A stretch of 63,304 nucleotides of DNA, the filler included, from Collodictyon triciliatum (Eukaryota): the NCBI GenBank assembly GCA_043381765.1. It is 5 parts of 5 records of this genome, joined end to end, with 100 filler letters (N's around TTAATTAATTAA, not from the genome) between each part and the next. Parts side by side here need not be neighbours in the genome. Positions count along the whole stretch, not along the records: positions 26,525 to 39,682 come from JBHJMP010002044.1; 4 more parts are not named here. One strand, written 5' to 3'. The stretch's first letter is position 1, and the number at the start of each line of letters is the position of its first letter. Both the position numbers and the translations under genes were made by a program. Below are positions 1 through 63,304 of this stretch, in pieces. Below the pieces are notes generated by a model. That model worked only from the letters and a program-made list of their open reading frames with translations, searched no databases and was not told the origin of the DNA.

Positions 1-74
<74 letters not shown>
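1..74. repeat. (AAT)n microsatellite at the start of the window
   Basis: Perfect ATA/AAT triplet run. Confidence 0.97.
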
Positions 75-75
<1 letters not shown>

Positions 76-242
76 GTTTGTCATTTATCTCTCACTAAAC
101 AAAAGTTTAATTTTCCCAGACTCGCCCAGACCGAAGAAAGATTAAGTATAAAAATTATTTAATTCGCATAATTTCACCGGGCACATCCAGCATATCTTCA
201 TTGAAGGTTGTCTTAGAATTTGACCCTAAATAATTAATTTAG

Positions 243-8007
<7,765 letters not shown>

Positions 8008-8269
8008 ATTGAAAGGAACAATATATATAAAACATCCCAACTTCGTTTCTTAAAAATTTTGTATCGGCCAACTGAACTCCAAATCCTCCTTATATATCAT
8101 GCCTCCTTAGAAGCGCACTAGGATAAATTTGCAATTGATGCTGATATTGTTATCTCGGGTCCATTTTCTCTCTCTCTAAAAAAAAAATAAAAAAATTAAT
8201 AATAATAATAATAATAACAAAACAGGCCTTACGTCCCCTAAGCCACACGCACTTAAAACAACTTCCGAC

Positions 8270-9071
8270 ATGAGCAAATCCGTCTCGGCTGATGAAGTGT
8301 CTGCAAAGTTTGCCTTTTAATTCACGCATATTTCTCACCGAGTTATATACTGTCATCTGTCACTGAGATTCAAGTCTGTTTGTGAACTATAATTGTATGC
8401 TAGGGTTTGTTTGACATATTTTATGTGCTACCTCGACATGGTAGATACAACATTTGACATATATCATTCGAAATTGCAGTTTATCATACCAGCTGGCGAA
8501 GCAGATTGGCAGCACTGCAAACAAGTTGAGAAAAGGGAAAATAAGCGTAGGGAGTGAAGACATGGCAGAGTAAGTTCCTCGTAAGCCATAGCAACACACT
8601 TACTTTTGTGTCATTCTTGCAGTTATGTTCTATTCTATTCTGTTCTATTCCATCGTATTATATCAAATGGGAAAAGAAAAGCCAGACCAACCTTGATGAC
8701 TTTTCAACAGAATTACCTAATTTTTTCTCATTGTTTTCTAATAAATCTAACAAATGCAGGAATTTACGGAGGACTAAAGTGAAAATCAACACTCCTTTCA
8801 GCCTCACCGGTAGAAATCTGTTGGAGAATGAAAGGTAAGCAATGTGACTCATAAATAATATCTATGATGTTTTTCGATAATGACTTGTCTCTCTTTTTTT
8901 CTTTTCTTTTGATACATATTCTTTTCCGTTAATGAATAATCATCTTGATTGATTTTTTTCCCTACTCCTTATCCTTGTATGATTTTCTACTGTAACATCT
9001 TATCCATTCTCTTGCACTTTTTTTTGGATGGATGCAGCAGTGATTCTGGAGACAATCTGCCCATGGAATAA
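8270..9071 (+). CDS. 77-aa four-exon microprotein, join(8270..8307,8480..8569,8760..8834,9041..9071)
   Basis: Three phase-2 GT-AG introns splice into one open frame from ATG to TAA: MSKSVSADEVSANLSYQLAKQIGSTANKLRKGKISVGSEDMAEENLRRTKVKINTPFSLTGRNLLENESDSGDNLPME. Confidence 0.6.
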
Positions 9072-9709
9072 GCAGCAGAAAGCTTCGAGAGAGTAAAATA
9101 AGAAGGAAAGAAAGAGGGATAAAAATGACCCACAGACACTCCTCCTTTATACCAACAATTAAATTGAAGACTTCTACATCTAATATTAAGAAACAAGAAA
9201 ATACAAATAAAGAAAAAATATCTTAGCAAGCGAAAAAAAAAATGCACACGAGCCATAATCTTAAAGAACTTTGTTTCATTCCTACCAACACAAAAAAATA
9301 TTATTATTTTTAGTTTGTCGTTTTATTCAAAATTATTATAGTTTATTTCTCAAAAAGAAAATAATATTAATTTTTTTTCATCATATTATATCGTGTGCCA
9401 GTACCGATATTCATGTTGGCACAGTGTCATTGAAACACTCCTCCGTTCATAAGCTCTTCATTTTCCTTTTCCTTTTCCTTCATTTTCTCCTTCCCTATGT
9501 GTCTCTCACTGTCCTTACCTCTATTCCCTTTCATTATGCTCTTTTTCTTCATCTTTTTTTTTTCCCTCCTTTCTTCCGTCTCCTCCAAATCAAAAGAACC
9601 CACCAGAAAATAGGAGGAAAAAAAAAAGAAGGGAAAGATGTAGGATGAATCAGATAGGCAACCAGCGAGTGCGTGGGTGTCCAGGAGCGCGACAGAACGG
9701 AGCTGCGCA

Positions 9710-11995
9710 TTACTGAGTCAGCCTGGCCTTCTTCAGGCGGGACGCAACACCCTTTTTCAGGGCAGTGACAAAGCGAAGGATGTTGTTTTTTGAAGCAGGC
9801 AGGACCTCGCTATTGTGCATGCCTTTGTCCCACTCGCGCTGCAGTTTGGCTTCGCTCCAGTTGAGAGCGCGCCCGGCCCGCGGCCCGAGACGGCGCTCAA
9901 AGAACTCGCCCTTTGTGCGGTAGCGGTAGTGATAAGTCTTGAGCAGGCCTTTTGCATCCTGGGCATAGCTGACAGGCTTCTGCCCCAGGTCGCGCTTGAG
10001 CCGGACATAGTGCGGCCCAAAGTTCTGCATCCCGGCGACATAGGCCGGCTGGAAGGTGGACTTTGGGAAGGGCGAGGAGGACTCTGTGACGTTTGTGCAG
10101 ATCTCCACAATCAGCTCGTGCATCTTGCGCCGCTTGTCGCCGCACGGCCCAAACGTGACCCAGTGTGTGTGGATGTAATGCGCCTTGGGGAACTTGTCGC
10201 GGAGGACGGCTCTGACGGTCGGGTATTCCTTGGCCGGGACCAGAAACTCGTCCACGTCGATGAGGCTCATCCACTTGGTGCGGTACCCGAAGCGGTTGAT
10301 GCAGTCTGTAAACGCCTCTGTTTGGGAGTGAAGATGCGGCCAGTATTGGCGCGCAATCAGGAACGGATACGAGCGAATCACCTTCTCCATGACCTCGTCC
10401 GGCTCGCCAGGTGGGTTGTTGTCGTAGAGAATGAAGCGGCGGTAGCCCATGAGAATGTGGAATTCAATCCACTCCACAAGGTTGGCGCCTTCCTTTCGCA
10501 CTATGGCGCATATGGTCATGAAGGTGTTTGAGAGTCTCTTGTCGCGCGGCTCAACCTTGAAAGGGAATGGCGCCGAGAAGATCAACGGGTTGTAGGCCAG
10601 CCGCAGAGTGGTGCTGTTTGTGACCCGGTTGGGCTTTGGGCAGTACGCGAAGGAAACGTCCCCGACAACAGCGGGATATATCTCTGCATCATGGTCTTGG
10701 TCTTCCTCGAGTTCCTGTCCGCGTTTTTTGAGGGCGAACTCCATGACCTGGTGGGTGTCGTCGTCTTTTGCAAGGGAAGAAGGCGGTTGGTGCCCAGAGT
10801 CGGCCCTTTTCGCAGATGGATGCTGGTAGACACAATAGACCTGGTTGCACTTGTTTGGCCTGAGGATGTTTGGTAGGTAGTAGGAAATGACAAGGACCAG
10901 GTCATCGCGCGGATCTTGCAGAACAGAGCGGATCAAGAACGGGCGAGTCTTATCAGCCACAACGTCGTAGTAATGGTAGTAGATCACCTTCTGCCCCAGC
11001 TCGATGCGGGCGCTCCTTTCGATCCAGGAGAAGCCATTGCAGTCGATGCCGTAGTATGTCGGGCACGTCACGATTGTGGAGTTGATGCATGTGGCCGTGG
11101 TCACCTGGTCCAGAATCACGGGATCATTCTGGTGCGTGTTGAACTTGCGGAAGTGGCATTGCAGAGAAGGGAGAGGCAGCTCCTGGTCCCCAGCATCTTT
11201 TGCATCTCGCAGCTTTGTCTGATCCGGAGTGGATTTACACCGGAGATTGCTTGCTAGATGCACCGTGATTACACGCTTCAGGCTGCAATGTGATACGCAT
11301 GTGTTTCTCTGCTCTGTTCCTGTGCGCTGCTGAATCCGTCTCAGCCGCCAGCCGAAATCGTCCTTGCCCAGTCCAGAAAGGGTGCCCTCCCACGGCTGCT
11401 CCTCAAAGGCCAGCTCGGGTGTTGCTGAGGTTCTCGAGATTCTATAGTCCGCGCTGGGATTGTTTATGCCTAGACGATTTACAGGGTCCACAGAGCGGGG
11501 CAATGAGTTGTTTTGAGCGCTTCGGTATTGCGGTGTCTGGGAGACGTGAGACTGGTCGGGAGCATGGTCTCTGTTGTGGTGTGCGTTGTAATTGCCGTTT
11601 TTGGGGTGGTGACGGTGATTATCATGAGGTATGTGTTCGTGTTTTGTTTTTGTTTTGTCTGCGTTGAGGTCGATGTTGTCTTTGATGTTGCTGCCGTCGT
11701 CATTATCATTACCATTACCATTATCATTGTCGTTATCATCGTTATGGTCATGGTTATGGTCGTTATCATCTATGTAGTGGTTATTGATATTGTCTACGTC
11801 GTTGTTGTTGTTGTCGTCGTCATCTTCGGCTTCAATGCCGTCAAGCCAAGATAGACTATTTGGATCTCCTGTGTCTGTTCTAAGTTCAGTTCGGAGTGTT
11901 CGTTCTGTTTGGAAAAAGCTGACTTCCAGCAGGAAAAATGTGATATTGATGACGAGAAGAAGACCAACGGAGCGGAGGCTGGTGCGGCTGGCCAT
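9710..11995 (-). CDS. Glycosyltransferase family 92 / GT2-like (DUF23), type II membrane protein, intronless
   Basis: N-terminal TM (VGLLLVINITFFLL) and D/N/H-rich stem. C-terminal GT92 motifs: MTICAIVRKEGANLVEWIEFHILMGYRRFILYDNN, QTEAFTDCINRF and WMSLIDVDEFL (DxD). First ATG at 11995. Confidence 0.85.
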   Translation of the reverse strand: MASRTSLRSVGLLLVINITFFLLEVSFFQTERTLRTELRTDTGDPNSLSWLDGIEAEDDDDNNNNDVDNINNHYIDDNDHNHDHNDDNDNDNGNGNDNDDGSNIKDNIDLNADKTKTKHEHIPHDNHRHHPKNGNYNAHHNRDHAPDQSHVSQTPQYRSAQNNSLPRSVDPVNRLGINNPSADYRISRTSATPELAFEEQPWEGTLSGLGKDDFGWRLRRIQQRTGTEQRNTCVSHCSLKRVITVHLASNLRCKSTPDQTKLRDAKDAGDQELPLPSLQCHFRKFNTHQNDPVILDQVTTATCINSTIVTCPTYYGIDCNGFSWIERSARIELGQKVIYYHYYDVVADKTRPFLIRSVLQDPRDDLVLVISYYLPNILRPNKCNQVYCVYQHPSAKRADSGHQPPSSLAKDDDTHQVMEFALKKRGQELEEDQDHDAEIYPAVVGDVSFAYCPKPNRVTNSTTLRLAYNPLIFSAPFPFKVEPRDKRLSNTFMTICAIVRKEGANLVEWIEFHILMGYRRFILYDNNPPGEPDEVMEKVIRSYPFLIARQYWPHLHSQTEAFTDCINRFGYRTKWMSLIDVDEFLVPAKEYPTVRAVLRDKFPKAHYIHTHWVTFGPCGDKRRKMHELIVEICTNVTESSSPFPKSTFQPAYVAGMQNFGPHYVRLKRDLGQKPVSYAQDAKGLLKTYHYRYRTKGEFFERRLGPRAGRALNWSEAKLQREWDKGMHNSEVLPASKNNILRFVTALKKGVASRLKKARLTQ

Positions 11996-12063
11996 TGGCA
12001 AAGATGGAATGCGCTTTTCTAGATTTGTTGTATTTTTTCTTTTACGTTTTTTTTACTTTTACT

Positions 12064-12114
12064 TTATTATTATTATTGTTATTGTTATTATTGTTATTAT
12101 TATTGTTATTGTTA

Positions 12115-12193
<79 letters not shown>

Positions 12194-12360
12194 CTTTCTG
12201 TTTTCATATCCTCTTTCTCTTTCTCACTCTTCCTCACTCTTTCTCACTCTTTCTCACTCTTTCTCACTCTTTCTCACTCTTTCTCACTCTTCCTCACTCT
12301 TCCTCACTCTTCCTCACTCTTCCTCACTCTTCCTCACTCTTCCTCACTCTTCCTCACTCA
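12064..12360. repeat. (ATT/GTT)n followed by (TTCTCACTCT/TCCTCACTCT)n decamer repeat
   Basis: Direct inspection. Confidence 0.9.
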
Positions 12361-12729
12361 TTCTTTGGACCTTCCTGTTTCGAAGAATCAACAGCACCAG
12401 GCCGAAAGTGCAGCTGTTGGGGTTCAAACACGTATTAACATTCATTCGTTCATTATTATTATTATTTTAGAAGAAGAAAAAAAAAACACAGGATAATAGG
12501 AACAGAAATGAAAACTAAGCCAGAACAATGAAGCAAAGAGAAACAAAAAGAACAAGGAGAGGAGAGGAGAGGCACCCCCGTTTGCGGGAAGAGCGTGAAA
12601 GGGAAGCAAGAAAGCCTGGTACGTCTTAAAGTTGTAGTGCGTTTTGTCCAAAGAGGAAATTTACCAATGCGCATCAAAGCCGAACTCGCTGCGCTCTTTT
12701 CCGATCAACCCCAGTATTGCCTCATTTCC

Positions 12730-13166
12730 TTTCCATTTTTTCCATTTTTTCCTTTTCTTTATTCTTTTTATTCTTTTCTTTATTCTTCTTTATTCTTTTT
12801 TATTCTTTTTTATTCTTTTTTATCCTTTTCTTTATCCTTTTCTTTATTCTTCTTTATCCTTTTCTTTATCCTTTTTTATCCTTTTTTACCCTTTTTTTAT
12901 CCTTTTTTTACCCTTTTTTTATCCTTTTTTTATCCTTTTTTTTACCCTTTTTATCCTTTTCTTTATTCTTTTTATCCTTTTCTTTATTCTTTTTATTCTT
13001 TTCTTTATTCTTTTTATCCTTTTCTTTATTCTTTTTATGCTATTCTTTTTATGCTATTCTTTTTATGCTATTCTTTTTATTCTTTTTATTCTTTTTATTC
13101 TTTTTATTCTTTTTATTCTTTTTATTCTTTTTATTCTTTTTATTCTTTTTATTCTTTTTATTCTTT
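12730..13166. repeat. Degenerate (TTATTCTTT)n low-complexity tract at contig end
   Basis: Direct inspection. Confidence 0.9.
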
Positions 13167-13266
13167 NNNNNNNNNNNNNNNNNNNNNNNNNNNNNNNNNN
13201 NNNNNNNNNNTTAATTAATTAANNNNNNNNNNNNNNNNNNNNNNNNNNNNNNNNNNNNNNNNNNNN
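13167..13266. other. Artificial contig spacer (N44-TTAATTAATTAA-N44)
   Basis: 100-bp spacer with a six-frame stop linker, identical at four places. Confidence 0.98.
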
Positions 13267-15760
13267 AAACGCATGGTCTGTTATTAATGGGTGGAGGGAG
13301 ACCCTCCGTGAGAGCAGCAGCGCTCTCGTTCTGTTCAGTTGTGTTTGCGGATATCTGTGTTGACTCGGTCGTGGTAGTTGTGAGTGTTTCTGTGGCTATG
13401 GTTGTTGTATTTGTTTCGGAAGTTATTATTGGTGTCTCAGCATGCAGCTTTCGGGATTTTGGCGCTGATAGTTTCCTTCTGTGTTGTGCGGGTGACGCTA
13501 CGGCCTCTGCGGTGGAAGGTCGTGTGTTTTCCGGCGAGGCTGTCAGTTCTGTGCTCGCTCTTTTTGGGCTAGGGCTTGTGCGAGCAATATACATGGGTGT
13601 TACAGAATGCTGGTGGTTTGTTTTGTTAGAGGCGCTCTCGAATCTTGGGAATTTCGGTGTGAAGCTGACGCTGCTCTGGGGTGTTCCTGATGCAGTCCCT
13701 GTCTCTTGGGATTCAAGTGAGAGATAGAGCGAGTCGTTGCTGGAGTTTGCTTCTTTAGGGCTATTCGATTTTTGCACGTGCTTTGCTGGGGTCGCATCGG
13801 GGCTCTTCCGGAGCATGAAGCTGGCTATGTTCGTTTGTTTTGACGAGTTGGATTGAGGCGCTGGTGAAGGCCTTTCTGCTCTCGGTGGTTTAGATTGGGG
13901 TTTGGGGCTCGAGCTTGCTGTTGGTGTATTTGGTTTAGTCGTCTTCCTCTCAGGGGTTCTTCCAGTCGAAGAAGCTGTGCCTTGGTCTGTTTGTTCGGTT
14001 GGTTTCAGGGTGATGCGCATTTCCAAATTCTCACCTACTTTCTTTGGGAGTTCCTTGCGAGAGGAGCTTCTTGGTTGGGTGGCGGTAATGGGCTGAGGTG
14101 GTTCATCGTCCTCGTCTTCCATGACTTCGGGTGGTGGTGTTCGGGAGGGTTGGGCCGTCTTTCACCCCTGGACTGCGTGGGTTGCGAGTGTTTGCGGTTG
14201 GGTTTTCCGTGGTATTTGCCCTGGTGCTTGTTATGTTTGATATCGTGTTGGGGCTTCTCCTTCCGTTTAGGGAGGAGTATGAAGGGGACGTGGAATCCTT
14301 GCAGGTTTATTTTCTTATTTGTCACTCTGGACAGTTCTAATGCCGGGAACTTGACCAGCGCGTCATTGGTCCAGATACCGTCCACAGCTTCGTAGTAAAC
14401 TATGGTAGGCGAAAATAATACTTTGCAGGCCTCTTCAATGTCTTCCTTGGTGAAGCCTGGGGGGATATCGCCGATGATAGCGGAGTGGAGTGGTGGCCTC
14501 TCTTGGTATGGGCGGAAAAAGTGGCCAAGCAGTTTTATACTGTCCTGCTTTGGCAAACTTTACGGCTTTTTGTTGGTGCGTGAAGGCTACTGTGTATCCT
14601 TGGGGTTGGTCGTACAGTTGCATCATCACGTTCTCCTCGTAGCACTTGAGTTTTTAAGGACTTGGTCAAGTTCTTTCTTCGCTTGGTTGCGGGCTTCGTG
14701 GTTCTGGGGCAGTTTGTGCTTACCTCCAATGAGGAAGTAACAGCCGGCTCCGTACAGATTCTGCTCTTGGGCTCTCTTTGATCGGCGGATCGGTGTGGCC
14801 AAGGAGACTTGGTCGAGTTGTGTCCTCGATTCTCGTGCGTTCGAGTGTGTTTGTCTCAAGCTTGCGCTTTCGACCTATACACCCGAGTCAAAATCCATGT
14901 GTTTTTCCTGACAAGATTGAAGAATATCAATGGTTGCATTATTACCGCGAGCATAATCTTGCTGCACTGTCCTCAGGCCCTTTCCTCCCTTGTTTTGGCA
15001 CCGGAGGCGACATTGGCTGATACGTTGGCTCGCTGGTTACTCGGTACTTTCTCCCAGCCTCTATTACTGGTCTTCAGTGGCGCGAGAGCTTTGGACTTGG
15101 GTTCGCGGCGATGCACGGGGACATTGAGTCTATTGATGGTGATGAAGTCAGGGACTTTGCCCTCATCTGATTCTTTGTAGGTCACGTGGGTGTCCATGAA
15201 GATGCGGCCTTGTTGGGTGCAGTTGACCCTATCGGGTTGAAGCGTTTCTTGCAAGCAGCCATTATGTCTTTCTAGACGGTGCCGAGCAGGATGTTGGTCA
15301 GTCGGGCTGCTTCAACCACGATGCAGCACGGAGCCAGAGTGTACTTGTGGCCTAGCGCAGTGAAGCCACCTCTTTGGATGAAGACGCTTTCCTTCTTTTT
15401 CTTCGGAAAGGAAATTCTCAGGTCGCTCACTCGTTCATAATTCATCAAGGCGGCTTCTTTTTCGAAGCAGCTTTCGCGTGTCAAGAATTTTCCTCAGTTC
15501 GAGGGCGAAGGTCACGCTGTTTTCTCTACTTAGCACAGCCCAGCCCCTGCCTTTGGGTAGGACAGTGTACTCATCCGTGAAGTGGTCTTGTTCAGGCACT
15601 GTTTTTGATCGGAGCATTCATTGCCCCGTGACGAGAGGTATTCCATCCTCTCGCGATGCTCTCGTCTCTGATTGGAGTAAGATAGCACCTCCTCCGCTCA
15701 TGTCCGGGAAGAGTAATTGGTTGTGCTTACTTGCAAAAGGATCGAAAAGTGACGCTGATG
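13267..15760 (-). mobile_element. Decayed intronless ORF with two tandem RRM-like modules and a long S/T/P-rich tail; probably ORF1 of a non-LTR retrotransposon, 3'-truncated by the contig end
   Basis: GC-richer intron-free block. ORF fragments rejoin across frameshifts (AVKFAK/QDSIKLLG via one extra A near 14550) and an in-frame TAG. Internal repeat: LTNILLGTV*KDIMAACKKRFNP versus IGDIPPGFTKEDIEEACKVLFSP. No RT or endonuclease is visible, so the element class is inferred. Confidence 0.45.
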
Positions 15761-15788
15761 GGTAGATACATGGATAAGAAAATTAATA

Positions 15789-15958
15789 AATTCATATGGG
15801 ATGATTGCTTACCCGACGGCTCCATGCTTAAAGAACTGGTCTCTCTCATTTTGCATGTCTCGGAAGTCGATGACAGAAATATGTGAAGGACTCGCTCGTC
15901 GCGAATGACAAGTTCAAGAGATTTTGGTGTTGTGTATCGTCACGGAGCAGGAACCCAC
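15789..15958 (-). pseudogene. Inverted, pseudogenised copy of the DUF4062 exon and donor of the adjacent STAND gene
   Basis: The reverse complement aligns at high identity to 17751-17920, with a CGA>TGA stop (WVPAP*R) and a 1-bp deletion in SSTF. Confidence 0.85.
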
Positions 15959-16602
15959 ATTTGGCTTGTGCCTCATCACACCGTTGAATAAGGGAAAATG
16001 ATGGAAATATGGAGAAATGCCCATTTCTTCTGCTGCCATTTCTATTCCTTCATTAGTAAATACTCAGCTCTGTTCATATGTTTCCGTTCCACCTCTTCCC
16101 TTTTTCTGGTTGTCTTTTTATATAGCTGCGGATGTTTCGGTCAATTAGCTTTGATTAATCGAAATTAGGTGATGGGGCGTCTTGGTTTTGGGATTTGTCT
16201 TGCTGTTTGGCAGGGGCGAATATTACAAATAGAGCACTGGCTAAATTGGACGCGGTGGCAAGACACATAATGTTTGAATAGGATAACATACGTAATACAT
16301 GAGTTAGGTTCACTTAATTGTAAAGCATCTTTAGACCACATACATATATATGAAAACGAATTTAAAGTGTAAATTCCACAAATATTCTCCCAGCTCAATG
16401 ATTGCCTAGATTGGTTGTTTCTGTAAATACACACACAATCACACACACTATGAGCGAGACTGGATAAAGCCTGCACGCTTCCCTGTATTGTTTCGATGAA
16501 AACCGACACTTGTTGCCTAGACTAGAGAACTGTTTTCTCTCTCTTTTTTTGAGTCCTTTCAACCTTTTTCTCTTTCCTTTGGGTAGACCCCCTTTGATCG
16601 CC

Positions 16603-19600
16603 ATGAGCAGCACGCCACGAGACGTTGTGAACATGGAGGAGGTTTTTTTTGGTTACGATGAAACACTATATTAATTGCATGATTTACTTGTATGCAGCCT
16701 TTTCTTTTCTTTTTATAGATCATATAGTTTGATATAACGAATCCTTCAACCAGGGGCTTCTCGAATGGGTCAACTACCAACTCGGCAAGATCGAGATCAG
16801 TGCGAAAAAAATCCGTGATGACATGGAAGACGGCTTCTTTATTGTCTTGTTGCTGGAGCTTATCACGGGAGATCGCCTTCAGTCTCATCATTCACGTTTA
16901 TTTTTGTGATTAGGATTTTCTTTCTTCTCTTTCTCTCTCTCTCTTCCCTCTTTTTCTTCTCTTTCTATTCCTCTTTTTTTGCTGTTTCTTATCATTAGAT
17001 GAAACTGAGACTATTACATGATTCATTCTAGCCATCAACCCATCGAGGAAAAGCCCCTCATAGCAGAGAATCATGGCGCCATCCGCAGCTGGTTTGCAGA
17101 CAAGTCGGATTTTCCCAACGAGGACACTGCAGCAATTTGGAGCTTTAGTTTTAGAAGTAATTCATGCTTATCTTACCATAGCTTTTTGCTAAACAAAGCA
17201 GACAAATAAGCAAACAAAAGGTTTGGAAATATTGGATTCAAAATATATAATGCCTTTCAGAGATCGTCCAGAGAATATTGTGGTATCTCATCACCAAATC
17301 AGTGGGATACAGAGTAAAGCTTAAGGTATTTAAATATTCGCATACTGTTCATCCAATATGTGAAGAATAAATAGCATCGGCCATATAAATAGAAGCACTC
17401 TCTCGGAAGATTCCAAGAAGCCAAGAATCTGTTTGAAAAAGTCAAAGCACCTTTTCCTTTCGAAGGTGATATATTACCCGGATGCAATTTCTGTAAATAT
17501 AATAATTTACAACGATGCTGGTATTTCAATTGCCATGTCGCTCTCTAAAACACCTAAAAATATCAGGACTCGGTTTGGAAGAAAAGGGATCGACAGTTTT
17601 CATTCGCACATGCATCCTACTAGACAAGGTTGCCTTCCATATTTATTTTTGTTTTCATAGATAAGTTTATCTAGATATGGGATATTTATTTATTTTTGTT
17701 GGACAGATGAACACAATTCGAAACGAGCTAAAGGAAAGCCGAATCAAGAAGTGGGTTCCTGCTCCGCGACGATACACAACACCAAAACCTCTTGAACTTA
17801 CCATTCACGACGAGCGAGTCCTTCGCATATTTCTGTCATCGACCTTCCGAGACATGCAAAATGAGAGAGACCAGTTCTTTCAGCATGGAGCTGTCGAGTG
17901 AGTACTCATCCAAAATGAATTTTTTTCAGGTCGGCCATCCCATATAAAGTTTATGTATCGATATATCTAAACATCGTTAAAACCAAAACTTTTGAATACC
18001 ACAGGCTTAAGATTCATGCAAAGACACTGAGCTTCGAGCTTGTCTTCATCGACTTGCGCTGGGGACTCACATCCAAAGATAGCAACGAAGGATGGGTATA
18101 TTTACTTTACAATCTTCTTTTCATCATCATCTTTGTCAACAACCAACATATACCTTTATTCTATTTAGTTGCTTTATTCAATAAATACAATATTGAAAGG
18201 TTGTTATTCGATGCCTGGACTCGATTAAAAAATGCCCCTATTTTGTTTGCTCTCTTGGTGCTCGCTACGGGTGGATTCCCAACCAAAGCTCAACAGAATT
18301 GAATCTAACTGAGAGGTTTGAAAAACTGAAAGAAACCAAACCTAACGCCCACATCAACGAGGTTGGTATTGAATGGAGGTCGGAAACATGCAAGCGCTTT
18401 CCTTTCATCGAACAATTACCTGGACTGAGTGTTACAGAATATGAGGTAAGGTGACTAAAATATCAGAGCCCAGCTCAGTCAGCGTTGAAAAAAAGAAAAG
18501 ACACTGAAAACTACACTTGTTGAAATTTCCGCCACTTTAATAGATCCAATATGCTGCCATGATTTCAAAACCTGCTTGTAGTCGTGTTTTCTTTTATTTA
18601 CGGGACGAGGTTTATGCTGTCGCGCATGCAAGGTCAGAGGAAGAGAGGAAGCTCTACCAATCAGACGGCGACGAGGGTGTATGATTATACGTGATTCTGA
18701 ATATATATTTGTATCTATTATATTATCAAATTACTACTTTGGTTTGATTAATTTGTAAAATTTATCCTGCCTAGCGCCGACGCCAAGAGCTTCTGAAGGA
18801 AAAGGTCAAGGAGAAATATGGGCATTTTGTTTACAAAGAACCTAAAGAATACTCTGACTTGGTGACCCACCACCTGATTTATGCCATGAATCAAGATTTT
18901 TCCAATATAATGGTAAGATCAACGGAATCAAAACACATTATTTGATGACATTGTCAAAAGCGAAGACATGTATCTTGAATCGTAATTTATTTAATCAGGC
19001 AAGAGATCCAGAAGACCAAGCGCATCATCAATTTAAGATGCATCGCTTGGTGGGGTTCGGAGGTCGCAAATCACTCCTGGAAGAAATAAAAGAGAAGGTA
19101 TCTTTTTCATACCATATCTGAAGATTTTATGAAATAAAAAATATTTAAAGAAAATTTTCTGACAAATCAATACCTCTGCAGGCTTTGACCGGGCTAAACA
19201 GCGATGATACAGATATTATCTTGCTGGCCGCAAAGTCCGGTATAGGAAAATCCTCTTTAATGGCCGCGAGTATTCGTAATTTTGAAAGTTTGAAGAGGGA
19301 AAACCTTTGCATCTTTTACCATTTCGTCGGCTGTACAAATGTCAGCAACTATGTGGAAAAGTACTTAATTTAGAACACCATTTCCTTCTAAAATAATTTC
19401 GATGGGATTGTGCTTCTCGAAATTAAATGCCGATTAATACATGTAAGTATTTCGACTCGCTTTTGGAAATTGGTAGCCAATAAAACTCAACTCACTGATA
19501 TTGCTCGCGATTCCATGGACCCAGGTAGTCACCAGCAATTCGCTATATATCTATGTAGTTATCTGACTTCATTTTATTATCAATAGTGCATGAGAAGAAA

Positions 19601-22600
19601 GGATTACATAGTCTTTTCAAATATATTGGCGAGGAAAATCGGTAAATAAATTATTCTCTTTATTTTGTAATTTCGAGAAACAAATAAAAATATATCGCGC
19701 ATTCATTTGATAGGTTTATTGAGTTATTTGAATTTTCACTTTGATATATTTTATTATATTAATTTTTGTTTTAGCAACCGACAATATATTTTCATGATTG
19801 ATGCCATCAATCAAATACTCGCATCCCAAGAAAATCCCGCCCCTTATTTTCTGAGATGGCTTCCCAAAAAAACTCCCATGAACGTCACCCTGATTGTTTC
19901 GACAATTGATACCCATCCGTCTTGCAATGTTTACAAATGATTAAATGAAAGTATAAAAATAATCATGATTTCAGTTCCAAAAATTTCCTTATTCTACCAT
20001 ATTTCTTTTTCACCGATAAAGTTTGATTTTAAAAATCAAAAGGTATTTTAAGAATCCAAGCAGCATTGCTACAAATCAAGATATTTATAATTTTGTTTTA
20101 ACATAGAATGCCGTCGATGCTGGATTGCACGCTATTCCAGTGGCAGCACTGGAACTTGAAGAAATACAAGAAAGCTCCGTCTCTTTCTTGAAAAATTATG
20201 ATAAGTCTTTAAATGAGGGACAACTCAAAATGATTTTGGATGATTATGTCGACACTGGTAAGTTTACGCGGCAAAGAAATATTTATTATTGTATTTCGTT
20301 CTTAAAAATTATCTAAATAAGGTCATCCGCTATATCTGCGACTTGTTCTGGACGAAATCCGAGTTTTTGGTGTTTATGAAAAATTGGACTCGGAACTACA
20401 CGATTTAATTGCAACCGACGGAGTAATTGAACTATACACTTTGATTATTGATCGATGGCGTACCAAGTTCAATATAGGTTGTTTTCATAATTTTTAAACA
20501 TGTATCTTGCCATTACACATTATTCACATATTCACCGATTTTATTCACTCGGCGACAGGTGCCCCGATTGTGGACGTTGGTATGAAAGTTCTCTACATAT
20601 CTCGAATCGGCTTAAGTGAATCTGATTTGGATATGTATATGGAATACATGATCGGAAACACATTTGAACATGTAGAATGGTACCTATTTCATATTTTAAA
20701 TGTTTACATACGCATACATGAAAAGCAAACGCAAATTTTAAACATAGTAACCTCATATATGAATTCAAGGAAAACATTCTTTTTTACTCTTGTTGAATCA
20801 CTGTTTGTGCGAAATGGAAGGTAACTATCACATAATTGAATTTTTTTTATTTATTTTTGTAAAACAAACTCTTTTTAGACGAATAAAGTGCAAGTAATTT
20901 TCCATTTCCTTAAATATATGTACTTTCATCAATTGCTTTTGGAAACGACCAAAAAGTATTACTTTGGGTCCGATGATTTGATTATCTCAGCCCAAAAAGA
21001 TTATGGGACTTGGTTATACGGAGTATATTCAGAACATTTGGACGCTGATGAAGATACCATATCGGAGATATGCTACCAACTTTTAATGGGAAATTGTCTC
21101 GATTTGCTAGTAGAATACCTAAAGAATGAACATGTGAGTCATCTTCTCTTTAGTTTCTCTCTTTTTTTCATTGTTTAAAAAACTAAAACTGTCCAGGTTG
21201 TTTTAGCTATGCTAAATGGTCGGTATCGGTACGAATTTTTCACCTGCTGGAGGGTTATAAACGAAAAGGGAATTGCAGATTATAGGGATGTCTACAGTGC
21301 GCATGTTAAGGTAAAAATCAAATAATGAATATCTTGGTGTCCTTTATTTCAAAAATAGGGGCTACTCTTCGAATCTATTGGTCAAAAATAAATGCACAAA
21401 TAACAGCTAAAATGGATTTTAAAATAGTCGCTGAAAAGAGTAGGGGATGTATTGGTCGACTTCTTCCTTGAATCTTATGAGAACTCGTTTTTGAGCTCTG
21501 TGCTTCGCCAAAAAATGGCAAAGCGGCCACCCGAAAGTTAGATATCTTAAATTCTACTTGAAATATAGATACAATCAGTTTATTAAGCACCAAAATTTTC
21601 ATTGATACTAAAAATCAATGCTCATATTCATGAAATAAGTTTAATTGTGCAGAGTCCGAGGCTACTGACTACCTCATTCTGGGTCGTGTCTACAGGAATA
21701 TGCAGATGTGAGGTTTTCAATCGCAATCTTTTACAAACAGCAATACCCTACATTAATAATACATAAATTGGGGAAAATAGTTGGGACGATTCGTTATATT
21801 TTTTTGAAAAATGTCTTGCGGCCATGATAAAGGACGAAAATAGAGAAAACGACCAATTAGATGCTATAGATGACGAAATCGGATTTATTTACATTAAGAA
21901 GAATAGGTAAGGTTCCAAATTGCAGCTTATTTAATACATTTAATATTATAGAATATGCACATTATTAGCATACTCCATTCGTCCAAAAATCAAATTCAAT
22001 CTAGGCTACAAGATGCTAATGAATATTTTAAGAAGTCACTGGATTTACGAGTGAAAATATATGGAGAGAATGATATCCTTGTGGCACAGTCATATGACAA
22101 TATTGGAGATACTTTTCTGCTTGAAAATGATTTGTTTTTTTGTTGTTGATACTTTCCAATAATAACCCCGATCTAAACAGACCATTGAATACATGTCTTA
22201 TAAAGGTATGCCTGCTTTCATTTAGTTACACACAAGCTCTGTACATATATAAGAAAGCTCAAGAGATTCGTTTCAAGAAAGTTGGGCAGGATGACCCTTT
22301 GGTGGCCACTTCCCTCATAAAAATCGGAGAAGTGCATCTATCGGAACAACAGTTGATTTAATTTCTAAATGAAATATGTGTAAGCATTGATTTAATGCAT
22401 TCGATGCGCTTTTGTATCAAGGTATTCTGATGCCATAAGTTCATTCGAAAAAGCGACTTTGGTTATGGAAAAATCATTCGGGGAAAAGCACCCATATGTT
22501 GGAGATGCCACCAAGTGTATCGCTAGAGTGCTTTTAGCTGAAGGAAAGTATGTGAAATTTGTTAATATTCCAAAGGCAATTATATATTATTAAAAATACT

Positions 22601-25162
22601 GAAGCTTTTTCTTTATAATAAAAGAAAATTCGAAGCTTTGGATTTGCTGAGTAAGTCCTTAAAGATATATATTGAAACGTTGGGACCTAATCATCCAAAA
22701 GTAATTGAAACATACGATATAATTGGAAGCATGAATCATGATTTAAAGAGGTATGCTGTATATTATACAGTGGGAATTGAGAAGGACTGAAAATATTAAA
22801 TTATTTCTAAATTAAATACAAATAGATTTTATCCTAAATACTGTCTATTTTTTTTAGATATTCAGAGGCTCGAGAGGCATTCGAGAAAACTAGATTGATT
22901 ACATTCAGGACTTTGGGAAAAGAACAATCCAACTACGCTACTGCTCTTGAGAACGTTGCTCGCTCAAATTTTGAATTACAAAGGTATTCCTCTCATAAAT
23001 AATTGATGCATTGAAATCAGTTGAGAAGACTATTCAATGAAGTTGTCCGGAAATATAACAAACTCTAATTTACACGGCCCTTTAGTTTTGCGCAGACAGT
23101 TGAATGTTTAAAGGAATCCACTGGTATTCGAAGCAGAACAAAAACTGTTATGATGCTTAATGATTCGAACGAAATAGAGAATATGATTTGGCTCATGAAA
23201 GATAAGAAAGAGTTCAAGTCTGTCATTTTACTCTATCAAAACTTGATAAACCTATTTAAAACGCAACAAGCCACCGATTTCCCTGGGATGTGGAATGCAT
23301 GTCAACAAATGAACGCAATATTCAAGGATAATTACTTGCACAGGGAGGCTGTAGAGTTTTGGGGTGAAATGCAAAGTTGGTTCAAAGATAAATTGAAATG
23401 GTCTCATGATTGGTCATTATTGTCTTGTGAACTTGCATCCTATCACTACAAAAAATTAGGCATGTGTAAAGATGTCGTCGAGCTCACTGGTGTTTTGGAT
23501 TTCATCTGTGTTATTTTCGAGAATCAAGACATAGCAAATCCTTACAGCCGTGAAGAAATCATCAAAGTCCTTTTTGATATCGTCCGCATTTCAAAATCAG
23601 AGCTATCGATGGCAGAATCTGCGTCAAAAGCGGTTACCATTTTGAATTTCATGAAGGTTTCTTTTGAAAAGGTGGACTTTACAGGCATTAGAATTCCAAA
23701 TGCAAATTTGACCAATTCTATAATGAATGGAGCAAACTTTAGTGATGCTGACCTTAGCGGCGTCAATTTTACCAATGCGAGTCTTGATTATTGCATATTT
23801 AATGGAGCGAACATGAATAATACACAATTTGGGTTTTCGAATGGCAGGCTTAAAGGCCATGAAAATCACGTGCTTACGGTTTGCATCGTGCATGGCCCAG
23901 ACGGAAAGTATTGGCTTGCATCTGGTAGTGAGGATGAGACAATTGTCTTGTGGAGTTTGACCACCGAAAGGCCGGTGAGGAGGATAGAGGGCAGCCTTGG
24001 TAACATATTTGCTATTTGTGAGGTACGCGGACCGAACGGTGAGTACTGGATGGCGTCTGGAAGCTCGAGCAAACTTGTTCAGGTGTGGGACGTAGTCTCA
24101 GGAACACAAGTAATGAGACTGGCTGGGCATCGAAGCTACGTCTTTGGATTGTGCTCTTTAGATGGACCCAACGGCGAAAGATGGCTAGCCTCTGCCAGCG
24201 CTGATAAGACCATTCGAATTTGGGATATGAAAACACAGAAGCAAGTGAAGGTTCTGGAGAGGCACACGGATTATGTCCGTAGTGTTTGTAGTGCTCACGG
24301 CCCCAGTGGAGAAAAATGGCTTGTCTCTGGAAGCGAAGACGAGACCGTCATCATTTGGGATTTGACGACATTCGATGCGCTTCGTATCTTGGAAGGGCAT
24401 GCAAACTCAATCAACAGCATTTGCACAATTGATGGTCCTGGAGGTGAGAAGTGGTTGGCGTCGGCAAGTGCAGACAAGACCGTTCGTATCTGGGATTTGG
24501 CTACAGGTGACCATGTAAAGACGATGCAGCGACACACAAACTTTGTTTGGAGTGTTTGCAACGTCCAAGGACCGAACGGAGAAAAATGGTTGGCCTCTGG
24601 AGGATGGGACATGGTCGTGTGCATCTGGGACTTGGCGTCAGGGAATCAGGTGAAAACGCTTGAGGGCCACGATGACGGAGTTTGGACCCTGTGCAGTATC
24701 GATGCGCCGAACAAGGAAGTATGGCTTGCCTCTGGAAGTGGGGATTTCTCAATAAAGCTATGGAATATTTCGTCTGACCGTGATATAAGCGGCACAAAGG
24801 ATCAAGTGGTAGTGTATACCGTAGGACAAAGCCCGCAAGGGAGCCAGCAATGTCGTGAGGAAAATCTGGGTGATGACTTTGAAAAAACTGAGTTTATGCA
24901 GGTTTCATTCCCCAGGATACTTTGTGGTGATTCCGCAAATATAGATGGTGTCAAGGGCTTGAGCGCATACAATAGAAATCTGCTGTATTCGGTCGGTGCA
25001 ATTTCTTTGGAAGAAAGCTTTGTCAAGTTTTGTGAGAAAATCAAGTTCACCAAAGAACAGGCCTTTGAGATGGTCAAATGCTACGAAAACGGATTGGGTG
25101 TGGACAAAAACCTCGAAAAATCCAAGGAGTGGGCCCAAAAAGCAGCCAGTTTTGACCAGTAA
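16603..25162 (+). CDS. Multi-exon NLR-like STAND protein: CH domain - DUF4062 - NACHT/AAA NTPase - TPRs - pentapeptide repeats - 7xWD40 - Sel1
   Basis: Exon 16754-16895 GLLEWVNYQL..DDMEDGFFIVLLLELITG (CH domain). RVLRIFLSSTFRDMQNERD and FIDLRWG (DUF4062, NPHP3/TEP1 type). Walker A AKSGIGKSS, FYHFVG, Walker B YIFMIDAINQ, GHPLYLRLVLDE. Kinesin-light-chain-like TPRs (VAQSYDNIG). A phase-2 splice at 23086 runs in frame into ORF 23150-25162 with pentapeptide, WD40 and Sel1 motifs. Confidence 0.85.
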
Positions 25163-26339
25163 GATGCTTCTCATAAATCAGTAAGTTTTAAAATAATAAA
25201 ATAGTAAAAATAATGACCATGACAAGCTGTGTTTGTTTTTCTGTTCCTTTTCTCCCATTACTAAGTTGCCTATGCTTTCGTGCCATTTTCATTGGACTCT
25301 TTCAATATTTGCGATTCCGCACGCAATAGAATTAAGGAAGCTCAACAACAGCCAGAACAGGAAACTAAGTTTGGAAAAGTCTTTGCCCTTAACACACGAG
25401 CGTCTATACTGCAAAGATTCACGATAAAATGACAAACAGAACTTTAATTAATGCTGATGGATTCGTTCGTTTGTTGATAGCGATTCATCAATCACGCGTC
25501 TGTGTTTGAGTGGTTGTTTACATCTTACTTTATACTGAAAAAGAAATAACGATTAGAAAGAAAAAGAAAAAGAAAAAGAAATAAAAGAAACGATAGAACA
25601 GTCCCCAACTTGCTATGTTTTTTCGAGTTTGAATTGCATGTACTCTTGTATTCGACATCACAGATACCTTTCTTATGGTTTGATAAACGACGCAGACAAA
25701 GTATGTTTTCTTGAAAAACTGTGGTGGATGAAGATGTATCTTTTTCGTTCACAAATCATTCATGGCAAAACACTAAAAGGTAAACCCGTTATTTTTTGAT
25801 GTTTTTTGGATTCGATTTACTTTAAAGTCTCTTTTACAGGCAAAGAACAGTTTTTGACAGCGAAGCAAAGTATTCGAGGACCTTTTGGGAAAAGCAGAAT
25901 CGAGCAGACACAATCCTTCCTCAATACTCGTCTCTGTTTTTTTATTATTTTTTATTTTTATTTTTATTATTGATGTTGATTTGTAATTGATTCTAGTGGA
26001 AAGAGTTTGTTTGGGTTTGTGACAAAGTCTCATTGCTGGAGATGAAGACTGAAAGAGCCTCTGAAGGAGTGCCGATTATCGGTTCGATTGGGTTAGGAAA
26101 ACCTCTTATTCTCAAGAGAATCGTCAGTTTGGGCATTTCTTCGTTTTATTTTCTGAGATTATGAGAGGAACCATTTTCTTTTTTTATGAATTTTATTTAT
26201 TTAATCCGATAGGAAAATAATTATTTCTAGAGTGTTATTATTATATTGATAGCGTATGCCAACAATGGTGTGGAACCAGACTACGTCGACAATACACCCA
26301 CGGCAAAGACATATTTTTCATTTTTTTCATTTTTGTTCA

Positions 26340-26424
26340 ATTTGATTTTGATTTTGATTTTGATTTTGATTTTGATTTTGATTTTGATTTTGATTTTGAT
26401 TTTGATTTTGATTTTGATTTTGAT
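26340..26424. repeat. (TTTTGA)n microsatellite at contig end
   Basis: Direct inspection. Confidence 0.95.
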
Positions 26425-26524
26425 NNNNNNNNNNNNNNNNNNNNNNNNNNNNNNNNNNNNNNNNNNNNTTAATTAATTAANNNNNNNNNNNNNNNNNNNN
26501 NNNNNNNNNNNNNNNNNNNNNNNN
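26425..26524. other. Artificial contig spacer
   Basis: N44-TTAATTAATTAA-N44. Confidence 0.98.
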
Positions 26525-26620
26525 AAACAAAAAACAAAAAACAAAAAACAAAAAACAAAAAACAAAAAACAAAAAACAAAAAACAAAAAACAAAAAACAA
26601 AAAACAAAAAACAAAAAACA
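26525..26620. repeat. (AAAAAAC)n repeat at contig start
   Basis: Direct inspection. Confidence 0.95.
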
Positions 26621-26825
26621 GAAGTAGCATAAAAGGACTTCGTTGCGTTAGCTATCAAAACAATTAAGCTGATCTACTTAAAGCATAATTTGTGAATAAT
26701 CTTGCAATAATTTGTGATCAGGAGTCGGATAAAAATCTATATATTTGTGAGAGAATAATATAAAAACAAATGAGGTCGCACTCATGTAAATTATTCCTCC
26801 ATAATATATTACATTTTTACAACAG

Positions 26826-29702
26826 ATGACCTCTATACTCAGTCTTTCAACCGTCATATGGTTCCTCCGTAAGTATATTGTCTCATGTGATATATCAATA
26901 CATAATTAATATATTTTCCATATAGTTTCCCTGGTTGCACCCCAGGCCAATGCCCTACGTACAGAGGCAGCCATTTTAACCACTATTACCAATCCTGGTT
27001 ATTTTCATTGCCTAGCTTTGACTCCTGACGGTAAAACAATTATCTCTGGGAATCAATACAATTTTATCGGTGTTTGGAACATAACAGATGGGAACTTGAT
27101 TCGAAAGCTATCTGGTCATACAGATTTAGTTGTAAGTTTGGCTGTAACCCCTGATGGATCAAAAATTATCTCTGGAAGCAAAGACAAAACATTAAAAATT
27201 TGGAATGTTGCGGATGGAGCTTTAACGAATTCATTGGGGGGCCACACTGACACTGTGATCGACATTTCATTTACCCCAGACAACTCGAGTTTTGTTTCAG
27301 TTGGGAACGAAGTGAAAGTTTGGGATATTTTAACCCTATCTTTGCTTCAAACTTTCAGAGTGGAATTTGTTCCGATATCAAGCGCCTCCGTTTCTCCCGA
27401 TGGCTTGTATATTCTATTAGGGATAGAAAAGGAGATCCAAGTATGGGACTTCTTAGAAGGCAAATACAATCGAACTCTTGGTCTCCAGAAATACACAGTT
27501 ACAAGTTTGTCTTTCACCCCGGATGGCTCCAGAGTAATTTCTGTAGCATTTAACGAGATTCTTGTTCGAGATTATTTAACTGGAAACTTGGAAAAGACGT
27601 TTAGTGGCCATTCACACGACATTACGAGCTCTTCGGTTACCCCCGATGGATTGAAAGTTATCACTGCTAGCAAGGATGGATCTATCAAATTGTGGAGTGT
27701 AGACGAAGGGGTCTTGATTTATTCTTTAATCGGTCACTCGGACTCTGTGGACTCTATGGTCTTAATTCCCGGAAAAGATGAAATTTTGTCAGGGGGCAGG
27801 GACAATAAAATGTGCATTTGGGATATTGCTACTGGAAGCTTGCTTGGAGCGATAGTCGGACAATATAGTAAATCAGTCTCGGTGAGTAAAACTAACTCAA
27901 ATTTAGTTAGTGGCAATAATGATGGCACTATTCATATTCTAACGGTCCCTGATGGCATTATTTCGACCACTCTAATCGGACACAAGGGTGCTATCAATTG
28001 CGTCATCTACGAATCTAGAGAAGATATCATTATATCTGGAAGTGAAGACAAAACTATACGGATTTGGAGAGATGAAGGGAGAAAATATGTAAAGCTAACA
28101 GAGCACACCGGTTCCATAACAAGTTTACACCTTACGCCGTCTGGAAAGATTGTTTCTAGTAGTGCAGATAAATCGATCATTATATGGAGTCTTGGTGGGG
28201 CATTTATTCGAAAAATAACTGGGCATACAGATTCTGTTAATGCGATAGCTGTGACCAACGACGAGACTAAAATAATGTCTGCCAGCAATGATGGTACGAT
28301 AAAATTGTGGAATTACTCGGACGGCTCCTTAATTCGCTCCATCTCTGGACACGAAGGTGGCGTTTTCTGCATCTTTATCAAAGAGGATGCGAACCAAATC
28401 GTGTCTGGTGGAGCTGATCGTTTGATTAAAGTATGGAGTATTTCTAGCGGTGCTTTAGTATATTCTTTCAGCGGCCACAAGGGAAATGTAATTAGCATCT
28501 ATTCATCTGAAAAGGGAATACTTTATTCTGGAAGCGAGGATGACTCTATTAAAATCTGGAATCTCAAAAACAGGACCTTGGTGGACACATTATCGGGTCA
28601 CGGAGATTATGTGTATGGGCTTGCAGTCAGAGAAGATAAAGACATGCTGTACTCAGTAAGCAAGGATGGGACGAAGATGATTTGGAATCTCAAAGAAGAT
28701 GAATTAGTTCGTGTATTTGGTGGGTTCAATTCCAGTATACTTTGTGCCAAATTCAGTCATGATGGTATGAGTATTATATCGGGAGCAGAAGATATGACCG
28801 TGAAAATTTGGAATGCTCTTGATGGCTCTTTGAAGAGGACACTTTATGGACATACTGATTCTGTATCGGGTGTTGCTGTTCTACCTAAAAGTGGGCAAAT
28901 AGCATCAGTGAGCTATGATAAAACGGTAAAAATATGGAGTTTGCATGATGGCTCTTTGAATCGAACGCTGACCGGGCATCGAGATTCAATTACAGGGTTA
29001 GGTGTTTCTGCTGATGGAACAAAAATAGTGACAGGAAGTGCTGATAGCTCTGCAATATTTTGGAATCTTTCTGGTCGCACTATAGTGAAGTATTGGTGCC
29101 CTCCAGTACTCAGCATCGCCCTTACGCCTGATGGCACGCTAATCATCACGGCAAATAACGACCAAACCCTCAGAATATGGGACATTGAAATGAAAAACGG
29201 AATTTTGACTTTGTTCGATAGCTCCAATATGTTCATTAGTGTTGCCGCTTGTCCTGATGGAACCAGTTTTGTAGCAGGTAGCCAAGAAGGAAATATCGAG
29301 GTCAAGAGATTACCAGATGGAAAAACTGTCAAGAAGATTGCTGCCCACAGTGGCCCAGTCTTGTCTGTGGCAGTATCTCCCGACAATACCCAAATTATTT
29401 CGTCCAGTGAAGATAGAACCACAAAAATTTGGGATTTTAATAGCGGAAAGCTGATTTTTACAACTAAAAATGTATATGAGATGCCCAAGGCAATCTCAAT
29501 CAGCCATGATAGTGCGATGTATTTGTCGGGTGATTATGGAACTCTGAGGATTTGGAAAAGGGTTGAAACTTCTCCATCAGAAGATGGTTCTGGAAAGAAA
29601 TCTTCAAATCTAGCCAAAATCTTGGGAATCGTGTCAGGAATTTTAGTTGGAGTCAGTATAGCCTTTGTGATTCGTAGGATTAAAAACCGGGTTAGGACGT
29701 AA
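26826..29702 (+). CDS. Predicted type I membrane protein with about 20 WD40 repeats, join(26826..26868,26926..29702)
   Basis: Spliced N-terminus MTSILSLSTVIWFLLSLVAPQANA|LRT looks like a signal peptide with an A-N-A cleavage site. It is followed by GH...WD/WN repeats, a C-terminal hydrophobic helix ILGIVSGILVGVSIAFVI and a basic tail RRIKNRVRT. Confidence 0.85.
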
Positions 29703-31275
29703 GTCTCATCATTTTTAACCAAATATAATTATTCTTCTTAAATATACTGCTCATGATATTGCTTCAAGCCTTTCGGAAATAACTATGTATTTCTGGAGCA
29801 AATGCTGATACTTTTTCAAAATCCATGCGTAGCGCTTGAAATATTTCAATATTGCCGTATCCACGTTCTTCGACCAACACTACTCAATAAAAAATCTTGA
29901 GATGCAACCAAAGTAAACAAAATCCGTAAAGTCAATATATTATTCCCTTATAATATAATGAAGTACAATTCAAATCACTCATTTTATAATAGAATGAATA
30001 ACTTTATTATCTTGGTTTGGACCTCACACTCTTAAGGCATGGAAAATGCCAACAAAAATAATTAAAATGCAACTTTGCAGGATTTTATATTTTCATTCTC
30101 ATTTTTTGATTTTACAGTCAAGTTCATCAAATTGATTGCCTATATTATGGACATAAAAAGATAATTAGTCTACCAGATACATATTGTATTAAAACAATAT
30201 ATTTTAATTTGCATTTACATAATTTGTTTCAATTTTAAACGATATTTAAAGTATGGCCCGGATTCATGGGGATTTGCTCCTCTATTTAATATCCGCTGCA
30301 CTGACTGTAATGGATCGAAAAACTCAAAACTAATGGCATCGATCAAATACAAAAATTATACCATAATAAATAATTTGTCAGATTGTTATGACCCATCATT
30401 AAAATAAATAAAAATAGAGCATTATGTATCAGTATTGTAACTATCTAGATATTTTTCATAATCTTTTCAAAAACTCTATTTTGATATTATTCTTTGACTT
30501 TTTTCGGTAAAAAGCTAAAAGAGTCTTGACTACCGGTAGTTTAGAAGCTGATTTCGACATCAGCGTTTTTTCACTTCCGCATTCGAGGTATTGGGTTGTA
30601 TATTACTAAAAAAAGAAAAAAATCAACATCATCTAGTAAGGAAATGGACTCGAGTGGATTTGGATGTTCGGATTGAATCACACGCAGAGTATAAAACAGT
30701 GCAGTCGATCATAGATTCTGTGAAAAATTATTTCAATATGCAATACTCTGGCGCATTCCTCTATGTATTCAACAGATAGTAAGCAATATGAATAATATTA
30801 TACATAAGATATTTGGCATGATTATTATCCAGTAAGCGTAGATTCGTCAACAGATGCAAACATATTAACATTCGACAATATCATCTCAATTATGTTTGGT
30901 CGAGTATATAATATGTTAGATGTTTTTTTTTTCAAGATTGATATTTTTTTCACTGTGCTGTTTTATCTGATTGAATGTGTAGGAAGAGAAAAACAGAAAC
31001 AATACATCCATATTGTGAATAAATCCTCCTTGTTGCTCAAAAAACATCAGCCCTCGTAATTTAAACAGGCTCCGTTGATGGTGAGAGAATGAATGCAAAC
31101 CCCTTTGGAGGTAATAATAGCAGTCGGATGAATTTAAGCATCAAACTTTGCTTTTTACATCCAGATATCTCTGGATACAGGGCTTTCAGTGAAATGAAAT
31201 GGAAATAATAATGATAGTTACAGAATACTTTATGATTGCTGTATACGATTCGAGTGCTTCTTCCCTTCTTTTTCC

Positions 31276-31279
<4 letters not shown>

Positions 31280-31373
<94 letters not shown>
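31280..31373. repeat. (ATT)n microsatellite
   Basis: Direct inspection. Confidence 0.95.
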
Positions 31374-31374
<1 letters not shown>

Positions 31375-31779
31375 GATTACCCGCGTGAACTAGACAAATG
31401 CGGAAGCGATAACCCTTTCCAATAATGGTATGTATGTACCGTCTTACTTTCGCCCGACCCAGGCTGATCCCCGTTTGCTGTTGATGTGGCAGCTGGCCAA
31501 TCCGTCTCGCCCCTCCATCAGCCTACATAATAGTCACTTTCCTCTTCGCTGTCGTAATATTCTACTATTCACACTTTCATTTACTGGCACTTTGCATTTC
31601 TTTTTTCTTTTCTTTTTCTTTTTCTTTTTTCTTTTTCTTTTTCTTTTTCTTTTTCTTTTTCTTTTTCTTTTTCTTTATGTTTATGTTTATGTTTATGGTT
31701 ATGTTTATGTTGTAATTTATTTTGCTTCTTGAAAGCAACCTCTGAAGCACGCACAGCAAGAACCACAGGACGCGAGGCC

Positions 31780-33371
31780 ATGACCGAGAACCAGAATTCG
31801 GCGGTCATAGCCGGAGGGGGTCTCTTTGCAAACGGGTCTAGACACGGTCAGGCCTCTGGACAGCAGGCGGAGATCTCTGTGTTTGGCGGGCTGGGGAATC
31901 TGTCCAACAGCAGCGCTGCAATGCTCTTCCCACCAGAGGAGATGGAAAAGACGATCACATACGAAGAGAAGTCCTACCAATTGCAGGACTACAGAGGCTT
32001 CCGCTTGATTGCCGAGGGCGGCTTTGGGTTCATCTACCACGCGCCCAACGAGACGTTTGTCATCAAGAAATCAAAGAAACCGCTTCGGCCCGATCTGCTG
32101 GCGGCCATGCAGAGGCTCTCTGTGGGGCAGTTGAATGATCCAAACCCGCAGGAGTGTGTGATTGAGTTGGAGATCTTCAAGAAAGCCAAAAGCGCTGATA
32201 TCATCAATTTTCTTGGCCATTTCATCCACCAAGGCTACGTGTGCTTTCTCCTCGAGTATGCAAACCAACAAAGTCTTACAAAGTATGTGAAGGAAAACCC
32301 TGAAAACCTCCATATGGGTATGATACTCGACCTTTCCTGGGGCTGTGCAAAAGGTCTTGCGTACATCCACAGCTTGGGCTATGAACATCGAGATATCAAG
32401 TCGGATAATTACCTTGTTTCTTCCAATATTCCGAAACTCACAGACTTTGGTCTTTCACGAAGGGAAGTAACAAACTCAGATTCATCATCCGCTGTTTCAT
32501 CCATAGTCCAGGTTGCGGGTGACTTCCGTTGGTTCGGGCCAGAAACATGCAAAGAATTCTTACAGTCCAAGATGACTGATGTCTTTGCACTTGGACTAAT
32601 ATTCTGGTTTCTGTTGAAGAGGGAGGTGCCGTTCGATGGCCAGATAGATAGATATGTTCTTAAATTCTACAACAATGACAAACGGCTTCAGATCCCCGCT
32701 GTGGCTGAGCCTTACAATCTTCTAATCCAGGCCTGTTGGAGGGAAACACCCGAAACGAGACCAAGAGCAGAAGCGATTGTAGCAGCGTTGTCTAGGTGGC
32801 GCACACATTATCAGACTACCAGGAGCATTGAGAATGTCTCTGTCGCAGAGTTGGCTGGAGAGGTTATTGGTGAAGATGACAGCCAAATGGATCCCTCATT
32901 CCGAACCCTCCTGATTGAGTCACATGTGAGTTTCAGGGTTATCAGTGCAATTTCTCGACAGAACATCACAAAGCAGGGCCTCCGTAATATGAGCATGGAT
33001 GCATTGAGGGCTGTTGTTGAAAGTAATGAGGTGGAATTATTGAACCTTGTCAACGCCCAAAAGAGATTAAACTGGAGCTCCCTAGACGACCAAGATGTGA
33101 GTATTTGTTAATTATCCCTTTTAACATTTACATTTTGGAAAGTGTAGTCGTGCACTTGTTTTTATATGAGCAGCTATTGCTTTCTTTTTTTTCTTTTTCT
33201 TTTTCTTGCCAAATTAAAATTTGAATGAAACCGATATAGTCACTCTTGTCCATTAAAAATAATGAAACATAATCTCCCATTCATCTATTTAATCGAAGTG
33301 GTTTGGAAACATGACTAATTTTATTTTACATCCCCACATCCTTACACTTTTTTATGGTTTCCTTTCTTTTC

Positions 33372-33434
<63 letters not shown>

Positions 33435-35332
33435 TTATGATGAAAATTAAATAGTCCTTACATGCGACGTCCTTAAGCGTGAGACAAAGCTCTGAATCCA
33501 ATGATGGAGACGCATATTATGCTGAAGCTCTTTCGTGTATGAGGTACGGAAATGCCGCTCAAATGACAAACTACCTTCGCTGTGCTTCATTCGAGGGGCA
33601 CCAAAGATCAAAGTACCTGCTCGCGAGATGTTTGATCGAAGGCATAGGAACTGACCCTGATTATCAAAAAGCCAAAGAACTTCTGGAAGAGGTTCTAGAC
33701 TCCAACTCCCAGGATAAGCGATACGAATCATTATTACAATCGGGCTTAGAGTTTATCAACTCGAACAAAAGAATAGACATGCAGTCAAGTGGTAGACACT
33801 TTAATGAACACGAGCCTCCAATGATAGCAGCAGAAGCGGGTTTGTTATACGGACATGTTGCTTACCGTGAGTTTAGTGCATTTGCAATAGCTTTGATGCT
33901 CCTCTATGAAAAGCATCCAACACTTGCACTGTGGCCTCGCAAGCGTGAAGTTGCTGAGGATTATATGCACTTAATTCGCCAATATGAAGGCAGAGTACAC
34001 TATAGAACTCTGGACCGAATGTTACTTCTTGGTCAAAGTTATGTGGGTTTTCTTGAAATCGTGTCCATGATTTACGCGCATCGCCTTATTGGCTTGGAAA
34101 CTTACAGAGATTATAATAGCAAACATCATTTCTATGATGCTGAAGTTAACCCACCTCCAGAAACGCTGGTGAATACAGCGTGTGTCCAGATTGCAGACCA
34201 GGCGGCCTTGGATAGGTTGGATAATCAAGCTGCATTTTACTTTTCAGAATTATTGTCCCGCCTTGGAAGAGGCTCAGCTATGATTCAGCTGGGGCAGTGT
34301 TTTGAAAATGGGTTATATGACAGACAGACTTTAGCAGAGGGAGAAAAGCTGAAGAGAGCAGAAAAATGGTACCGGCAAGCTGCGATGTATGGTCGCCCAG
34401 ATGCATTTTATCGCGTTGCCGTGTGCCTACGAAAGAGTGGCTATGGAGAGGAGAAGAGATTCCTAATCGCAAACTTTGATTCACACGCAGCTAACCTTGG
34501 GTGTAATACAGCGCAATCAAATATTGCTAGCTACCAATTGGAGGCTGCACGAACGCCCGAGAATCGGTACCAGGCATACATCCTTCATCTCCACGCTGCA
34601 CTGAGGGGCAATGCAGAGAGTCAGTATGCCATCGGTGAAATGGCGCTGGCCATTTCCGTGGTTTCATTACAACGAGCTGATTTCTGGCGTTTTCATGGTC
34701 TACGCTGGCTCAATCAGGCCGCTGCAGATTGCCGACATCCTAAAGCTGCATGGACACTGGCTCTTTATTATCTCAATCTAGTCGCCACGTCGAGAGACTC
34801 TGAGAATTATAAGGATTTAAATGCAGCCCTGGAATACCTTGAACTTGTTTGTCAGTCGTTATCCAGCGGCCGCGGTCAATTTGATAGTGGAATAGTGTAC
34901 TACTATATCGGTATATGTCACGCAAAGCTCTCGAAAGTCCCAGACGCCCGTATTGCTGTCCATGAGCACCTAAAGAACGCTTGTTATTATTTCAAAGAAG
35001 CCTATACGAATCATCGAAATCTGAGTGCGGGATACGAGCTGGCCTTTTTCTACAAAAGCGGTATTGTGGTTGGACAGAACTACGATCATTATTTTCATAT
35101 TATGAAGTATCTTGCCGACCAGAACCATGCTTATGCCTGCTACCACTACGCGCTTGACGTCATGGGACTTGATAATGCGGAAGGACTGCGGTACCTCCGT
35201 GTTGCCGCTGAGAAAGGTGTCCGTGAAGCCATCAGGGATTACGCCAACTGTCTGATATTCTACAGCGGTTACATTCCAGCTGATTATGTCTCATGGTGGG
35301 TTGATAAAGCCAGGTCAATGGGCTTATTCTAA
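31780..35332 (+). CDS. TKL-like protein kinase fused to Sel1-like repeats, join(31780..33096,33455..35332)
   Basis: Kinase motifs AEGGFG, VIKK, HRDIKSDN, DFG, RWFGPE, DVFALG. Phase-0 donor GAT|GTGAGT and acceptor AATAG|TCC put ORF 33479-35332 in frame. That ORF has Sel1 motifs (SKYLLARCLIEGIGTDPDYQKAKELL; AMIQLGQCFENG; AEKWYRQAA). Confidence 0.8.
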
Positions 35333-36070
35333 CGTGTGCTCCTCCATCTAAATTCAAACTGGGACTATGCAAAGGTATTCGCACCATACTAACTCCATTC
35401 ATATGTTTGCTTCGAAAACTTTTGGAAAAAAAAATAAACAATACAAACTCCCTCACCCTCCTGCCAAGGAAAAAACCAATAATAATAATTCATTCTGGAA
35501 GTAGGCCTCTCAACCAAATCATCGTAAAGATGATGCCAACCCCACCAGTTCAATCAAGAGCACTTTTCGTCCCATTTACTTTCCTTTGCTCCCAAAAGAA
35601 GAGAAAAGAAAGAAACTCTATCCAAAACTTCATAAAATGAAGCCACAGTTTAGAGCGTCAAATAAATGCTGAGGCACTTTTTCTTCGCTTCTAAGGTGTG
35701 ATTATGTTTCGATACTGCGATTTGCCTGTTAAGCGGAAAGGAAGAAAGGAAACAGAGGTACAAAATCGCTTGTCCGCAGGCAAACTCGCCAAAGTAGCCA
35801 ACCGACATCGCAAGATACGACACCCAAGCCCAGAAGGGTTCGATCCAAGTCGCAACACTTTCTCTGAAAACCTTTTGCGCTGCCTGCCTCGTCTGATCGT
35901 TGCGTGTCGTCTGCCACTGCTTCGATCAGTCCGCCGATCAAAGAGAGCAGCGAGTCAGACCTTCAAACCCCGATCACAGAATATGCCCAAGCGGTCACAA
36001 GAATAAATGAGTTATTTTATTTCATGATTAATAATTAAAAAAAGAAAAAACGTGCATACTAGCAGAGCCC

Positions 36071-37534
36071 ATGAATCCAAACCACCCATCCAACGCACCG
36101 ACGGGCAACTCGTTCCAAAGCCACTCACCAGCTCAACCGCCGCTCTCGATACATCCACACGGACACGGACAATCCCATTCTCATTCTCACCCTCACCCTC
36201 ATCCTCATTCTCATTCTCACTCTCATTCGCACGCGCCTTACTCATCTGCGTCGATGCAGCCGCCTCCGGCCTCACGTCTGGGCCTTCCACAACCCCAGTC
36301 TCAGCCTCAGTCCCAGTCTCAGCCTCAGTCTCAATCTCAGTCTCAGCCCCAGTCTCAGTCTCAGTCTCAGTCTCAGTCTCAGTCTCAATCACAATCTCAA
36401 ACACAGCCTCAGTCTCAGTCTCAGGGACATGGGCAAGGACAAGGACAACCGCAGTCGCAACTGCAAATGCCGACTCCGCCCCAAAACACAGGCCAAAGTG
36501 CTGCAGCAAACTCTGCAACCGGCCCAAATATGCCGGCCCCGCAGAATGCATCGGCGGCTACAAAGGGTGGCACAAGTCATGGTCCGCCGGATGAGGATTC
36601 GTTTGTCCTGCGGTATTTGCAAACTCGTGGATATCGCCATACAGAGGAGGCGCTCAAGAAGGAGATGCAGTTTGCCGTGGCCTCTTTGTCCAAGGAGGCT
36701 GCGTCTGAGGCCTCTGCATCGATGCGCCAGTTTATATCGCTCTATAACTCAGAAGAGAAGACGGCGGAGCAGATTATTGACCACTACTCGCGCCTTCGTG
36801 ATTGGACTCATCAGTCCCTGGATAAGTACAAGGTGCATTCTACTTGATTACGCATTCTGTTGTTTTTGATTTGACTTGGTTTGATTTGTTTGATTTGTTT
36901 GGTTTGTTTGGTTTGATTTGATTTCATTCAATTTCATTTAATTTGATTTGATTTGTTTGATTTGATTTGATTTGATTTGATTTGATTTGATTTGATTTGA
37001 TTTGATTTGGGTGAATGGTAACCAGTTTCTAGTTGCGATGAGATTTTTTCTCGAAAAATATGGATCTTCTATTGTGATTTTGTGTGCATGTCTCTCTTTT
37101 TTTTTTTATTTTTATCACAGCCATGTTTGTTGATCATCCCACATACTAATAAGTAATTATCACGACTTCTTAACACTTTGTTTTGATTCTTTTAGCCAGA
37201 ATTACTCAGTATCCTGTATCCAATTTTTGTGCATCTATATCTGGATTTGGTGCAGAGGGGAACATCTAATTGTATGTGAAAATTCTTCAGTACTAAACTT
37301 GACCAGCAATAATCACTGAGATTAAGGAATATCCCATCAAAATAATGCGACTGTTAATTCCAACTATATGCGCAATAAATTTGGGGTTTTTCTTTTTTTG
37401 GCCTCGATTTGGCTGCTCTCAATAGAGAATGAAATTAGAAGCTTATTTCCAGTCTCTTTTCTCTTTTTCTCTTTTTCTCTTTTTCTCTTTTTCTCTTTTT
37501 CTCTTTTTCTCTTTTTCTCTTTTTCTCTTTTTCT

Positions 37535-37579
<45 letters not shown>

Positions 37580-39567
37580 CTCTCTCTTCTCTCTCCCTCT
37601 CTTTTTCTCTTTCTCTCTTTTTCTCTTTTTCTCTTTTTCTCTTTTTCTCTTTTTCTCTTTTTCTCTTCTCTCTTCTCTCTTCTCTCTTCTCTCTTCTCTC
37701 TTCTCTCTTCTCTCTTCTCTCTTCTCTCTTCAACCATATCAAGTCATGGCGCTAAAGCAAAAACTATACAACTAGTGAGGTATACATTCTACGAAAGGTT
37801 CGTGTCCGACTTTAAGGCCTCTCACAATGACGATTTATTGACACTTCAGTTGATTAGCAGCCCCCACCACCTGAACGAAAACGATCTAGCAGTTGCCTTT
37901 AGAACGCATCGATATGTCGTTCGTGTCTCTTCCTTTTCCATGCACCTACTCGCAGGTTTTCTTCATGACTCCAAATTCATGAAGATATTGGGCATTCTGA
38001 ACCAGCATGTAGACATTAAAGGTTTTCTTGAATGCAATCACATATATATATATAATACACATATAAGTGCTCCTAATTTAGTACTTCTTTTAGCCTTCTT
38101 TATTTTTCCTGTGTTTCAAGTAATCATACGCACCCATGCGCTTCAATCATTTGAAGAATATTTATTGATTTTCTTTTTAGTTAATGAATCCCAAGGGCAA
38201 GGCTCCGCTCTCGAAGACGAAGGCAGCCTTCAATCTAATCAGCTAGCTACTGGACTTCCAGTTAATCAAACTGCGATTCACTGGGGCACTATTGAGGATG
38301 CCTCTATTGTATCTCCTGCACTGCTATCCAAGCGGGATTTCAAATATGTACACGAAACTTTATCATATATACAACTAATGCCATTTTATTCAACTAACCT
38401 AAAGTGTCGAATTTTCTCTTTTACCTGCCTTCAATCGACACTATACTTCCTAACAAAATGCTAAAATTAATATAGGATTCAAATTTATCAAAGAAATTGA
38501 AAAAAGATACTGCTATAGAGAAGCAAGGAGAATTGCCGAATGTGCCTTTACCTAAGCGGTTGGAGCATTGTTTTTATATAAGAAATCATAATTGTGTATC
38601 ATAAATAGATTTCAAATGCTTATTCATCACATAGTATTTCCTATCTCTTCCTCCCATTACTTGTTCGATTGGTCATTAATGGGCCCACAACTACAGCAAC
38701 TGTGAGTTGGAATCAAAAGTGATTGATGAGTTGAAGCAGAAGATAAATGCCAGTCCAGGATCTTTGCCCAGCATATGCTTCCATACTTTCCTCAACACTT
38801 ACCACGGGTAAACTCAAATACTCCAACTCACACTTTTATCTCCATACTTCCTTTTCAGATATAATTCAAATTAAGCTGCTCTCGTATCTTTTCTATTTAT
38901 TTTTTTTACCACGCGTGAAATTATGTGAAAGATTTTATATATTCACTTATGTTTGCATGTGCATACAGCCTTAATACAGTTGAGTTGTCAAAGGACGCCA
39001 CGTACGTAGTCGCCGGATTCGCAGATTCTACTGTCAAGTTCTGGAACTTGGAAAACTCCACTGACGGAGGTTTACCCATGCACATACCTCAACTCTAACG
39101 AGTCTTGTTGAAATGGAAAAAGTCATTCGATAAAGAGATTAACCTCATATAGACAAAGGCAAACTCAACAAAGAAGAAGCTGCGGTTTGTCACACATTGA
39201 TTGGGCACAGTGGACCTGTGTTTGGTGCACATCTGAGCCCCGATAACCAATATATGGTCACTTGCTCCGAGGATGCAACAGGTAGTGAGATAGTTATTTT
39301 CCCTAGACTACAGCAAGACACTTCGAATTGTATATTGAGCGCTGCAAATAATTATAATAATGATAATATATTCTTCAAAACAAGAAATGAAATGCCCGAT
39401 TGAACTTTTTAATACCGCACTTGGGTATATCGATAGTTCGACTTTGGAGTTTGCCAATGAAAAAGAATCTGGTGGCATATCGCGGACACAACTACCCGAT
39501 ATGGGACGTGCAATTCAGCCCAGTCGGTTACTATTTCGCTAGTGCATCCCATGACAAGACAGCAAGG
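36071..39567 (+). CDS. TAF5: TFIID subunit 5 (3'-partial, multi-exon)
   Basis: LisH ([20 protein letters not shown]), NTD2 ([35 protein letters not shown]), [11 protein letters not shown], and WD40s [28 protein letters not shown] and [30 protein letters not shown]. His- and QS-rich N-terminal extension. Confidence 0.92.
37453..37730. repeat. CT-rich compound microsatellite in a TAF5 intron
   Basis: (CTCTTTTT)n, (CT)n and (CTCTCTT)n. Confidence 0.9.
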
Positions 39568-39682
39568 TTATTGAATAACTTTCTCTTTTTCTCTCTTTTT
39601 CTCTCTTTTTCTCTCTTTTTCTCTCTTTTTCTCTCTTTTTCTCTCTTTTTCTCTCTTTTTCTCTCTTTTTCTCTCTTTTTCT

Positions 39683-39782
39683 NNNNNNNNNNNNNNNNNN
39701 NNNNNNNNNNNNNNNNNNNNNNNNNNTTAATTAATTAANNNNNNNNNNNNNNNNNNNNNNNNNNNNNNNNNNNNNNNNNNNN
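39683..39782. other. Artificial contig spacer
   Basis: N44-TTAATTAATTAA-N44. Confidence 0.98.
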
Positions 39783-39978
39783 AAAAAGAAAGAAAAAGAA
39801 AGAAAAAGAAAGAAAAAGAAAGAAAAAGAAAGAAAAAGAAAGAAAAAGAAAGAAAAAGAAAGAAAAAGAAAGAAAAAGAAGGAAGAAAAGAAAGAAAAGA
39901 AAGAAAAGAAAGAAAAGAAAGAAAGAAAAGAAAGAAAGAAAAGAAAGAAAGAAAGAAAGAAAGAAAAGAAAGAAAGAA

Positions 39979-40022
<44 letters not shown>

Positions 40023-40078
40023 AAAGAAAGAAAAGAAAGAAAAGAAAGAAAAGAAAAGAAAAGAAGAGAAAGAAAGAA
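39783..40078. repeat. (AAAG)n-type purine tract at contig start
   Basis: Direct inspection. Confidence 0.95.
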
Positions 40079-40152
40079 ATAGGCCTTATCATTTTAATTC
40101 AGTCTTTGGTTGTTGCTGTTGTTGTTTTTCAATTAAAGTTACCTATCAATAG

Positions 40153-40174
40153 GAATCGAATAAAGGAAAAAAAT
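40153..40174 (+). mobile_element. Micro-insertion GAATCGAATAAAGG-An with 16-bp TSD that duplicates a splice donor
   Basis: AGTTACCTATCAATAG occurs at 40137-40152 and 40175-40190. Confidence 0.75.
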
Positions 40175-40180
40175 AGTTAC

Positions 40181-43100
40181 CTATCAATAGACAAGTAGAC
40201 CTTTGATAGATTGTTTAAAGCTACAGCCACGAAGGGATCATTAAGTCCGAGATTCTTCTCTAGAAGCCTTCTTGCCTTTTCGTATGACTCAGCTGCCTCA
40301 AAATACCTTGATTAAGGAAAATTTACTATTAATCAAGATCGAAAATTTGGTACGATATAGTTTGTTTCATTATATATTTTGGAAAAAATAAATAAATAAT
40401 AATAAAAAAAGAAAAATAAAGAGATATCGTTGTCTCAGTAAACTGTATTGAAGGTGAATAGGTATCATAGTAATGGCACGATATATGGAAAATGAACTTC
40501 TTTTCCGCATAAAGTATATGTCCTAGGCTTTGCAGAGAAGTTGCCATAATTGGGTGGTCGTGGCTAGCTTTTTTCAAGCGTATCTCCATCGACATATCAT
40601 ACTGAGTTTTTGCTGCGCCAATCCTAACGCAAGAATAAATGCTCCATAAATATTACTTCTTTTAACTTATTAGGTATATAATATAATTGAAAACCAACAA
40701 AGCTGAGATACGTACATGTTTTGTGTGAGATATAGATTTCCCAGAAGATCGTAGGATGCGGCTGTTTGGATCTCTTGTGGTCCAAAGGTTTCCTTTCGAA
40801 TATTGAGAGCCTTCTCGTATTCGATTTTTGCAGAATCATATCTGTAAGAAGAACATAATTTTTTCCTTCATATAATTTTTTCTGGATACTCTCAGCAATT
40901 TAGAAGAATATAAAAAGACTTTAAATTTTTGATATAATTTTTCTAGATACTTGGAAGTACTTCTAGACTTACTCTCCCTCTTTTTCATATAAGTAGCCTA
41001 TCTCATCATGAAGGTGGGCAATAGATTCATCTGATTCAGGCTCGTATTGTTGTTTCAAAGATAAACACATCTGAAAGCATTTAATTGCTTCTCTCCAACT
41101 AGAAACAAAAGAAAACATTAAATAAATTAAATATGCTTACATCGGAGATAAGAGCTCGATATATATAATGTTTTGAATTACTTATATAGACTCCTATAAA
41201 CTTTTCCAAGATTCATGTACTCCAGAGTTTTGGATTCTGTTTTTTTTTTAAAAAAAAAATTATATGTTGTGGCTGTGCAGGATTTTTAATTAAATTTATT
41301 CCAGAACTGCGTTACTTTGAATCGAATAAAGGAAAAAAAATCCAGAGATGCGCTAAAATCTAAAATGACCTTCAGTGGTCCTTCTAGATATTCTTTGGAG
41401 TAGTACTGAGACAAGATAAGATATTTCAAAGGATTCCAAGAAAAAGTCTACTAGTGTATCACCGACCTTATCCAAAGACTGTATCGAGATTTTGTTATAA
41501 ATGGTTGTATTTGCGTTGTAGTTTCTTTCGAATTAAAAAAGTAACATAATGCAATCAATATATGACATGTAGCGAGTCAACAAGACTACTTTAATGGTGC
41601 CTCTATATGTATCCTTGTAATTTCCTATTCCTTTTGAGTGCAGCACTTTCCAACATCGGAAAAATTCATAGCGATGTGGTCCATTCAACATCTTAACGAT
41701 GACCTTTAATTTTGTTCGTTTGAGTTTTTCAGAAGATAACATAGATATTCTAATAATAATAATAATAATAATAATAGAGTAAATGGTAAGCCTTTTGTTG
41801 GATTGTCATATTTAGCATAAAACATTATACATTGTCAATCTTGAGATATTCTATGAGAAGCTCAAAGCTCTCTCCTTTGGAAAGCTGATAACATATCTCT
41901 GACACGATATCTTCGTCGGCATCCTCGTCAGTAGAGTATTTTCCGTACAACCAAATGCCATATGCTTTATGCATTTCCACTTTGTTTTTAGCCTCTTTGT
42001 AAAAATGGCTCTCTGTAGTGTCCATAAGCAGTTGATTGAAGTACATATAGCTATAAAAAAATATTACTAAACTTTATTGTTTTAAAAAGGTTAAATGTAT
42101 TATGAGAAAAACATATATATTTATGTGGTTTGAATTCTAGGCAGATTACCGTCCGTTATGAACGAATAAGTATTCCACTATCGTGAAGAAAAAGGATTTC
42201 CTGGTAGTAAAAAGTTTTAGCAAACCATTCCAACTAACCATGTACATCAACTCGGTTAGCTATGCTAGAGTATATGATTGCGAATTTTTACCACTTAGAA
42301 AAGTCAAAATTGTCTCCCATGGATGCTTCAACAAACTCATCCAAGTCCTCCTCACTCAGGCCAATACGTGATATAAATAGGACTTTCATGGATATATCTA
42401 CTATTTGTGAATCTAAAAGAGTATAAATTATTGAATTGAATGAAAGTACAATTGACAAGAAAATATTAGGGCAAATGTGTTTGCAGTGAATAGTACCTCT
42501 AAGATTCCACTTGATTTGCCATCGATTAATAATATACGAAAATAACTCAACAACTCCTTTTTTTGAAAGAAGTTTATCCATTTCAGCCTCTAGCTCGCTC
42601 TCTGGTCTTGCATTAACACCAAAGGCTTTGATTTCATCCAAAAGGATTCTCAGGTATAAAGGAAATCCTATTAAATTTTATGTTCGATTTTTCAGTTTTT
42701 CGTGTTATTAAGCGACTTTTTTCAGCTAAATAAATAGTAGAAAATTCATTATAATATCTCATTTCGAATTTTTCCGTATGATTAAAAGGTAAGCTCATTT
42801 TAAATGATATCAAGAGCCTTTTTTTTTAATCTTTAGAGATTTACTAGCTTTATGAAAAAATTCTAGTAGTAATTTGTAATTATCTTTGTAGTGTTGAAAG
42901 CATACCTGTGTCGCCGTGCCCCTCTAATATCATCCTTACTTGGCCTTTGCTCAGAATCTTATCGTATCGCTGAAGAAAGAGAGATGTACTTTCCTCTGCT
43001 TCTTCTTTGGCCAATTTATTCAGAAAAATAGGAATCAATCCTTGATCGATGGCTGCCTGCTCGAAGGAATTTCCCCACAAAGAGAAGAAAAAATTATTCG

Positions 43101-46100
43101 AAGACTTCAAGGGCAAATTAATACATGACAGGAGTTGTTTTTTTTTTCATTTATTCGATTCAAAGGAACACATGATAAGGGTCAAAGTTTTGAGAGTAGA
43201 ACTTTGAATCTTCATTTGATTTTCTTACCTTACAAGAGGGATGAGAATCGATGGTGGAAACCACCACTGCCACATTACTTGGTGCTCTCTTTGGTAGCCA
43301 ATGTAGTAAATGGGGCATAGGAAATTTACGCGATGGATGGATTTGATTAAGTCCATCGATAAGAATGATCAGCTTGTCTCTATTGTTAGTTAATTTTATG
43401 AATTTTTTATGCTATAATTTTTGTGGATATTTTACCGAATTTTTTTATTAAAAAAATAGAGGATAGAATCATTATCTTGGAAGAGGGTTTATTTCAAGGT
43501 TCAAATGAAAGAAAAAAGTGTTCTTGCCTGTTCCTTTGCTTGAAAACCTTGATGATGTCTTCAATATCTCCGCCTTATGAGTTGCAATTTATTAAAGTTA
43601 AAACAGACACAAATGTAAAAAAAAAAAAGGTTTCCAAAATTATTAAAATTCGCTTTGAATAATGCCCAAATGTAACACGTAATCTACCTTTTGAGATAGT
43701 TTGGTTTGATTTTATAATGCCGAATTTTCCCACAAATTTCCATAAACGAGTGAATATTCTATATAATTAGGGTTGCTTAAATTTTAACCATGTTTGGATT
43801 ATGGTTTGACATGCTTCGAAATTGAACAGAAACGACAAAAACAACAGATAATGATAACGATAATAAAGGCGCATTGTCTTATACTAACGTTTCAACGTAG
43901 CTTCGAGTATTCGTGCATCCGACAAAGTGATAGAATATATTGGTTTTCGAGTCTCCCGTTCTTTCAAGCTCCCGTATGGTGGCGGCGATGATGGATGATT
44001 TTCCGAAGCCAGGTTGAGCTGATATTAGTGTGATCATTTGATCGAGGTTTGTCAACTGCTCAGTGACCTAAGTTCGATATTGAGTTAGAATTGTCAAATC
44101 TTTATCGAATCGCTTTCATATTCGTATATATATTCATTAAAGTGTGATAAGAATTAAGAAGGAAAAAATACTTGATTGCTGATTTCTTTCAAAATTCCTG
44201 TTCGTCCTCCAAACCCAGTGAGTCGGTGCATTTTGTACTGATAATGAGCCAAATCTTCTGGGTCATGAATCTATCCCCGTTGAGATAAATTTGGTCATAT
44301 TACACAAAATAATAGGGTGAAAAAGTAAGCAATATTGTTTGGATTTGAATCGAATGAAGTGGGGAACAATATTGTTTGAAATGGAAACAAGTTCAATTAT
44401 ACTCGTTTCTAGTAGTACAATTGGCTTCTTTGGCAAGAGTTCAATTTTAAGTACCTCCTTAGAATTAAAGTCCCTGGAGATGGCGTACATAAGATGTGAT
44501 GTGATCATCTCAGAATAGTTCTTGGGGGTTTGGTAGGTATACACACCATACCGGTCTCTAATTTTTGCCTTCAGAGCAATTTGTTTTGTTTTCTAAACCG
44601 CGTGCATCATGGGTTAGGTTGTAGGGTTGTTCGAAAGTAAAAATATGAAGTTGATATTTTCAGTCTCCCTTGGTGTATAAATGTATGTCTATATATTTGA
44701 ATGTAGAGTAGGAGGAATCATATCTTACGTTTTCTTCACTTTCTACCGTGTAATTGTGGCTCTCTATTTCGCTCTCTGCGTTGGTGCTCTCATATTCCTC
44801 ATCTCTAAAGTAGAAGAAAGCTCTACTACAAGATGGGTTCTCCATCAAGGCGGCATAATGAACCTTTGATGTACGAGTTCTTTATAAGTAACTATCTTTT
44901 AAGGAATACACAGACATGCTATTGATTACGTTATAAAAGAATTGTGAGACGAATACATGTATTCGGAGCTATGAATTACTAATTATATAAATATGTGATA
45001 TTAGAGTGGTTGAAAAATACAAGAGTAAAAGGTACCTCATATTCAGTGACACTGAGACCGGGTATGGAATCTATAAAAGGATACCGGGTGTTGGTATCGC
45101 TACGCCACTCTACATGCACGTCTTTCATTGTGGCATCTATTTTGGTAATTTTCAAATCTTCCAATCGCTCTGCTTTGTTCAATTCTGTTTTGTTTGGATC
45201 AGGAACCCATCCATAACGAGTTCCAAGAGAACAGACAAGGTATTGACATTTTCCGATTGAATCTAAGCAACGAATTACCACCTACAATTATGATATTATT
45301 TCAGCTGTTGCATCCTCTTTGAATGTAATAAAGTGAGAAAAAAAAAGTTGTCGCATTCGTCTGACTAGAATCACCCATCCATTGTCAAAACATAACTTTC
45401 ACAAGTAAATAAATTACCCATCCTTCATAGCTTTCCATGGATTTTAGTCCCCAGCGCAAGTCGACAAAAACTAGTTCGAGGCCCTTAGACTTGGAAAATC
45501 TCTTCAATCTACACATTACATTTTAGAGATGGTGAATAAAAGTCGTACCAATAAGAAGCTAAAAAATTACATACAAAAGGAAAAATTTAAAAGAAATATA
45601 ATTCAAAACATCTCAACATTTTGTCTGTATCGAAACTTGATGGGATATCAACTTCATAGGGAGGATCATTTCAAAAAGAATGTCCATGCTTTGAGTCTTA
45701 CTCGACGACTCCGTTCTGAAAAAAGAAGTTTCTCTCTTTTTGCATGTGTTGAAAAGTTGAGGAGAGATAAACTCGGACGACACGCTGATCAAAAACAGAC
45801 TGGTCGAGCGGTTTCGGGGTTTCGTAGCGCTGAGGAGCAGGTATCCATTTTTTTAGCACTCGATTTTTATCGTTTCCTTGTAACATTTGAACCTAAAGAA
45901 TATTTGGCTGAATTGAGTGATGATTCCTTGGGAGTTGTTATTCTGGTTGTGAAAGAAAAATTTTGAAGGAAAGGAGAAACAGTGGCTCGAGTTTGTCCTT
46001 TTTAAATTGATACCTTATCCACCATAATACAAGTTCGGATCAACACAACAGATCCCTTCTCCTTTGGATGAAAGTCTACAAAATTTTCGTTAAAAAATCA

Positions 46101-47529
46101 AAGTTGCGTTTCAAAAATAAATATACTTGAAAAAAATATAAATATGAATTTAATTACCTTCGAAGAGAAACGGTGTTGACATAATTGTGAATAACGATTT
46201 TGCATTTTCATATCTTTCTTCAGATGTTTTCTGGTAAGAAAAAAATCATTTAATCGATTATTATAGAACTAGACGTTCTTGCTTCAAAAGCAATCAAGAC
46301 TATAACATGTGTATCAACGTTGAAGGGCCGTAAAAAAACTACGCAGGTACATACACCAAAGCTGAACTCAGTCTTGACGCTTGATTGGATAAGAAACCAG
46401 AGGACGTGTTGTATGACATCTTATAAGAAAGGCGTTTTTTGTTTGCATTGAGGGAAATGCGGATAAAATCAGAGAAAAGAATGTTGAAAAAATACAACTC
46501 TGGGCACTCTCAATATAAGGTAGGGAGACGGATATTTTTATCTTCAGAACAGCTGATATATATAATAATTTTAATACGAGTGGGGATATATGTATGTAAA
46601 GGCAATCTGTTATAAAATATCGACTACTAACCATCAAAACTGTCATGAATTGGGTAACTGTCAGGGTGATCCTTTGGCTGTTTGTACACTTTTGTATGAA
46701 GCCAACGTCGAATAATGTCTTGATTTTCCTTCACTAGACCCTCCTGGGAAATAGGTTGCTCCCTATAACCAAGCCATATGAGTGTGCAATAAAAAAAAAC
46801 CCCCCTCAAAACCAACACGAATTTCATCGAATAGCCCATAAAACAGCCGTAGGTAATGAAAAGATATATCAATAGTAATCATAATAATAACAATAATAAT
46901 ATCGAATGGAGGAAAATAAAAAAAATAAATCAAAGAGAAAATTAAAGAGACGCATATAATAACGATAAAACTTCTTTTTTTTCTTACGGAAGAGCGCGAG
47001 AATGATAATTGCCAAGCTGCCCCTGCGCCACCACATCTATAAGCATGGCAAGCAGAAAGCCGTCGCGCATGTCGTTGTGAATATCCCGGGCACGAAGCCC
47101 TATCTTCTCCAACTGGTAGTTTGACCAGACTAGCAGGGCCTATGAAAAGTGTGAGGAATATTCATAAGGCACCCTGAATATTAAAAAAAAAAATTGAAAA
47201 CAACGGAGGAAAGCCACGGTACACCATATAAAGAGTAGGCAAAACGCATGTAAGTACTTTAATAAAGAAACAAGAAAAATAGAGGTAATAATAATAATAC
47301 TACTACTAATAACGCTAGAAGAGAATAAGGAAAGGGAAAGGGAAAGGGAAAGGGAAAGGGAAAGGGAAAGGGAAAGGGAAAGGGAAGAGGTGGCCACCTT
47401 GTCGACATCCTCGGCCGACTCAGGGGACTGCGGCATGGCCCGGCCTATGCGGATCTGCGCCTCGTGCGATAGCTGCGTGGGCGCCCGAGCGAGCGTGTCA
47501 AACAGAGCCTCAGTCAGTGGACCGATCCG
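40181..47529 (-). CDS. Paralogous NLR-like STAND protein: CH - DUF4062 - NACHT/AAA - TPRs (3'-partial; start uncertain, possibly up to about 48200)
   Basis: ALLVWSNYQLEKIGLRARDIHNDMRDGFLLAMLIDVV (CH domain), RVVRVYLSSTFQHMQKER, FVDLRWG, Walker A AQPGFGKSS, IFYHFVGCTN, Walker B LIILIDGLNQ, and TPRs (DHPIMATSLQSLGHIL). Exons correspond closely to those of 16603-25162. Confidence 0.85.
41315..41340 (+). mobile_element. Micro-insertion CTTTGAATCGAATAAAGG-A8 with degenerate 15-bp TSD
   Basis: TCCAGAACTGCGTTA versus TCCAGAGATGCGCTA (12/15 identical). Confidence 0.65.
43136..43166 (-). mobile_element. Micro-insertion, reverse-strand copy (CCTTTGAATCGAATAAATG-An)
   Basis: Same core on the minus strand with degenerate flanking duplication CCTTATCATGTGTT / CCTGTCATGTATT. 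Confidence 0.55.
44342..44366 (+). mobile_element. Diverged micro-insertion (TTTGAATCGAATGAAGTGGGGAA) with 12-bp TSD
   Basis: CAATATTGTTTG occurs at 44330-44341 and 44367-44378. Confidence 0.55.
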
Positions 47530-47710
47530 CAGGATGAAAAAGCAAGTAACTCCCCTCCTCGCAAGCACAAAAACACACACATATATATATACACATACGC
47601 GCACGCATACACAAAGAAACACAGTATATTCTCGCTGGGAGTGCGTATATATATACATACGCACATTCTTATGGATGCAGATACACATATTGATAAATAG
47701 AAAGAGATAT

Positions 47711-47727
47711 TCGAATAAAGGGGAAAA
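47711..47727 (+). mobile_element. Shortest micro-insertion (TCGAATAAAGGGG-An) with 16-bp TSD
   Basis: AAATAGAAAGAGATAT versus AAATAGAAGGAGATAT (15/16 identical). Confidence 0.6.
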
Positions 47728-48252
47728 AAATAGAAGGAGATATGGAAATGGGTATGCATGTGCTGGGCGAATTACAGACACGCGCGCGGAAGGCACGGGC
47801 CGATCACCGTGCACCCGCCCGCACGCACGCAATCACAGTCGCGAGCCGATCACCGTGCGGGTCCAATCGCAACCCCCGGCGTGGCTCTCCCACACAGACT
47901 CAGACACAGGCACATACACAACACAACACCGCCCGTGCGCCTGTGGACATCCTCCTCGCTGGTGTGATGCTTGGGGCCGCCTGCAGGCACGGGAGGCACC
48001 TATGTGTTAGAACGCCTGGAATGGCAAATCTCAGTGCTATGTGTTTGCACGTATATATATCCCTGTGCTTAACTGGCAGGTGTTGTGGGCGCGTGTCCCT
48101 CTTTGCCTTCTCTGCATTTACCTTTGGTTTATTTGGTGGTGTTGTTGTTTTTCTTTTTGTTTTTCTGGAATAGGCGCATTCGCGTGCGGCTGTTCGGTAG
48201 GCGTTAAGCAATTAAATAAAGAAAAAAAAAAGAGGAAATCCTATAATTATTG

Positions 48253-48283
<31 letters not shown>

Positions 48284-48990
48284 TGTTTTTTTGGTACTGT
48301 ATTTTATTTTTGACTTGTTGAATGTTTGGTTGAAACGGAAACTTGGCACGAGCTCTGTTGTCTTTTTGTTGTGATTGGCTTTCTGCTTTTTGTTTTTCAG
48401 CCCGTTTTATTTTTTTAAACCTCTGCTTCTTGTGTGGCCAAGTATATATGGAAATTGGCCGGGTAATATTCGCACAATTAACAGATTGGTTATTTAGGAG
48501 ACATTGGTGGGAAATATCCGGGGCGTGGGCTAGACTTGTTCTTATATATACTAATTGTTCAGGTTCATGCTATTATTGATACAATAAATTATATATATGA
48601 ATTTTACAAACTAGGAATTGTAAAAGTATATAATTTCCACAATTGTAAAAGCAAAGAGCCCTTTATCTAGCGATTAATAACAAAGAAAATGTATTCAAGT
48701 CAAATATGGAAATTATAATATAAATACTTTTTACATTTATATTAAGCTATTTAATTCATATATATCGTTTTCTTATATTATATAATTAACTTATAATATA
48801 TATACACAATTCTCTTTCTTCCCACCACCCTGATTTGTGTTTACTGAGATCGTGGCCATCCTGCGATCAGCCAACACGCATCCTTTTCGCTTCCGGTCTA
48901 TTGAAAGTAAATCACTGAATATAGGACATAAAACAAAGGAATAACAAATATAAAAAGTAGCATATTACTCATAGTGGACTTGCTAGGCTT

Positions 48991-51900
48991 ATGGAAGATA
49001 ATACCACGACTGACACGCCTTCCATTACGGGGGAAGAATCCTTCTCTAAGCTGTCAGAAGATGGAGACAATTGTCTTGTCCACGGAAATGTAAGAGTTGT
49101 CATGTCGGATTATTTCATTTTCTTTTTCTTCTTCGAACTTTCGTTTCTTTTCATAATTTTATCCCCCACTTTCTACATACCCATTCAAAGAAGAATTAGG
49201 AATATATTAAGGACGTGTGACCCACACGTCTCCTACTTTTGTAATGCGAGCTCTGATACTCTGACTTATTCTTTGCTCATTTTCAAAAGCGTCCCGTTAC
49301 TATTCCCGTGTTCTCTTTTGTATTCCCCCCTAAAGAAAAAAAAAAAAAGGAAAAGAAAAGCATCTTGTGTTCACATTAATCCCTTCTCCATTTATCATGA
49401 CTTACATACTGAAATGATCGTATTCACATGCGGGCAGTATTCGGGAGCGTTAGAATGTTACTTGAGCGCCTTAAAGATGCAGCCTGGAGACGCTAAAGTT
49501 AATAATAATACAGGCCATGTATACGTCGCAATGGTACATTTAAAATCTTTCTTTAAGTGTAGTTTAATATATGTATTAGGATATCAGACAAGTAGGAAGG
49601 AAAGCTATGTATAGTTTTCTGTTACACTTTTTTTTTAAAAAAAAACAAACAAACAAACAAACAAACAAACAAACAAACAAACAAACAAACAACCTAATCT
49701 ATCGACAATAATGTAGACCAACCATGAATTTTATTTATCCAGGGTCGTTCTGATTTGGCGATAAAACACTTTCAAGTTGCAGTTGATAGCGAACCAGAGC
49801 TACTAGAATGTCATCACAATTTGGTTAAATCGTTGATGACAGTGGGCAGAGTACAGGATTGTTTGGATGCTGTTCGAACTGGACTCTCTGTTCATAGAGG
49901 TAACTAGATTTCATATTTGCTATACAGACGCTCATTTGCGTATTTGGCCCGAGCAAAACTCAAAAGGTATGCCTCAAGTCCGTGTACGTGTATAACATGT
50001 GGAAAAAACTGGGTATAAAACATATGATGCACTCTTATCTAGATGATATGTACCTGATGATACAGCTGGGTAACATGTGGAGATTACAAGGAAAAGAAGA
50101 AGAGGCCCTTAATCATTTCCACATGCTCCTCGAGAAATATGAATGTCGTATACTCCGGAAGAGACAGGAAAAGTATGTTAATAGTATACTCCATATCCAC
50201 TATCTTTCAATATTCGGGGTTTAAAACTTTCAACACAAAGATAGTTGCCATTCATGTCTGTCGTATCTAAAAAAATCTAAAATCTGTGAGAAGCCTCCTT
50301 ATTCAGACACATAACTTTTTCCTTTTTGAAAAAAAAAAAGAGAGCATGAAGATGCTCTTGAGGCTGACGAAGACGCTCCAATCATTCCGAAGGAAAGCAC
50401 TGTAGTTGAGTATACTGAGGAAGAAAGTAGACACCTCGCCATGATCCACCATAAAATAGGCGTAGTTCATGCAGCCAGTAAGAGACTTGACCAGTCACTA
50501 GAGGCTTTTATGAAGGCTCACGATTTGCATCCAACAAGCTGTGAGGTGCTGAGAGACCTCGGGAAATTGTATTTCCAAATGCGCAAATTCCAAGTAATCT
50601 CTTTATTTTATGACTGGAATAATTATATATTATTCAATATTAAAGAACTAATTCAGACTAATTTATTAATCTATTATATTTCTATTTTACATGAATCGCA
50701 GTCAATATGAAATCAAGTATATTGAGTAGAATACATTTGGTAAAAAAAAAAAATCCTTTCAACCCCTGGTATAATAGGAGTCCCATAATTTTTACAAAAA
50801 ACTTCTCTTTATCGACCCTACGAACGCTGAGGCTCACACAGGCCTCGGTCTCTTAATGCTTGAAGAAGCCAAAGTAAAGACTGATGATGCCTTCAAGTCA
50901 TTTCAGAGGGCTCTTGATTCCAACCCACTTGATATTGCACAGGTAATTTTTTTTTTTTTGGTTTATGTAGTGTTAATATGGATTCTCGCATGGCAACATA
51001 TATGATGTTTCCAATCATTTATGTTGACATATGAGTTGGTATTTTTCGCCAGGTAATTTTTTTTTCAAAGAAAATTGACTAGTCGTAATTGAATTTCATT
51101 TACTTAAACTTCTCTGTGAAACCCAGGCTCATTTTAATATGGCGAGTGCACTGCATAAAAATAGCATGATAGACGAAGCAATTGCCCATTATGAAGAGGC
51201 TTTAAAAGTATTATCATACGATACTGGAAACCTATTTTCCTTGTGATATACATATGTAATACGTAGTCTCAAAGTTACATTACCTACAGATAATTTGATG
51301 TTGCTTTTCATTAATAGATTGATCCAAATTATGCACCAGCTTTGAATAATCTCGGGTTAATATTGGAAACGCAAGGAAACGTTGAAAGAGCGTGCGATAA
51401 TTATCGAAGAGCTGTAGACATAAATCCAAATGACGAACGATCCCTTTTTAATCTAGCCAATACGCTTTATCGATTAGGTATGCTTTTTTTTTTAAAAAAA
51501 AAAAGTGACAATAAACTTATATAAATATTTAGGAAATGCTATACTATTTTTCTTTACATATCGCATATTACATGTTCTACATGGCACATAATGTGGCGTG
51601 CTACAACTCGTACTAGCCCTGCAGTTCTTTTGATACTAAATTTAATTATGATAAAACCTATAGAACGACTGGACGAGGCTATGGCTTGTTATGAAAGGGT
51701 AAAGTCTTTCCGTGCTTTCATCTATGTTCTTCGCACAAATCTTACACTCGTTTTTTTTTTTTTTTTTTATTGAACCTTTTCCTCTCAAACTAGGTTCTGC
51801 GGATAAACAGAGAGAATGCGGTTGCATGGAACTATCAAGGTCTTGTGTACACGGATTTAAGACAGTATGACAGGGCCATCGCTTGTTTCCAAAACGCCAT

Positions 51901-51991
51901 TCGCCTTCGTCCGGAATTAATCATGGTTCATGAAAACGTTCGCCGTGTTCTTCAACTCCAGCAAGGAGAATACTACTGCACGATAGCGTAG
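48991..51991 (+). CDS. Multi-exon TPR-repeat protein ending in CaaX (CTIA)
   Basis: Canonical TPRs: ALECYLSALKMQPGDAKVNNNTG, AHFNMASALHKNSMIDEAIAHYEEALK, ALNNLGLILETQGNVERACDNYRRAVDINP. Last exon 51794-51991 ends QQGEYYCTIA*. Confidence 0.8.
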
Positions 51992-52242
51992 GGCAACATA
52001 GCAATTTTTTTTTTTTTTTTTGTAGTTCGCCCATTCATCGATTTTTTCTCTCTTTCTTCTTTTTCTTTCCTTTTCTTTCTCTTTCTTCTTTTTCTTTCCT
52101 TTTCTTTCTCTTTCTTTCTCTTTCTTTCTCTTTCTTTCTCTTTCTTTCTCTTTCTTTCTCTTTCTTTCTCTTTCTTTCTCTTTCTTTCTCTTTCTTTCTC
52201 TCTTTTCCTTTTCCTTTTCCTTTTCGGACGCATTCTCTCCTT

Positions 52243-52886
52243 TCAGTTTGATGCAAGCGCATAAGCCGGTATAAACTCGAGAGAATATGCTGCAATCCTC
52301 CATAACACAGGCTCCACTGAAAGGAAGCGATTGTCAAATGTCTCTCGAACTGCTGTGTCATGTCCTTTGTGATGCTCATACAAACGACTGGCCAGAAATA
52401 CCTTCATGGAATCCATTCGAGTATAACTCTGTTATGTACATGATAGGGATAGCAAGGAAAATATTATCACTATGTTTCCAGTAGAGGGGTATGCGCATCA
52501 TTTCCACTGCTATGATTTGATTATTATATTTTTTTAGCGATGTGAGGTTTGTTGAATCAAACGGTGTGTTTTCCCAATAAATTCGTTTCTTTTCTATTAC
52601 GCTTCTCTTTTCCTGCCAAAGGAGAGAGGGGATAAAAAAGTGCTGTTACGAAAAGTGGACAAAATGAGTTTCTAAAGGGAAAGAAATGGGGATATTTGTC
52701 CCATGTCGCCATACCAAGATAACTCAAAAGGGTCAAACTAATATTCGATCTGCTGGGCAATCCTTTCTTTTTGTATTTATTTTAGAATTCAATCTTATAA
52801 TGAGAGTTGGTAGAAGGGAACAAGATAATAATTCTCGAAGTATGGACACTCCAGGATTCATATCAGATGCCGCGCAACTACGGTAG
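52243..52886 (-). CDS. Possible 3' exons of an unidentified gene cut by the contig end
   Basis: Minus-strand exon-like segment ending ...VLWRIAAYSLEFIPAYALASN*, with further exon-like blocks upstream. No family recognised. Confidence 0.3.
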
Positions 52887-52922
52887 TGACAGACGTCTCT
52901 TTTTTTTTTTTTTTTTTTTTTT

Positions 52923-53022
52923 NNNNNNNNNNNNNNNNNNNNNNNNNNNNNNNNNNNNNNNNNNNNTTAATTAATTAANNNNNNNNNNNNNNNNNNNNNN
53001 NNNNNNNNNNNNNNNNNNNNNN
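52923..53022. other. Artificial contig spacer
   Basis: N44-TTAATTAATTAA-N44. Confidence 0.98.
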
Positions 53023-54083
53023 CATTCATGCATCATGATCAAAGCGTACGACCTGTCATTACTGAACGACCTTAGAATTGAGCATGGAGCGCTGCTTACT
53101 GACATATCTGTGAATGTCTATCAATTGACAGAAAACCTTGACTTAACTAATTGCCGCGCTTGGTTTGGGCATGTCGAAAACCTACCAAGTAAATTCCCTC
53201 GGATTATTTTACTTATTACATCGCATTTAGTATACCAACCAATTTTTCAAAGAAAGAGATGAAATCACTGAAACCTAACTGAATTTATGTTAATTTTGTT
53301 AAAACTGATAGAAAATTTCTGTTTAATACATCTACTGATTTTGAGTGTAATTATTATAGCTCTTTCTGTGCTGTCGTTCGATGAAAAGTCACCATTAGTG
53401 CCGTTGCAATGGAATCTGAAACTAATGTTCGAAGGTTGTATGTTTTTTTTTTATTTCCAGACTATTGCTGAATAATGCATCTGTGGAGAAAACAACCGAT
53501 ACATCGAAATTGAAAAAAGTGAATGAAAGAAAAATTGATACATTGAATAAAATTGAAATAAATATAGAGAGAATGATTCCTCCCATTGCTCTCGATTTCG
53601 ATGAGATCGGGTCGAACATTTCATCCTCAACGATGCGTCTTGTGAGCCTTGTATCCCATCCCAGTGAAAAGATGGTTGATGTAATTCCACCAAATGTAAG
53701 GAATTTTCTTTTTTTTCCTCTTCCCCTTTTCTTCTGATTGTTAGTACATGATGTAGAGGTTGATGATAGAGTGCATTTGGTATTTCCGATTCATCATATA
53801 TTGAATATGTGTCTTAAATTTTAGTATTTTTATGGTGTTGTGATGTTTACAAATGTCCCTTTTCATTTTTTTTTTAAATTAGGGACTCATAGCTGCTCTG
53901 TCTTTGCGATGGATTATAGCCAATAACCGCTTGAACAAGTTGAATATTTCAGAGCTAGAGTTTGATGCTCTACTCTTTGCTTATTTGGTCCTTCAATGTG
54001 GTTTGACTGGTAAAATCTCATTTTCTTCCGCTTTAACTTTTCACTATTTTTTTTTTTTTTTGATGTTTCTGAACGATGCGTAG

Positions 54084-54144
<61 letters not shown>

Positions 54145-54441
54145 ATATGAGGCTTTCCATAACACGATAAAACTTGACCTCGAATGTATACCATTTGTTA
54201 CCATCTATGTGCTTTATATGCAACATATTTAATTCCTTGCATTTTTATAGGTAAAATCAGATATCGCTGGCCAGCCCTAACGTTCAGGTCACTACAGTTG
54301 AGCTCGTATTATTGTATCGTCTCAATTCTTATGATGAATCTGAATAAGGTTAGATATTATCAATACCGGAAAGGCAAATCAATTAATTTATTTTGTTAGG
54401 AATCATAGCTGGAAGAAATGACATAGTAATCAACCCCGGGT

Positions 54442-54489
<48 letters not shown>

Positions 54490-55367
54490 GTGTAAATAAA
54501 AAAAGATAAATTTTGCCACTGCTTACAGTGTACAGGACTCCCAGGAGGATTTTCGTCCTTGTCTCTGTCGAAATCTTACGAGGGGAACACTTTCTTAACT
54601 GTGTAAAATGTTTTAATACGATATCATTTCTGTTAAAAGGACTAAAACATACACAACTGCTGGTACATTTTGTATATTGCAGCATGTATGCCAATATAAT
54701 TGCTAAAGGCACACCACACATGCGCTCTTGGACCCTAATATAGTTTAAAAATTAAATAAGGCTCACCGAGGAATTTTTGAAAGAGCTGCAGGATTCTCGC
54801 CTGGGTTACCAACGAGCTAGTTTAACTTGGTCGCTGGAATCCATTTTACACGCACCAATATCATACAATGGAAAAAGTACAACTCTGTCTGTCATGATGG
54901 ACCAATGGAAGAGTGCGATTCTGGACAATATGCCGCACCATTTTGCTCCTCACAATGCTGAAGCGTACAGTGGCGCTGTCTTACCATCACAAGGGGTGTA
55001 TACCAAATCCAGAGAAAATGTGTATGGTGCAGACGCCAGGTCAATAAACTGGTTTAGGCCAAAGCCCCAAATCCCTCCTCAAACTGGGTTTATATGCGAT
55101 GCAACTTTAAACCCAGCTCGTTTACCAGACGTACCCATCTTGGATTTGACTCAAAGAGTGAGAGAGCCTAATGCTTCAGATTCTATGTGGAGGCAGAGGC
55201 CAACTCCATCCACACCACCGCGCAGCGAAACTACTCTTCAAACACAGACAGTTGAGGAAAAGGTCAAAACGGGCGAACCTGAAAGCTCCGGCAAAGGAGC
55301 AAAGGAGGATGCCGACGGGTGGGCCACGGTTGGTGGGAAGGGAAGGGCGAAGGGAAATAAACATTAG
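53023..55367 (+). CDS. 5'-partial multi-exon gene; the C-terminal region resembles Asteroid/FAM120 (PIN/XPG-fold family)
   Basis: Exons LIAALSLRWII..ISELEFDALL, RSLQLSSYYCIVSILMMNLNK and SLSKSYEGNTFL echo the ELDAFL/RGIQLS/FDGKLF pattern of FAM120. Terminal exon 54761-55367 ends DGWATVGGKGRAKGNKH. Family call is from memory of motifs only. Confidence 0.4.
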
Positions 55368-55853
55368 GCTCCGGCGGGTCATTGCAAAGGCAGGGATTTT
55401 ATTCAGAAGCTGGTTCGTTGAAACTCTCGTTGTGGCTCGGTCATTTAAGACAATAAAACTGCAAAAGTCTACCCTAACCAAGTTCTATAATCTTTAATTT
55501 TTTCCTTTCTACGTCATCTTCTTCCTGCCACCGTAATTGCCATCTTCTCGTTTGAGATCCACACAAAAATGAGCATTCCAACAGAGAGGGTTCATATTAT
55601 CATTGCCTTTGGAATTCATTTAATATTGTGTCGCAATTTTAATTACTTTATATATTACTTAAAACTTCAAGAATTAGATATATGATTTACACCAGGATTA
55701 TATACGCAAGACTGAAAAGCATCCAATACAAACGAATAGATAAATGGAGGCTCTTATCTCATTTGGTGGGAGCTTAATTATTTGGTTAAGTTTTACAATT
55801 AGTTCATTAGTGTTACCATTTATTGGCGAGATTTCTAGGTATAATACTCTGAC

Positions 55854-58428
55854 TCAAGAGCTTTTGTTTTCTACGTCAAAAGACCTTTCAAGTTCCGTTT
55901 CTATTTTCCTCATTTTCTTGGGGTCGATGGGCACTCGTATAGCCGATTGAATCAAATCTGAAACCGGTGGAAGTTTGTGGGGAAGCGACCTTGATTGGAG
56001 AACCGCGCATAATAAATTATTTTCTTCAGGGTTTGAAGAGGACGAGACTAATTATTTGATGTAAGAAATGGAATAAAAAGTGTGGACATAAATTGAAATA
56101 TTGTCAAAAAAACTCGAACTTGAAATAGCAAAGGATTTCTTCGAAGCACAGAGTTATAACTTCATCTATAAATTATATTATTCAAGGATTAGGCGAGATG
56201 ATTGAATTGACTAAGTTGATTTTCTCTCAAACCCCAACTTAGGTTCAAAAAAAGAAAGAAAAAAAGAAGCAATTAATCTAAAGCAGTTTAATATGAGCCG
56301 AATAAAGGTAAAGAATGAAAAGCGATCCTTTATATATATTCTCCTGCCTTCACAAATTTTCATTAAAGCAAGCGCCATTTTGATGAGGAAATGAAGGTCT
56401 CTTTGAATTATGATGACATCCCATATCCTTAAAACCACTAGCATGGTTACCCAAAGTTTAGCACATCAACTAGAATACTTTCCCATGAAATTTCTTGGTG
56501 AGAATGTTGGAGGGGACAATTACCTTCCGTGGGAAAATCATACGAAAAAAGTGTGATGAACCAGTGATTAACAAAAATGCTGGGTTCAATGTTGAATCTT
56601 TTCTGCAAATATAAAATAGAGGGGATGGATCAAATGTCTTTTAAAATTTGAAATTATATTCCAGTATTTATTTTATTGTAACAAATAATTTCTTGTTATC
56701 ATAGTTTTACAAAATAAAAAAATAAAAAAGAAAGAAAAGCAACATGAATATAAAGTGATTTAGGGAGATTATGGTAACAAACGAAGTGAGCGTAAAGTCG
56801 TGGGGACTGTCTCTGAAGGAGGAAATCAAACTAGACGATTGCAATAGCTTTAAGCATTTCTGGATGACATACATAATATACAACCACATACATACCTTGG
56901 TCATCATGGTTCTTAGAAACCGCGAGTCTTTTTTGAAAAACAATCCTAGCTGACAACTCCTCATTAATTGTACAAAGGCCCAGAAAGTCTCCTATAGAAA
57001 GCGTTAAGCAGATTTGAGAGAAAAAAAACTGCACACACTTGGAATATGTTTTTCGATGTCTTTTCCTTTTTCAAAATTTAAAGCTCTAAGCATACTTCCG
57101 AGTTCATCAGAGCTAATAGGATAGCTGCTATAAAGTTCATTCCCTGACAGTATCCAATAGATGGATCGAACACGGAATATGCTTTCAATATGTTTTTCAA
57201 GCGTTTTCTCCTTTTAATTTGAGTGTTATTATGTAGTGTAAGAGTAGTTTACTTTCAATGGTAACATCTCCAGTGGTTATCCTTGATTGGATACCCAAGA
57301 AATACTATTCGCAGAGAAATGCATGCAAAAATATTAAATGCTACCCGTCTGATCCATCCTGGAAAAGTGGGTGATCCGGAAAAGTACGACTCACATCATT
57401 ATCTATACGTGATTCCACTTGGCTGGGTTTGCCACTTAGGTACTATTGCATCAGCAGTATTCGCATATGGTAAGCTTAGATAATATTTTAAAAATGTTTT
57501 ATCAATTAATTTAGAGACATGCTGAAAACCTCAAAGACCCCCGGATTTTTTGAGATAAGTGCATGACAATTTGTAATTCTTATCCATGCTTCCGCCCGAC
57601 ACTCGACAGGGAATCCTCTCCACATCAAGTTTCGAAGCTAAAAAAAAACACTTTCATAAGATTTATGTGACTTTAAAATTAGGCAAAGTATGAGTGTTAT
57701 GGAGGTTTCTTTTCTTTTCTCTCTTTTTTTTTTTATAAAAAAAAACAATTAGAGAGCTTGAAAAAAAAGAAAGAATAGAATAGAGATGCTGAGAAGAAAG
57801 TACGCATTCATTAGACGAAGATTCTTGATTCCAGCAGAATTCCAACGAATCCCACTCTTGTTCCTTTAGTGAAGTTATAGAGGATGTAGAATTGGGTCCA
57901 CTATCCTGCGTGCCATCTGATTTCGTGGATGTGCCTTGGATATTTGAGCGAAAGGGCGATGTGACTTCAAAACCAAATGAAGGAATAAAAGAAGTAGGAG
58001 TGGTCGAAAACCAATTCGAAATTGAAGTTGTCCAAAAATATGTCCGTGGGGACAACAGAGATGCTGCACTGGCAGGGGGATGTGAGGAGGGGTTTTCAAA
58101 GTCTTTTGTAGGGGTAAGAGCCCTTCTGTTGCTTGCAGGGTCATGCTCCACAACAAGGTTGGGCGTCGATGCCGAGTGGGACCCCTGAAAGAGTTTGTGA
58201 GGCAGCTGAGGCCGGGATGAGAGGTCTGCATTTATTCTTGGAGGAATGTCAGGTGTGCCACCGAACGAAGATGATGGGTGCGGGGTCTATGACAAGGAGA
58301 GCGGTGAGTTACTCAGAGCCGTCGGGATGACAGGCGTGTCCCCAACAACTAGATGATGTGGACTGGAAAGTGGCGCCGCTATTTTCATGATGCCGAATAT
58401 ATTGGCACTGCGAACTAGGGGTGACCAG

Positions 58429-58506
<78 letters not shown>

Positions 58507-59002
58507 CAAATGAAGGAAAACAAAGTGAGGGCGTCGGCTACAGACGTAGAGGGTTGCAGAGCGCTTATCCCGCAGTGCCTCTTGGGAGTCGGTGTGGAGA
58601 GCCCCAGGGCGCCGCGTGGTGAACTTTGGCGGGGGAGGCTTCTGCTCCTTCGGGGGCGGCGGCCTTTCGGGCTCCACAAGACTTGCGGGGGAGTCTGGCA
58701 CAGGGGCAGCGGGCGGTGTTGGGCGGGGCTGCAGACCACCCAGGTCGAAGCTGGAGCTCCGGGAGGAGCGCGGCTGCAGGTTCTCAAAGAGCTCCTTGAC
58801 CTGGACACGAAGGGCGTCAGAGGCGCGGGTGTGCAGGCGCAGAGAGGGCAGGAGAGCAGACACTCGCCTGGTGGCCGAAGCCAAAGATGTTTGCATCCTC
58901 GTCGGATTCGATCGACCAGCGCAGGGAACTGACGATCCAGTCGCCCGAGTCCCGTCGCTCGCTCAGGGGGCGGTCGGGCAGGAAACGATGCTCCCCCGTC
59001 AT
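55854..59002 (-). CDS. TBC-domain Rab GTPase-activating protein (multi-exon; start may extend to 59300)
   Basis: LMWRGFPVECRAEAW, RTFPDHPLF, AYSVFDPSIGYCQGMNFIAAILL, TFWAFVQLM, WFITLFSYDFP and LRIWDVII. Pro/Ser-rich N-terminus. Confidence 0.9.
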
Positions 59003-59387
59003 GACAGCCTGGGCTCTGCTGCAGAGGCGCCAACTCCTGTGTTTGGTGTCTAATGTGGTGTGAGTCGCCCTGCGCAGCGTTTGCGGAGAAGCACGCCGCC
59101 CACAGATGGCTGCACGCACCTCCTGACGACCGGGTCTGCCTGCTGGCGCCGCGGCAAAAGAGGCGCACACACCTGGAGCCGCCGTGGGAAGGGCACAGGG
59201 AGTCGCCTGTCAGCTGGGACGACCGGGTCAGCTTGCGGCGCTGCCGGGCATCGTGGGTTCGGGGTGCAGAGAAGTCATGATTTATTTGGATAGTGGACAT
59301 TGCGCTTGTTTGTGTGGCGGTCTGCTGCGTCCTTGGCCCTTTTGGGTGGGTGTGTGCGCCTGGTGTGTGCGCCTGGTGTGCGCCCGG

Positions 59388-60590
59388 TCAGTTCAGCAGC
59401 GACAGAAGAACGGCGATGGACACAACGGTCAGGAATGGAAAGTACGTCTTGATAAATCCTGAAACACTATGACACACAGGACAGTCACTCTACTGTGTTT
59501 TTTCTTTTCCTTCGGTTGGGTCAGAGATATATATGTGCATGCGACACAGTCGGGCGTCTTGAGGCGCGTTACGCCGAGATTTGTTGGGTGGTTGGAAGGC
59601 TGGCATAATACAAAGGTCTTCTTTATGTGACAAAAGACTTACTCAATTATGAAAGAAATCAAACAAACCCGGTATATTTTCCGTGAAACAGCAACAGCAA
59701 TGCGAGGTGAACCTGATTCCAGTTCTTCTTGCCATCGTATTGCATCTGGTTCATGGCAGTAATGACGTGGTGGTGGCAATTGTTGATGCAGATGTTGTGC
59801 TATCGGAGTTTGAAAAAATGCAGATAAATTGCATCCAAGAAAAATAGGAATGAAAATTAAAATGTGTTAAAGAAATAGTTACAAAACAAGACGATTTTAG
59901 TGAAGAGACACCATGACTTGACGCTTGATTTTTGGTGATGGGCTTTGTTTACCATAGTCTTTTCGAATTCGTCACAGGATGCAAGAACACCAGCATTATA
60001 GTTTCGAGCACCTCCCTCTACTTTGCTCAGGTCTAGCTGCCAATATCTGTGTGGATGTAAGTAACTATCTGTGCGTTGGAAAACATGGAATCTTGATATT
60101 AATTTCGTATTTACTTTGTGGGTCTCCCAAACGCCATGTTGTCAACCTACACAAGAGTGCTCAATATACATTTTTTTGTTTTGTTCTTGTGAAGGCGCTA
60201 CATACATACACATACACACAAAAAAAAAGGGAAAAGAAAGGCCGACTTACACCGATGTAGTAAGGCCCACCAAAATCGTATATGATGCCCTTTGTATTTG
60301 CTATTCCCACGTGTCCTATGAACGGGATAAACCACCTATGTGCGATGCTTGACATTATTGTGCTGGTTTCTGCATCTCGCTTGTAAAGTTGAAGGGGACA
60401 CACGCACGAGGGTAGTGTGAGGGGATGATGAGCAGCAGAAGGGTGGCACAGACGAGAGCACAGGGAGCGGAGTCCAGACCACGCAGTGGGGGAAGCGATC
60501 TTTCCCTATGTCCAACTTTCCTGTCTCGACCTCACCAGACTCTATGTCAAACAGAGGGTCGTCTACGCTGTCCCGTCCCGTTTTTGCCAT
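59388..60590 (-). CDS. TMEM222: TMEM222 / RTE1-like (DUF778) membrane protein, multi-exon
   Basis: DRFPHCVVWTPLPVLS|WFIPFIGHVGIANTKGIIYDFGGPYYIG|VDNMAFGRPTK..HNICINNCHHHV..GFIKTYFPFL. Confidence 0.9.
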
Positions 60591-61329
60591 TCGGCGACTC
60601 TTTGAAGATAAAAGGCAGAAAAAAAGAAAAGAAAGGGGATATCCGGAGAAAACAAAAGAGTAAAAAAGAGAGTCGTTAGCCAGCGTCTCTGCAATGGAAG
60701 AAAATACTGAGCTGTGTGCAGGGATGAGTCGGCATGGTGTGAGGCACCACAGGACAGATGCAGAGAACTTCATCGTTTGTGAACACAAGCCAGCCATCTT
60801 TTGCCAGGATGAAAAGTGGGTTTGTTGTGGGTAGTAAGCTACTTTGTATTGTTGGGCAGTTTCTTGCATGTGTGGGCACGGGCGTTGATCTCGGGTCTGC
60901 TCTGGCCGGTGTCTCCCAAGGGCTACTTCCTCCGCTTTTGTCTGTTGCTACACCGACCAGTAGCCAAGCATCAGACAACCCGCACGTTGGATTCATACGA
61001 GACGCCTTAGGGTTCGGACAAGACCCCAACGCGAAAGAAAGCTTGCTGTCAACCGGGCAGGCCTCCCAGGCCGTGATCTCCGCCCAATAAATCACAACTC
61101 CCCACCGCTCTGTTCCATGTCGCGCAGAAGAGTTGCTGAGGAGGCAGGCGCCGCCTTCAAAACTGTCTGCGTGGCACTTAAGCAGCCAGACAAACCCGGC
61201 CCTGCGCTCGCGGTCCGGCCGGGGAAAACACTGGACACTCTCACACCCCAGCGTCCACCTTGCTTCTGACTCTCACCTTTTCGACTGCACGTGGCAGAGA
61301 TCGTGCACCTGCCGCAGACTCTCGGGAGA

Positions 61330-63187
61330 ATGTCTGTCAATGCAAACGAGCTCGCAGGATTGTCTGTCTCGGCCTCTGGGATCGCCCTCTCTGGGCTTCT
61401 TCTGCAGACCACCCACGACAGCCACTCAAAGGTGAGTGACGCCTCTTCCCCACGCACAAACAGTCATATGCGTCGGCGCAGAAGCCGAGCAGTGCGTTTG
61501 CCGGGACGCCTTCGCTTGGGATTCACTCCCCAAACACAAGAGCTTGCACTTGGTTTCATATTCCACATACATTTCATAAGGATACATTAGTTGCAAACAA
61601 GGCTGCATTCGCACCGGCATTATTCTTCTTTTTCCCCCCACCTTCTTTTCGTGTGTGCACATGTGGAAGGGTTTGTAAAGACCATAAAGTCATCATACTT
61701 GAGCAGGGCTACGGCAGAGTAGGCCTTATTCACGGAGCATTCAGCACGGAAGAATTCAAAGTTAAAGCTAGTGATTCTCGCCACCAAGAGATGCGCTTGT
61801 CAAAGAGTAGCGCAGGTTTGGCGTTAGCAGAGAGCCACACGCATGATTATTGATACGTGGCTGTAATGTGTGGTTTTTCGTATATTTTTATTTTTATTTT
61901 ATACCAAGACCAGAAAGACCATTTAACTTAAAATTTCATCAAAGTTTTATTGGCGATTAACTTTTTTTTTGTTGAGATGTTTTAATATATGTGCGATGGG
62001 AAGCCATATATCCTAACAACCTGCTTATTATTGTGTATAGCCATTCACCATTTCCAGGTCCTTCCAAATGATACATTGCTTAAATCAGACGGCTCTGTTG
62101 ACAAAACACTGCTCTCTGAAAGCAACTTAGGCACTGTAAAATTTTTTCATCTTTTTGATCTTTACAAAGGTCTTTTGAATAAAAAAAACTTTACCACTTC
62201 ATCACGCATTTGTGAAAAAGTGTATTCATCAGGAAACATGCCTTAATTTTTTTATTCTACAATCATAATTCTGTTAAATACATTCATTTATCAACTGGAA
62301 TACGATCAGATCGACAAATAAGTTCACATTACACGCCATTTATTTTTTACTGCGCGATAGGTCATTGGATGGTACAGAATTCGCCACGGAATGCCTCTTC
62401 GACCCACTCTCCATGAATATCAAACACATTTGGTATTGGCCGAGTTCTTTGGTGCAACTCAGAAAGAGAACCCCCATACCAGCTTCTTGTATGCACTTTC
62501 ATCAGAAGTTTCAAATGAAGAGCTGCAGTCAAAGTCTGTCGACTACAGATTCATGACTTTTGACGCAGATATTAAGTGAGTTTTTGCCCCTAGAAAAATT
62601 TTACTGTAATAGAGCATTTAATGCAAGTATAGCCAAAATCAGTTGAAGGATGTGTTTTTCTTCAAACTTGAACGACTTGATTTTCTATTTTTTAACGCAT
62701 ATCTATAATAAAATACTTTAAAAGGAGCTTCAAGTATATCAGGTTGGAAATCCAGAACCTATCTCAAAGCGCTGTTGCCCATCAAGAAAACTTTAGTGCA
62801 TTCATACCGCCAACTCATCTATCTGGTTTAAGTGTACTTGGAAAAACGTAATATGTTTTCCTGTTATCACGAAGTAATTTTTCATGTAGTACGAGCTGTG
62901 CTTAGAAGCAACTTGCCTTTTTTTCTTTTAAAAAAAAAACGCGCGCAGAATGACACAGCTTATCGAGGAGGCAAAGGAAGCCGCGCTCTTATCTGCAAGG
63001 AGAATGGACGGTGTCTTGGACTCTGCATTTTCAGTAATGAAAGTAAGGTCTTCTATTTTCTTTTAGATGACTGTTTTCCTACGCCGTAGTAATTTTGTTT
63101 TTGTAATAGAATTTAATATCTGAGGAAGAAAGTTTGTGCGCGGAAGAGGCCAAATTACTGAAACTACTCCAAGAACTTAAACAGTAG
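61330..63187 (+). CDS. Abraxas/ABRO1 (FAM175) family MPN- domain plus coiled-coil protein, multi-exon
   Basis: SVSASGIALSGLLLQ..VGLIHG..KASDS..DGSVDKTLL..VIGWYRIRHG..LHEYQTHL..FLYAL..SVDYRF..LEIQNL follows the Abraxas MPN- motif order. It ends with the coiled coil EEESLCAEEAKLLKLLQELKQ*. Confidence 0.7.
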
Positions 63188-63304
63188 TTTTTTTGATTTG
63201 ATGATTTCCTTTTGTTCCTTTCCTTTCCTTTTTCAAAAAAAAAAAAAAAACAACTTGGAAATCTAAAGAAAAAAAAGAGACGCGAAAGGAATAATAAATA
63301 ACTA

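Follow-up and report, generated by a model that had tools for sequence, protein, structure and literature searches.

Gene structure at the locus

The window, meaning the whole 63,304-nucleotide stretch of Collodictyon triciliatum DNA analysed here (filler included), holds a plus-strand gene at 16603-25162. Its spliced model has 31 exons and a single open frame of 1,897 aa. The ATG at 16603 and the stop codon at 25160-25162 confirm both ends given by the first-pass annotation, and all the domains that it had placed in one frame are present. Their predicted order is CH, linker, DUF4062/TeTIR, NACHT-type P-loop, TPR, helical region, pentapeptide repeats, seven WD40 blades and a Sel1-like tail. 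The features are as follows, where P0081 is a Diphylleia rotans relative and gene B a second copy in the window.

16603..16641, +, exon 1 with the start codon, 13 codons (donor score 5.8)
16754..17325, +, CH domain, exons 2-4 at 16754-16905, 17032-17156 and 17261-17325 (Pfam, PDB matches, P0081 alignment)
17393-17465 and 17567-17628, +, two linker exons between the CH and TIR-like domains (tblastn of P0081)
17707..18912, +, DUF4062/TeTIR domain, exons 7-11 (Pfam, alignment to 11gz_A)
18999..21536, +, NACHT/NPHP3_N-type P-loop NTPase with helical and winged-helix region, exons 12-23 (Pfam, collinearity)
19182-19360, +, Walker A exon (Pfam NPHP3_N, E 1.2e-3)
19775-19928, +, Walker B exon (within the NTPase region)
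20821..20913, +, intron 20, homologous acceptor AA in place of AG (comparison with P0081 and gene B)
21653..23085, +, TPR array, exon 24 and then six one-repeat exons, five of 126 nt and one of 129 nt (exon table)
23086..25162, +, last exon, 692 codons (phase-2 entry, Pfam, AlphaFold2)
about 23663-23833, +, pentapeptide repeats (Pfam, E 3.6e-13)
about 23843-24766, +, seven-blade WD40 propeller (Pfam, E 1.4e-49; AlphaFold2)
24776-24919, +, disordered linker in the last exon
24920-25159, +, tail in the last exon
25079-25150, +, one Sel1-like hairpin in the tail (Pfam Sel1)

The introns are GT-AG in 29 of 30 cases, the sole exception being intron 20. A matrix built from 23 of the gene's own introns gives the exon 1 donor its 5.8 and rates the 16754 acceptor as weak, at 0.7. 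The exon 1 peptide aligns with an internal Met-Ser-Ser stretch at residue 116 of another D. rotans protein, P0098. A splice-path search also found another open GT-AG path that bypasses the CH frames, so the open frame alone is weak evidence for the model. The proposed splicing rests on homology.

Relatives in Diphylleia rotans

The model matches P0081, a complete Trinity ORF of 2,619 aa from a D. rotans transcript (EukProt EP00002, unannotated), in a single BLASTP segment over model residues 16-1780, with 784 of 1,768 positions identical (44%) and 14 gaps. This match between predicted proteins is far above chance, and the identity is 60% in the TeTIR-NACHT region. The single segment implies that the CH exons and the last exon belong to one message in a relative, while the first-pass annotation had considered that transcripts might assign either to separate genes. 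P0098, too, is a single complete transcript ORF and matches at 37% over 1,848 columns.

Like the focal gene, P0081 and P0098 have the full series of CH, linker, TeTIR, NACHT, TPR, pentapeptide, WD40 and Sel1-like tail. They differ in carrying more WD40 blades (14 WD40 stretches by Pfam in P0081) and longer N-terminal ORF extensions, for which no counterpart was found in the window. Taken on these homologies, 16603-25162 is a single STAND-type gene with CH before DUF4062 and with TPR, pentapeptide-WD40 and Sel1 after the NTPase.

The D. rotans transcripts comprise two CH-bearing and five CH-less paralogues. In the tree, the CH-bearing proteins form one clade (support 100/99), and the D. rotans-plus-window clade is apart from the rows source-named nephrocystin-3. 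The paralogue P0080 is without the CH domain and the WD40 part. P0088 and P0085 start with Met-Gly-Cys-Gly, a possible lipidation signal; NPHP3 has a lipidation signal at its N-terminus.

Second copy and fragment in the window

Two further features are related to the focal gene.

47139 to about 40180, -, gene B, CH - TeTIR - NACHT - TPR paralogue (tblastn, per-exon Pfam)
15785..15967, -, inverted pseudo-exon fragment, a copy of focal exon 7 with the first part of its intron (inverted repeat)

Gene B appears as minus-strand tblastn segments over 40.2-47.1 kb, 15 of them at E<=1e-3, which follow the query order and cover model residues 14-1158. A counterpart of the same length exists for 14 of the 31 focal exons, with AG/GT at homologous positions. 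Pfam run exon by exon gives CH (E 3.2e-4), DUF4062 (8.4e-5) and NPHP3_N (1.9e-4). No pentapeptide or WD40 part was found in gene B, the 3′ end of which enters microsatellite and N mask.

The arms of the inverted repeat (15785-15967 and 17742-17925) show 89-90% complementarity, and the fragment lies 636 bp upstream of the focal gene. An in-frame stop interrupts its translation, and a one-base overlap of its two segments indicates a frameshift. Such a damaged copy shows duplication and decay at the focal locus. No defence signal was seen among the neighbouring genes.

With two copies plus a fragment in the window and seven paralogues in D. rotans, the proposed family in a microbial eukaryote holds up as a small, lineage-limited and multi-copy one, rather than a conserved single-copy housekeeping gene. 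By sequence comparison, the layout of CH - TeTIR - NACHT with three sensor repeat types has so far turned up in this small lineage alone.

CH domain and linker

Pfam finds CH on exon 2 with an E of 0.002-0.004 and 17.9-18.7 bits; as three exons share the domain, this stays below the cut-off of 26. At E<=10 this exon has 31 PDB matches, every one to a CH-domain protein and the strongest to alpha-actinin CH1 (E 0.0017). Moreover, the three CH exons align to the CH domain of P0081, which scores 45.5 bits against the same cut-off. The N-terminal CH domain of the first-pass annotation is thus supported, and so is its exon 16754-16895 except for the end, which is more likely 16905.

The best sequence matches to exon 2 are the CH1 domains of alpha-actinin, plectin and spectrin and the parvin CH. 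The identity to them is low, however, and the focal gene has one CH found, not a tandem. A second CH that would complete a tandem CH1-CH2 actin-binding domain was not found in the focal gene or gene B; Pfam shows two CH stretches in P0081. A single CH domain alone does not predict actin or microtubule binding.

The earlier exon layout stands with the addition of the two linker exons between CH and DUF4062. Their phases are compatible on both flanks, and the linker is conserved in P0081 and gene B.

TIR-like domain

Pfam DUF4062 matches two focal exons at E 3e-6 and 3.4e-4, one passing the cut-off of 24.7 with 27.8 bits and the other below it, and the aligned P0081 domain scores 43.4 bits. Hence both CH and DUF4062 have HMM matches, as the initial reading had expected, with that of CH below its cut-off in the focal gene. 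The domain is directly upstream of the NACHT-type NTPase, with the Walker A exon within about 130 codons. Exon 7 opens with an ATG immediately past its acceptor.

The TeTIR exons align to the TEP1 TIR crystal chain 11gz_A and keep the equivalents of TEP1 F902, S905, R908, R914, C959, R976 and E1008. The alignment's numbering offset fits seven of the residue names listed in the available part of 10.64898/2026.09.21.753143. The short RWG exon alone gave no TEP1 match, and its RWG loop (R942, W943) was assigned by a hand count of spacing, 28 residues past the R914 equivalent and 17 before the C959 equivalent. Counting this pair by spacing, 9/9 human TEP1 residues tested for NADase activity are conserved in the focal gene.

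The TIR-like nature once ascribed to DUF4062 now has an experimental footing, as TEP1 is an NADase by experiment (10.64898/2026.05.01.722283; 10.64898/2026.09.21.753143, available parts of both). The same parts report that full-length human NWD1, NWD2 and NPHP3 are inactive in vitro (10.64898/2026.05.01.722283) and that the NWD2 TeTIR is barely active and three prokaryotic homologues are inactive (10.64898/2026.09.21.753143). Therefore, as far as these parts go, the conserved residues are no guarantee of activity.

NTPase region and intron 20

The NPHP3_N match of the Walker A exon is below the cut-off and accompanied by weak AAA_16, nSTAND1 and NB-ARC matches. The whole region is collinear with D. 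rotans P0080, P0081 and P0088, and P0088 attains 29.3 bits for NPHP3_N against a cut-off of 24.8. These matches bear out the P-loop NTPase claimed at first.

At intron 20, the P0081 alignment is continuous across the junction, and gene B has AG at the base homologous to the focal AA. The best canonical sites (20821/20878) lead to a stop at residue 793, and the pair 20807/20878 keeps the frame with five conserved residues swapped for twelve others. Because the paralogue has AG where it has AA, the focal copy may be mis-spliced, decaying or mis-sequenced, and its full protein is perhaps not made.

TPR array and C-terminal sensor

The six one-repeat TPR exons are all entered in phase 2, and so is the last exon, which completes the TPR array, carries on the helix pattern of the TPR exons and then enters a helical region. 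TPR_12 is weak on one focal exon, and the homologous P0081 array has it at E 3.5e-40. The seven WD40 blades are seen in both the sequence and the AlphaFold2 model of the last exon (mean pLDDT 78.3, propeller blocks 80-97), in which the sensor cassette is predicted to fold with confidence. Sel1 is a single repeat at E 2.8e-6 with 28.1 bits, below its cut-off of 30.7. The TPR, pentapeptide, sevenfold WD40 and Sel1 parts first annotated are accordingly all recovered.

Compared at the DNA level, the WD40 blades have no tandem similarity, and the repeat homogenisation of fungal NWD-type receptors is therefore not apparent here. No LRR family matched in any Pfam scan of the focal exons, so the label NLR-like fits in the broad STAND sense but not in the strict one. 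The last exon is long, lacks introns and has a higher G+C.

Comparison with known systems

As judged from its predicted domains, the focal gene is a CH-bearing form of the known TEP1/NWD/NPHP3 (TeTIR-NACHT) kind. It has the family's features in DUF4062 upstream of the NTPase, the catalytic Glu, the RWG loop, and WD40 and TPR.

Human TEP1, a vault component and active NADase, is laid out as TROVE-VWA-TeTIR/DUF4062-NACHT-WD40. It shares with the focal protein the TIR-like domain directly upstream of a NACHT-type NTPase, the C-terminal WD40, an N-terminal extension before the TIR-like domain, the nine activity-linked residues and an identical F902 to C959 spacing. The focal extension is, however, CH and not TROVE/VWA, and neither of the latter was found in P0081 residues 1-545, where Pfam gives only CH, DUF4062 and a weak NPHP3. 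The focal protein also differs in that its NTPase is followed by a TPR array and pentapeptide repeats before the propeller comes, and in a 28-residue insert between the R976 and E1008 equivalents, and the TEP1-like rows are in the other half of the tree. We rejected a TEP1 orthologue, as the exons before TeTIR encode CH and not TROVE and VWA.

NPHP3 and TTC41 (TeTIR-NACHT-TPR) resemble the focal protein in the NPHP3_N-type P-loop and the 42-residue TPR units of the TPR_12/TPR_NPHP3 type, but are without CH, pentapeptide repeats and WD40. The focal protein keeps the catalytic Glu, which human NPHP3 lacks according to the available part of 10.64898/2026.09.21.753143. An NPHP3 orthologue was likewise rejected, given the Glu, WD40 and pentapeptide repeats and an N-terminus of Met-Ser-Ser and then CH.

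The C-terminal cassette has its own relatives. Linnemannia hyalina KI688_004080 (P0070) aligns over the helical lead-in, pentapeptide, WD40 and a conserved C-terminal motif (E 2e-40), and the same cassette aligns in P0057, a NACHT-pentapeptide-WD40 protein (E 2e-28). The cassette alignment has tail columns invariant in 6/6 sequences. Unlike the focal gene, the NACHT-pentapeptide-WD40 proteins have no TPR array before the cassette and no DUF4062 or CH among the Pfam matches listed.

Plant TNLs and Swarozyc, a bacterial DUF4062 defence system (10.64898/2026.05.01.722283, available part), follow the same logic of a TIR-type NADase joined to an oligomerising or sensing module. They have other sensors and no CH domain, and the NTPase is of another clade (NB-ARC) in TNLs and missing in Swarozyc.

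Proposed mechanism and alternatives

We favour, at a probability of roughly 0.6, that the one gene encodes a TeTIR/DUF4062-NACHT STAND NTPase of ~1,900 aa, in the family of TEP1, NWD1/2, TTC41 and NPHP3, working as a ligand-gated oligomerising switch with NAD(P)+ hydrolysis as its output and CH as its address. APAF-1, plant TNLs and TEP1 serve as the models for this: the C-terminal repeats would hold the NTPase closed and bind a ligand, the binding would bring nucleotide exchange and oligomerisation, and the gathered TIR-like domains would then hydrolyse NAD(P)+. The N-terminal CH may serve to recruit or address the switch to structures of actin or microtubules. It would parallel the TROVE/VWA pair that precedes the same domain in TEP1 and goes with the vault location.

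A broader and rather doubtful conjecture is that TeTIR-NACHT switches are a general class of NADase-armed monitors, in which an exchangeable N-terminal address fixes each one to some large assembly of the cell. TROVE/VWA would direct it to the vault, a lipid anchor to the membrane or cilium and CH to the cytoskeleton. The CH form would sense actin or microtubule damage or subversion and deplete NAD(P)+ locally. If true, a deep-branching protist would possess a checkpoint or guard for the integrity of its cytoskeleton.

The gated switch has to be weighed first against a non-enzymatic scaffold of the NPHP3/NWD1 type that organises a cytoskeletal or ciliary compartment of a flagellate, with the TIR-like domain as an interaction surface and the repeats as docking platforms. 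Its appeal comes from NPHP3_N and TPR_NPHP3 as the names under which Pfam best matches the family's NTPase and TPR array, the cytoskeletal proteins in which CH domains are typical, the possibly NPHP3-like start of P0088 and P0085, and the little or no NADase activity of human NPHP3, NWD1 and NWD2 in the available parts of 10.64898/2026.05.01.722283 and 10.64898/2026.09.21.753143. We nonetheless think it unlikely, as the focal protein keeps eight other activity-linked residues beside the Glu absent from human NPHP3, and the tree sets its clade apart from nephrocystin-3.

A recent loss or ongoing decay of the focal paralogue, mis-spliced by the change of AG to AA and leaving the function to gene B or other copies, is improbable. 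The acceptor lost relative to gene B, the early stop from the best canonical pair and the nearby pseudo-exon with its stop and frameshift fit such decay; the remaining 29 introns and some 1,900 codons, however, are undamaged, an in-frame canonical rescue exists at 20807/20878, and a single-base assembly error is possible.

The same switch could alternatively serve as an innate immune or non-self receptor guarding the cytoskeleton, with CH as bait or tether and NAD+ depletion as an abortive response. Such a role, which we also count as unlikely, accords with the architectural parallel to plant TNLs and Swarozyc (10.64898/2026.05.01.722283, available part), the lineage-limited multi-copy family with local duplication and a gene fragment, and a sensor composed of different repeat types. 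It sits poorly with WD40 blades free of DNA-level tandem similarity, a family as small as 2 copies in the window and 7 in the D. rotans transcriptome, and neighbours devoid of a defence signal.

Finally, a hand-made join of two or three adjacent genes, of which a small one would encode CH and the others DUF4062-NACHT-TPR and pentapeptide-WD40, is close to refuted: chance ORF-preserving GT-AG paths do arise in this AT-rich sequence, and the ATG of exon 7, the makeup of P0080 and the character of the last exon would suit it, but P0081 and P0098 carry every part in the same order in single complete transcript ORFs, the linker exons and the phase-2 entry to the last exon are conserved, and gene B shows the arrangement from CH to TPR again, exon for exon.

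Gene model and splicing

The analysis centres on two genes of the window.

16603-25162, + strand: focal gene, CH - linker - DUF4062/TeTIR - NACHT - TPR - pentapeptide - WD40 - Sel1-like tail
47139 to ~40180, - strand: gene B, a CH-bearing paralogue with CH, linker, TIR-like and NTPase parts and at least four TPR exons

Judged from sequence and homologues, the focal gene is real and well supported. The window is eukaryotic DNA rich in introns, which are AT-rich, and the gene model was built on the sequence and its homologues, with the Diphylleia rotans transcript ORFs P0080 (CH-less) and later P0081 (CH-bearing) as guides. It comprises 31 exons encoding 1,897 aa; GT-AG borders are present in 29 of the 30 introns, and the exon coordinates give intron lengths of 62-178 nt. 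Per-exon Pfam scans were weak for CH, DUF4062 and NPHP3_N/P-loop and strong for pentapeptide and WD40.

Each of the six TPR units fills one exon (five of 126 nt and one of 129 nt), always entered in phase 2. The last exon (2,077 nt) begins in this phase as well and carries on the TPR helix pattern. Two linker exons (17393-17465 and 17567-17628), located via P0081, are conserved in it and match both neighbours in phase; they supersede a direct splice from 17325 to 17707 across a 381-nt intron. An exon reading from 19392 onward, which would put two stops in frame within the NACHT part, was dropped because the acceptor at 19447 gives a far better homologue match and a normal 87-nt intron.

Intron 20 carries a blemish. 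Its acceptor reads AA in the focal gene (20912-20913) and AG in gene B, and in both P0081 and gene B the end of exon 20 is followed without a break by the conserved opening of exon 21. The best canonical sites break the frame with a stop at residue 793, and the sole canonical rescue puts 12 other residues in place of five conserved ones. The AA may be a real lesion or a base error. The ORF of P0085, a CH-less D. rotans transcript, ends at exactly the residues closing focal exon 20, a hint that the intron position is conserved and that this isoform retains the intron.

One message in a relative

A splice-path search found one open GT-AG path that bypasses the CH frames. Hence, frame continuity alone is no proof, and the argument for one gene is carried by homology. 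P0081 is a complete Trinity ORF of 2,619 aa with two isoforms, and BLASTP aligns the model with it in one segment (model 16-1780, P0081 191-1947; 784/1,768 identities, 14 gaps); the model tail aligns with it likewise. Residues 1-545 of P0081 score 45.5 bits against Pfam CH (cut-off 26) and 43.4 bits against DUF4062 (cut-off 24.7). The second CH-bearing D. rotans ORF, P0098, aligns from model residue 1 at 37% over 1,848 columns.

By this single-segment alignment, the last exon shares a message with the CH exons in a relative. This supports the first-pass annotation in placing them in one gene rather than in separate transcripts, as the P0081 ORF spans both. Its reading of CH, DUF4062, P-loop, TPR, pentapeptide and WD40 in one frame is borne out by the 1,897-aa model and by the alignments with P0081 and P0098.

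Exon 7 (17707) opens with an ATG right after the acceptor; initiation at this internal ATG could conceivably yield an isoform without CH. This initial Met is kept in neither P0081 nor P0098.

CH, TIR-like and NTPase domains

Searched against the PDB at E<=10, CH exon 2 returned 31 matches, all of them CH-domain proteins, with the alpha-actinin CH1 on top (E 0.0017). In the model, CH occupies residues 14-127 and the TIR-like domain roughly residues 200-440. The NTPase contains both Walker A and Walker B.

Two exons of the TIR-like domain align to the TIR crystal chain of TEP1, the human vault NADase, with one shared numbering offset. The residues named for TEP1 in the preprint include F902, S905, R908, R914, C959, R976 and E1008, and human NPHP3 is without the Glu (10.64898/2026.09.21.753143). 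All seven have their equivalents in the focal gene, where the offset reproduces the names. Gene B has Tyr at the F902 position and Gln at the R908 position. By hand count on the translation, the RWG loop (R942, W943) is also kept in the focal gene with identical spacing; on its own, the RWG exon of 30 residues gave no TEP1 match in the PDB. The focal gene is shown to have the architecture, the P-loop motifs and the set of conserved catalytic residues.

The C-terminal sensor

The last exon was modelled with AlphaFold2 from a six-sequence alignment (mean pLDDT 78.3).

Parts of the AlphaFold2 model of the last exon
Part 1: helical region
Part 2: pentapeptide-type strand ladder
Part 3: seven-blade propeller, blocks with pLDDT 80-97
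Part 4: residues 570-617, disordered
Part 5: four-helix tail

The propeller agrees with the seven WD40 blades proposed earlier. The proposed Sel1 part holds partially: the four-helix tail has one Pfam Sel1 repeat at E 2.8e-6, but this lies slightly below the cut-off.

The cassette of helical region, pentapeptide, WD40 and tail aligns with two NACHT-pentapeptide-WD40 proteins, one from Linnemannia hyalina (E 2e-40) and one in an unnamed record (P0057, E 2e-28). These alignments argue that the cassette is a recurrent STAND sensor unit, here added behind the TPR array. With the opening stretch of the last exon as query for homologues, bacterial pentapeptide proteins dominated the matches.

All seven WD40 blades (23843-24766) share a short Gly-Pro-x-Gly-Glu-x-Trp insert, and the insert occurs in P0081 too. 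Tandem Repeats Finder detected no DNA-level repeats in the focal WD40 region, so the blades are not tandem DNA copies.

Family and distribution

P0080 was the one relative that a word-based search recovered with the DUF4062 exon. HMMER with exon 18200-18445 against 1.84 billion representatives gave 14 proteins at E<=0.001. Nine are long, and six of these are D. rotans transcript ORFs; the remaining three comprise one hemicentin-like protein of an insect and two unnamed records.

An 18-row tree was built on the TIR-like and NTPase region; relative to a 23-row quick tree it omits P0093, P0100, P0112, P0118, P0158 and P0163, and its gene B row is a projection on focal coordinates (558/601 positions). 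The four CH-bearing sequences form one clade (support 100/99), in which P0098 branches first, then P0081, leaving the focal gene and gene B as sisters (99/96). This clade is nested in a 100/100 clade holding only D. rotans and window sequences. When the CH-to-TIR stretch of P0081 was searched, giving 99 proteins of 1,440-4,584 aa, the CH part was covered only by P0081 and P0098, and the best coverage after these two was 53%.

Gene B has equal-length counterparts, with AG/GT at homologous positions, for 14 of the 31 focal exons; five are without a matching segment and the remainder are ambiguous. A pentapeptide or WD40 part was not found in gene B, whose 3' end enters a microsatellite and an N mask.

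The focal gene is a member of the TeTIR-NACHT family and an orthologue of neither TEP1 nor NPHP3. What is new in it is the CH domain at the front together with the composite sensor. To date, this form has been seen only in the window and in D. rotans transcripts. 'Calponin' is absent from the main text of both 2026 preprints (10.64898/2026.05.01.722283, 10.64898/2026.09.21.753143); their supplementary architecture figures could list such forms. Full-text literature searches on CH together with NACHT or Diphylleia returned nothing relevant.

Two CH-less D. rotans paralogues, P0088 and P0085, start with Met-Gly-Cys-Gly-Ser-Ser, which we take to be a possible N-terminal lipidation signal. These N-termini hint that the paralogues differ in cellular address.

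A possible mechanism

DUF4062/TeTIR was demonstrated in 2026 to be a TIR-like NADase; both preprints report activity for human TEP1, and weak activity or none for NWD1, NWD2 and NPHP3 (10.64898/2026.05.01.722283, 10.64898/2026.09.21.753143). Therefore, NAD(P)+ hydrolase activity of the focal protein is plausible and not assured.

In such a protein, the repeats would provide autoinhibition and ligand sensing, and the NTPase would drive an oligomerisation that activates NAD(P)+ hydrolysis by proximity. The CH domain would set the cellular address.

The focal gene is a natural variant with a catalytically complete TIR-like domain behind a cytoskeleton-type CH domain and before a composite TPR/pentapeptide/WD40 sensor, and sister paralogues of the CH form bear different N-termini. 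This offers the testable idea that the cellular address of a NADase switch is set by its N-terminal extension. The TIR-type STAND architectures thereby reach the CRuMs branch of eukaryotes.

The surrounding locus

The neighbours of the focal gene encode WD40 repeats, a kinase and a GT92 enzyme and carry no defence signal, and Rfam had no match in the whole window.

9710-12052, - strand: intron-free ORF of 780 aa, glycosyltransferase family 92 (GT92) domain
15785-15967, - strand: inverted part-copy of focal exon 7, reaching 28 nt into its intron
26910-29702, + strand: 930-aa intron-free ORF, nearly all WD40 (13 Pfam stretches), with a hydrophobic end
31558-33111, + strand: protein-kinase ORF
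33455-35332, + strand: 625-aa helical-repeat ORF

The exon 7 copy (~184 bp, ~90% identity) has an in-frame stop and a frameshift; 636 bp separate it from the focal start codon, to which it is upstream. The WD40 ORF is directly downstream of the focal gene in the window. The helical-repeat ORF, 344 bp beyond the kinase ORF, has no Pfam match at E<=0.001, and the two may be one gene. The GT92 stretch has 51-56% G+C against the usual 30-40% in the window.

Runs of 44 N's occur in four pairs (13167-13266, 26425-26524, 39683-39782 and 52923-53022) with a period of ~13,258 bases, a regular spacing more like that of masking than of gaps in the assembly.

Follow-up and report, generated by a model that had tools for sequence, protein, structure and literature searches.

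A spliced, single-pass WD40 gene of Collodictyon triciliatum and its relation to a probably exported WD40 family

Locus, transcript and neighbouring genes

The window analysed here is a stretch of 63,304 nucleotides of Collodictyon triciliatum DNA in which N-spacer blocks (13167-13266, 26425-26524, 39683-39782 and 52923-53022) join five separate contigs; therefore, genes on opposite sides of a spacer are not neighbours. The gene studied, called the Triple-WD40 gene, is located on contig G000:C2044 (JBHJMP010002044.1), the first base of which is window position 26525, and it starts approximately 300 bases from the end of this contig. A frame of 930 codons (26910-29702, plus strand) is joined in frame to an exon beginning with ATG 26826 across an intron of 57 nt (Table 1). 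Within the contig, no upstream in-frame coding exon able to splice onto position 26826 was found. A CAG located just before the start codon (26819-26825) is a possible acceptor of a 5'-UTR intron.

Table 1. Features of the Triple-WD40 gene in window coordinates
Feature	Position	Strand	Properties and evidence
Exon 1	26826..26868	+	43 nt, phase 1; leader codons 1-14; RNA cover from 26831 (X2 contig)
Intron 1	26869..26925	+	57 nt, GT..AG, 21% GC; skipped by one X2 contig
Leader remainder, residues 15-24, with A-N-A cleavage-like motif	26926..26954	+	Sequence; putative cleavage
WD40 propeller 1, repeats 1-7	26973..27842	+	Own-repeat HMM, model
WD40 propeller 2, repeats 8-14	27843..28706	+	Own-repeat HMM, model
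WD40 propeller 3, repeats 15-21	28707..29573	+	Own-repeat HMM, model
Polar linker, about 14 residues, without Cys-rich stalk	29574..29615	+	Sequence; low pLDDT
Transmembrane helix, residues 912-930	29616..29672	+	KD19 2.36; helix in model; Gly 915/919/923
Basic tail, exon 2 portion	29673..29698	+	Sequence; net +5 including the exon 3 residue
Intron 2	29699..29832	+	134 nt, GT..AG; contains the apparent TAA; skipped by one X1 contig
Exon 3, coding part	29833..29839	+	Split codon completed, one Ala, TGA

An earlier note, made from the sequence alone, had proposed the first intron and had raised the possibility that exon 1 is not used. Exon 1 was found to end at a GTAAGT donor, the best among 12 in-frame GT..AG options from ATG 26826, and a contig of the X2 metatranscriptome, 162 letters long with one difference and at a depth of 3.2, lacks precisely 26869-26925, which bears out the proposed intron. 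This contig starts at 26831 and has 38 letters on the short side of the intron. Exon 1 is thus spliced in, and its Met is the only one before residue 292. At the other end of the gene, a contig of run X1, with a depth of 6.0 and 26 letters on the shorter side, skips exactly 29699-29832. The TAA at 29700-29702, where the earlier note had ended the ORF, lies inside the GTAAGT donor of this second intron, and the stop codon of the spliced transcript is TGA 29837-29839, downstream of which an AATAAA is located at 29886. Splicing of intron 2 adds one residue (Ala) to the tail, so that the basic tail comprises ten residues rather than the nine claimed, and the spliced product comprises 940 aa.

The junction contigs of both runs were at least 99% identical to the window. 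Each intron was documented by one low-depth contig, and no contig covered the entire gene; X2 is a metatranscriptome, and X1 was taken as RNA by guess. The X1 contig also covered the region from the WD40 repeats through the helix to the tail (29195-29698). The gene was partly covered in all four runs examined, with single short pieces in each of X3 and X4. At 28320, 28497, 29406 and 29484, X1 differs from the window; all four differences, at a depth of 4-6, change an amino acid, and one makes a new sequon.

Downstream on the same contig, a Tyr/Ser-Thr-like kinase ORF is followed by an ORF of 625 codons, probably as parts of one gene (31558-35332, plus strand); the latter ORF looks Sel1/TPR-like by eye and had no Pfam match at E<=0.001. 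Splice fusion of the Triple-WD40 gene to this kinase was rejected because the RNA junction leads to the stop-bearing exon 3, and neither of two long phase-compatible acceptors before 31900 opens the kinase frame. Exons at 36035-38464 (plus strand) encode LisH and TFIID_NTD2 and are consistent with TAF5. Elsewhere in the window, a family 92 glycosyltransferase whose long stem is of low complexity is encoded at 9710-12052 (minus strand), and an intronless pentapeptide and WD40 ORF is located at 23069-25162 (plus strand), on a different contig from the Triple-WD40 gene; its repeats are of the type found in the NACHT-WD40 genes of this genome. A functional link to this ORF was rejected since it lies on another contig and matches the outside profile better than that of the family.

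Predicted protein and its repeats

The leader is hydrophobic (KD19 1.97) and has no basic n-region. It ends in the small-x-small motif A-N-A at residues 22-24, as the earlier note had read it, and no basic cluster follows. The sole other strong hydrophobic segment is the predicted helix at residues 912-930, which agrees with the single transmembrane segment claimed. The 15 residues before this helix have a net charge of 0, and the tail carries net +5. Glycines 915, 919 and 923 of the helix have GxxxGxxxG spacing. The tail is Arg-rich, with Arg at -3 and -5, and does not contain the lysines that define the canonical KKxx/KxKxx signal. A leader present in the mRNA and one C-terminal helix with the positive charge on the tail side are features of a type I membrane protein; a GPI anchor was rejected because of the charged tail after the helix. 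The spliced transcript stops ten residues past the helix, and the earlier reading that there is no signalling tail is supported; nor is there a catalytic one.

The recurrence of N-x-S/T sequons had been taken as a sign of an ectodomain. Eight sequons were observed, and the mean of shuffled sequences was 8.06 (p=0.57); since the count equals the shuffle mean, the sequons are no evidence for topology. A W-N-x-S/T site was present in only three of the 21 repeats. The 21 blades contain seven Cys residues, with no blade-by-blade disulfide pattern.

An HMM built from the protein's own repeats detected 21 WD40 repeats at residues 31-897, close to the approximately 20 canonical repeats counted before, and Pfam WD40 (PF00400) scored 409 bits against a cut-off of 27. 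Repeat identity within a propeller was 27-31%. With a single sequence, AlphaFold gave a pLDDT of 34, and it was therefore rerun with a 24-row alignment; AlphaFold 2 then predicted an all-beta body and a C-terminal helix (pLDDT 81.6, pTM 0.49). The model contains 83 strands, which corresponds to 21 four-stranded blades less one, the long strand 592-609 being counted as two. Three seven-bladed propellers are the natural reading of the repeat count and of the paralogue arrays, which come in multiples of seven, and the earlier proposal of three propellers is supported to this extent. Given a pTM of 0.49, the mutual packing of the propellers is not fixed by the model. The best Foldseek match was 2ymu, a two-propeller WD40 protein described in the available text of its source as a 14-repeat, two-domain protein (PMC5587647), and the top matches were intracellular multi-propeller proteins. 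An Atlas search with the protein returned generic WD40 clusters only, with scores up to 0.90. No NACHT or effector domain was found among the Pfam matches, of which 25 of 53 families were inspected, all propellers.

The leader-WD40 family, its ancestry and comparable systems

A search for other proteins with a signal peptide, WD40 repeats and a transmembrane segment had been recommended in the earlier note. The genome contains a large family with a leader followed by arrays of seven-repeat units. Searches of the assembly (75.4 Mb, 14,576 contigs) gave at least 369 and at least 70 matches (123/1104 and 150/1414 candidates scored). A set of 84 WD40 ORFs was drawn from the best-placed contigs, one per contig, and represents a sample, not a census. 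Exactly 7, 14 or 21 repeats were counted in 46 of the 55 arrays closed at both ends; a contig end fell inside the array in 11 of the 84 ORFs. Cys-rich repeats of extracellular type directly follow the WD40 array in 58/84 ORFs, and a shared multipass module is present at the end of 21/84. The short form, with a short linker and one hydrophobic segment, was found in one other ORF of the 84, L019 (1009-2214, plus strand, contig G000:C3411), which encodes a leader, seven WD40 repeats, a Pro/Ser linker, one hydrophobic segment and a short tail. Pfam detected Ephrin_rec_like in both stalk segments scanned and, among 25 segments, DUF7630 in 14 and FG-GAP_2 in nine. The multipass module had no Pfam GPCR match and no significant PDB sequence match; its Atlas neighbours were unnamed, DUF7630, Ephrin_rec_like or TRP, at 11-15% of members. 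Long arrays also occur: L039 (768-8912, minus strand) has a leader and 53 WD40 repeats followed by FG-GAP repeats, and L033 (2-5176, minus strand) has a leader and at least 41 WD40 repeats. In L048, L053, L060, L084, L138, L143 and L147, the WD40 head is followed by a low-complexity spacer of Ser-Gln or Ser-Lys-Ser-Arg, and in several of these FG-GAP repeats come after the spacer.

A phase-1 leader exon of 37-49 nt was present in 42 of 62 genes and was exactly 43 nt long in 23 of these 42. This rule was fixed after the first leader exons had been inspected; on held-out genes, it was satisfied in 8/17, versus 0/38 and 7/672 control anchors. The leader exon of the Triple-WD40 gene, 43 nt in phase 1, has the same length and phase as these 23. 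In the paralogues, no membrane segment lies between the WD40 repeats and the disulfide-type repeats, which places the WD40s on the same side of the membrane as the latter.

In the family, W-N-x-S/T (a fixed pattern) stands in place of 'WD' in 444 of 824 repeats; because the repeats are homogenised, these counts are not independent events. The same pattern was found in 40/1366 repeats of 99 outside leaderless WD40 proteins, in 23/302 repeats of 21 bacterial leader-bearing WD40 proteins picked by eye, and in 5/126 repeats of 20 NACHT loci of the same genome. The first-propeller repeats within genes vary most at columns 9, 10, 12, 28 and 30 (470 repeats, 84 genes). At these five columns the difference was 0.73-0.89 versus a mean identity of 0.64, values that do not amount to a formal dN/dS. 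First-propeller repeat identity was 67-83% in the four paralogues checked.

The three propellers of the Triple-WD40 protein matched the family best (42-43%, versus 35-39% for outside proteins) and grouped with it with SH-aLRT values of 92 (103 rows) and 99 (30 rows), in trees for which the outside set had been selected by likeness to a family member. Their branches were long (1.3-1.6), and when the protein was compared repeat by repeat with 17 paralogues that have 21 repeats, no significant colinearity was found (p=0.19). Membership is therefore based on the type of repeat and the structure of the gene rather than on colinear orthology. In place of the Cys-rich or FG-GAP stalk and the multipass module of the common form, this protein has a 14-residue linker and one helix. 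The gene is a diverged, atypical family member, with no stalk, a single helix and diverged repeats.

The earlier note had also suggested derivation from NACHT-WD40 sensors. At least 41 NACHT matches above the Pfam cut-off were found in the genome. Large intronless NACHT ORFs of 1,669-2,459 codons were seen at loci L109-L128, approximately half of them with WD40 arrays that have a distinctive inserted loop. The WD40 repeats of these NACHT genes are of a different type from those of the Triple-WD40 protein, and AU tests, performed on a 30-row random subsample, rejected their grouping with this protein (p=0.00015) and with this protein plus the family (p=0.029). Origin from the genome's own NACHT-WD40 genes was therefore rejected, and the suggested derivation is unsupported for these sensors. 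The nearest outside repeats came from STAND/TIR/kinase WD40s of bacteria and fungi, which leaves room for a remote ancestor of sensor type.

Outside the genome, neither Cys-rich repeats nor a C-terminal helix was found in any of 236 WD40 proteins among the matches listed, and neither feature was found in any of 85 WD40 ORFs at 80 metagenome loci among the matches listed; the searches, limited to 8000 candidates and 599 pattern rows, order matches by the number of repeats and take no account of introns, which makes this absence weak evidence. A leader-like start was present in 49/236 and 11/85 of these sequences, respectively. No description of a eukaryotic canonical WD40 ectodomain was found in the literature searched, which covered few subscription papers. 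In that literature, exported canonical WD40s are predicted in bacteria, and a eukaryotic precedent for canonical ones was not found.

The nearest eukaryotic case described is that of the plant CRINKLY4/ACR4 receptor kinases (bioRxiv 10.1101/2020.08.10.245050), for which the available text gives a signal peptide, an extracellular seven-bladed propeller termed 'WD40' by its authors and a single transmembrane helix, a layout also predicted for the Triple-WD40 protein; the propeller is succeeded by a Cys-rich domain, which is also the order in the paralogues of the latter. However, according to that text, ACR4 has a disulfide per blade, a buried N-terminal strand, a BLIP-II/UVR8-like fold, one propeller and a kinase, whereas the Triple-WD40 protein has three propellers of canonical GH-WD repeats (PF00400), no per-blade disulfide and no kinase. 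Canonical arrays predicted to lie outside the cytoplasm are described in bacteria: periplasmic WD40 arrays of Planctomycetota membrane Ser/Thr kinases, expanded in the phagocytotic 'Ca. Uabimicrobium amorphum' (accessible portion of PMC11032199), predicted extracellular WD40s of cyanobacterial orthocaspases (accessible portion of PMC7475262) and, among the proteins compared here, leader-bearing bacterial WD40 proteins. Most of these are single-pass presumed sensors, and in the portions of both papers the placement is by prediction and not by localisation data. They are either type II, with the catalytic domain inside and the WD40s C-terminal, or soluble; in contrast, the Triple-WD40 gene is eukaryotic and intron-split, and its product would be type I without a catalytic domain.

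A chassis of Ephrin_rec_like, DUF7630 and a multipass module was found in 14,121 representatives at E<=0.001. Proteins of Rigifila ramosa, Mantamonas plastica and Thecamonas trahens use the same chassis as the 21/84 paralogues and carry interchangeable repeat heads, often propellers; the best outside matches to the paralogues' membrane module came from R. ramosa and M. plastica in 11 of the 18 proteins looked up. The heads of 31 outside chassis proteins scanned were RCC1-like (7/31), FG-GAP (3), PQQ (2), TIG, filamin, LRR and DOMON, and none of the best 155 outside chassis homologues matched the WD40 profile used here. The Triple-WD40 gene differs in having no such chassis at all.

WD40 propellers serve as recognition surfaces, as may those of the paralogues, in the Podospora anserina HNWD NLRs HET-D/HET-E (PMC12222747, available part). 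By an inferred offset of two, the variable columns 9, 10, 12, 28 and 30 of the paralogues would correspond to HET-E positions 11, 12, 14, 30 and 32. As described in that part, HNWDs are cytosolic proteins that carry HET and NACHT domains and have repeats more than 80% identical, whereas the Triple-WD40 protein has neither domain and 27-31% identity.

Topology, function and meaning

It is considered fairly likely that the Triple-WD40 gene encodes a type I membrane glycoprotein with its WD40s outside the cytosol, which may serve as a binding platform or co-receptor. The leader would act as a cleaved signal peptide; the propellers would fold in the ER and face either the cell exterior or the interior of a secretory compartment or food vacuole; and the C-terminal helix would halt transfer, leaving the basic tail in the cytosol. 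The ectodomain claim of the earlier note thus stands in part: the WD40s probably lie outside the cytosol, as indicated mainly by the RNA junctions and by the paralogues, of which the latter weigh most for the topology, whereas the sequons fall away as support. More tentatively, the three propeller faces may form a multivalent protein-binding platform for adhesion or for the capture of prey, microbes or partners. Because there is no enzyme or adaptor tail, signalling, if any, would proceed through recruited partners or tail binding; conceivably, the partners are recruited by the Gly-zipper helix, or the tail binds lipid or the cytoskeleton. Since the repeats are old and diverged, a co-receptor or adhesin of fixed specificity is likelier than a diversifying family member.

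The same type I topology would suit a housekeeping scaffold or cargo receptor in the lumen of the ER, Golgi or another organelle, with no role in surface recognition. Diverged, non-homogenised repeats, the missing stalk and the lack of a sequon excess are in line with such a role, and the Arg-rich tail, with Arg at -3 and -5, bears a loose resemblance to ER retrieval signals, but the lysines of their canonical form, KKxx/KxKxx, are missing. Moreover, the nearest relatives bear long Cys-rich stalks typical of surface proteins, and no orthologue of the layout was found among the 236 proteins and 85 ORFs listed, whereas a housekeeping protein would be expected to be conserved. A luminal scaffold is therefore considered unlikely. 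Lower still is the probability given to cytosolic WD40s, for which the leader would have to be an uncleaved reverse signal-anchor or unused, and the helix and tail would form a tail anchor in the manner of Sec12 or of an organelle outer membrane. In its favour, most WD40 proteins of eukaryotes reside in the cytosol or nucleus, intracellular proteins head the Foldseek matches, sequons are not in excess, and basic tails occur on mitochondrial and peroxisomal tail anchors. Nevertheless, a Sec12-like tail anchor has no N-terminal signal, and here the leader exon is spliced in and provides the only start; its small-x-small end is not followed by a basic cluster, and in paralogues with the same leader exon the WD40s come after the leader and before the Cys-rich repeats, and no membrane segment intervenes. 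This arrangement is accordingly judged quite improbable.

The gene might also be a decaying or neutral by-product of shuffling within the family, a WD40 head that lost the stalk and multipass module and gained a hydrophobic end. The long branches fit this, as do the four amino acid-changing differences in X1, which are of low depth and too few to test, but the 930-codon frame is intact, parts of the gene are covered in all four runs, both ends are spliced, the 21 blades model well, and a second single-pass member exists (L019); decay is thus very improbable. Finally, an assembly or amplification chimera of leader, WD40 array and membrane helix could be suspected in an assembly so fragmented and for a gene so close to a contig end. 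Contigs of two other studies, however, span the join of leader and WD40 array (X2) and the stretch from the WD40s through the helix to the tail (X1), and dozens of paralogues have the leader-WD40 layout, which leaves a practically negligible probability for this explanation.

The Triple-WD40 gene is real and spliced, and it belongs, as an atypical member with a single pass, to a lineage-specific family of probably exported WD40 proteins; it represents a variant of the modular protist surface receptor, with a predicted topology that is well supported. A bolder picture, which is entertained only doubtfully, is that this predatory protist, probably of the CRuMs, has an extracellular WD40 recognition repertoire of at least 84 genes, with HET-E-like diversified faces and Cys-rich stalks, directed at prey or pathogens. 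The Triple-WD40 protein, without stalk and without variation, would then act as a co-receptor, its Gly-zipper helix pairing it with the variable multipass members. Such a repertoire, if true, would be a counterpart to the expansion of WD40 sensors in phagocytotic Uabimicrobium, a bacterium.

In eukaryotes, canonical WD40 propellers are regarded as scaffolds of the cell interior, and propellers on the cell surface are usually of other repeat types, such as FG-GAP, YWTD or RCC1-like. A WD40 family that has moved outside, with an N-glycan site replacing 'WD' in more than half of its repeats, would show that this limit is historical, not physical. The members of the family are also candidates for a role in the recognition of prey or microbes by a deep-branching predator. 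For the Triple-WD40 gene, use of the leader exon is documented at the transcript level, and this gene would offer the simplest construct for a test of topology.

What the first reader, a model, noticed from the sequence alone, without database searches (positions are those of the whole stretch)
40181..47529. Second paralog on an unrelated contig suggests an expanded CH-DUF4062-NACHT-TPR family
Seen: the same domain order and matching exon boundaries (NMEE|GLLEWVNYQL versus DVDK|ALLVWSNYQL; KKWVPAPRRYTTPKPL versus KKWIPAPQRYETPKPL; FYHFVGCTN in both) with substantial protein divergence. Two of five arbitrary 13-kb contigs carry a member, plus one pseudo-exon. Inference: the family is multi-copy and evolving by birth and death, as NLR families do.
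Basis: partly seen in the sequence, partly recalled or inferred. Interest (0 to 1): 0.7.

Follow-up and report, generated by a model that had tools for sequence, protein, structure and literature searches.

The report
Paralogous NADase-headed NLR-like sensor genes
Two diverged copies of a large immune-receptor-like gene, plus a dead fragment of one copy, lie on separate contigs of an unidentified freshwater eukaryote, and the nearest sequenced relative, the protist Diphylleia rotans, expresses at least 17 such genes, so this is a member of a multi-copy family of a recently described kind.

Summary
On the minus strand, 47436..40181 carries 28 GT-AG exons with an open 1124-codon frame. They encode CH, DUF4062 (now called NIR, a TIR-like NADase), NACHT, a helical region and four TPR units. 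The gene (B) runs off its contig at the 3' end.

A paralog (A) lies on the plus strand at 16603-25162, with 31 exons and 1896 aa. It has the same order plus six TPR units, pentapeptide repeats and WD40. A and B are 46% identical, and 19 of 28 exons have the same length. An inverted 175-nt dead copy of A's exon 7 lies at 15785-15958.

The "expanded family" reading is partly supported, and only indirectly, because no whole genome is held.
- The 12 best of 1.84 billion representatives are all Diphylleia rotans transcripts.
- 17 distinct D. rotans genes, at most 70% identical to each other, belong to the family.
- A and B group together against five D. rotans paralogs, which argues against one-to-one orthology.
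- A third environmental variant exists.

dN/dS cannot be estimated because synonymous sites are saturated.

The kind (NIR-NACHT NLR-like proteins such as TEP1, NWD1/2, TTC41 and NPHP3) was described in 2026 preprints. The CH head and the tandem TPR-pentapeptide-WD40 tail are a variant architecture. Interest is moderate.

The parts
40181..47436 (-). Gene B: 28 visible exons, 1124 codons, cut at the 3' end by the contig end. It encodes CH-NIR(DUF4062)-NACHT-helical-TPR.
   Evidence: Spliced alignments to P0002 and to A; assembled CDS is open and all junctions are GT-AG.
47398..47436 (-). B exon 1: ATG plus 12 codons (MPQSPESAEDVDK), followed by a GT donor.
   Evidence: same 39-nt length as exon 1 of A.
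46355..47139 (-). B exons 2-4: calponin-homology (CH) domain.
   Evidence: Pfam CH 21.2 bits on exon 2, below the cut-off of 26. The homolog P0002 scores 34.1 bits and matches the CH domains of plectin and alpha-actinin.
44729..45892 (-). B exons 7-10: NIR / DUF4062 TIR-like domain. GLSVTEYE lies at 45036-45059 and carries the putative catalytic Glu.
   Evidence: Pfam DUF4062 on exon 9. P0002 460-544 aligns to the TEP1 NIR chain 11gz_A at E 3e-15, and GLSVTEYE aligns to GRSVTEME. Translation checked.
43229..44067 (-). B exons 13-16: NACHT NTPase core, with Walker A GFGKSS at 43993-44010. The structure of exons 14-15 is uncertain.
   Evidence: Pfam NPHP3_N and NACHT pieces; Walker A translated; several in-frame solutions exist for exons 14-16.
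41182..43059 (-). B exons 17-24: post-NACHT helical region, conserved with A and with the D. rotans proteins.
40181..41098 (-). B exons 25-28: four TPR units, one per 126-nt exon, all between phase-2 introns. The last donor, GTAACT, is followed by a microsatellite and the contig end.
   Evidence: TPR_12 hits on two of them.
16603..25162 (+). Gene A, the paralog: 31 exons, 1896 aa. It encodes CH-NIR-NACHT-helical-6 TPR exons-linker-pentapeptide-WD40.
20770..20914 (+). A exon 20/21 junction. The acceptor expected from B and from all D. rotans paralogs is AA, not AG (20912-20913). An in-frame bypass (donor 20792, acceptor 20877-78) would replace the conserved VESLFVRNGR motif.
15785..15958 (-). 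Pseudo-exon: an inverted partial copy of A exon 7 plus 28 nt of its intron. It is 90.9% identical and carries an in-frame TGA and a frameshift.

Best explanation
Region 40181-47436 (minus strand) is the 5' three-fifths of an intact-looking, intron-rich gene (B) for an NLR-like STAND protein. Its order is a calponin-homology head, a NIR/DUF4062 TIR-like NADase domain, a NACHT NTPase, a helical region and a TPR array; the rest is lost at the contig end. Gene A on another contig is an old paralog (46% identity, intron positions kept) that continues into pentapeptide repeats and a WD40 propeller. Both belong to a family that is multi-copy in the lineage. The nearest sequenced relative, Diphylleia rotans, expresses at least 17 diverged members with different heads (CH, RRM, coiled coil) and tails (TPR alone, or TPR plus WD40), and duplication went on separately in the two lineages. 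The likely mechanism is inferred from TEP1, bacterial Avs2-NIR and APAF-1-type STAND proteins. The TPR/WD40 repeats hold the NACHT switch off. A bound ligand allows nucleotide exchange and oligomerisation. This brings NIR domains together and switches on NAD+ hydrolysis, giving a signalling or cell-death output. The CH domain may tether the protein to the cytoskeleton. Shown here: gene structures, domain order, conservation of the catalytic Glu and Walker A, paralogy, family size in D. rotans, and tree topology. Inferred: NADase activity, the activation mechanism, an immune role, and the copy number in this organism.
For: Open 28-exon and 31-exon GT-AG models. 19 of 28 exon lengths are identical and identity is 46%. 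Pfam pieces in the same order in both genes. The homolog P0002 passes the Pfam cut-offs for DUF4062 (42.9 vs 24.7), CH (34.1 vs 26), NACHT (27.4 vs 26.7) and nSTAND1, and it aligns to B over 998 aa at 46% and to A over 982 aa at 51%. The TEP1 NIR chain 11gz_A matches at E 3e-15, with SVTE-x-E aligned to TEP1 SVTEME, where the preprints place the catalytic E1008. GLSVTEYE is present in A, B, P0002, P0112 and the environmental variant. Walker A is GFGKSS. On family size, the 12 best of 1.84 billion representatives are all D. rotans, and there are 17 Trinity genes with at most 69.9% identity. On the tree, (A,B) has support 100/98, the CH subfamily 100/100, and AU tests give p 0.005 and 0.002 against alternatives; the quick 19-row tree gives the same picture. 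A pseudo-exon is present. There is one TPR unit per 126-nt phase-2 exon, in 4 of 4 exons in B and 5 of 6 in A, a layout that lets repeats be gained or lost in frame. dN is lowest in NIR (0.36) and highest in TPR (0.61) and CH (0.65).
Against: No genome is held, so only two genes and one fragment are actually seen in this organism. A and B are ancient duplicates with saturated synonymous sites. This fits a stable old family as well as it fits birth and death. The per-exon Pfam scores for B are all below the gathering cut-offs except TPR_12 on one exon, 32.6 vs 30.1. Domain calls for B therefore rest partly on homology to P0002. The preprints report that human NWD1, NWD2 and NPHP3 showed no NADase activity, so a conserved Glu does not prove activity. 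The A+B clade could be helped by shared composition: the quick tree flagged both rows as compositionally odd, and the groups tested were named after the tree was seen. A's acceptor lesion may mean that A is not functional. Nothing shows that the five pieces come from one organism beyond similar composition, with tetranucleotide r of 0.87-0.95.
Confidence: 0.7

Rival explanations
1. A and B are members of a small, old and stable set of housekeeping STAND proteins, like the single-copy animal NPHP3, NWD1 and TEP1 with ciliary or vault roles. On this view they are not a fast-turnover immune-type repertoire.
For: A and B are 46% identical with saturated synonymous sites. Intron positions and exon lengths are conserved, and both frames are open. 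The window shows no recent intact duplicate. The preprints describe the animal relatives as having largely unknown, not clearly immune, functions.
Against: There are 17 diverged paralogs in D. rotans, with shuffled heads and tails. Duplications are independent in the two lineages. A 91%-identical dead exon copy lies next to A. A third variant exists in environmental contigs.
Confidence: 0.25
2. The two genes are not paralogs within one genome. The window's pieces come from a mixed (metagenome-type) assembly, and A and B belong to two related organisms.
For: The only public runs found to hold part of B are freshwater metagenomes, and no genome is held. A and B are about as far from each other (45-46%) as each is from the D. 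rotans proteins (44-51%).
Against: The five pieces have similar tetranucleotide make-up (r 0.87-0.95). Codon usage of A and B correlates at r 0.89, and GC3, intron GC and intron sizes are alike. The piece sizes (13166, 13158, 13158, 13140) look like neighbouring entries of one size-sorted assembly. None of this is proof.
Confidence: 0.1
3. One or both copies are decaying pseudogenes rather than working genes.
For: In A the conserved acceptor before the YMYFHQ exon reads AA. The only open splice path removes the motif VESLFVRNGR, which is kept in B and in the D. rotans paralogs P0002, P0007, P0008, P0009 and P0012. A dead exon copy lies 650 nt upstream of A's ATG.
Against: B has no stop, no frameshift and only GT-AG junctions over 28 exons. 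A has none over 31 exons and 5691 nt. dN is well below saturation in every domain. A single base could be an assembly error or an allele.
Confidence: 0.15

Closest known systems
Diphylleia rotans transcripts of EukProt EP00002 (P0002 = P039414; P0112 = P032243; also P0009, P0012, P0114)
   Same: CH-DUF4062-NACHT order (precomputed Pfam). The tail of TPR, linker, pentapeptide, WD40 and C-terminal motif is as in A. They share the roughly 27-residue insert in the NIR domain with A, B and the environmental variant. Identity to A and B is 44-51%.
   Different: They come from a different organism. They have long N-terminal extensions before the CH domain (P0002 about 255 aa). P0112 has many more WD40 repeats (2619 aa). 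They form their own clade, so none is a one-to-one ortholog of A or B. No published description of them was found.
Human TEP1 (vault/telomerase protein; NIR domain structure 11gz_A)
   Same: A NIR/DUF4062 domain directly before a NACHT NTPase, followed by repeats. Sequence match is E 3e-15 over 85 residues, and the SVTE-x-E motif with the catalytic Glu is kept. The preprints show that TEP1 is an active NADase (passages read).
   Different: TEP1 has TROVE and vWA domains in front and only WD40 behind, with no CH and no TPR. It is single-copy in animals. The NIR domain here carries an extra insert.
Animal TTC41 and NPHP3 (NIR-NACHT-TPR) and NWD1/NWD2 (NIR-NACHT-WD40)
   Same: The same three-part logic. 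Exons of both genes hit the Pfam models NPHP3_N and TPR_NPHP3. The preprints name these as NIR-bearing NLR-like proteins.
   Different: A combines TPR and WD40 in one protein and adds pentapeptide repeats and a CH head. The animal genes are single-copy. In the tree, the window and D. rotans clade sits on a long stem (1.22) away from the mollusc, coral and amoeba relatives sampled. NWD1, NWD2 and NPHP3 showed no NADase activity in the preprints.
Bacterial NIR-STAND defence proteins (PsAvs2-NIR and DUF4062-NACHT-TPR proteins)
   Same: DUF4062-NACHT-TPR order. Many bacterial and metagenome proteins match at 24-28% identity. The preprint shows NAD+ depletion that depends on the same Glu.
   Different: They are prokaryotic, intron-less, have no CH head, and share only 24-28% identity. 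They lie outside the eukaryotic clade in the tree.

Membership tests
NIR / DUF4062 TIR-like NADase domain | Match to Pfam PF13271 at or above its gathering score. | tested here: met
   A exon 9 scores 27.8 bits against a cut-off of 24.7. B exon 9 scores 22.7 bits, which is below the cut-off because one exon holds only part of the domain. The full-length homolog P0002 scores 42.9 bits.
NIR / DUF4062 TIR-like NADase domain | Sequence likeness to a solved NIR domain. | tested here: met
   P0002 460-546 matches TEP1 chain 11gz_A 6-92 at E 3.4e-15. B is 46% identical to P0002 over 998 aa, including this part. B exon 9 alone found nothing.
NIR / DUF4062 TIR-like NADase domain | Catalytic glutamate (TEP1 E1008, PsAvs2 E108). 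| tested here: met
   The profile alignment puts GLSVTEYE opposite TEP1 GRSVTEME (a weak second stretch). Both Glu residues are present in A and B. Which of the two Glu is E1008 depends on the chain numbering, which I could not check.
NIR / DUF4062 TIR-like NADase domain | NAD+ hydrolysis. | not testable with these tools
   This needs an enzyme assay. The preprints found TEP1 active but NWD1, NWD2 and NPHP3 inactive.
NACHT / STAND NTPase | Walker A P-loop GxxxxGK[ST]. | tested here: met
   GFGKSS at 43993-44010 in B and GIGKSS in A.
NACHT / STAND NTPase | Match to Pfam NACHT or a related STAND model at the gathering score. | tested here: inconclusive
   B exons score NPHP3_N 22.4 (cut-off 24.8) and NACHT 18.6 (cut-off 26.7). 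A scores NPHP3_N 19.5. The homolog P0002 scores NACHT 27.4 (cut-off 26.7) and nSTAND1 32.0 (cut-off 27.1). Spliced proteins could not be handed to the Pfam tool.
Calponin-homology domain | Match to Pfam PF00307 or to solved CH domains. | tested here: inconclusive
   Single exons score 21.2 bits in B and 18.7 in A, below the cut-off of 26. P0002 scores 34.1 bits and matches the CH domains of plectin and alpha-actinin at E 1e-5.
Expanded NLR-type repertoire evolving by birth and death | Many paralogs in one genome. | not testable with these tools
   No genome is held. The window shows 2 genes and 1 fragment. As a proxy, D. rotans has 17 distinct genes.
Expanded NLR-type repertoire evolving by birth and death | Lineage-specific duplication rather than one-to-one orthologs. 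| tested here: met
   (A,B) has support 100/98. The five D. rotans CH-type genes form a clade at 77/95.7. AU tests give p 0.005 and 0.002 against A or B alone joining them. Caveats are composition and groups named after seeing the tree.
Expanded NLR-type repertoire evolving by birth and death | Pseudogenes and recent duplicates. | tested here: inconclusive
   There is one dead exon copy, 90.9% identical, and one suspect acceptor in A. The window holds no recent intact duplicate.
Expanded NLR-type repertoire evolving by birth and death | Diversifying selection in the sensor repeats. | tested here: inconclusive
   pS is 0.74-0.89, which is saturated, so dN/dS is undefined. dN is highest in TPR (0.61) and CH (0.65) and lowest in NIR (0.36).

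The most novel reading that the evidence does not exclude
Diphylleid (CRuMs) protists carry a large, lineage-specifically diversifying repertoire of NADase-headed NLR-like receptors, numbering tens of genes per genome. In these genes, swappable heads (CH, RRM, coiled coil) and exon-modular TPR/WD40 sensors are shuffled. This would be an independently expanded innate-immune-type receptor system in a deep-branching eukaryotic lineage, linking bacterial NIR defence to eukaryotic cell-autonomous immunity.
Probability: 0.3. Interest if true: 0.65.

Novelty: new variant of a known kind. Interest (0 to 1): 0.42.

Why it matters
NIR (DUF4062) was shown to be a TIR-like NADase only in 2026. It is used by bacterial anti-phage systems and by human TEP1, and it sits at the head of many eukaryotic NLR-like proteins whose roles are unknown. 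A protist lineage in which such genes are numerous, diverged and modular would be a natural place to ask two questions: whether eukaryotic NIR-NLRs act in immunity, and what they sense. Each TPR unit sits in its own 126-nt exon between phase-2 introns, and heads and tails vary between paralogs. The CH head also suggests a link to the cytoskeleton that the preprints' main texts do not mention. The finding as given (a second copy on another contig) is by itself modest.

Tried and rejected
- **Whole-genome census:** not possible, because no G000 is held.
- **Scan of metagenome contigs** with alignment A2: 122 pattern matches, none confirmed by tblastn.
- **Taxonomic placement** with the TAF5 NTD2 exon (37439-38461): 8000 candidates scored, none at E<=0.001. 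The organism is therefore placed only through this gene family.
- **Sequencing runs:** no RNA holder listed. The two runs are freshwater-metagenome contig sets of one study with small shares (0.10 and 0.05).
- **Laying those runs on piece 4:** only short pieces, mostly 151 nt, and several parts without cover. They give no information on B's 3' end, its splicing or its expression.
- **Diverged pieces in those runs:** 52 nt with 9 differences at exon 19 and 72 nt with 14 differences at exon 8. They may be other family members or other organisms. I do not count them.
- **Rfam and tRNA scans of the window:** 0 matches each.
- **Earlier notes of this scan** on this genome or on look-alike sequence: none.
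- **B exon 9 alone against solved structures:** no meaningful hit.
- **The 930-aa WD40 exon at 26910-29699** as a possible missing tail of B or a third member: only generic WD40 likeness, 25-29%. Not assigned.
- **dN/dS:** undefined.
- **Representative search:** it was meant as a one-exon profile, but HMMER built 1042 positions from the two full-length rows. Short exon-sized fragments from environmental contigs could therefore not rank among the 150 listed.
- **Copy number from 'two of five contigs':** rejected, because the window was singled out after reading and the genome size is unknown.
- **Supplements of the two bioRxiv preprints,** including Table S5 with the EukProt hits: closed. I cannot say whether the D. 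rotans genes are listed there.
Full report
**Layout of the window.** The window is five pieces separated by paired N runs: 1-13166, 13267-26424, 26525-39682, 39783-52922 and 53023-63304. The first four sizes fall slowly (13166, 13158, 13158, 13140), as in neighbouring entries of a size-sorted assembly. All pieces are AT-rich with microsatellites and short GT-AG introns. Their tetranucleotide make-up is alike (r 0.87-0.95). No whole genome is held for the window.

**The observation.** Every quoted peptide is at the stated place. I wrote a protein-to-genome spliced aligner and used the one full-length database relative, P0002, as guide. I then refined the models by hand and by aligning each gene to the other.
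- Gene A (plus strand, 16603-25162) has 31 exons and a 5691-nt frame with no internal stop, giving 1896 aa. All junctions are GT-AG.
- Gene B (minus strand, 47436 down to 40181) has 28 exons and 1124 open codons, all GT-AG.
- B ends in phase 2 at a donor GTAACT, followed by a microsatellite and the contig end. B is therefore cut, and its C-terminal part is unknown.
- 19 of 28 exons have the same length in A and B, including the 39-nt first coding exon. Protein identity is 515 of 1109, or 46%.
- The structure of B's exons 14-16 is uncertain, because several in-frame solutions exist.

**Domains.**
- Single ORF pieces of B hit Pfam CH, DUF4062, NPHP3_N, NACHT and TPR_12 in that order (6 of 15 pieces).
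- Pieces of A hit CH, DUF4062 twice, NPHP3_N and TPR_12 five times. These are 9 of the 11 A pieces; the call held 13 pieces, and its 2 extra B pieces gave no hit.
- A's last exon hits Pentapeptide (49.2 bits) and WD40 (164.8 bits).
- Most single-exon scores are below the gathering cut-offs, because each exon holds only part of a domain. The spliced proteins could not be handed to the Pfam tool.
- The homolog P0002 aligns to B over 998 aa at 46% and to A over 982 aa at 51%. It passes the cut-offs for DUF4062, CH, NACHT and nSTAND1.
- P0002 also matches the solved NIR domain of human TEP1 (11gz_A) at E 3.4e-15, and CH domains of plectin and alpha-actinin at about 1e-5.
- A profile alignment puts GLSVTEYE opposite TEP1 GRSVTEME. 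That motif is at 45036-45059 in B.
- The Walker A loop GFGKSS is at 43993-44010.
- Each TPR unit is one exon of 126 nt between phase-2 introns, in 4 of 4 exons in B and 5 of 6 in A; the sixth is 129 nt.

**The pseudo-exon and a lesion in A.** Positions 15785-15958 are an inverted copy of A 17751-17925. This covers the 3' 147 nt of exon 7 plus 28 nt of intron. It is 90.9% identical over 175 nt and carries an in-frame TGA and a frameshift. Because intron sequence is included, it is a DNA-level duplication. It is the only such repeat in the window besides the 66% A/B match at exon 9. In A, the acceptor expected before the YMYFHQ exon reads AA, not AG. The only open path uses a cryptic donor and an upstream AG. 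That path would replace the motif VESLFVRNGR, which B and the D. rotans paralogs P0002, P0007, P0008, P0009 and P0012 keep. This may be an assembly error, an allele, a non-canonical site, or early decay.

**Relatives.**
- A word-based search with B's exon 9 found 2 proteins among 25 candidates. One was an unnamed environmental fragment and the other was P0002 of Diphylleia rotans, EukProt EP00002.
- Searching with P0002 residues 440-1245 gave 99 hits among 7999 scored candidates. The six best after P0002 itself are D. rotans. The next hits are 24-30% identical proteins from bacteria, metagenomes, a clam, an amoeba and others.
- An exhaustive HMMER search of 1.84 billion representatives gave 13412 hits at E<=0.001 and 2870 at E<=1e-30. 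The 12 best are all D. rotans. Scores then fall to a plateau near 300 bits.
- In all, 17 Trinity gene identifiers were found. Taking one protein per gene, 135 of 136 pairs overlap by at least 150 aa and the highest identity is 69.9%. They are therefore 17 different genes.
- Their architectures vary: CH or RRM or coiled-coil heads, TPR-only tails, or TPR plus many WD40 repeats, with P0112 reaching 2619 aa.
- P0012 and P0009 share A's tail of TPR, linker, pentapeptide, WD40 and C-terminal motif.

**Trees.**
- A careful tree (14 rows, 967 columns, LG+G4) gives a CH-type subfamily at 100/100. It holds A, B and five D. rotans genes.
- Within that subfamily, A and B form a clade at 100/98 and the five D. 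rotans genes form a clade at 77/95.7.
- AU tests reject the best trees that hold A alone (p 0.005) or B alone (p 0.002) with the five.
- A quick mixture-model tree with outgroups agrees, with (A,B) at 98.
- A and B therefore arose after their lineage split from D. rotans, and D. rotans duplicated its own copies. There is no one-to-one orthology.
- Caveats: both window rows were flagged as compositionally unusual in the quick tree, and I named the groups after seeing the tree.
- The environmental fragment (P0005 and cluster mates; Logan and JGI/IMG contigs) has the same intron position and the subfamily-specific NIR insert. It groups weakly with A and B (84/89 on 116 columns), at 70% identity to A and 61% to B. 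It is a third paralog or a relative's ortholog.

**Rates.** Synonymous sites between A and B are saturated (pS 0.74-0.89), so dN/dS cannot be given. dN is 0.36 in NIR, 0.44 in NACHT and the helical region, 0.61 in TPR and 0.65 in CH.

**Where the DNA occurs.** Two freshwater-metagenome runs of one study hold 151-nt contigs with 0-2 differences to B's exons. The same or a very close organism is therefore present there at low depth.

**Literature.** Two 2026 preprints were read as passages found by term search.
- Both show that DUF4062 is a TIR-like NADase, called NIR.
- It acts in bacterial defence (PsAvs2, Vulcan, Vesta, Swarozyc).
- It is active in human TEP1, dependent on E1008.
- One preprint found thousands of hits in EukProt v3, mostly at the N-terminus of NLR-like proteins. 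The mammalian members are NWD1, NWD2, TEP1 and TTC41, with NPHP3 near the threshold.
- NWD1, NWD2 and NPHP3 were inactive in their assays.
- The words calponin, expan-, paralog and CRuMs do not occur in the main text of 10.64898/2026.09.04.749371, and calponin does not occur in 10.64898/2026.05.01.722283. Their supplements are closed.
- Full-text searches for Diphylleia plus NACHT, and for calponin homology plus NACHT plus TPR plus NLR, found nothing relevant.

**Verdict.** The family is clearly multi-copy and duplicates lineage-specifically in the nearest sampled relative. The window adds a dead exon copy and a third environmental variant. The copy number in this organism, selection on the repeats and any immune role remain untested. 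The kind of protein is known. The CH head and the combined TPR-pentapeptide-WD40 tail make it a variant architecture.

Noticed in passing
window 26910-29699 (+): A single 930-codon open exon at the start of piece 3 encodes 13 or more WD40 repeats and ends in a hydrophobic, TM-like tail. It shows only generic WD40 likeness (25-29%) to the tails of A and the D. rotans proteins, and its upstream exons would lie beyond the contig start.
   Followed up: partly
window 20770-20914 (+): Gene A's expected splice acceptor before the YMYFHQ exon is AA instead of AG. An in-frame bypass exists but would remove a motif conserved across the family.
   Followed up: partly
window 36035-39682 (+): A TAF5-like gene (LisH, TFIID NTD2, WD40 exons) runs off the end of piece 3 into a microsatellite.
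   Followed up: partly
window 31558-33108 (+) and 33455-35329 (+): A 517-codon ORF with a Ser/Thr/Tyr protein-kinase domain is followed by a 625-codon ORF with no Pfam match.
   Followed up: no
window 9713-12052 (-): A 780-codon ORF with a glycosyltransferase family 92 domain lies in a stretch of 53% GC, well above the 32-36% of its surroundings.
   Followed up: no
window 13267-15700: A GC-rich (about 50%), strongly T-over-A skewed stretch upstream of gene A has long open frames in several frames. It has no Pfam match, no tandem repeat and no copy elsewhere in the window.
   Followed up: partly
window 48961-50707 (+): Exons with TPR_11, TPR_2 and TPR_12 hits lie upstream of gene B on the opposite strand. 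They probably belong to a separate TPR gene.
   Followed up: no
window 58290-59387 (-) and 57666-58286 (-): Long ORFs of 366 and 207 codons in a 50-53% GC stretch of piece 5 have no Pfam match.
   Followed up: no
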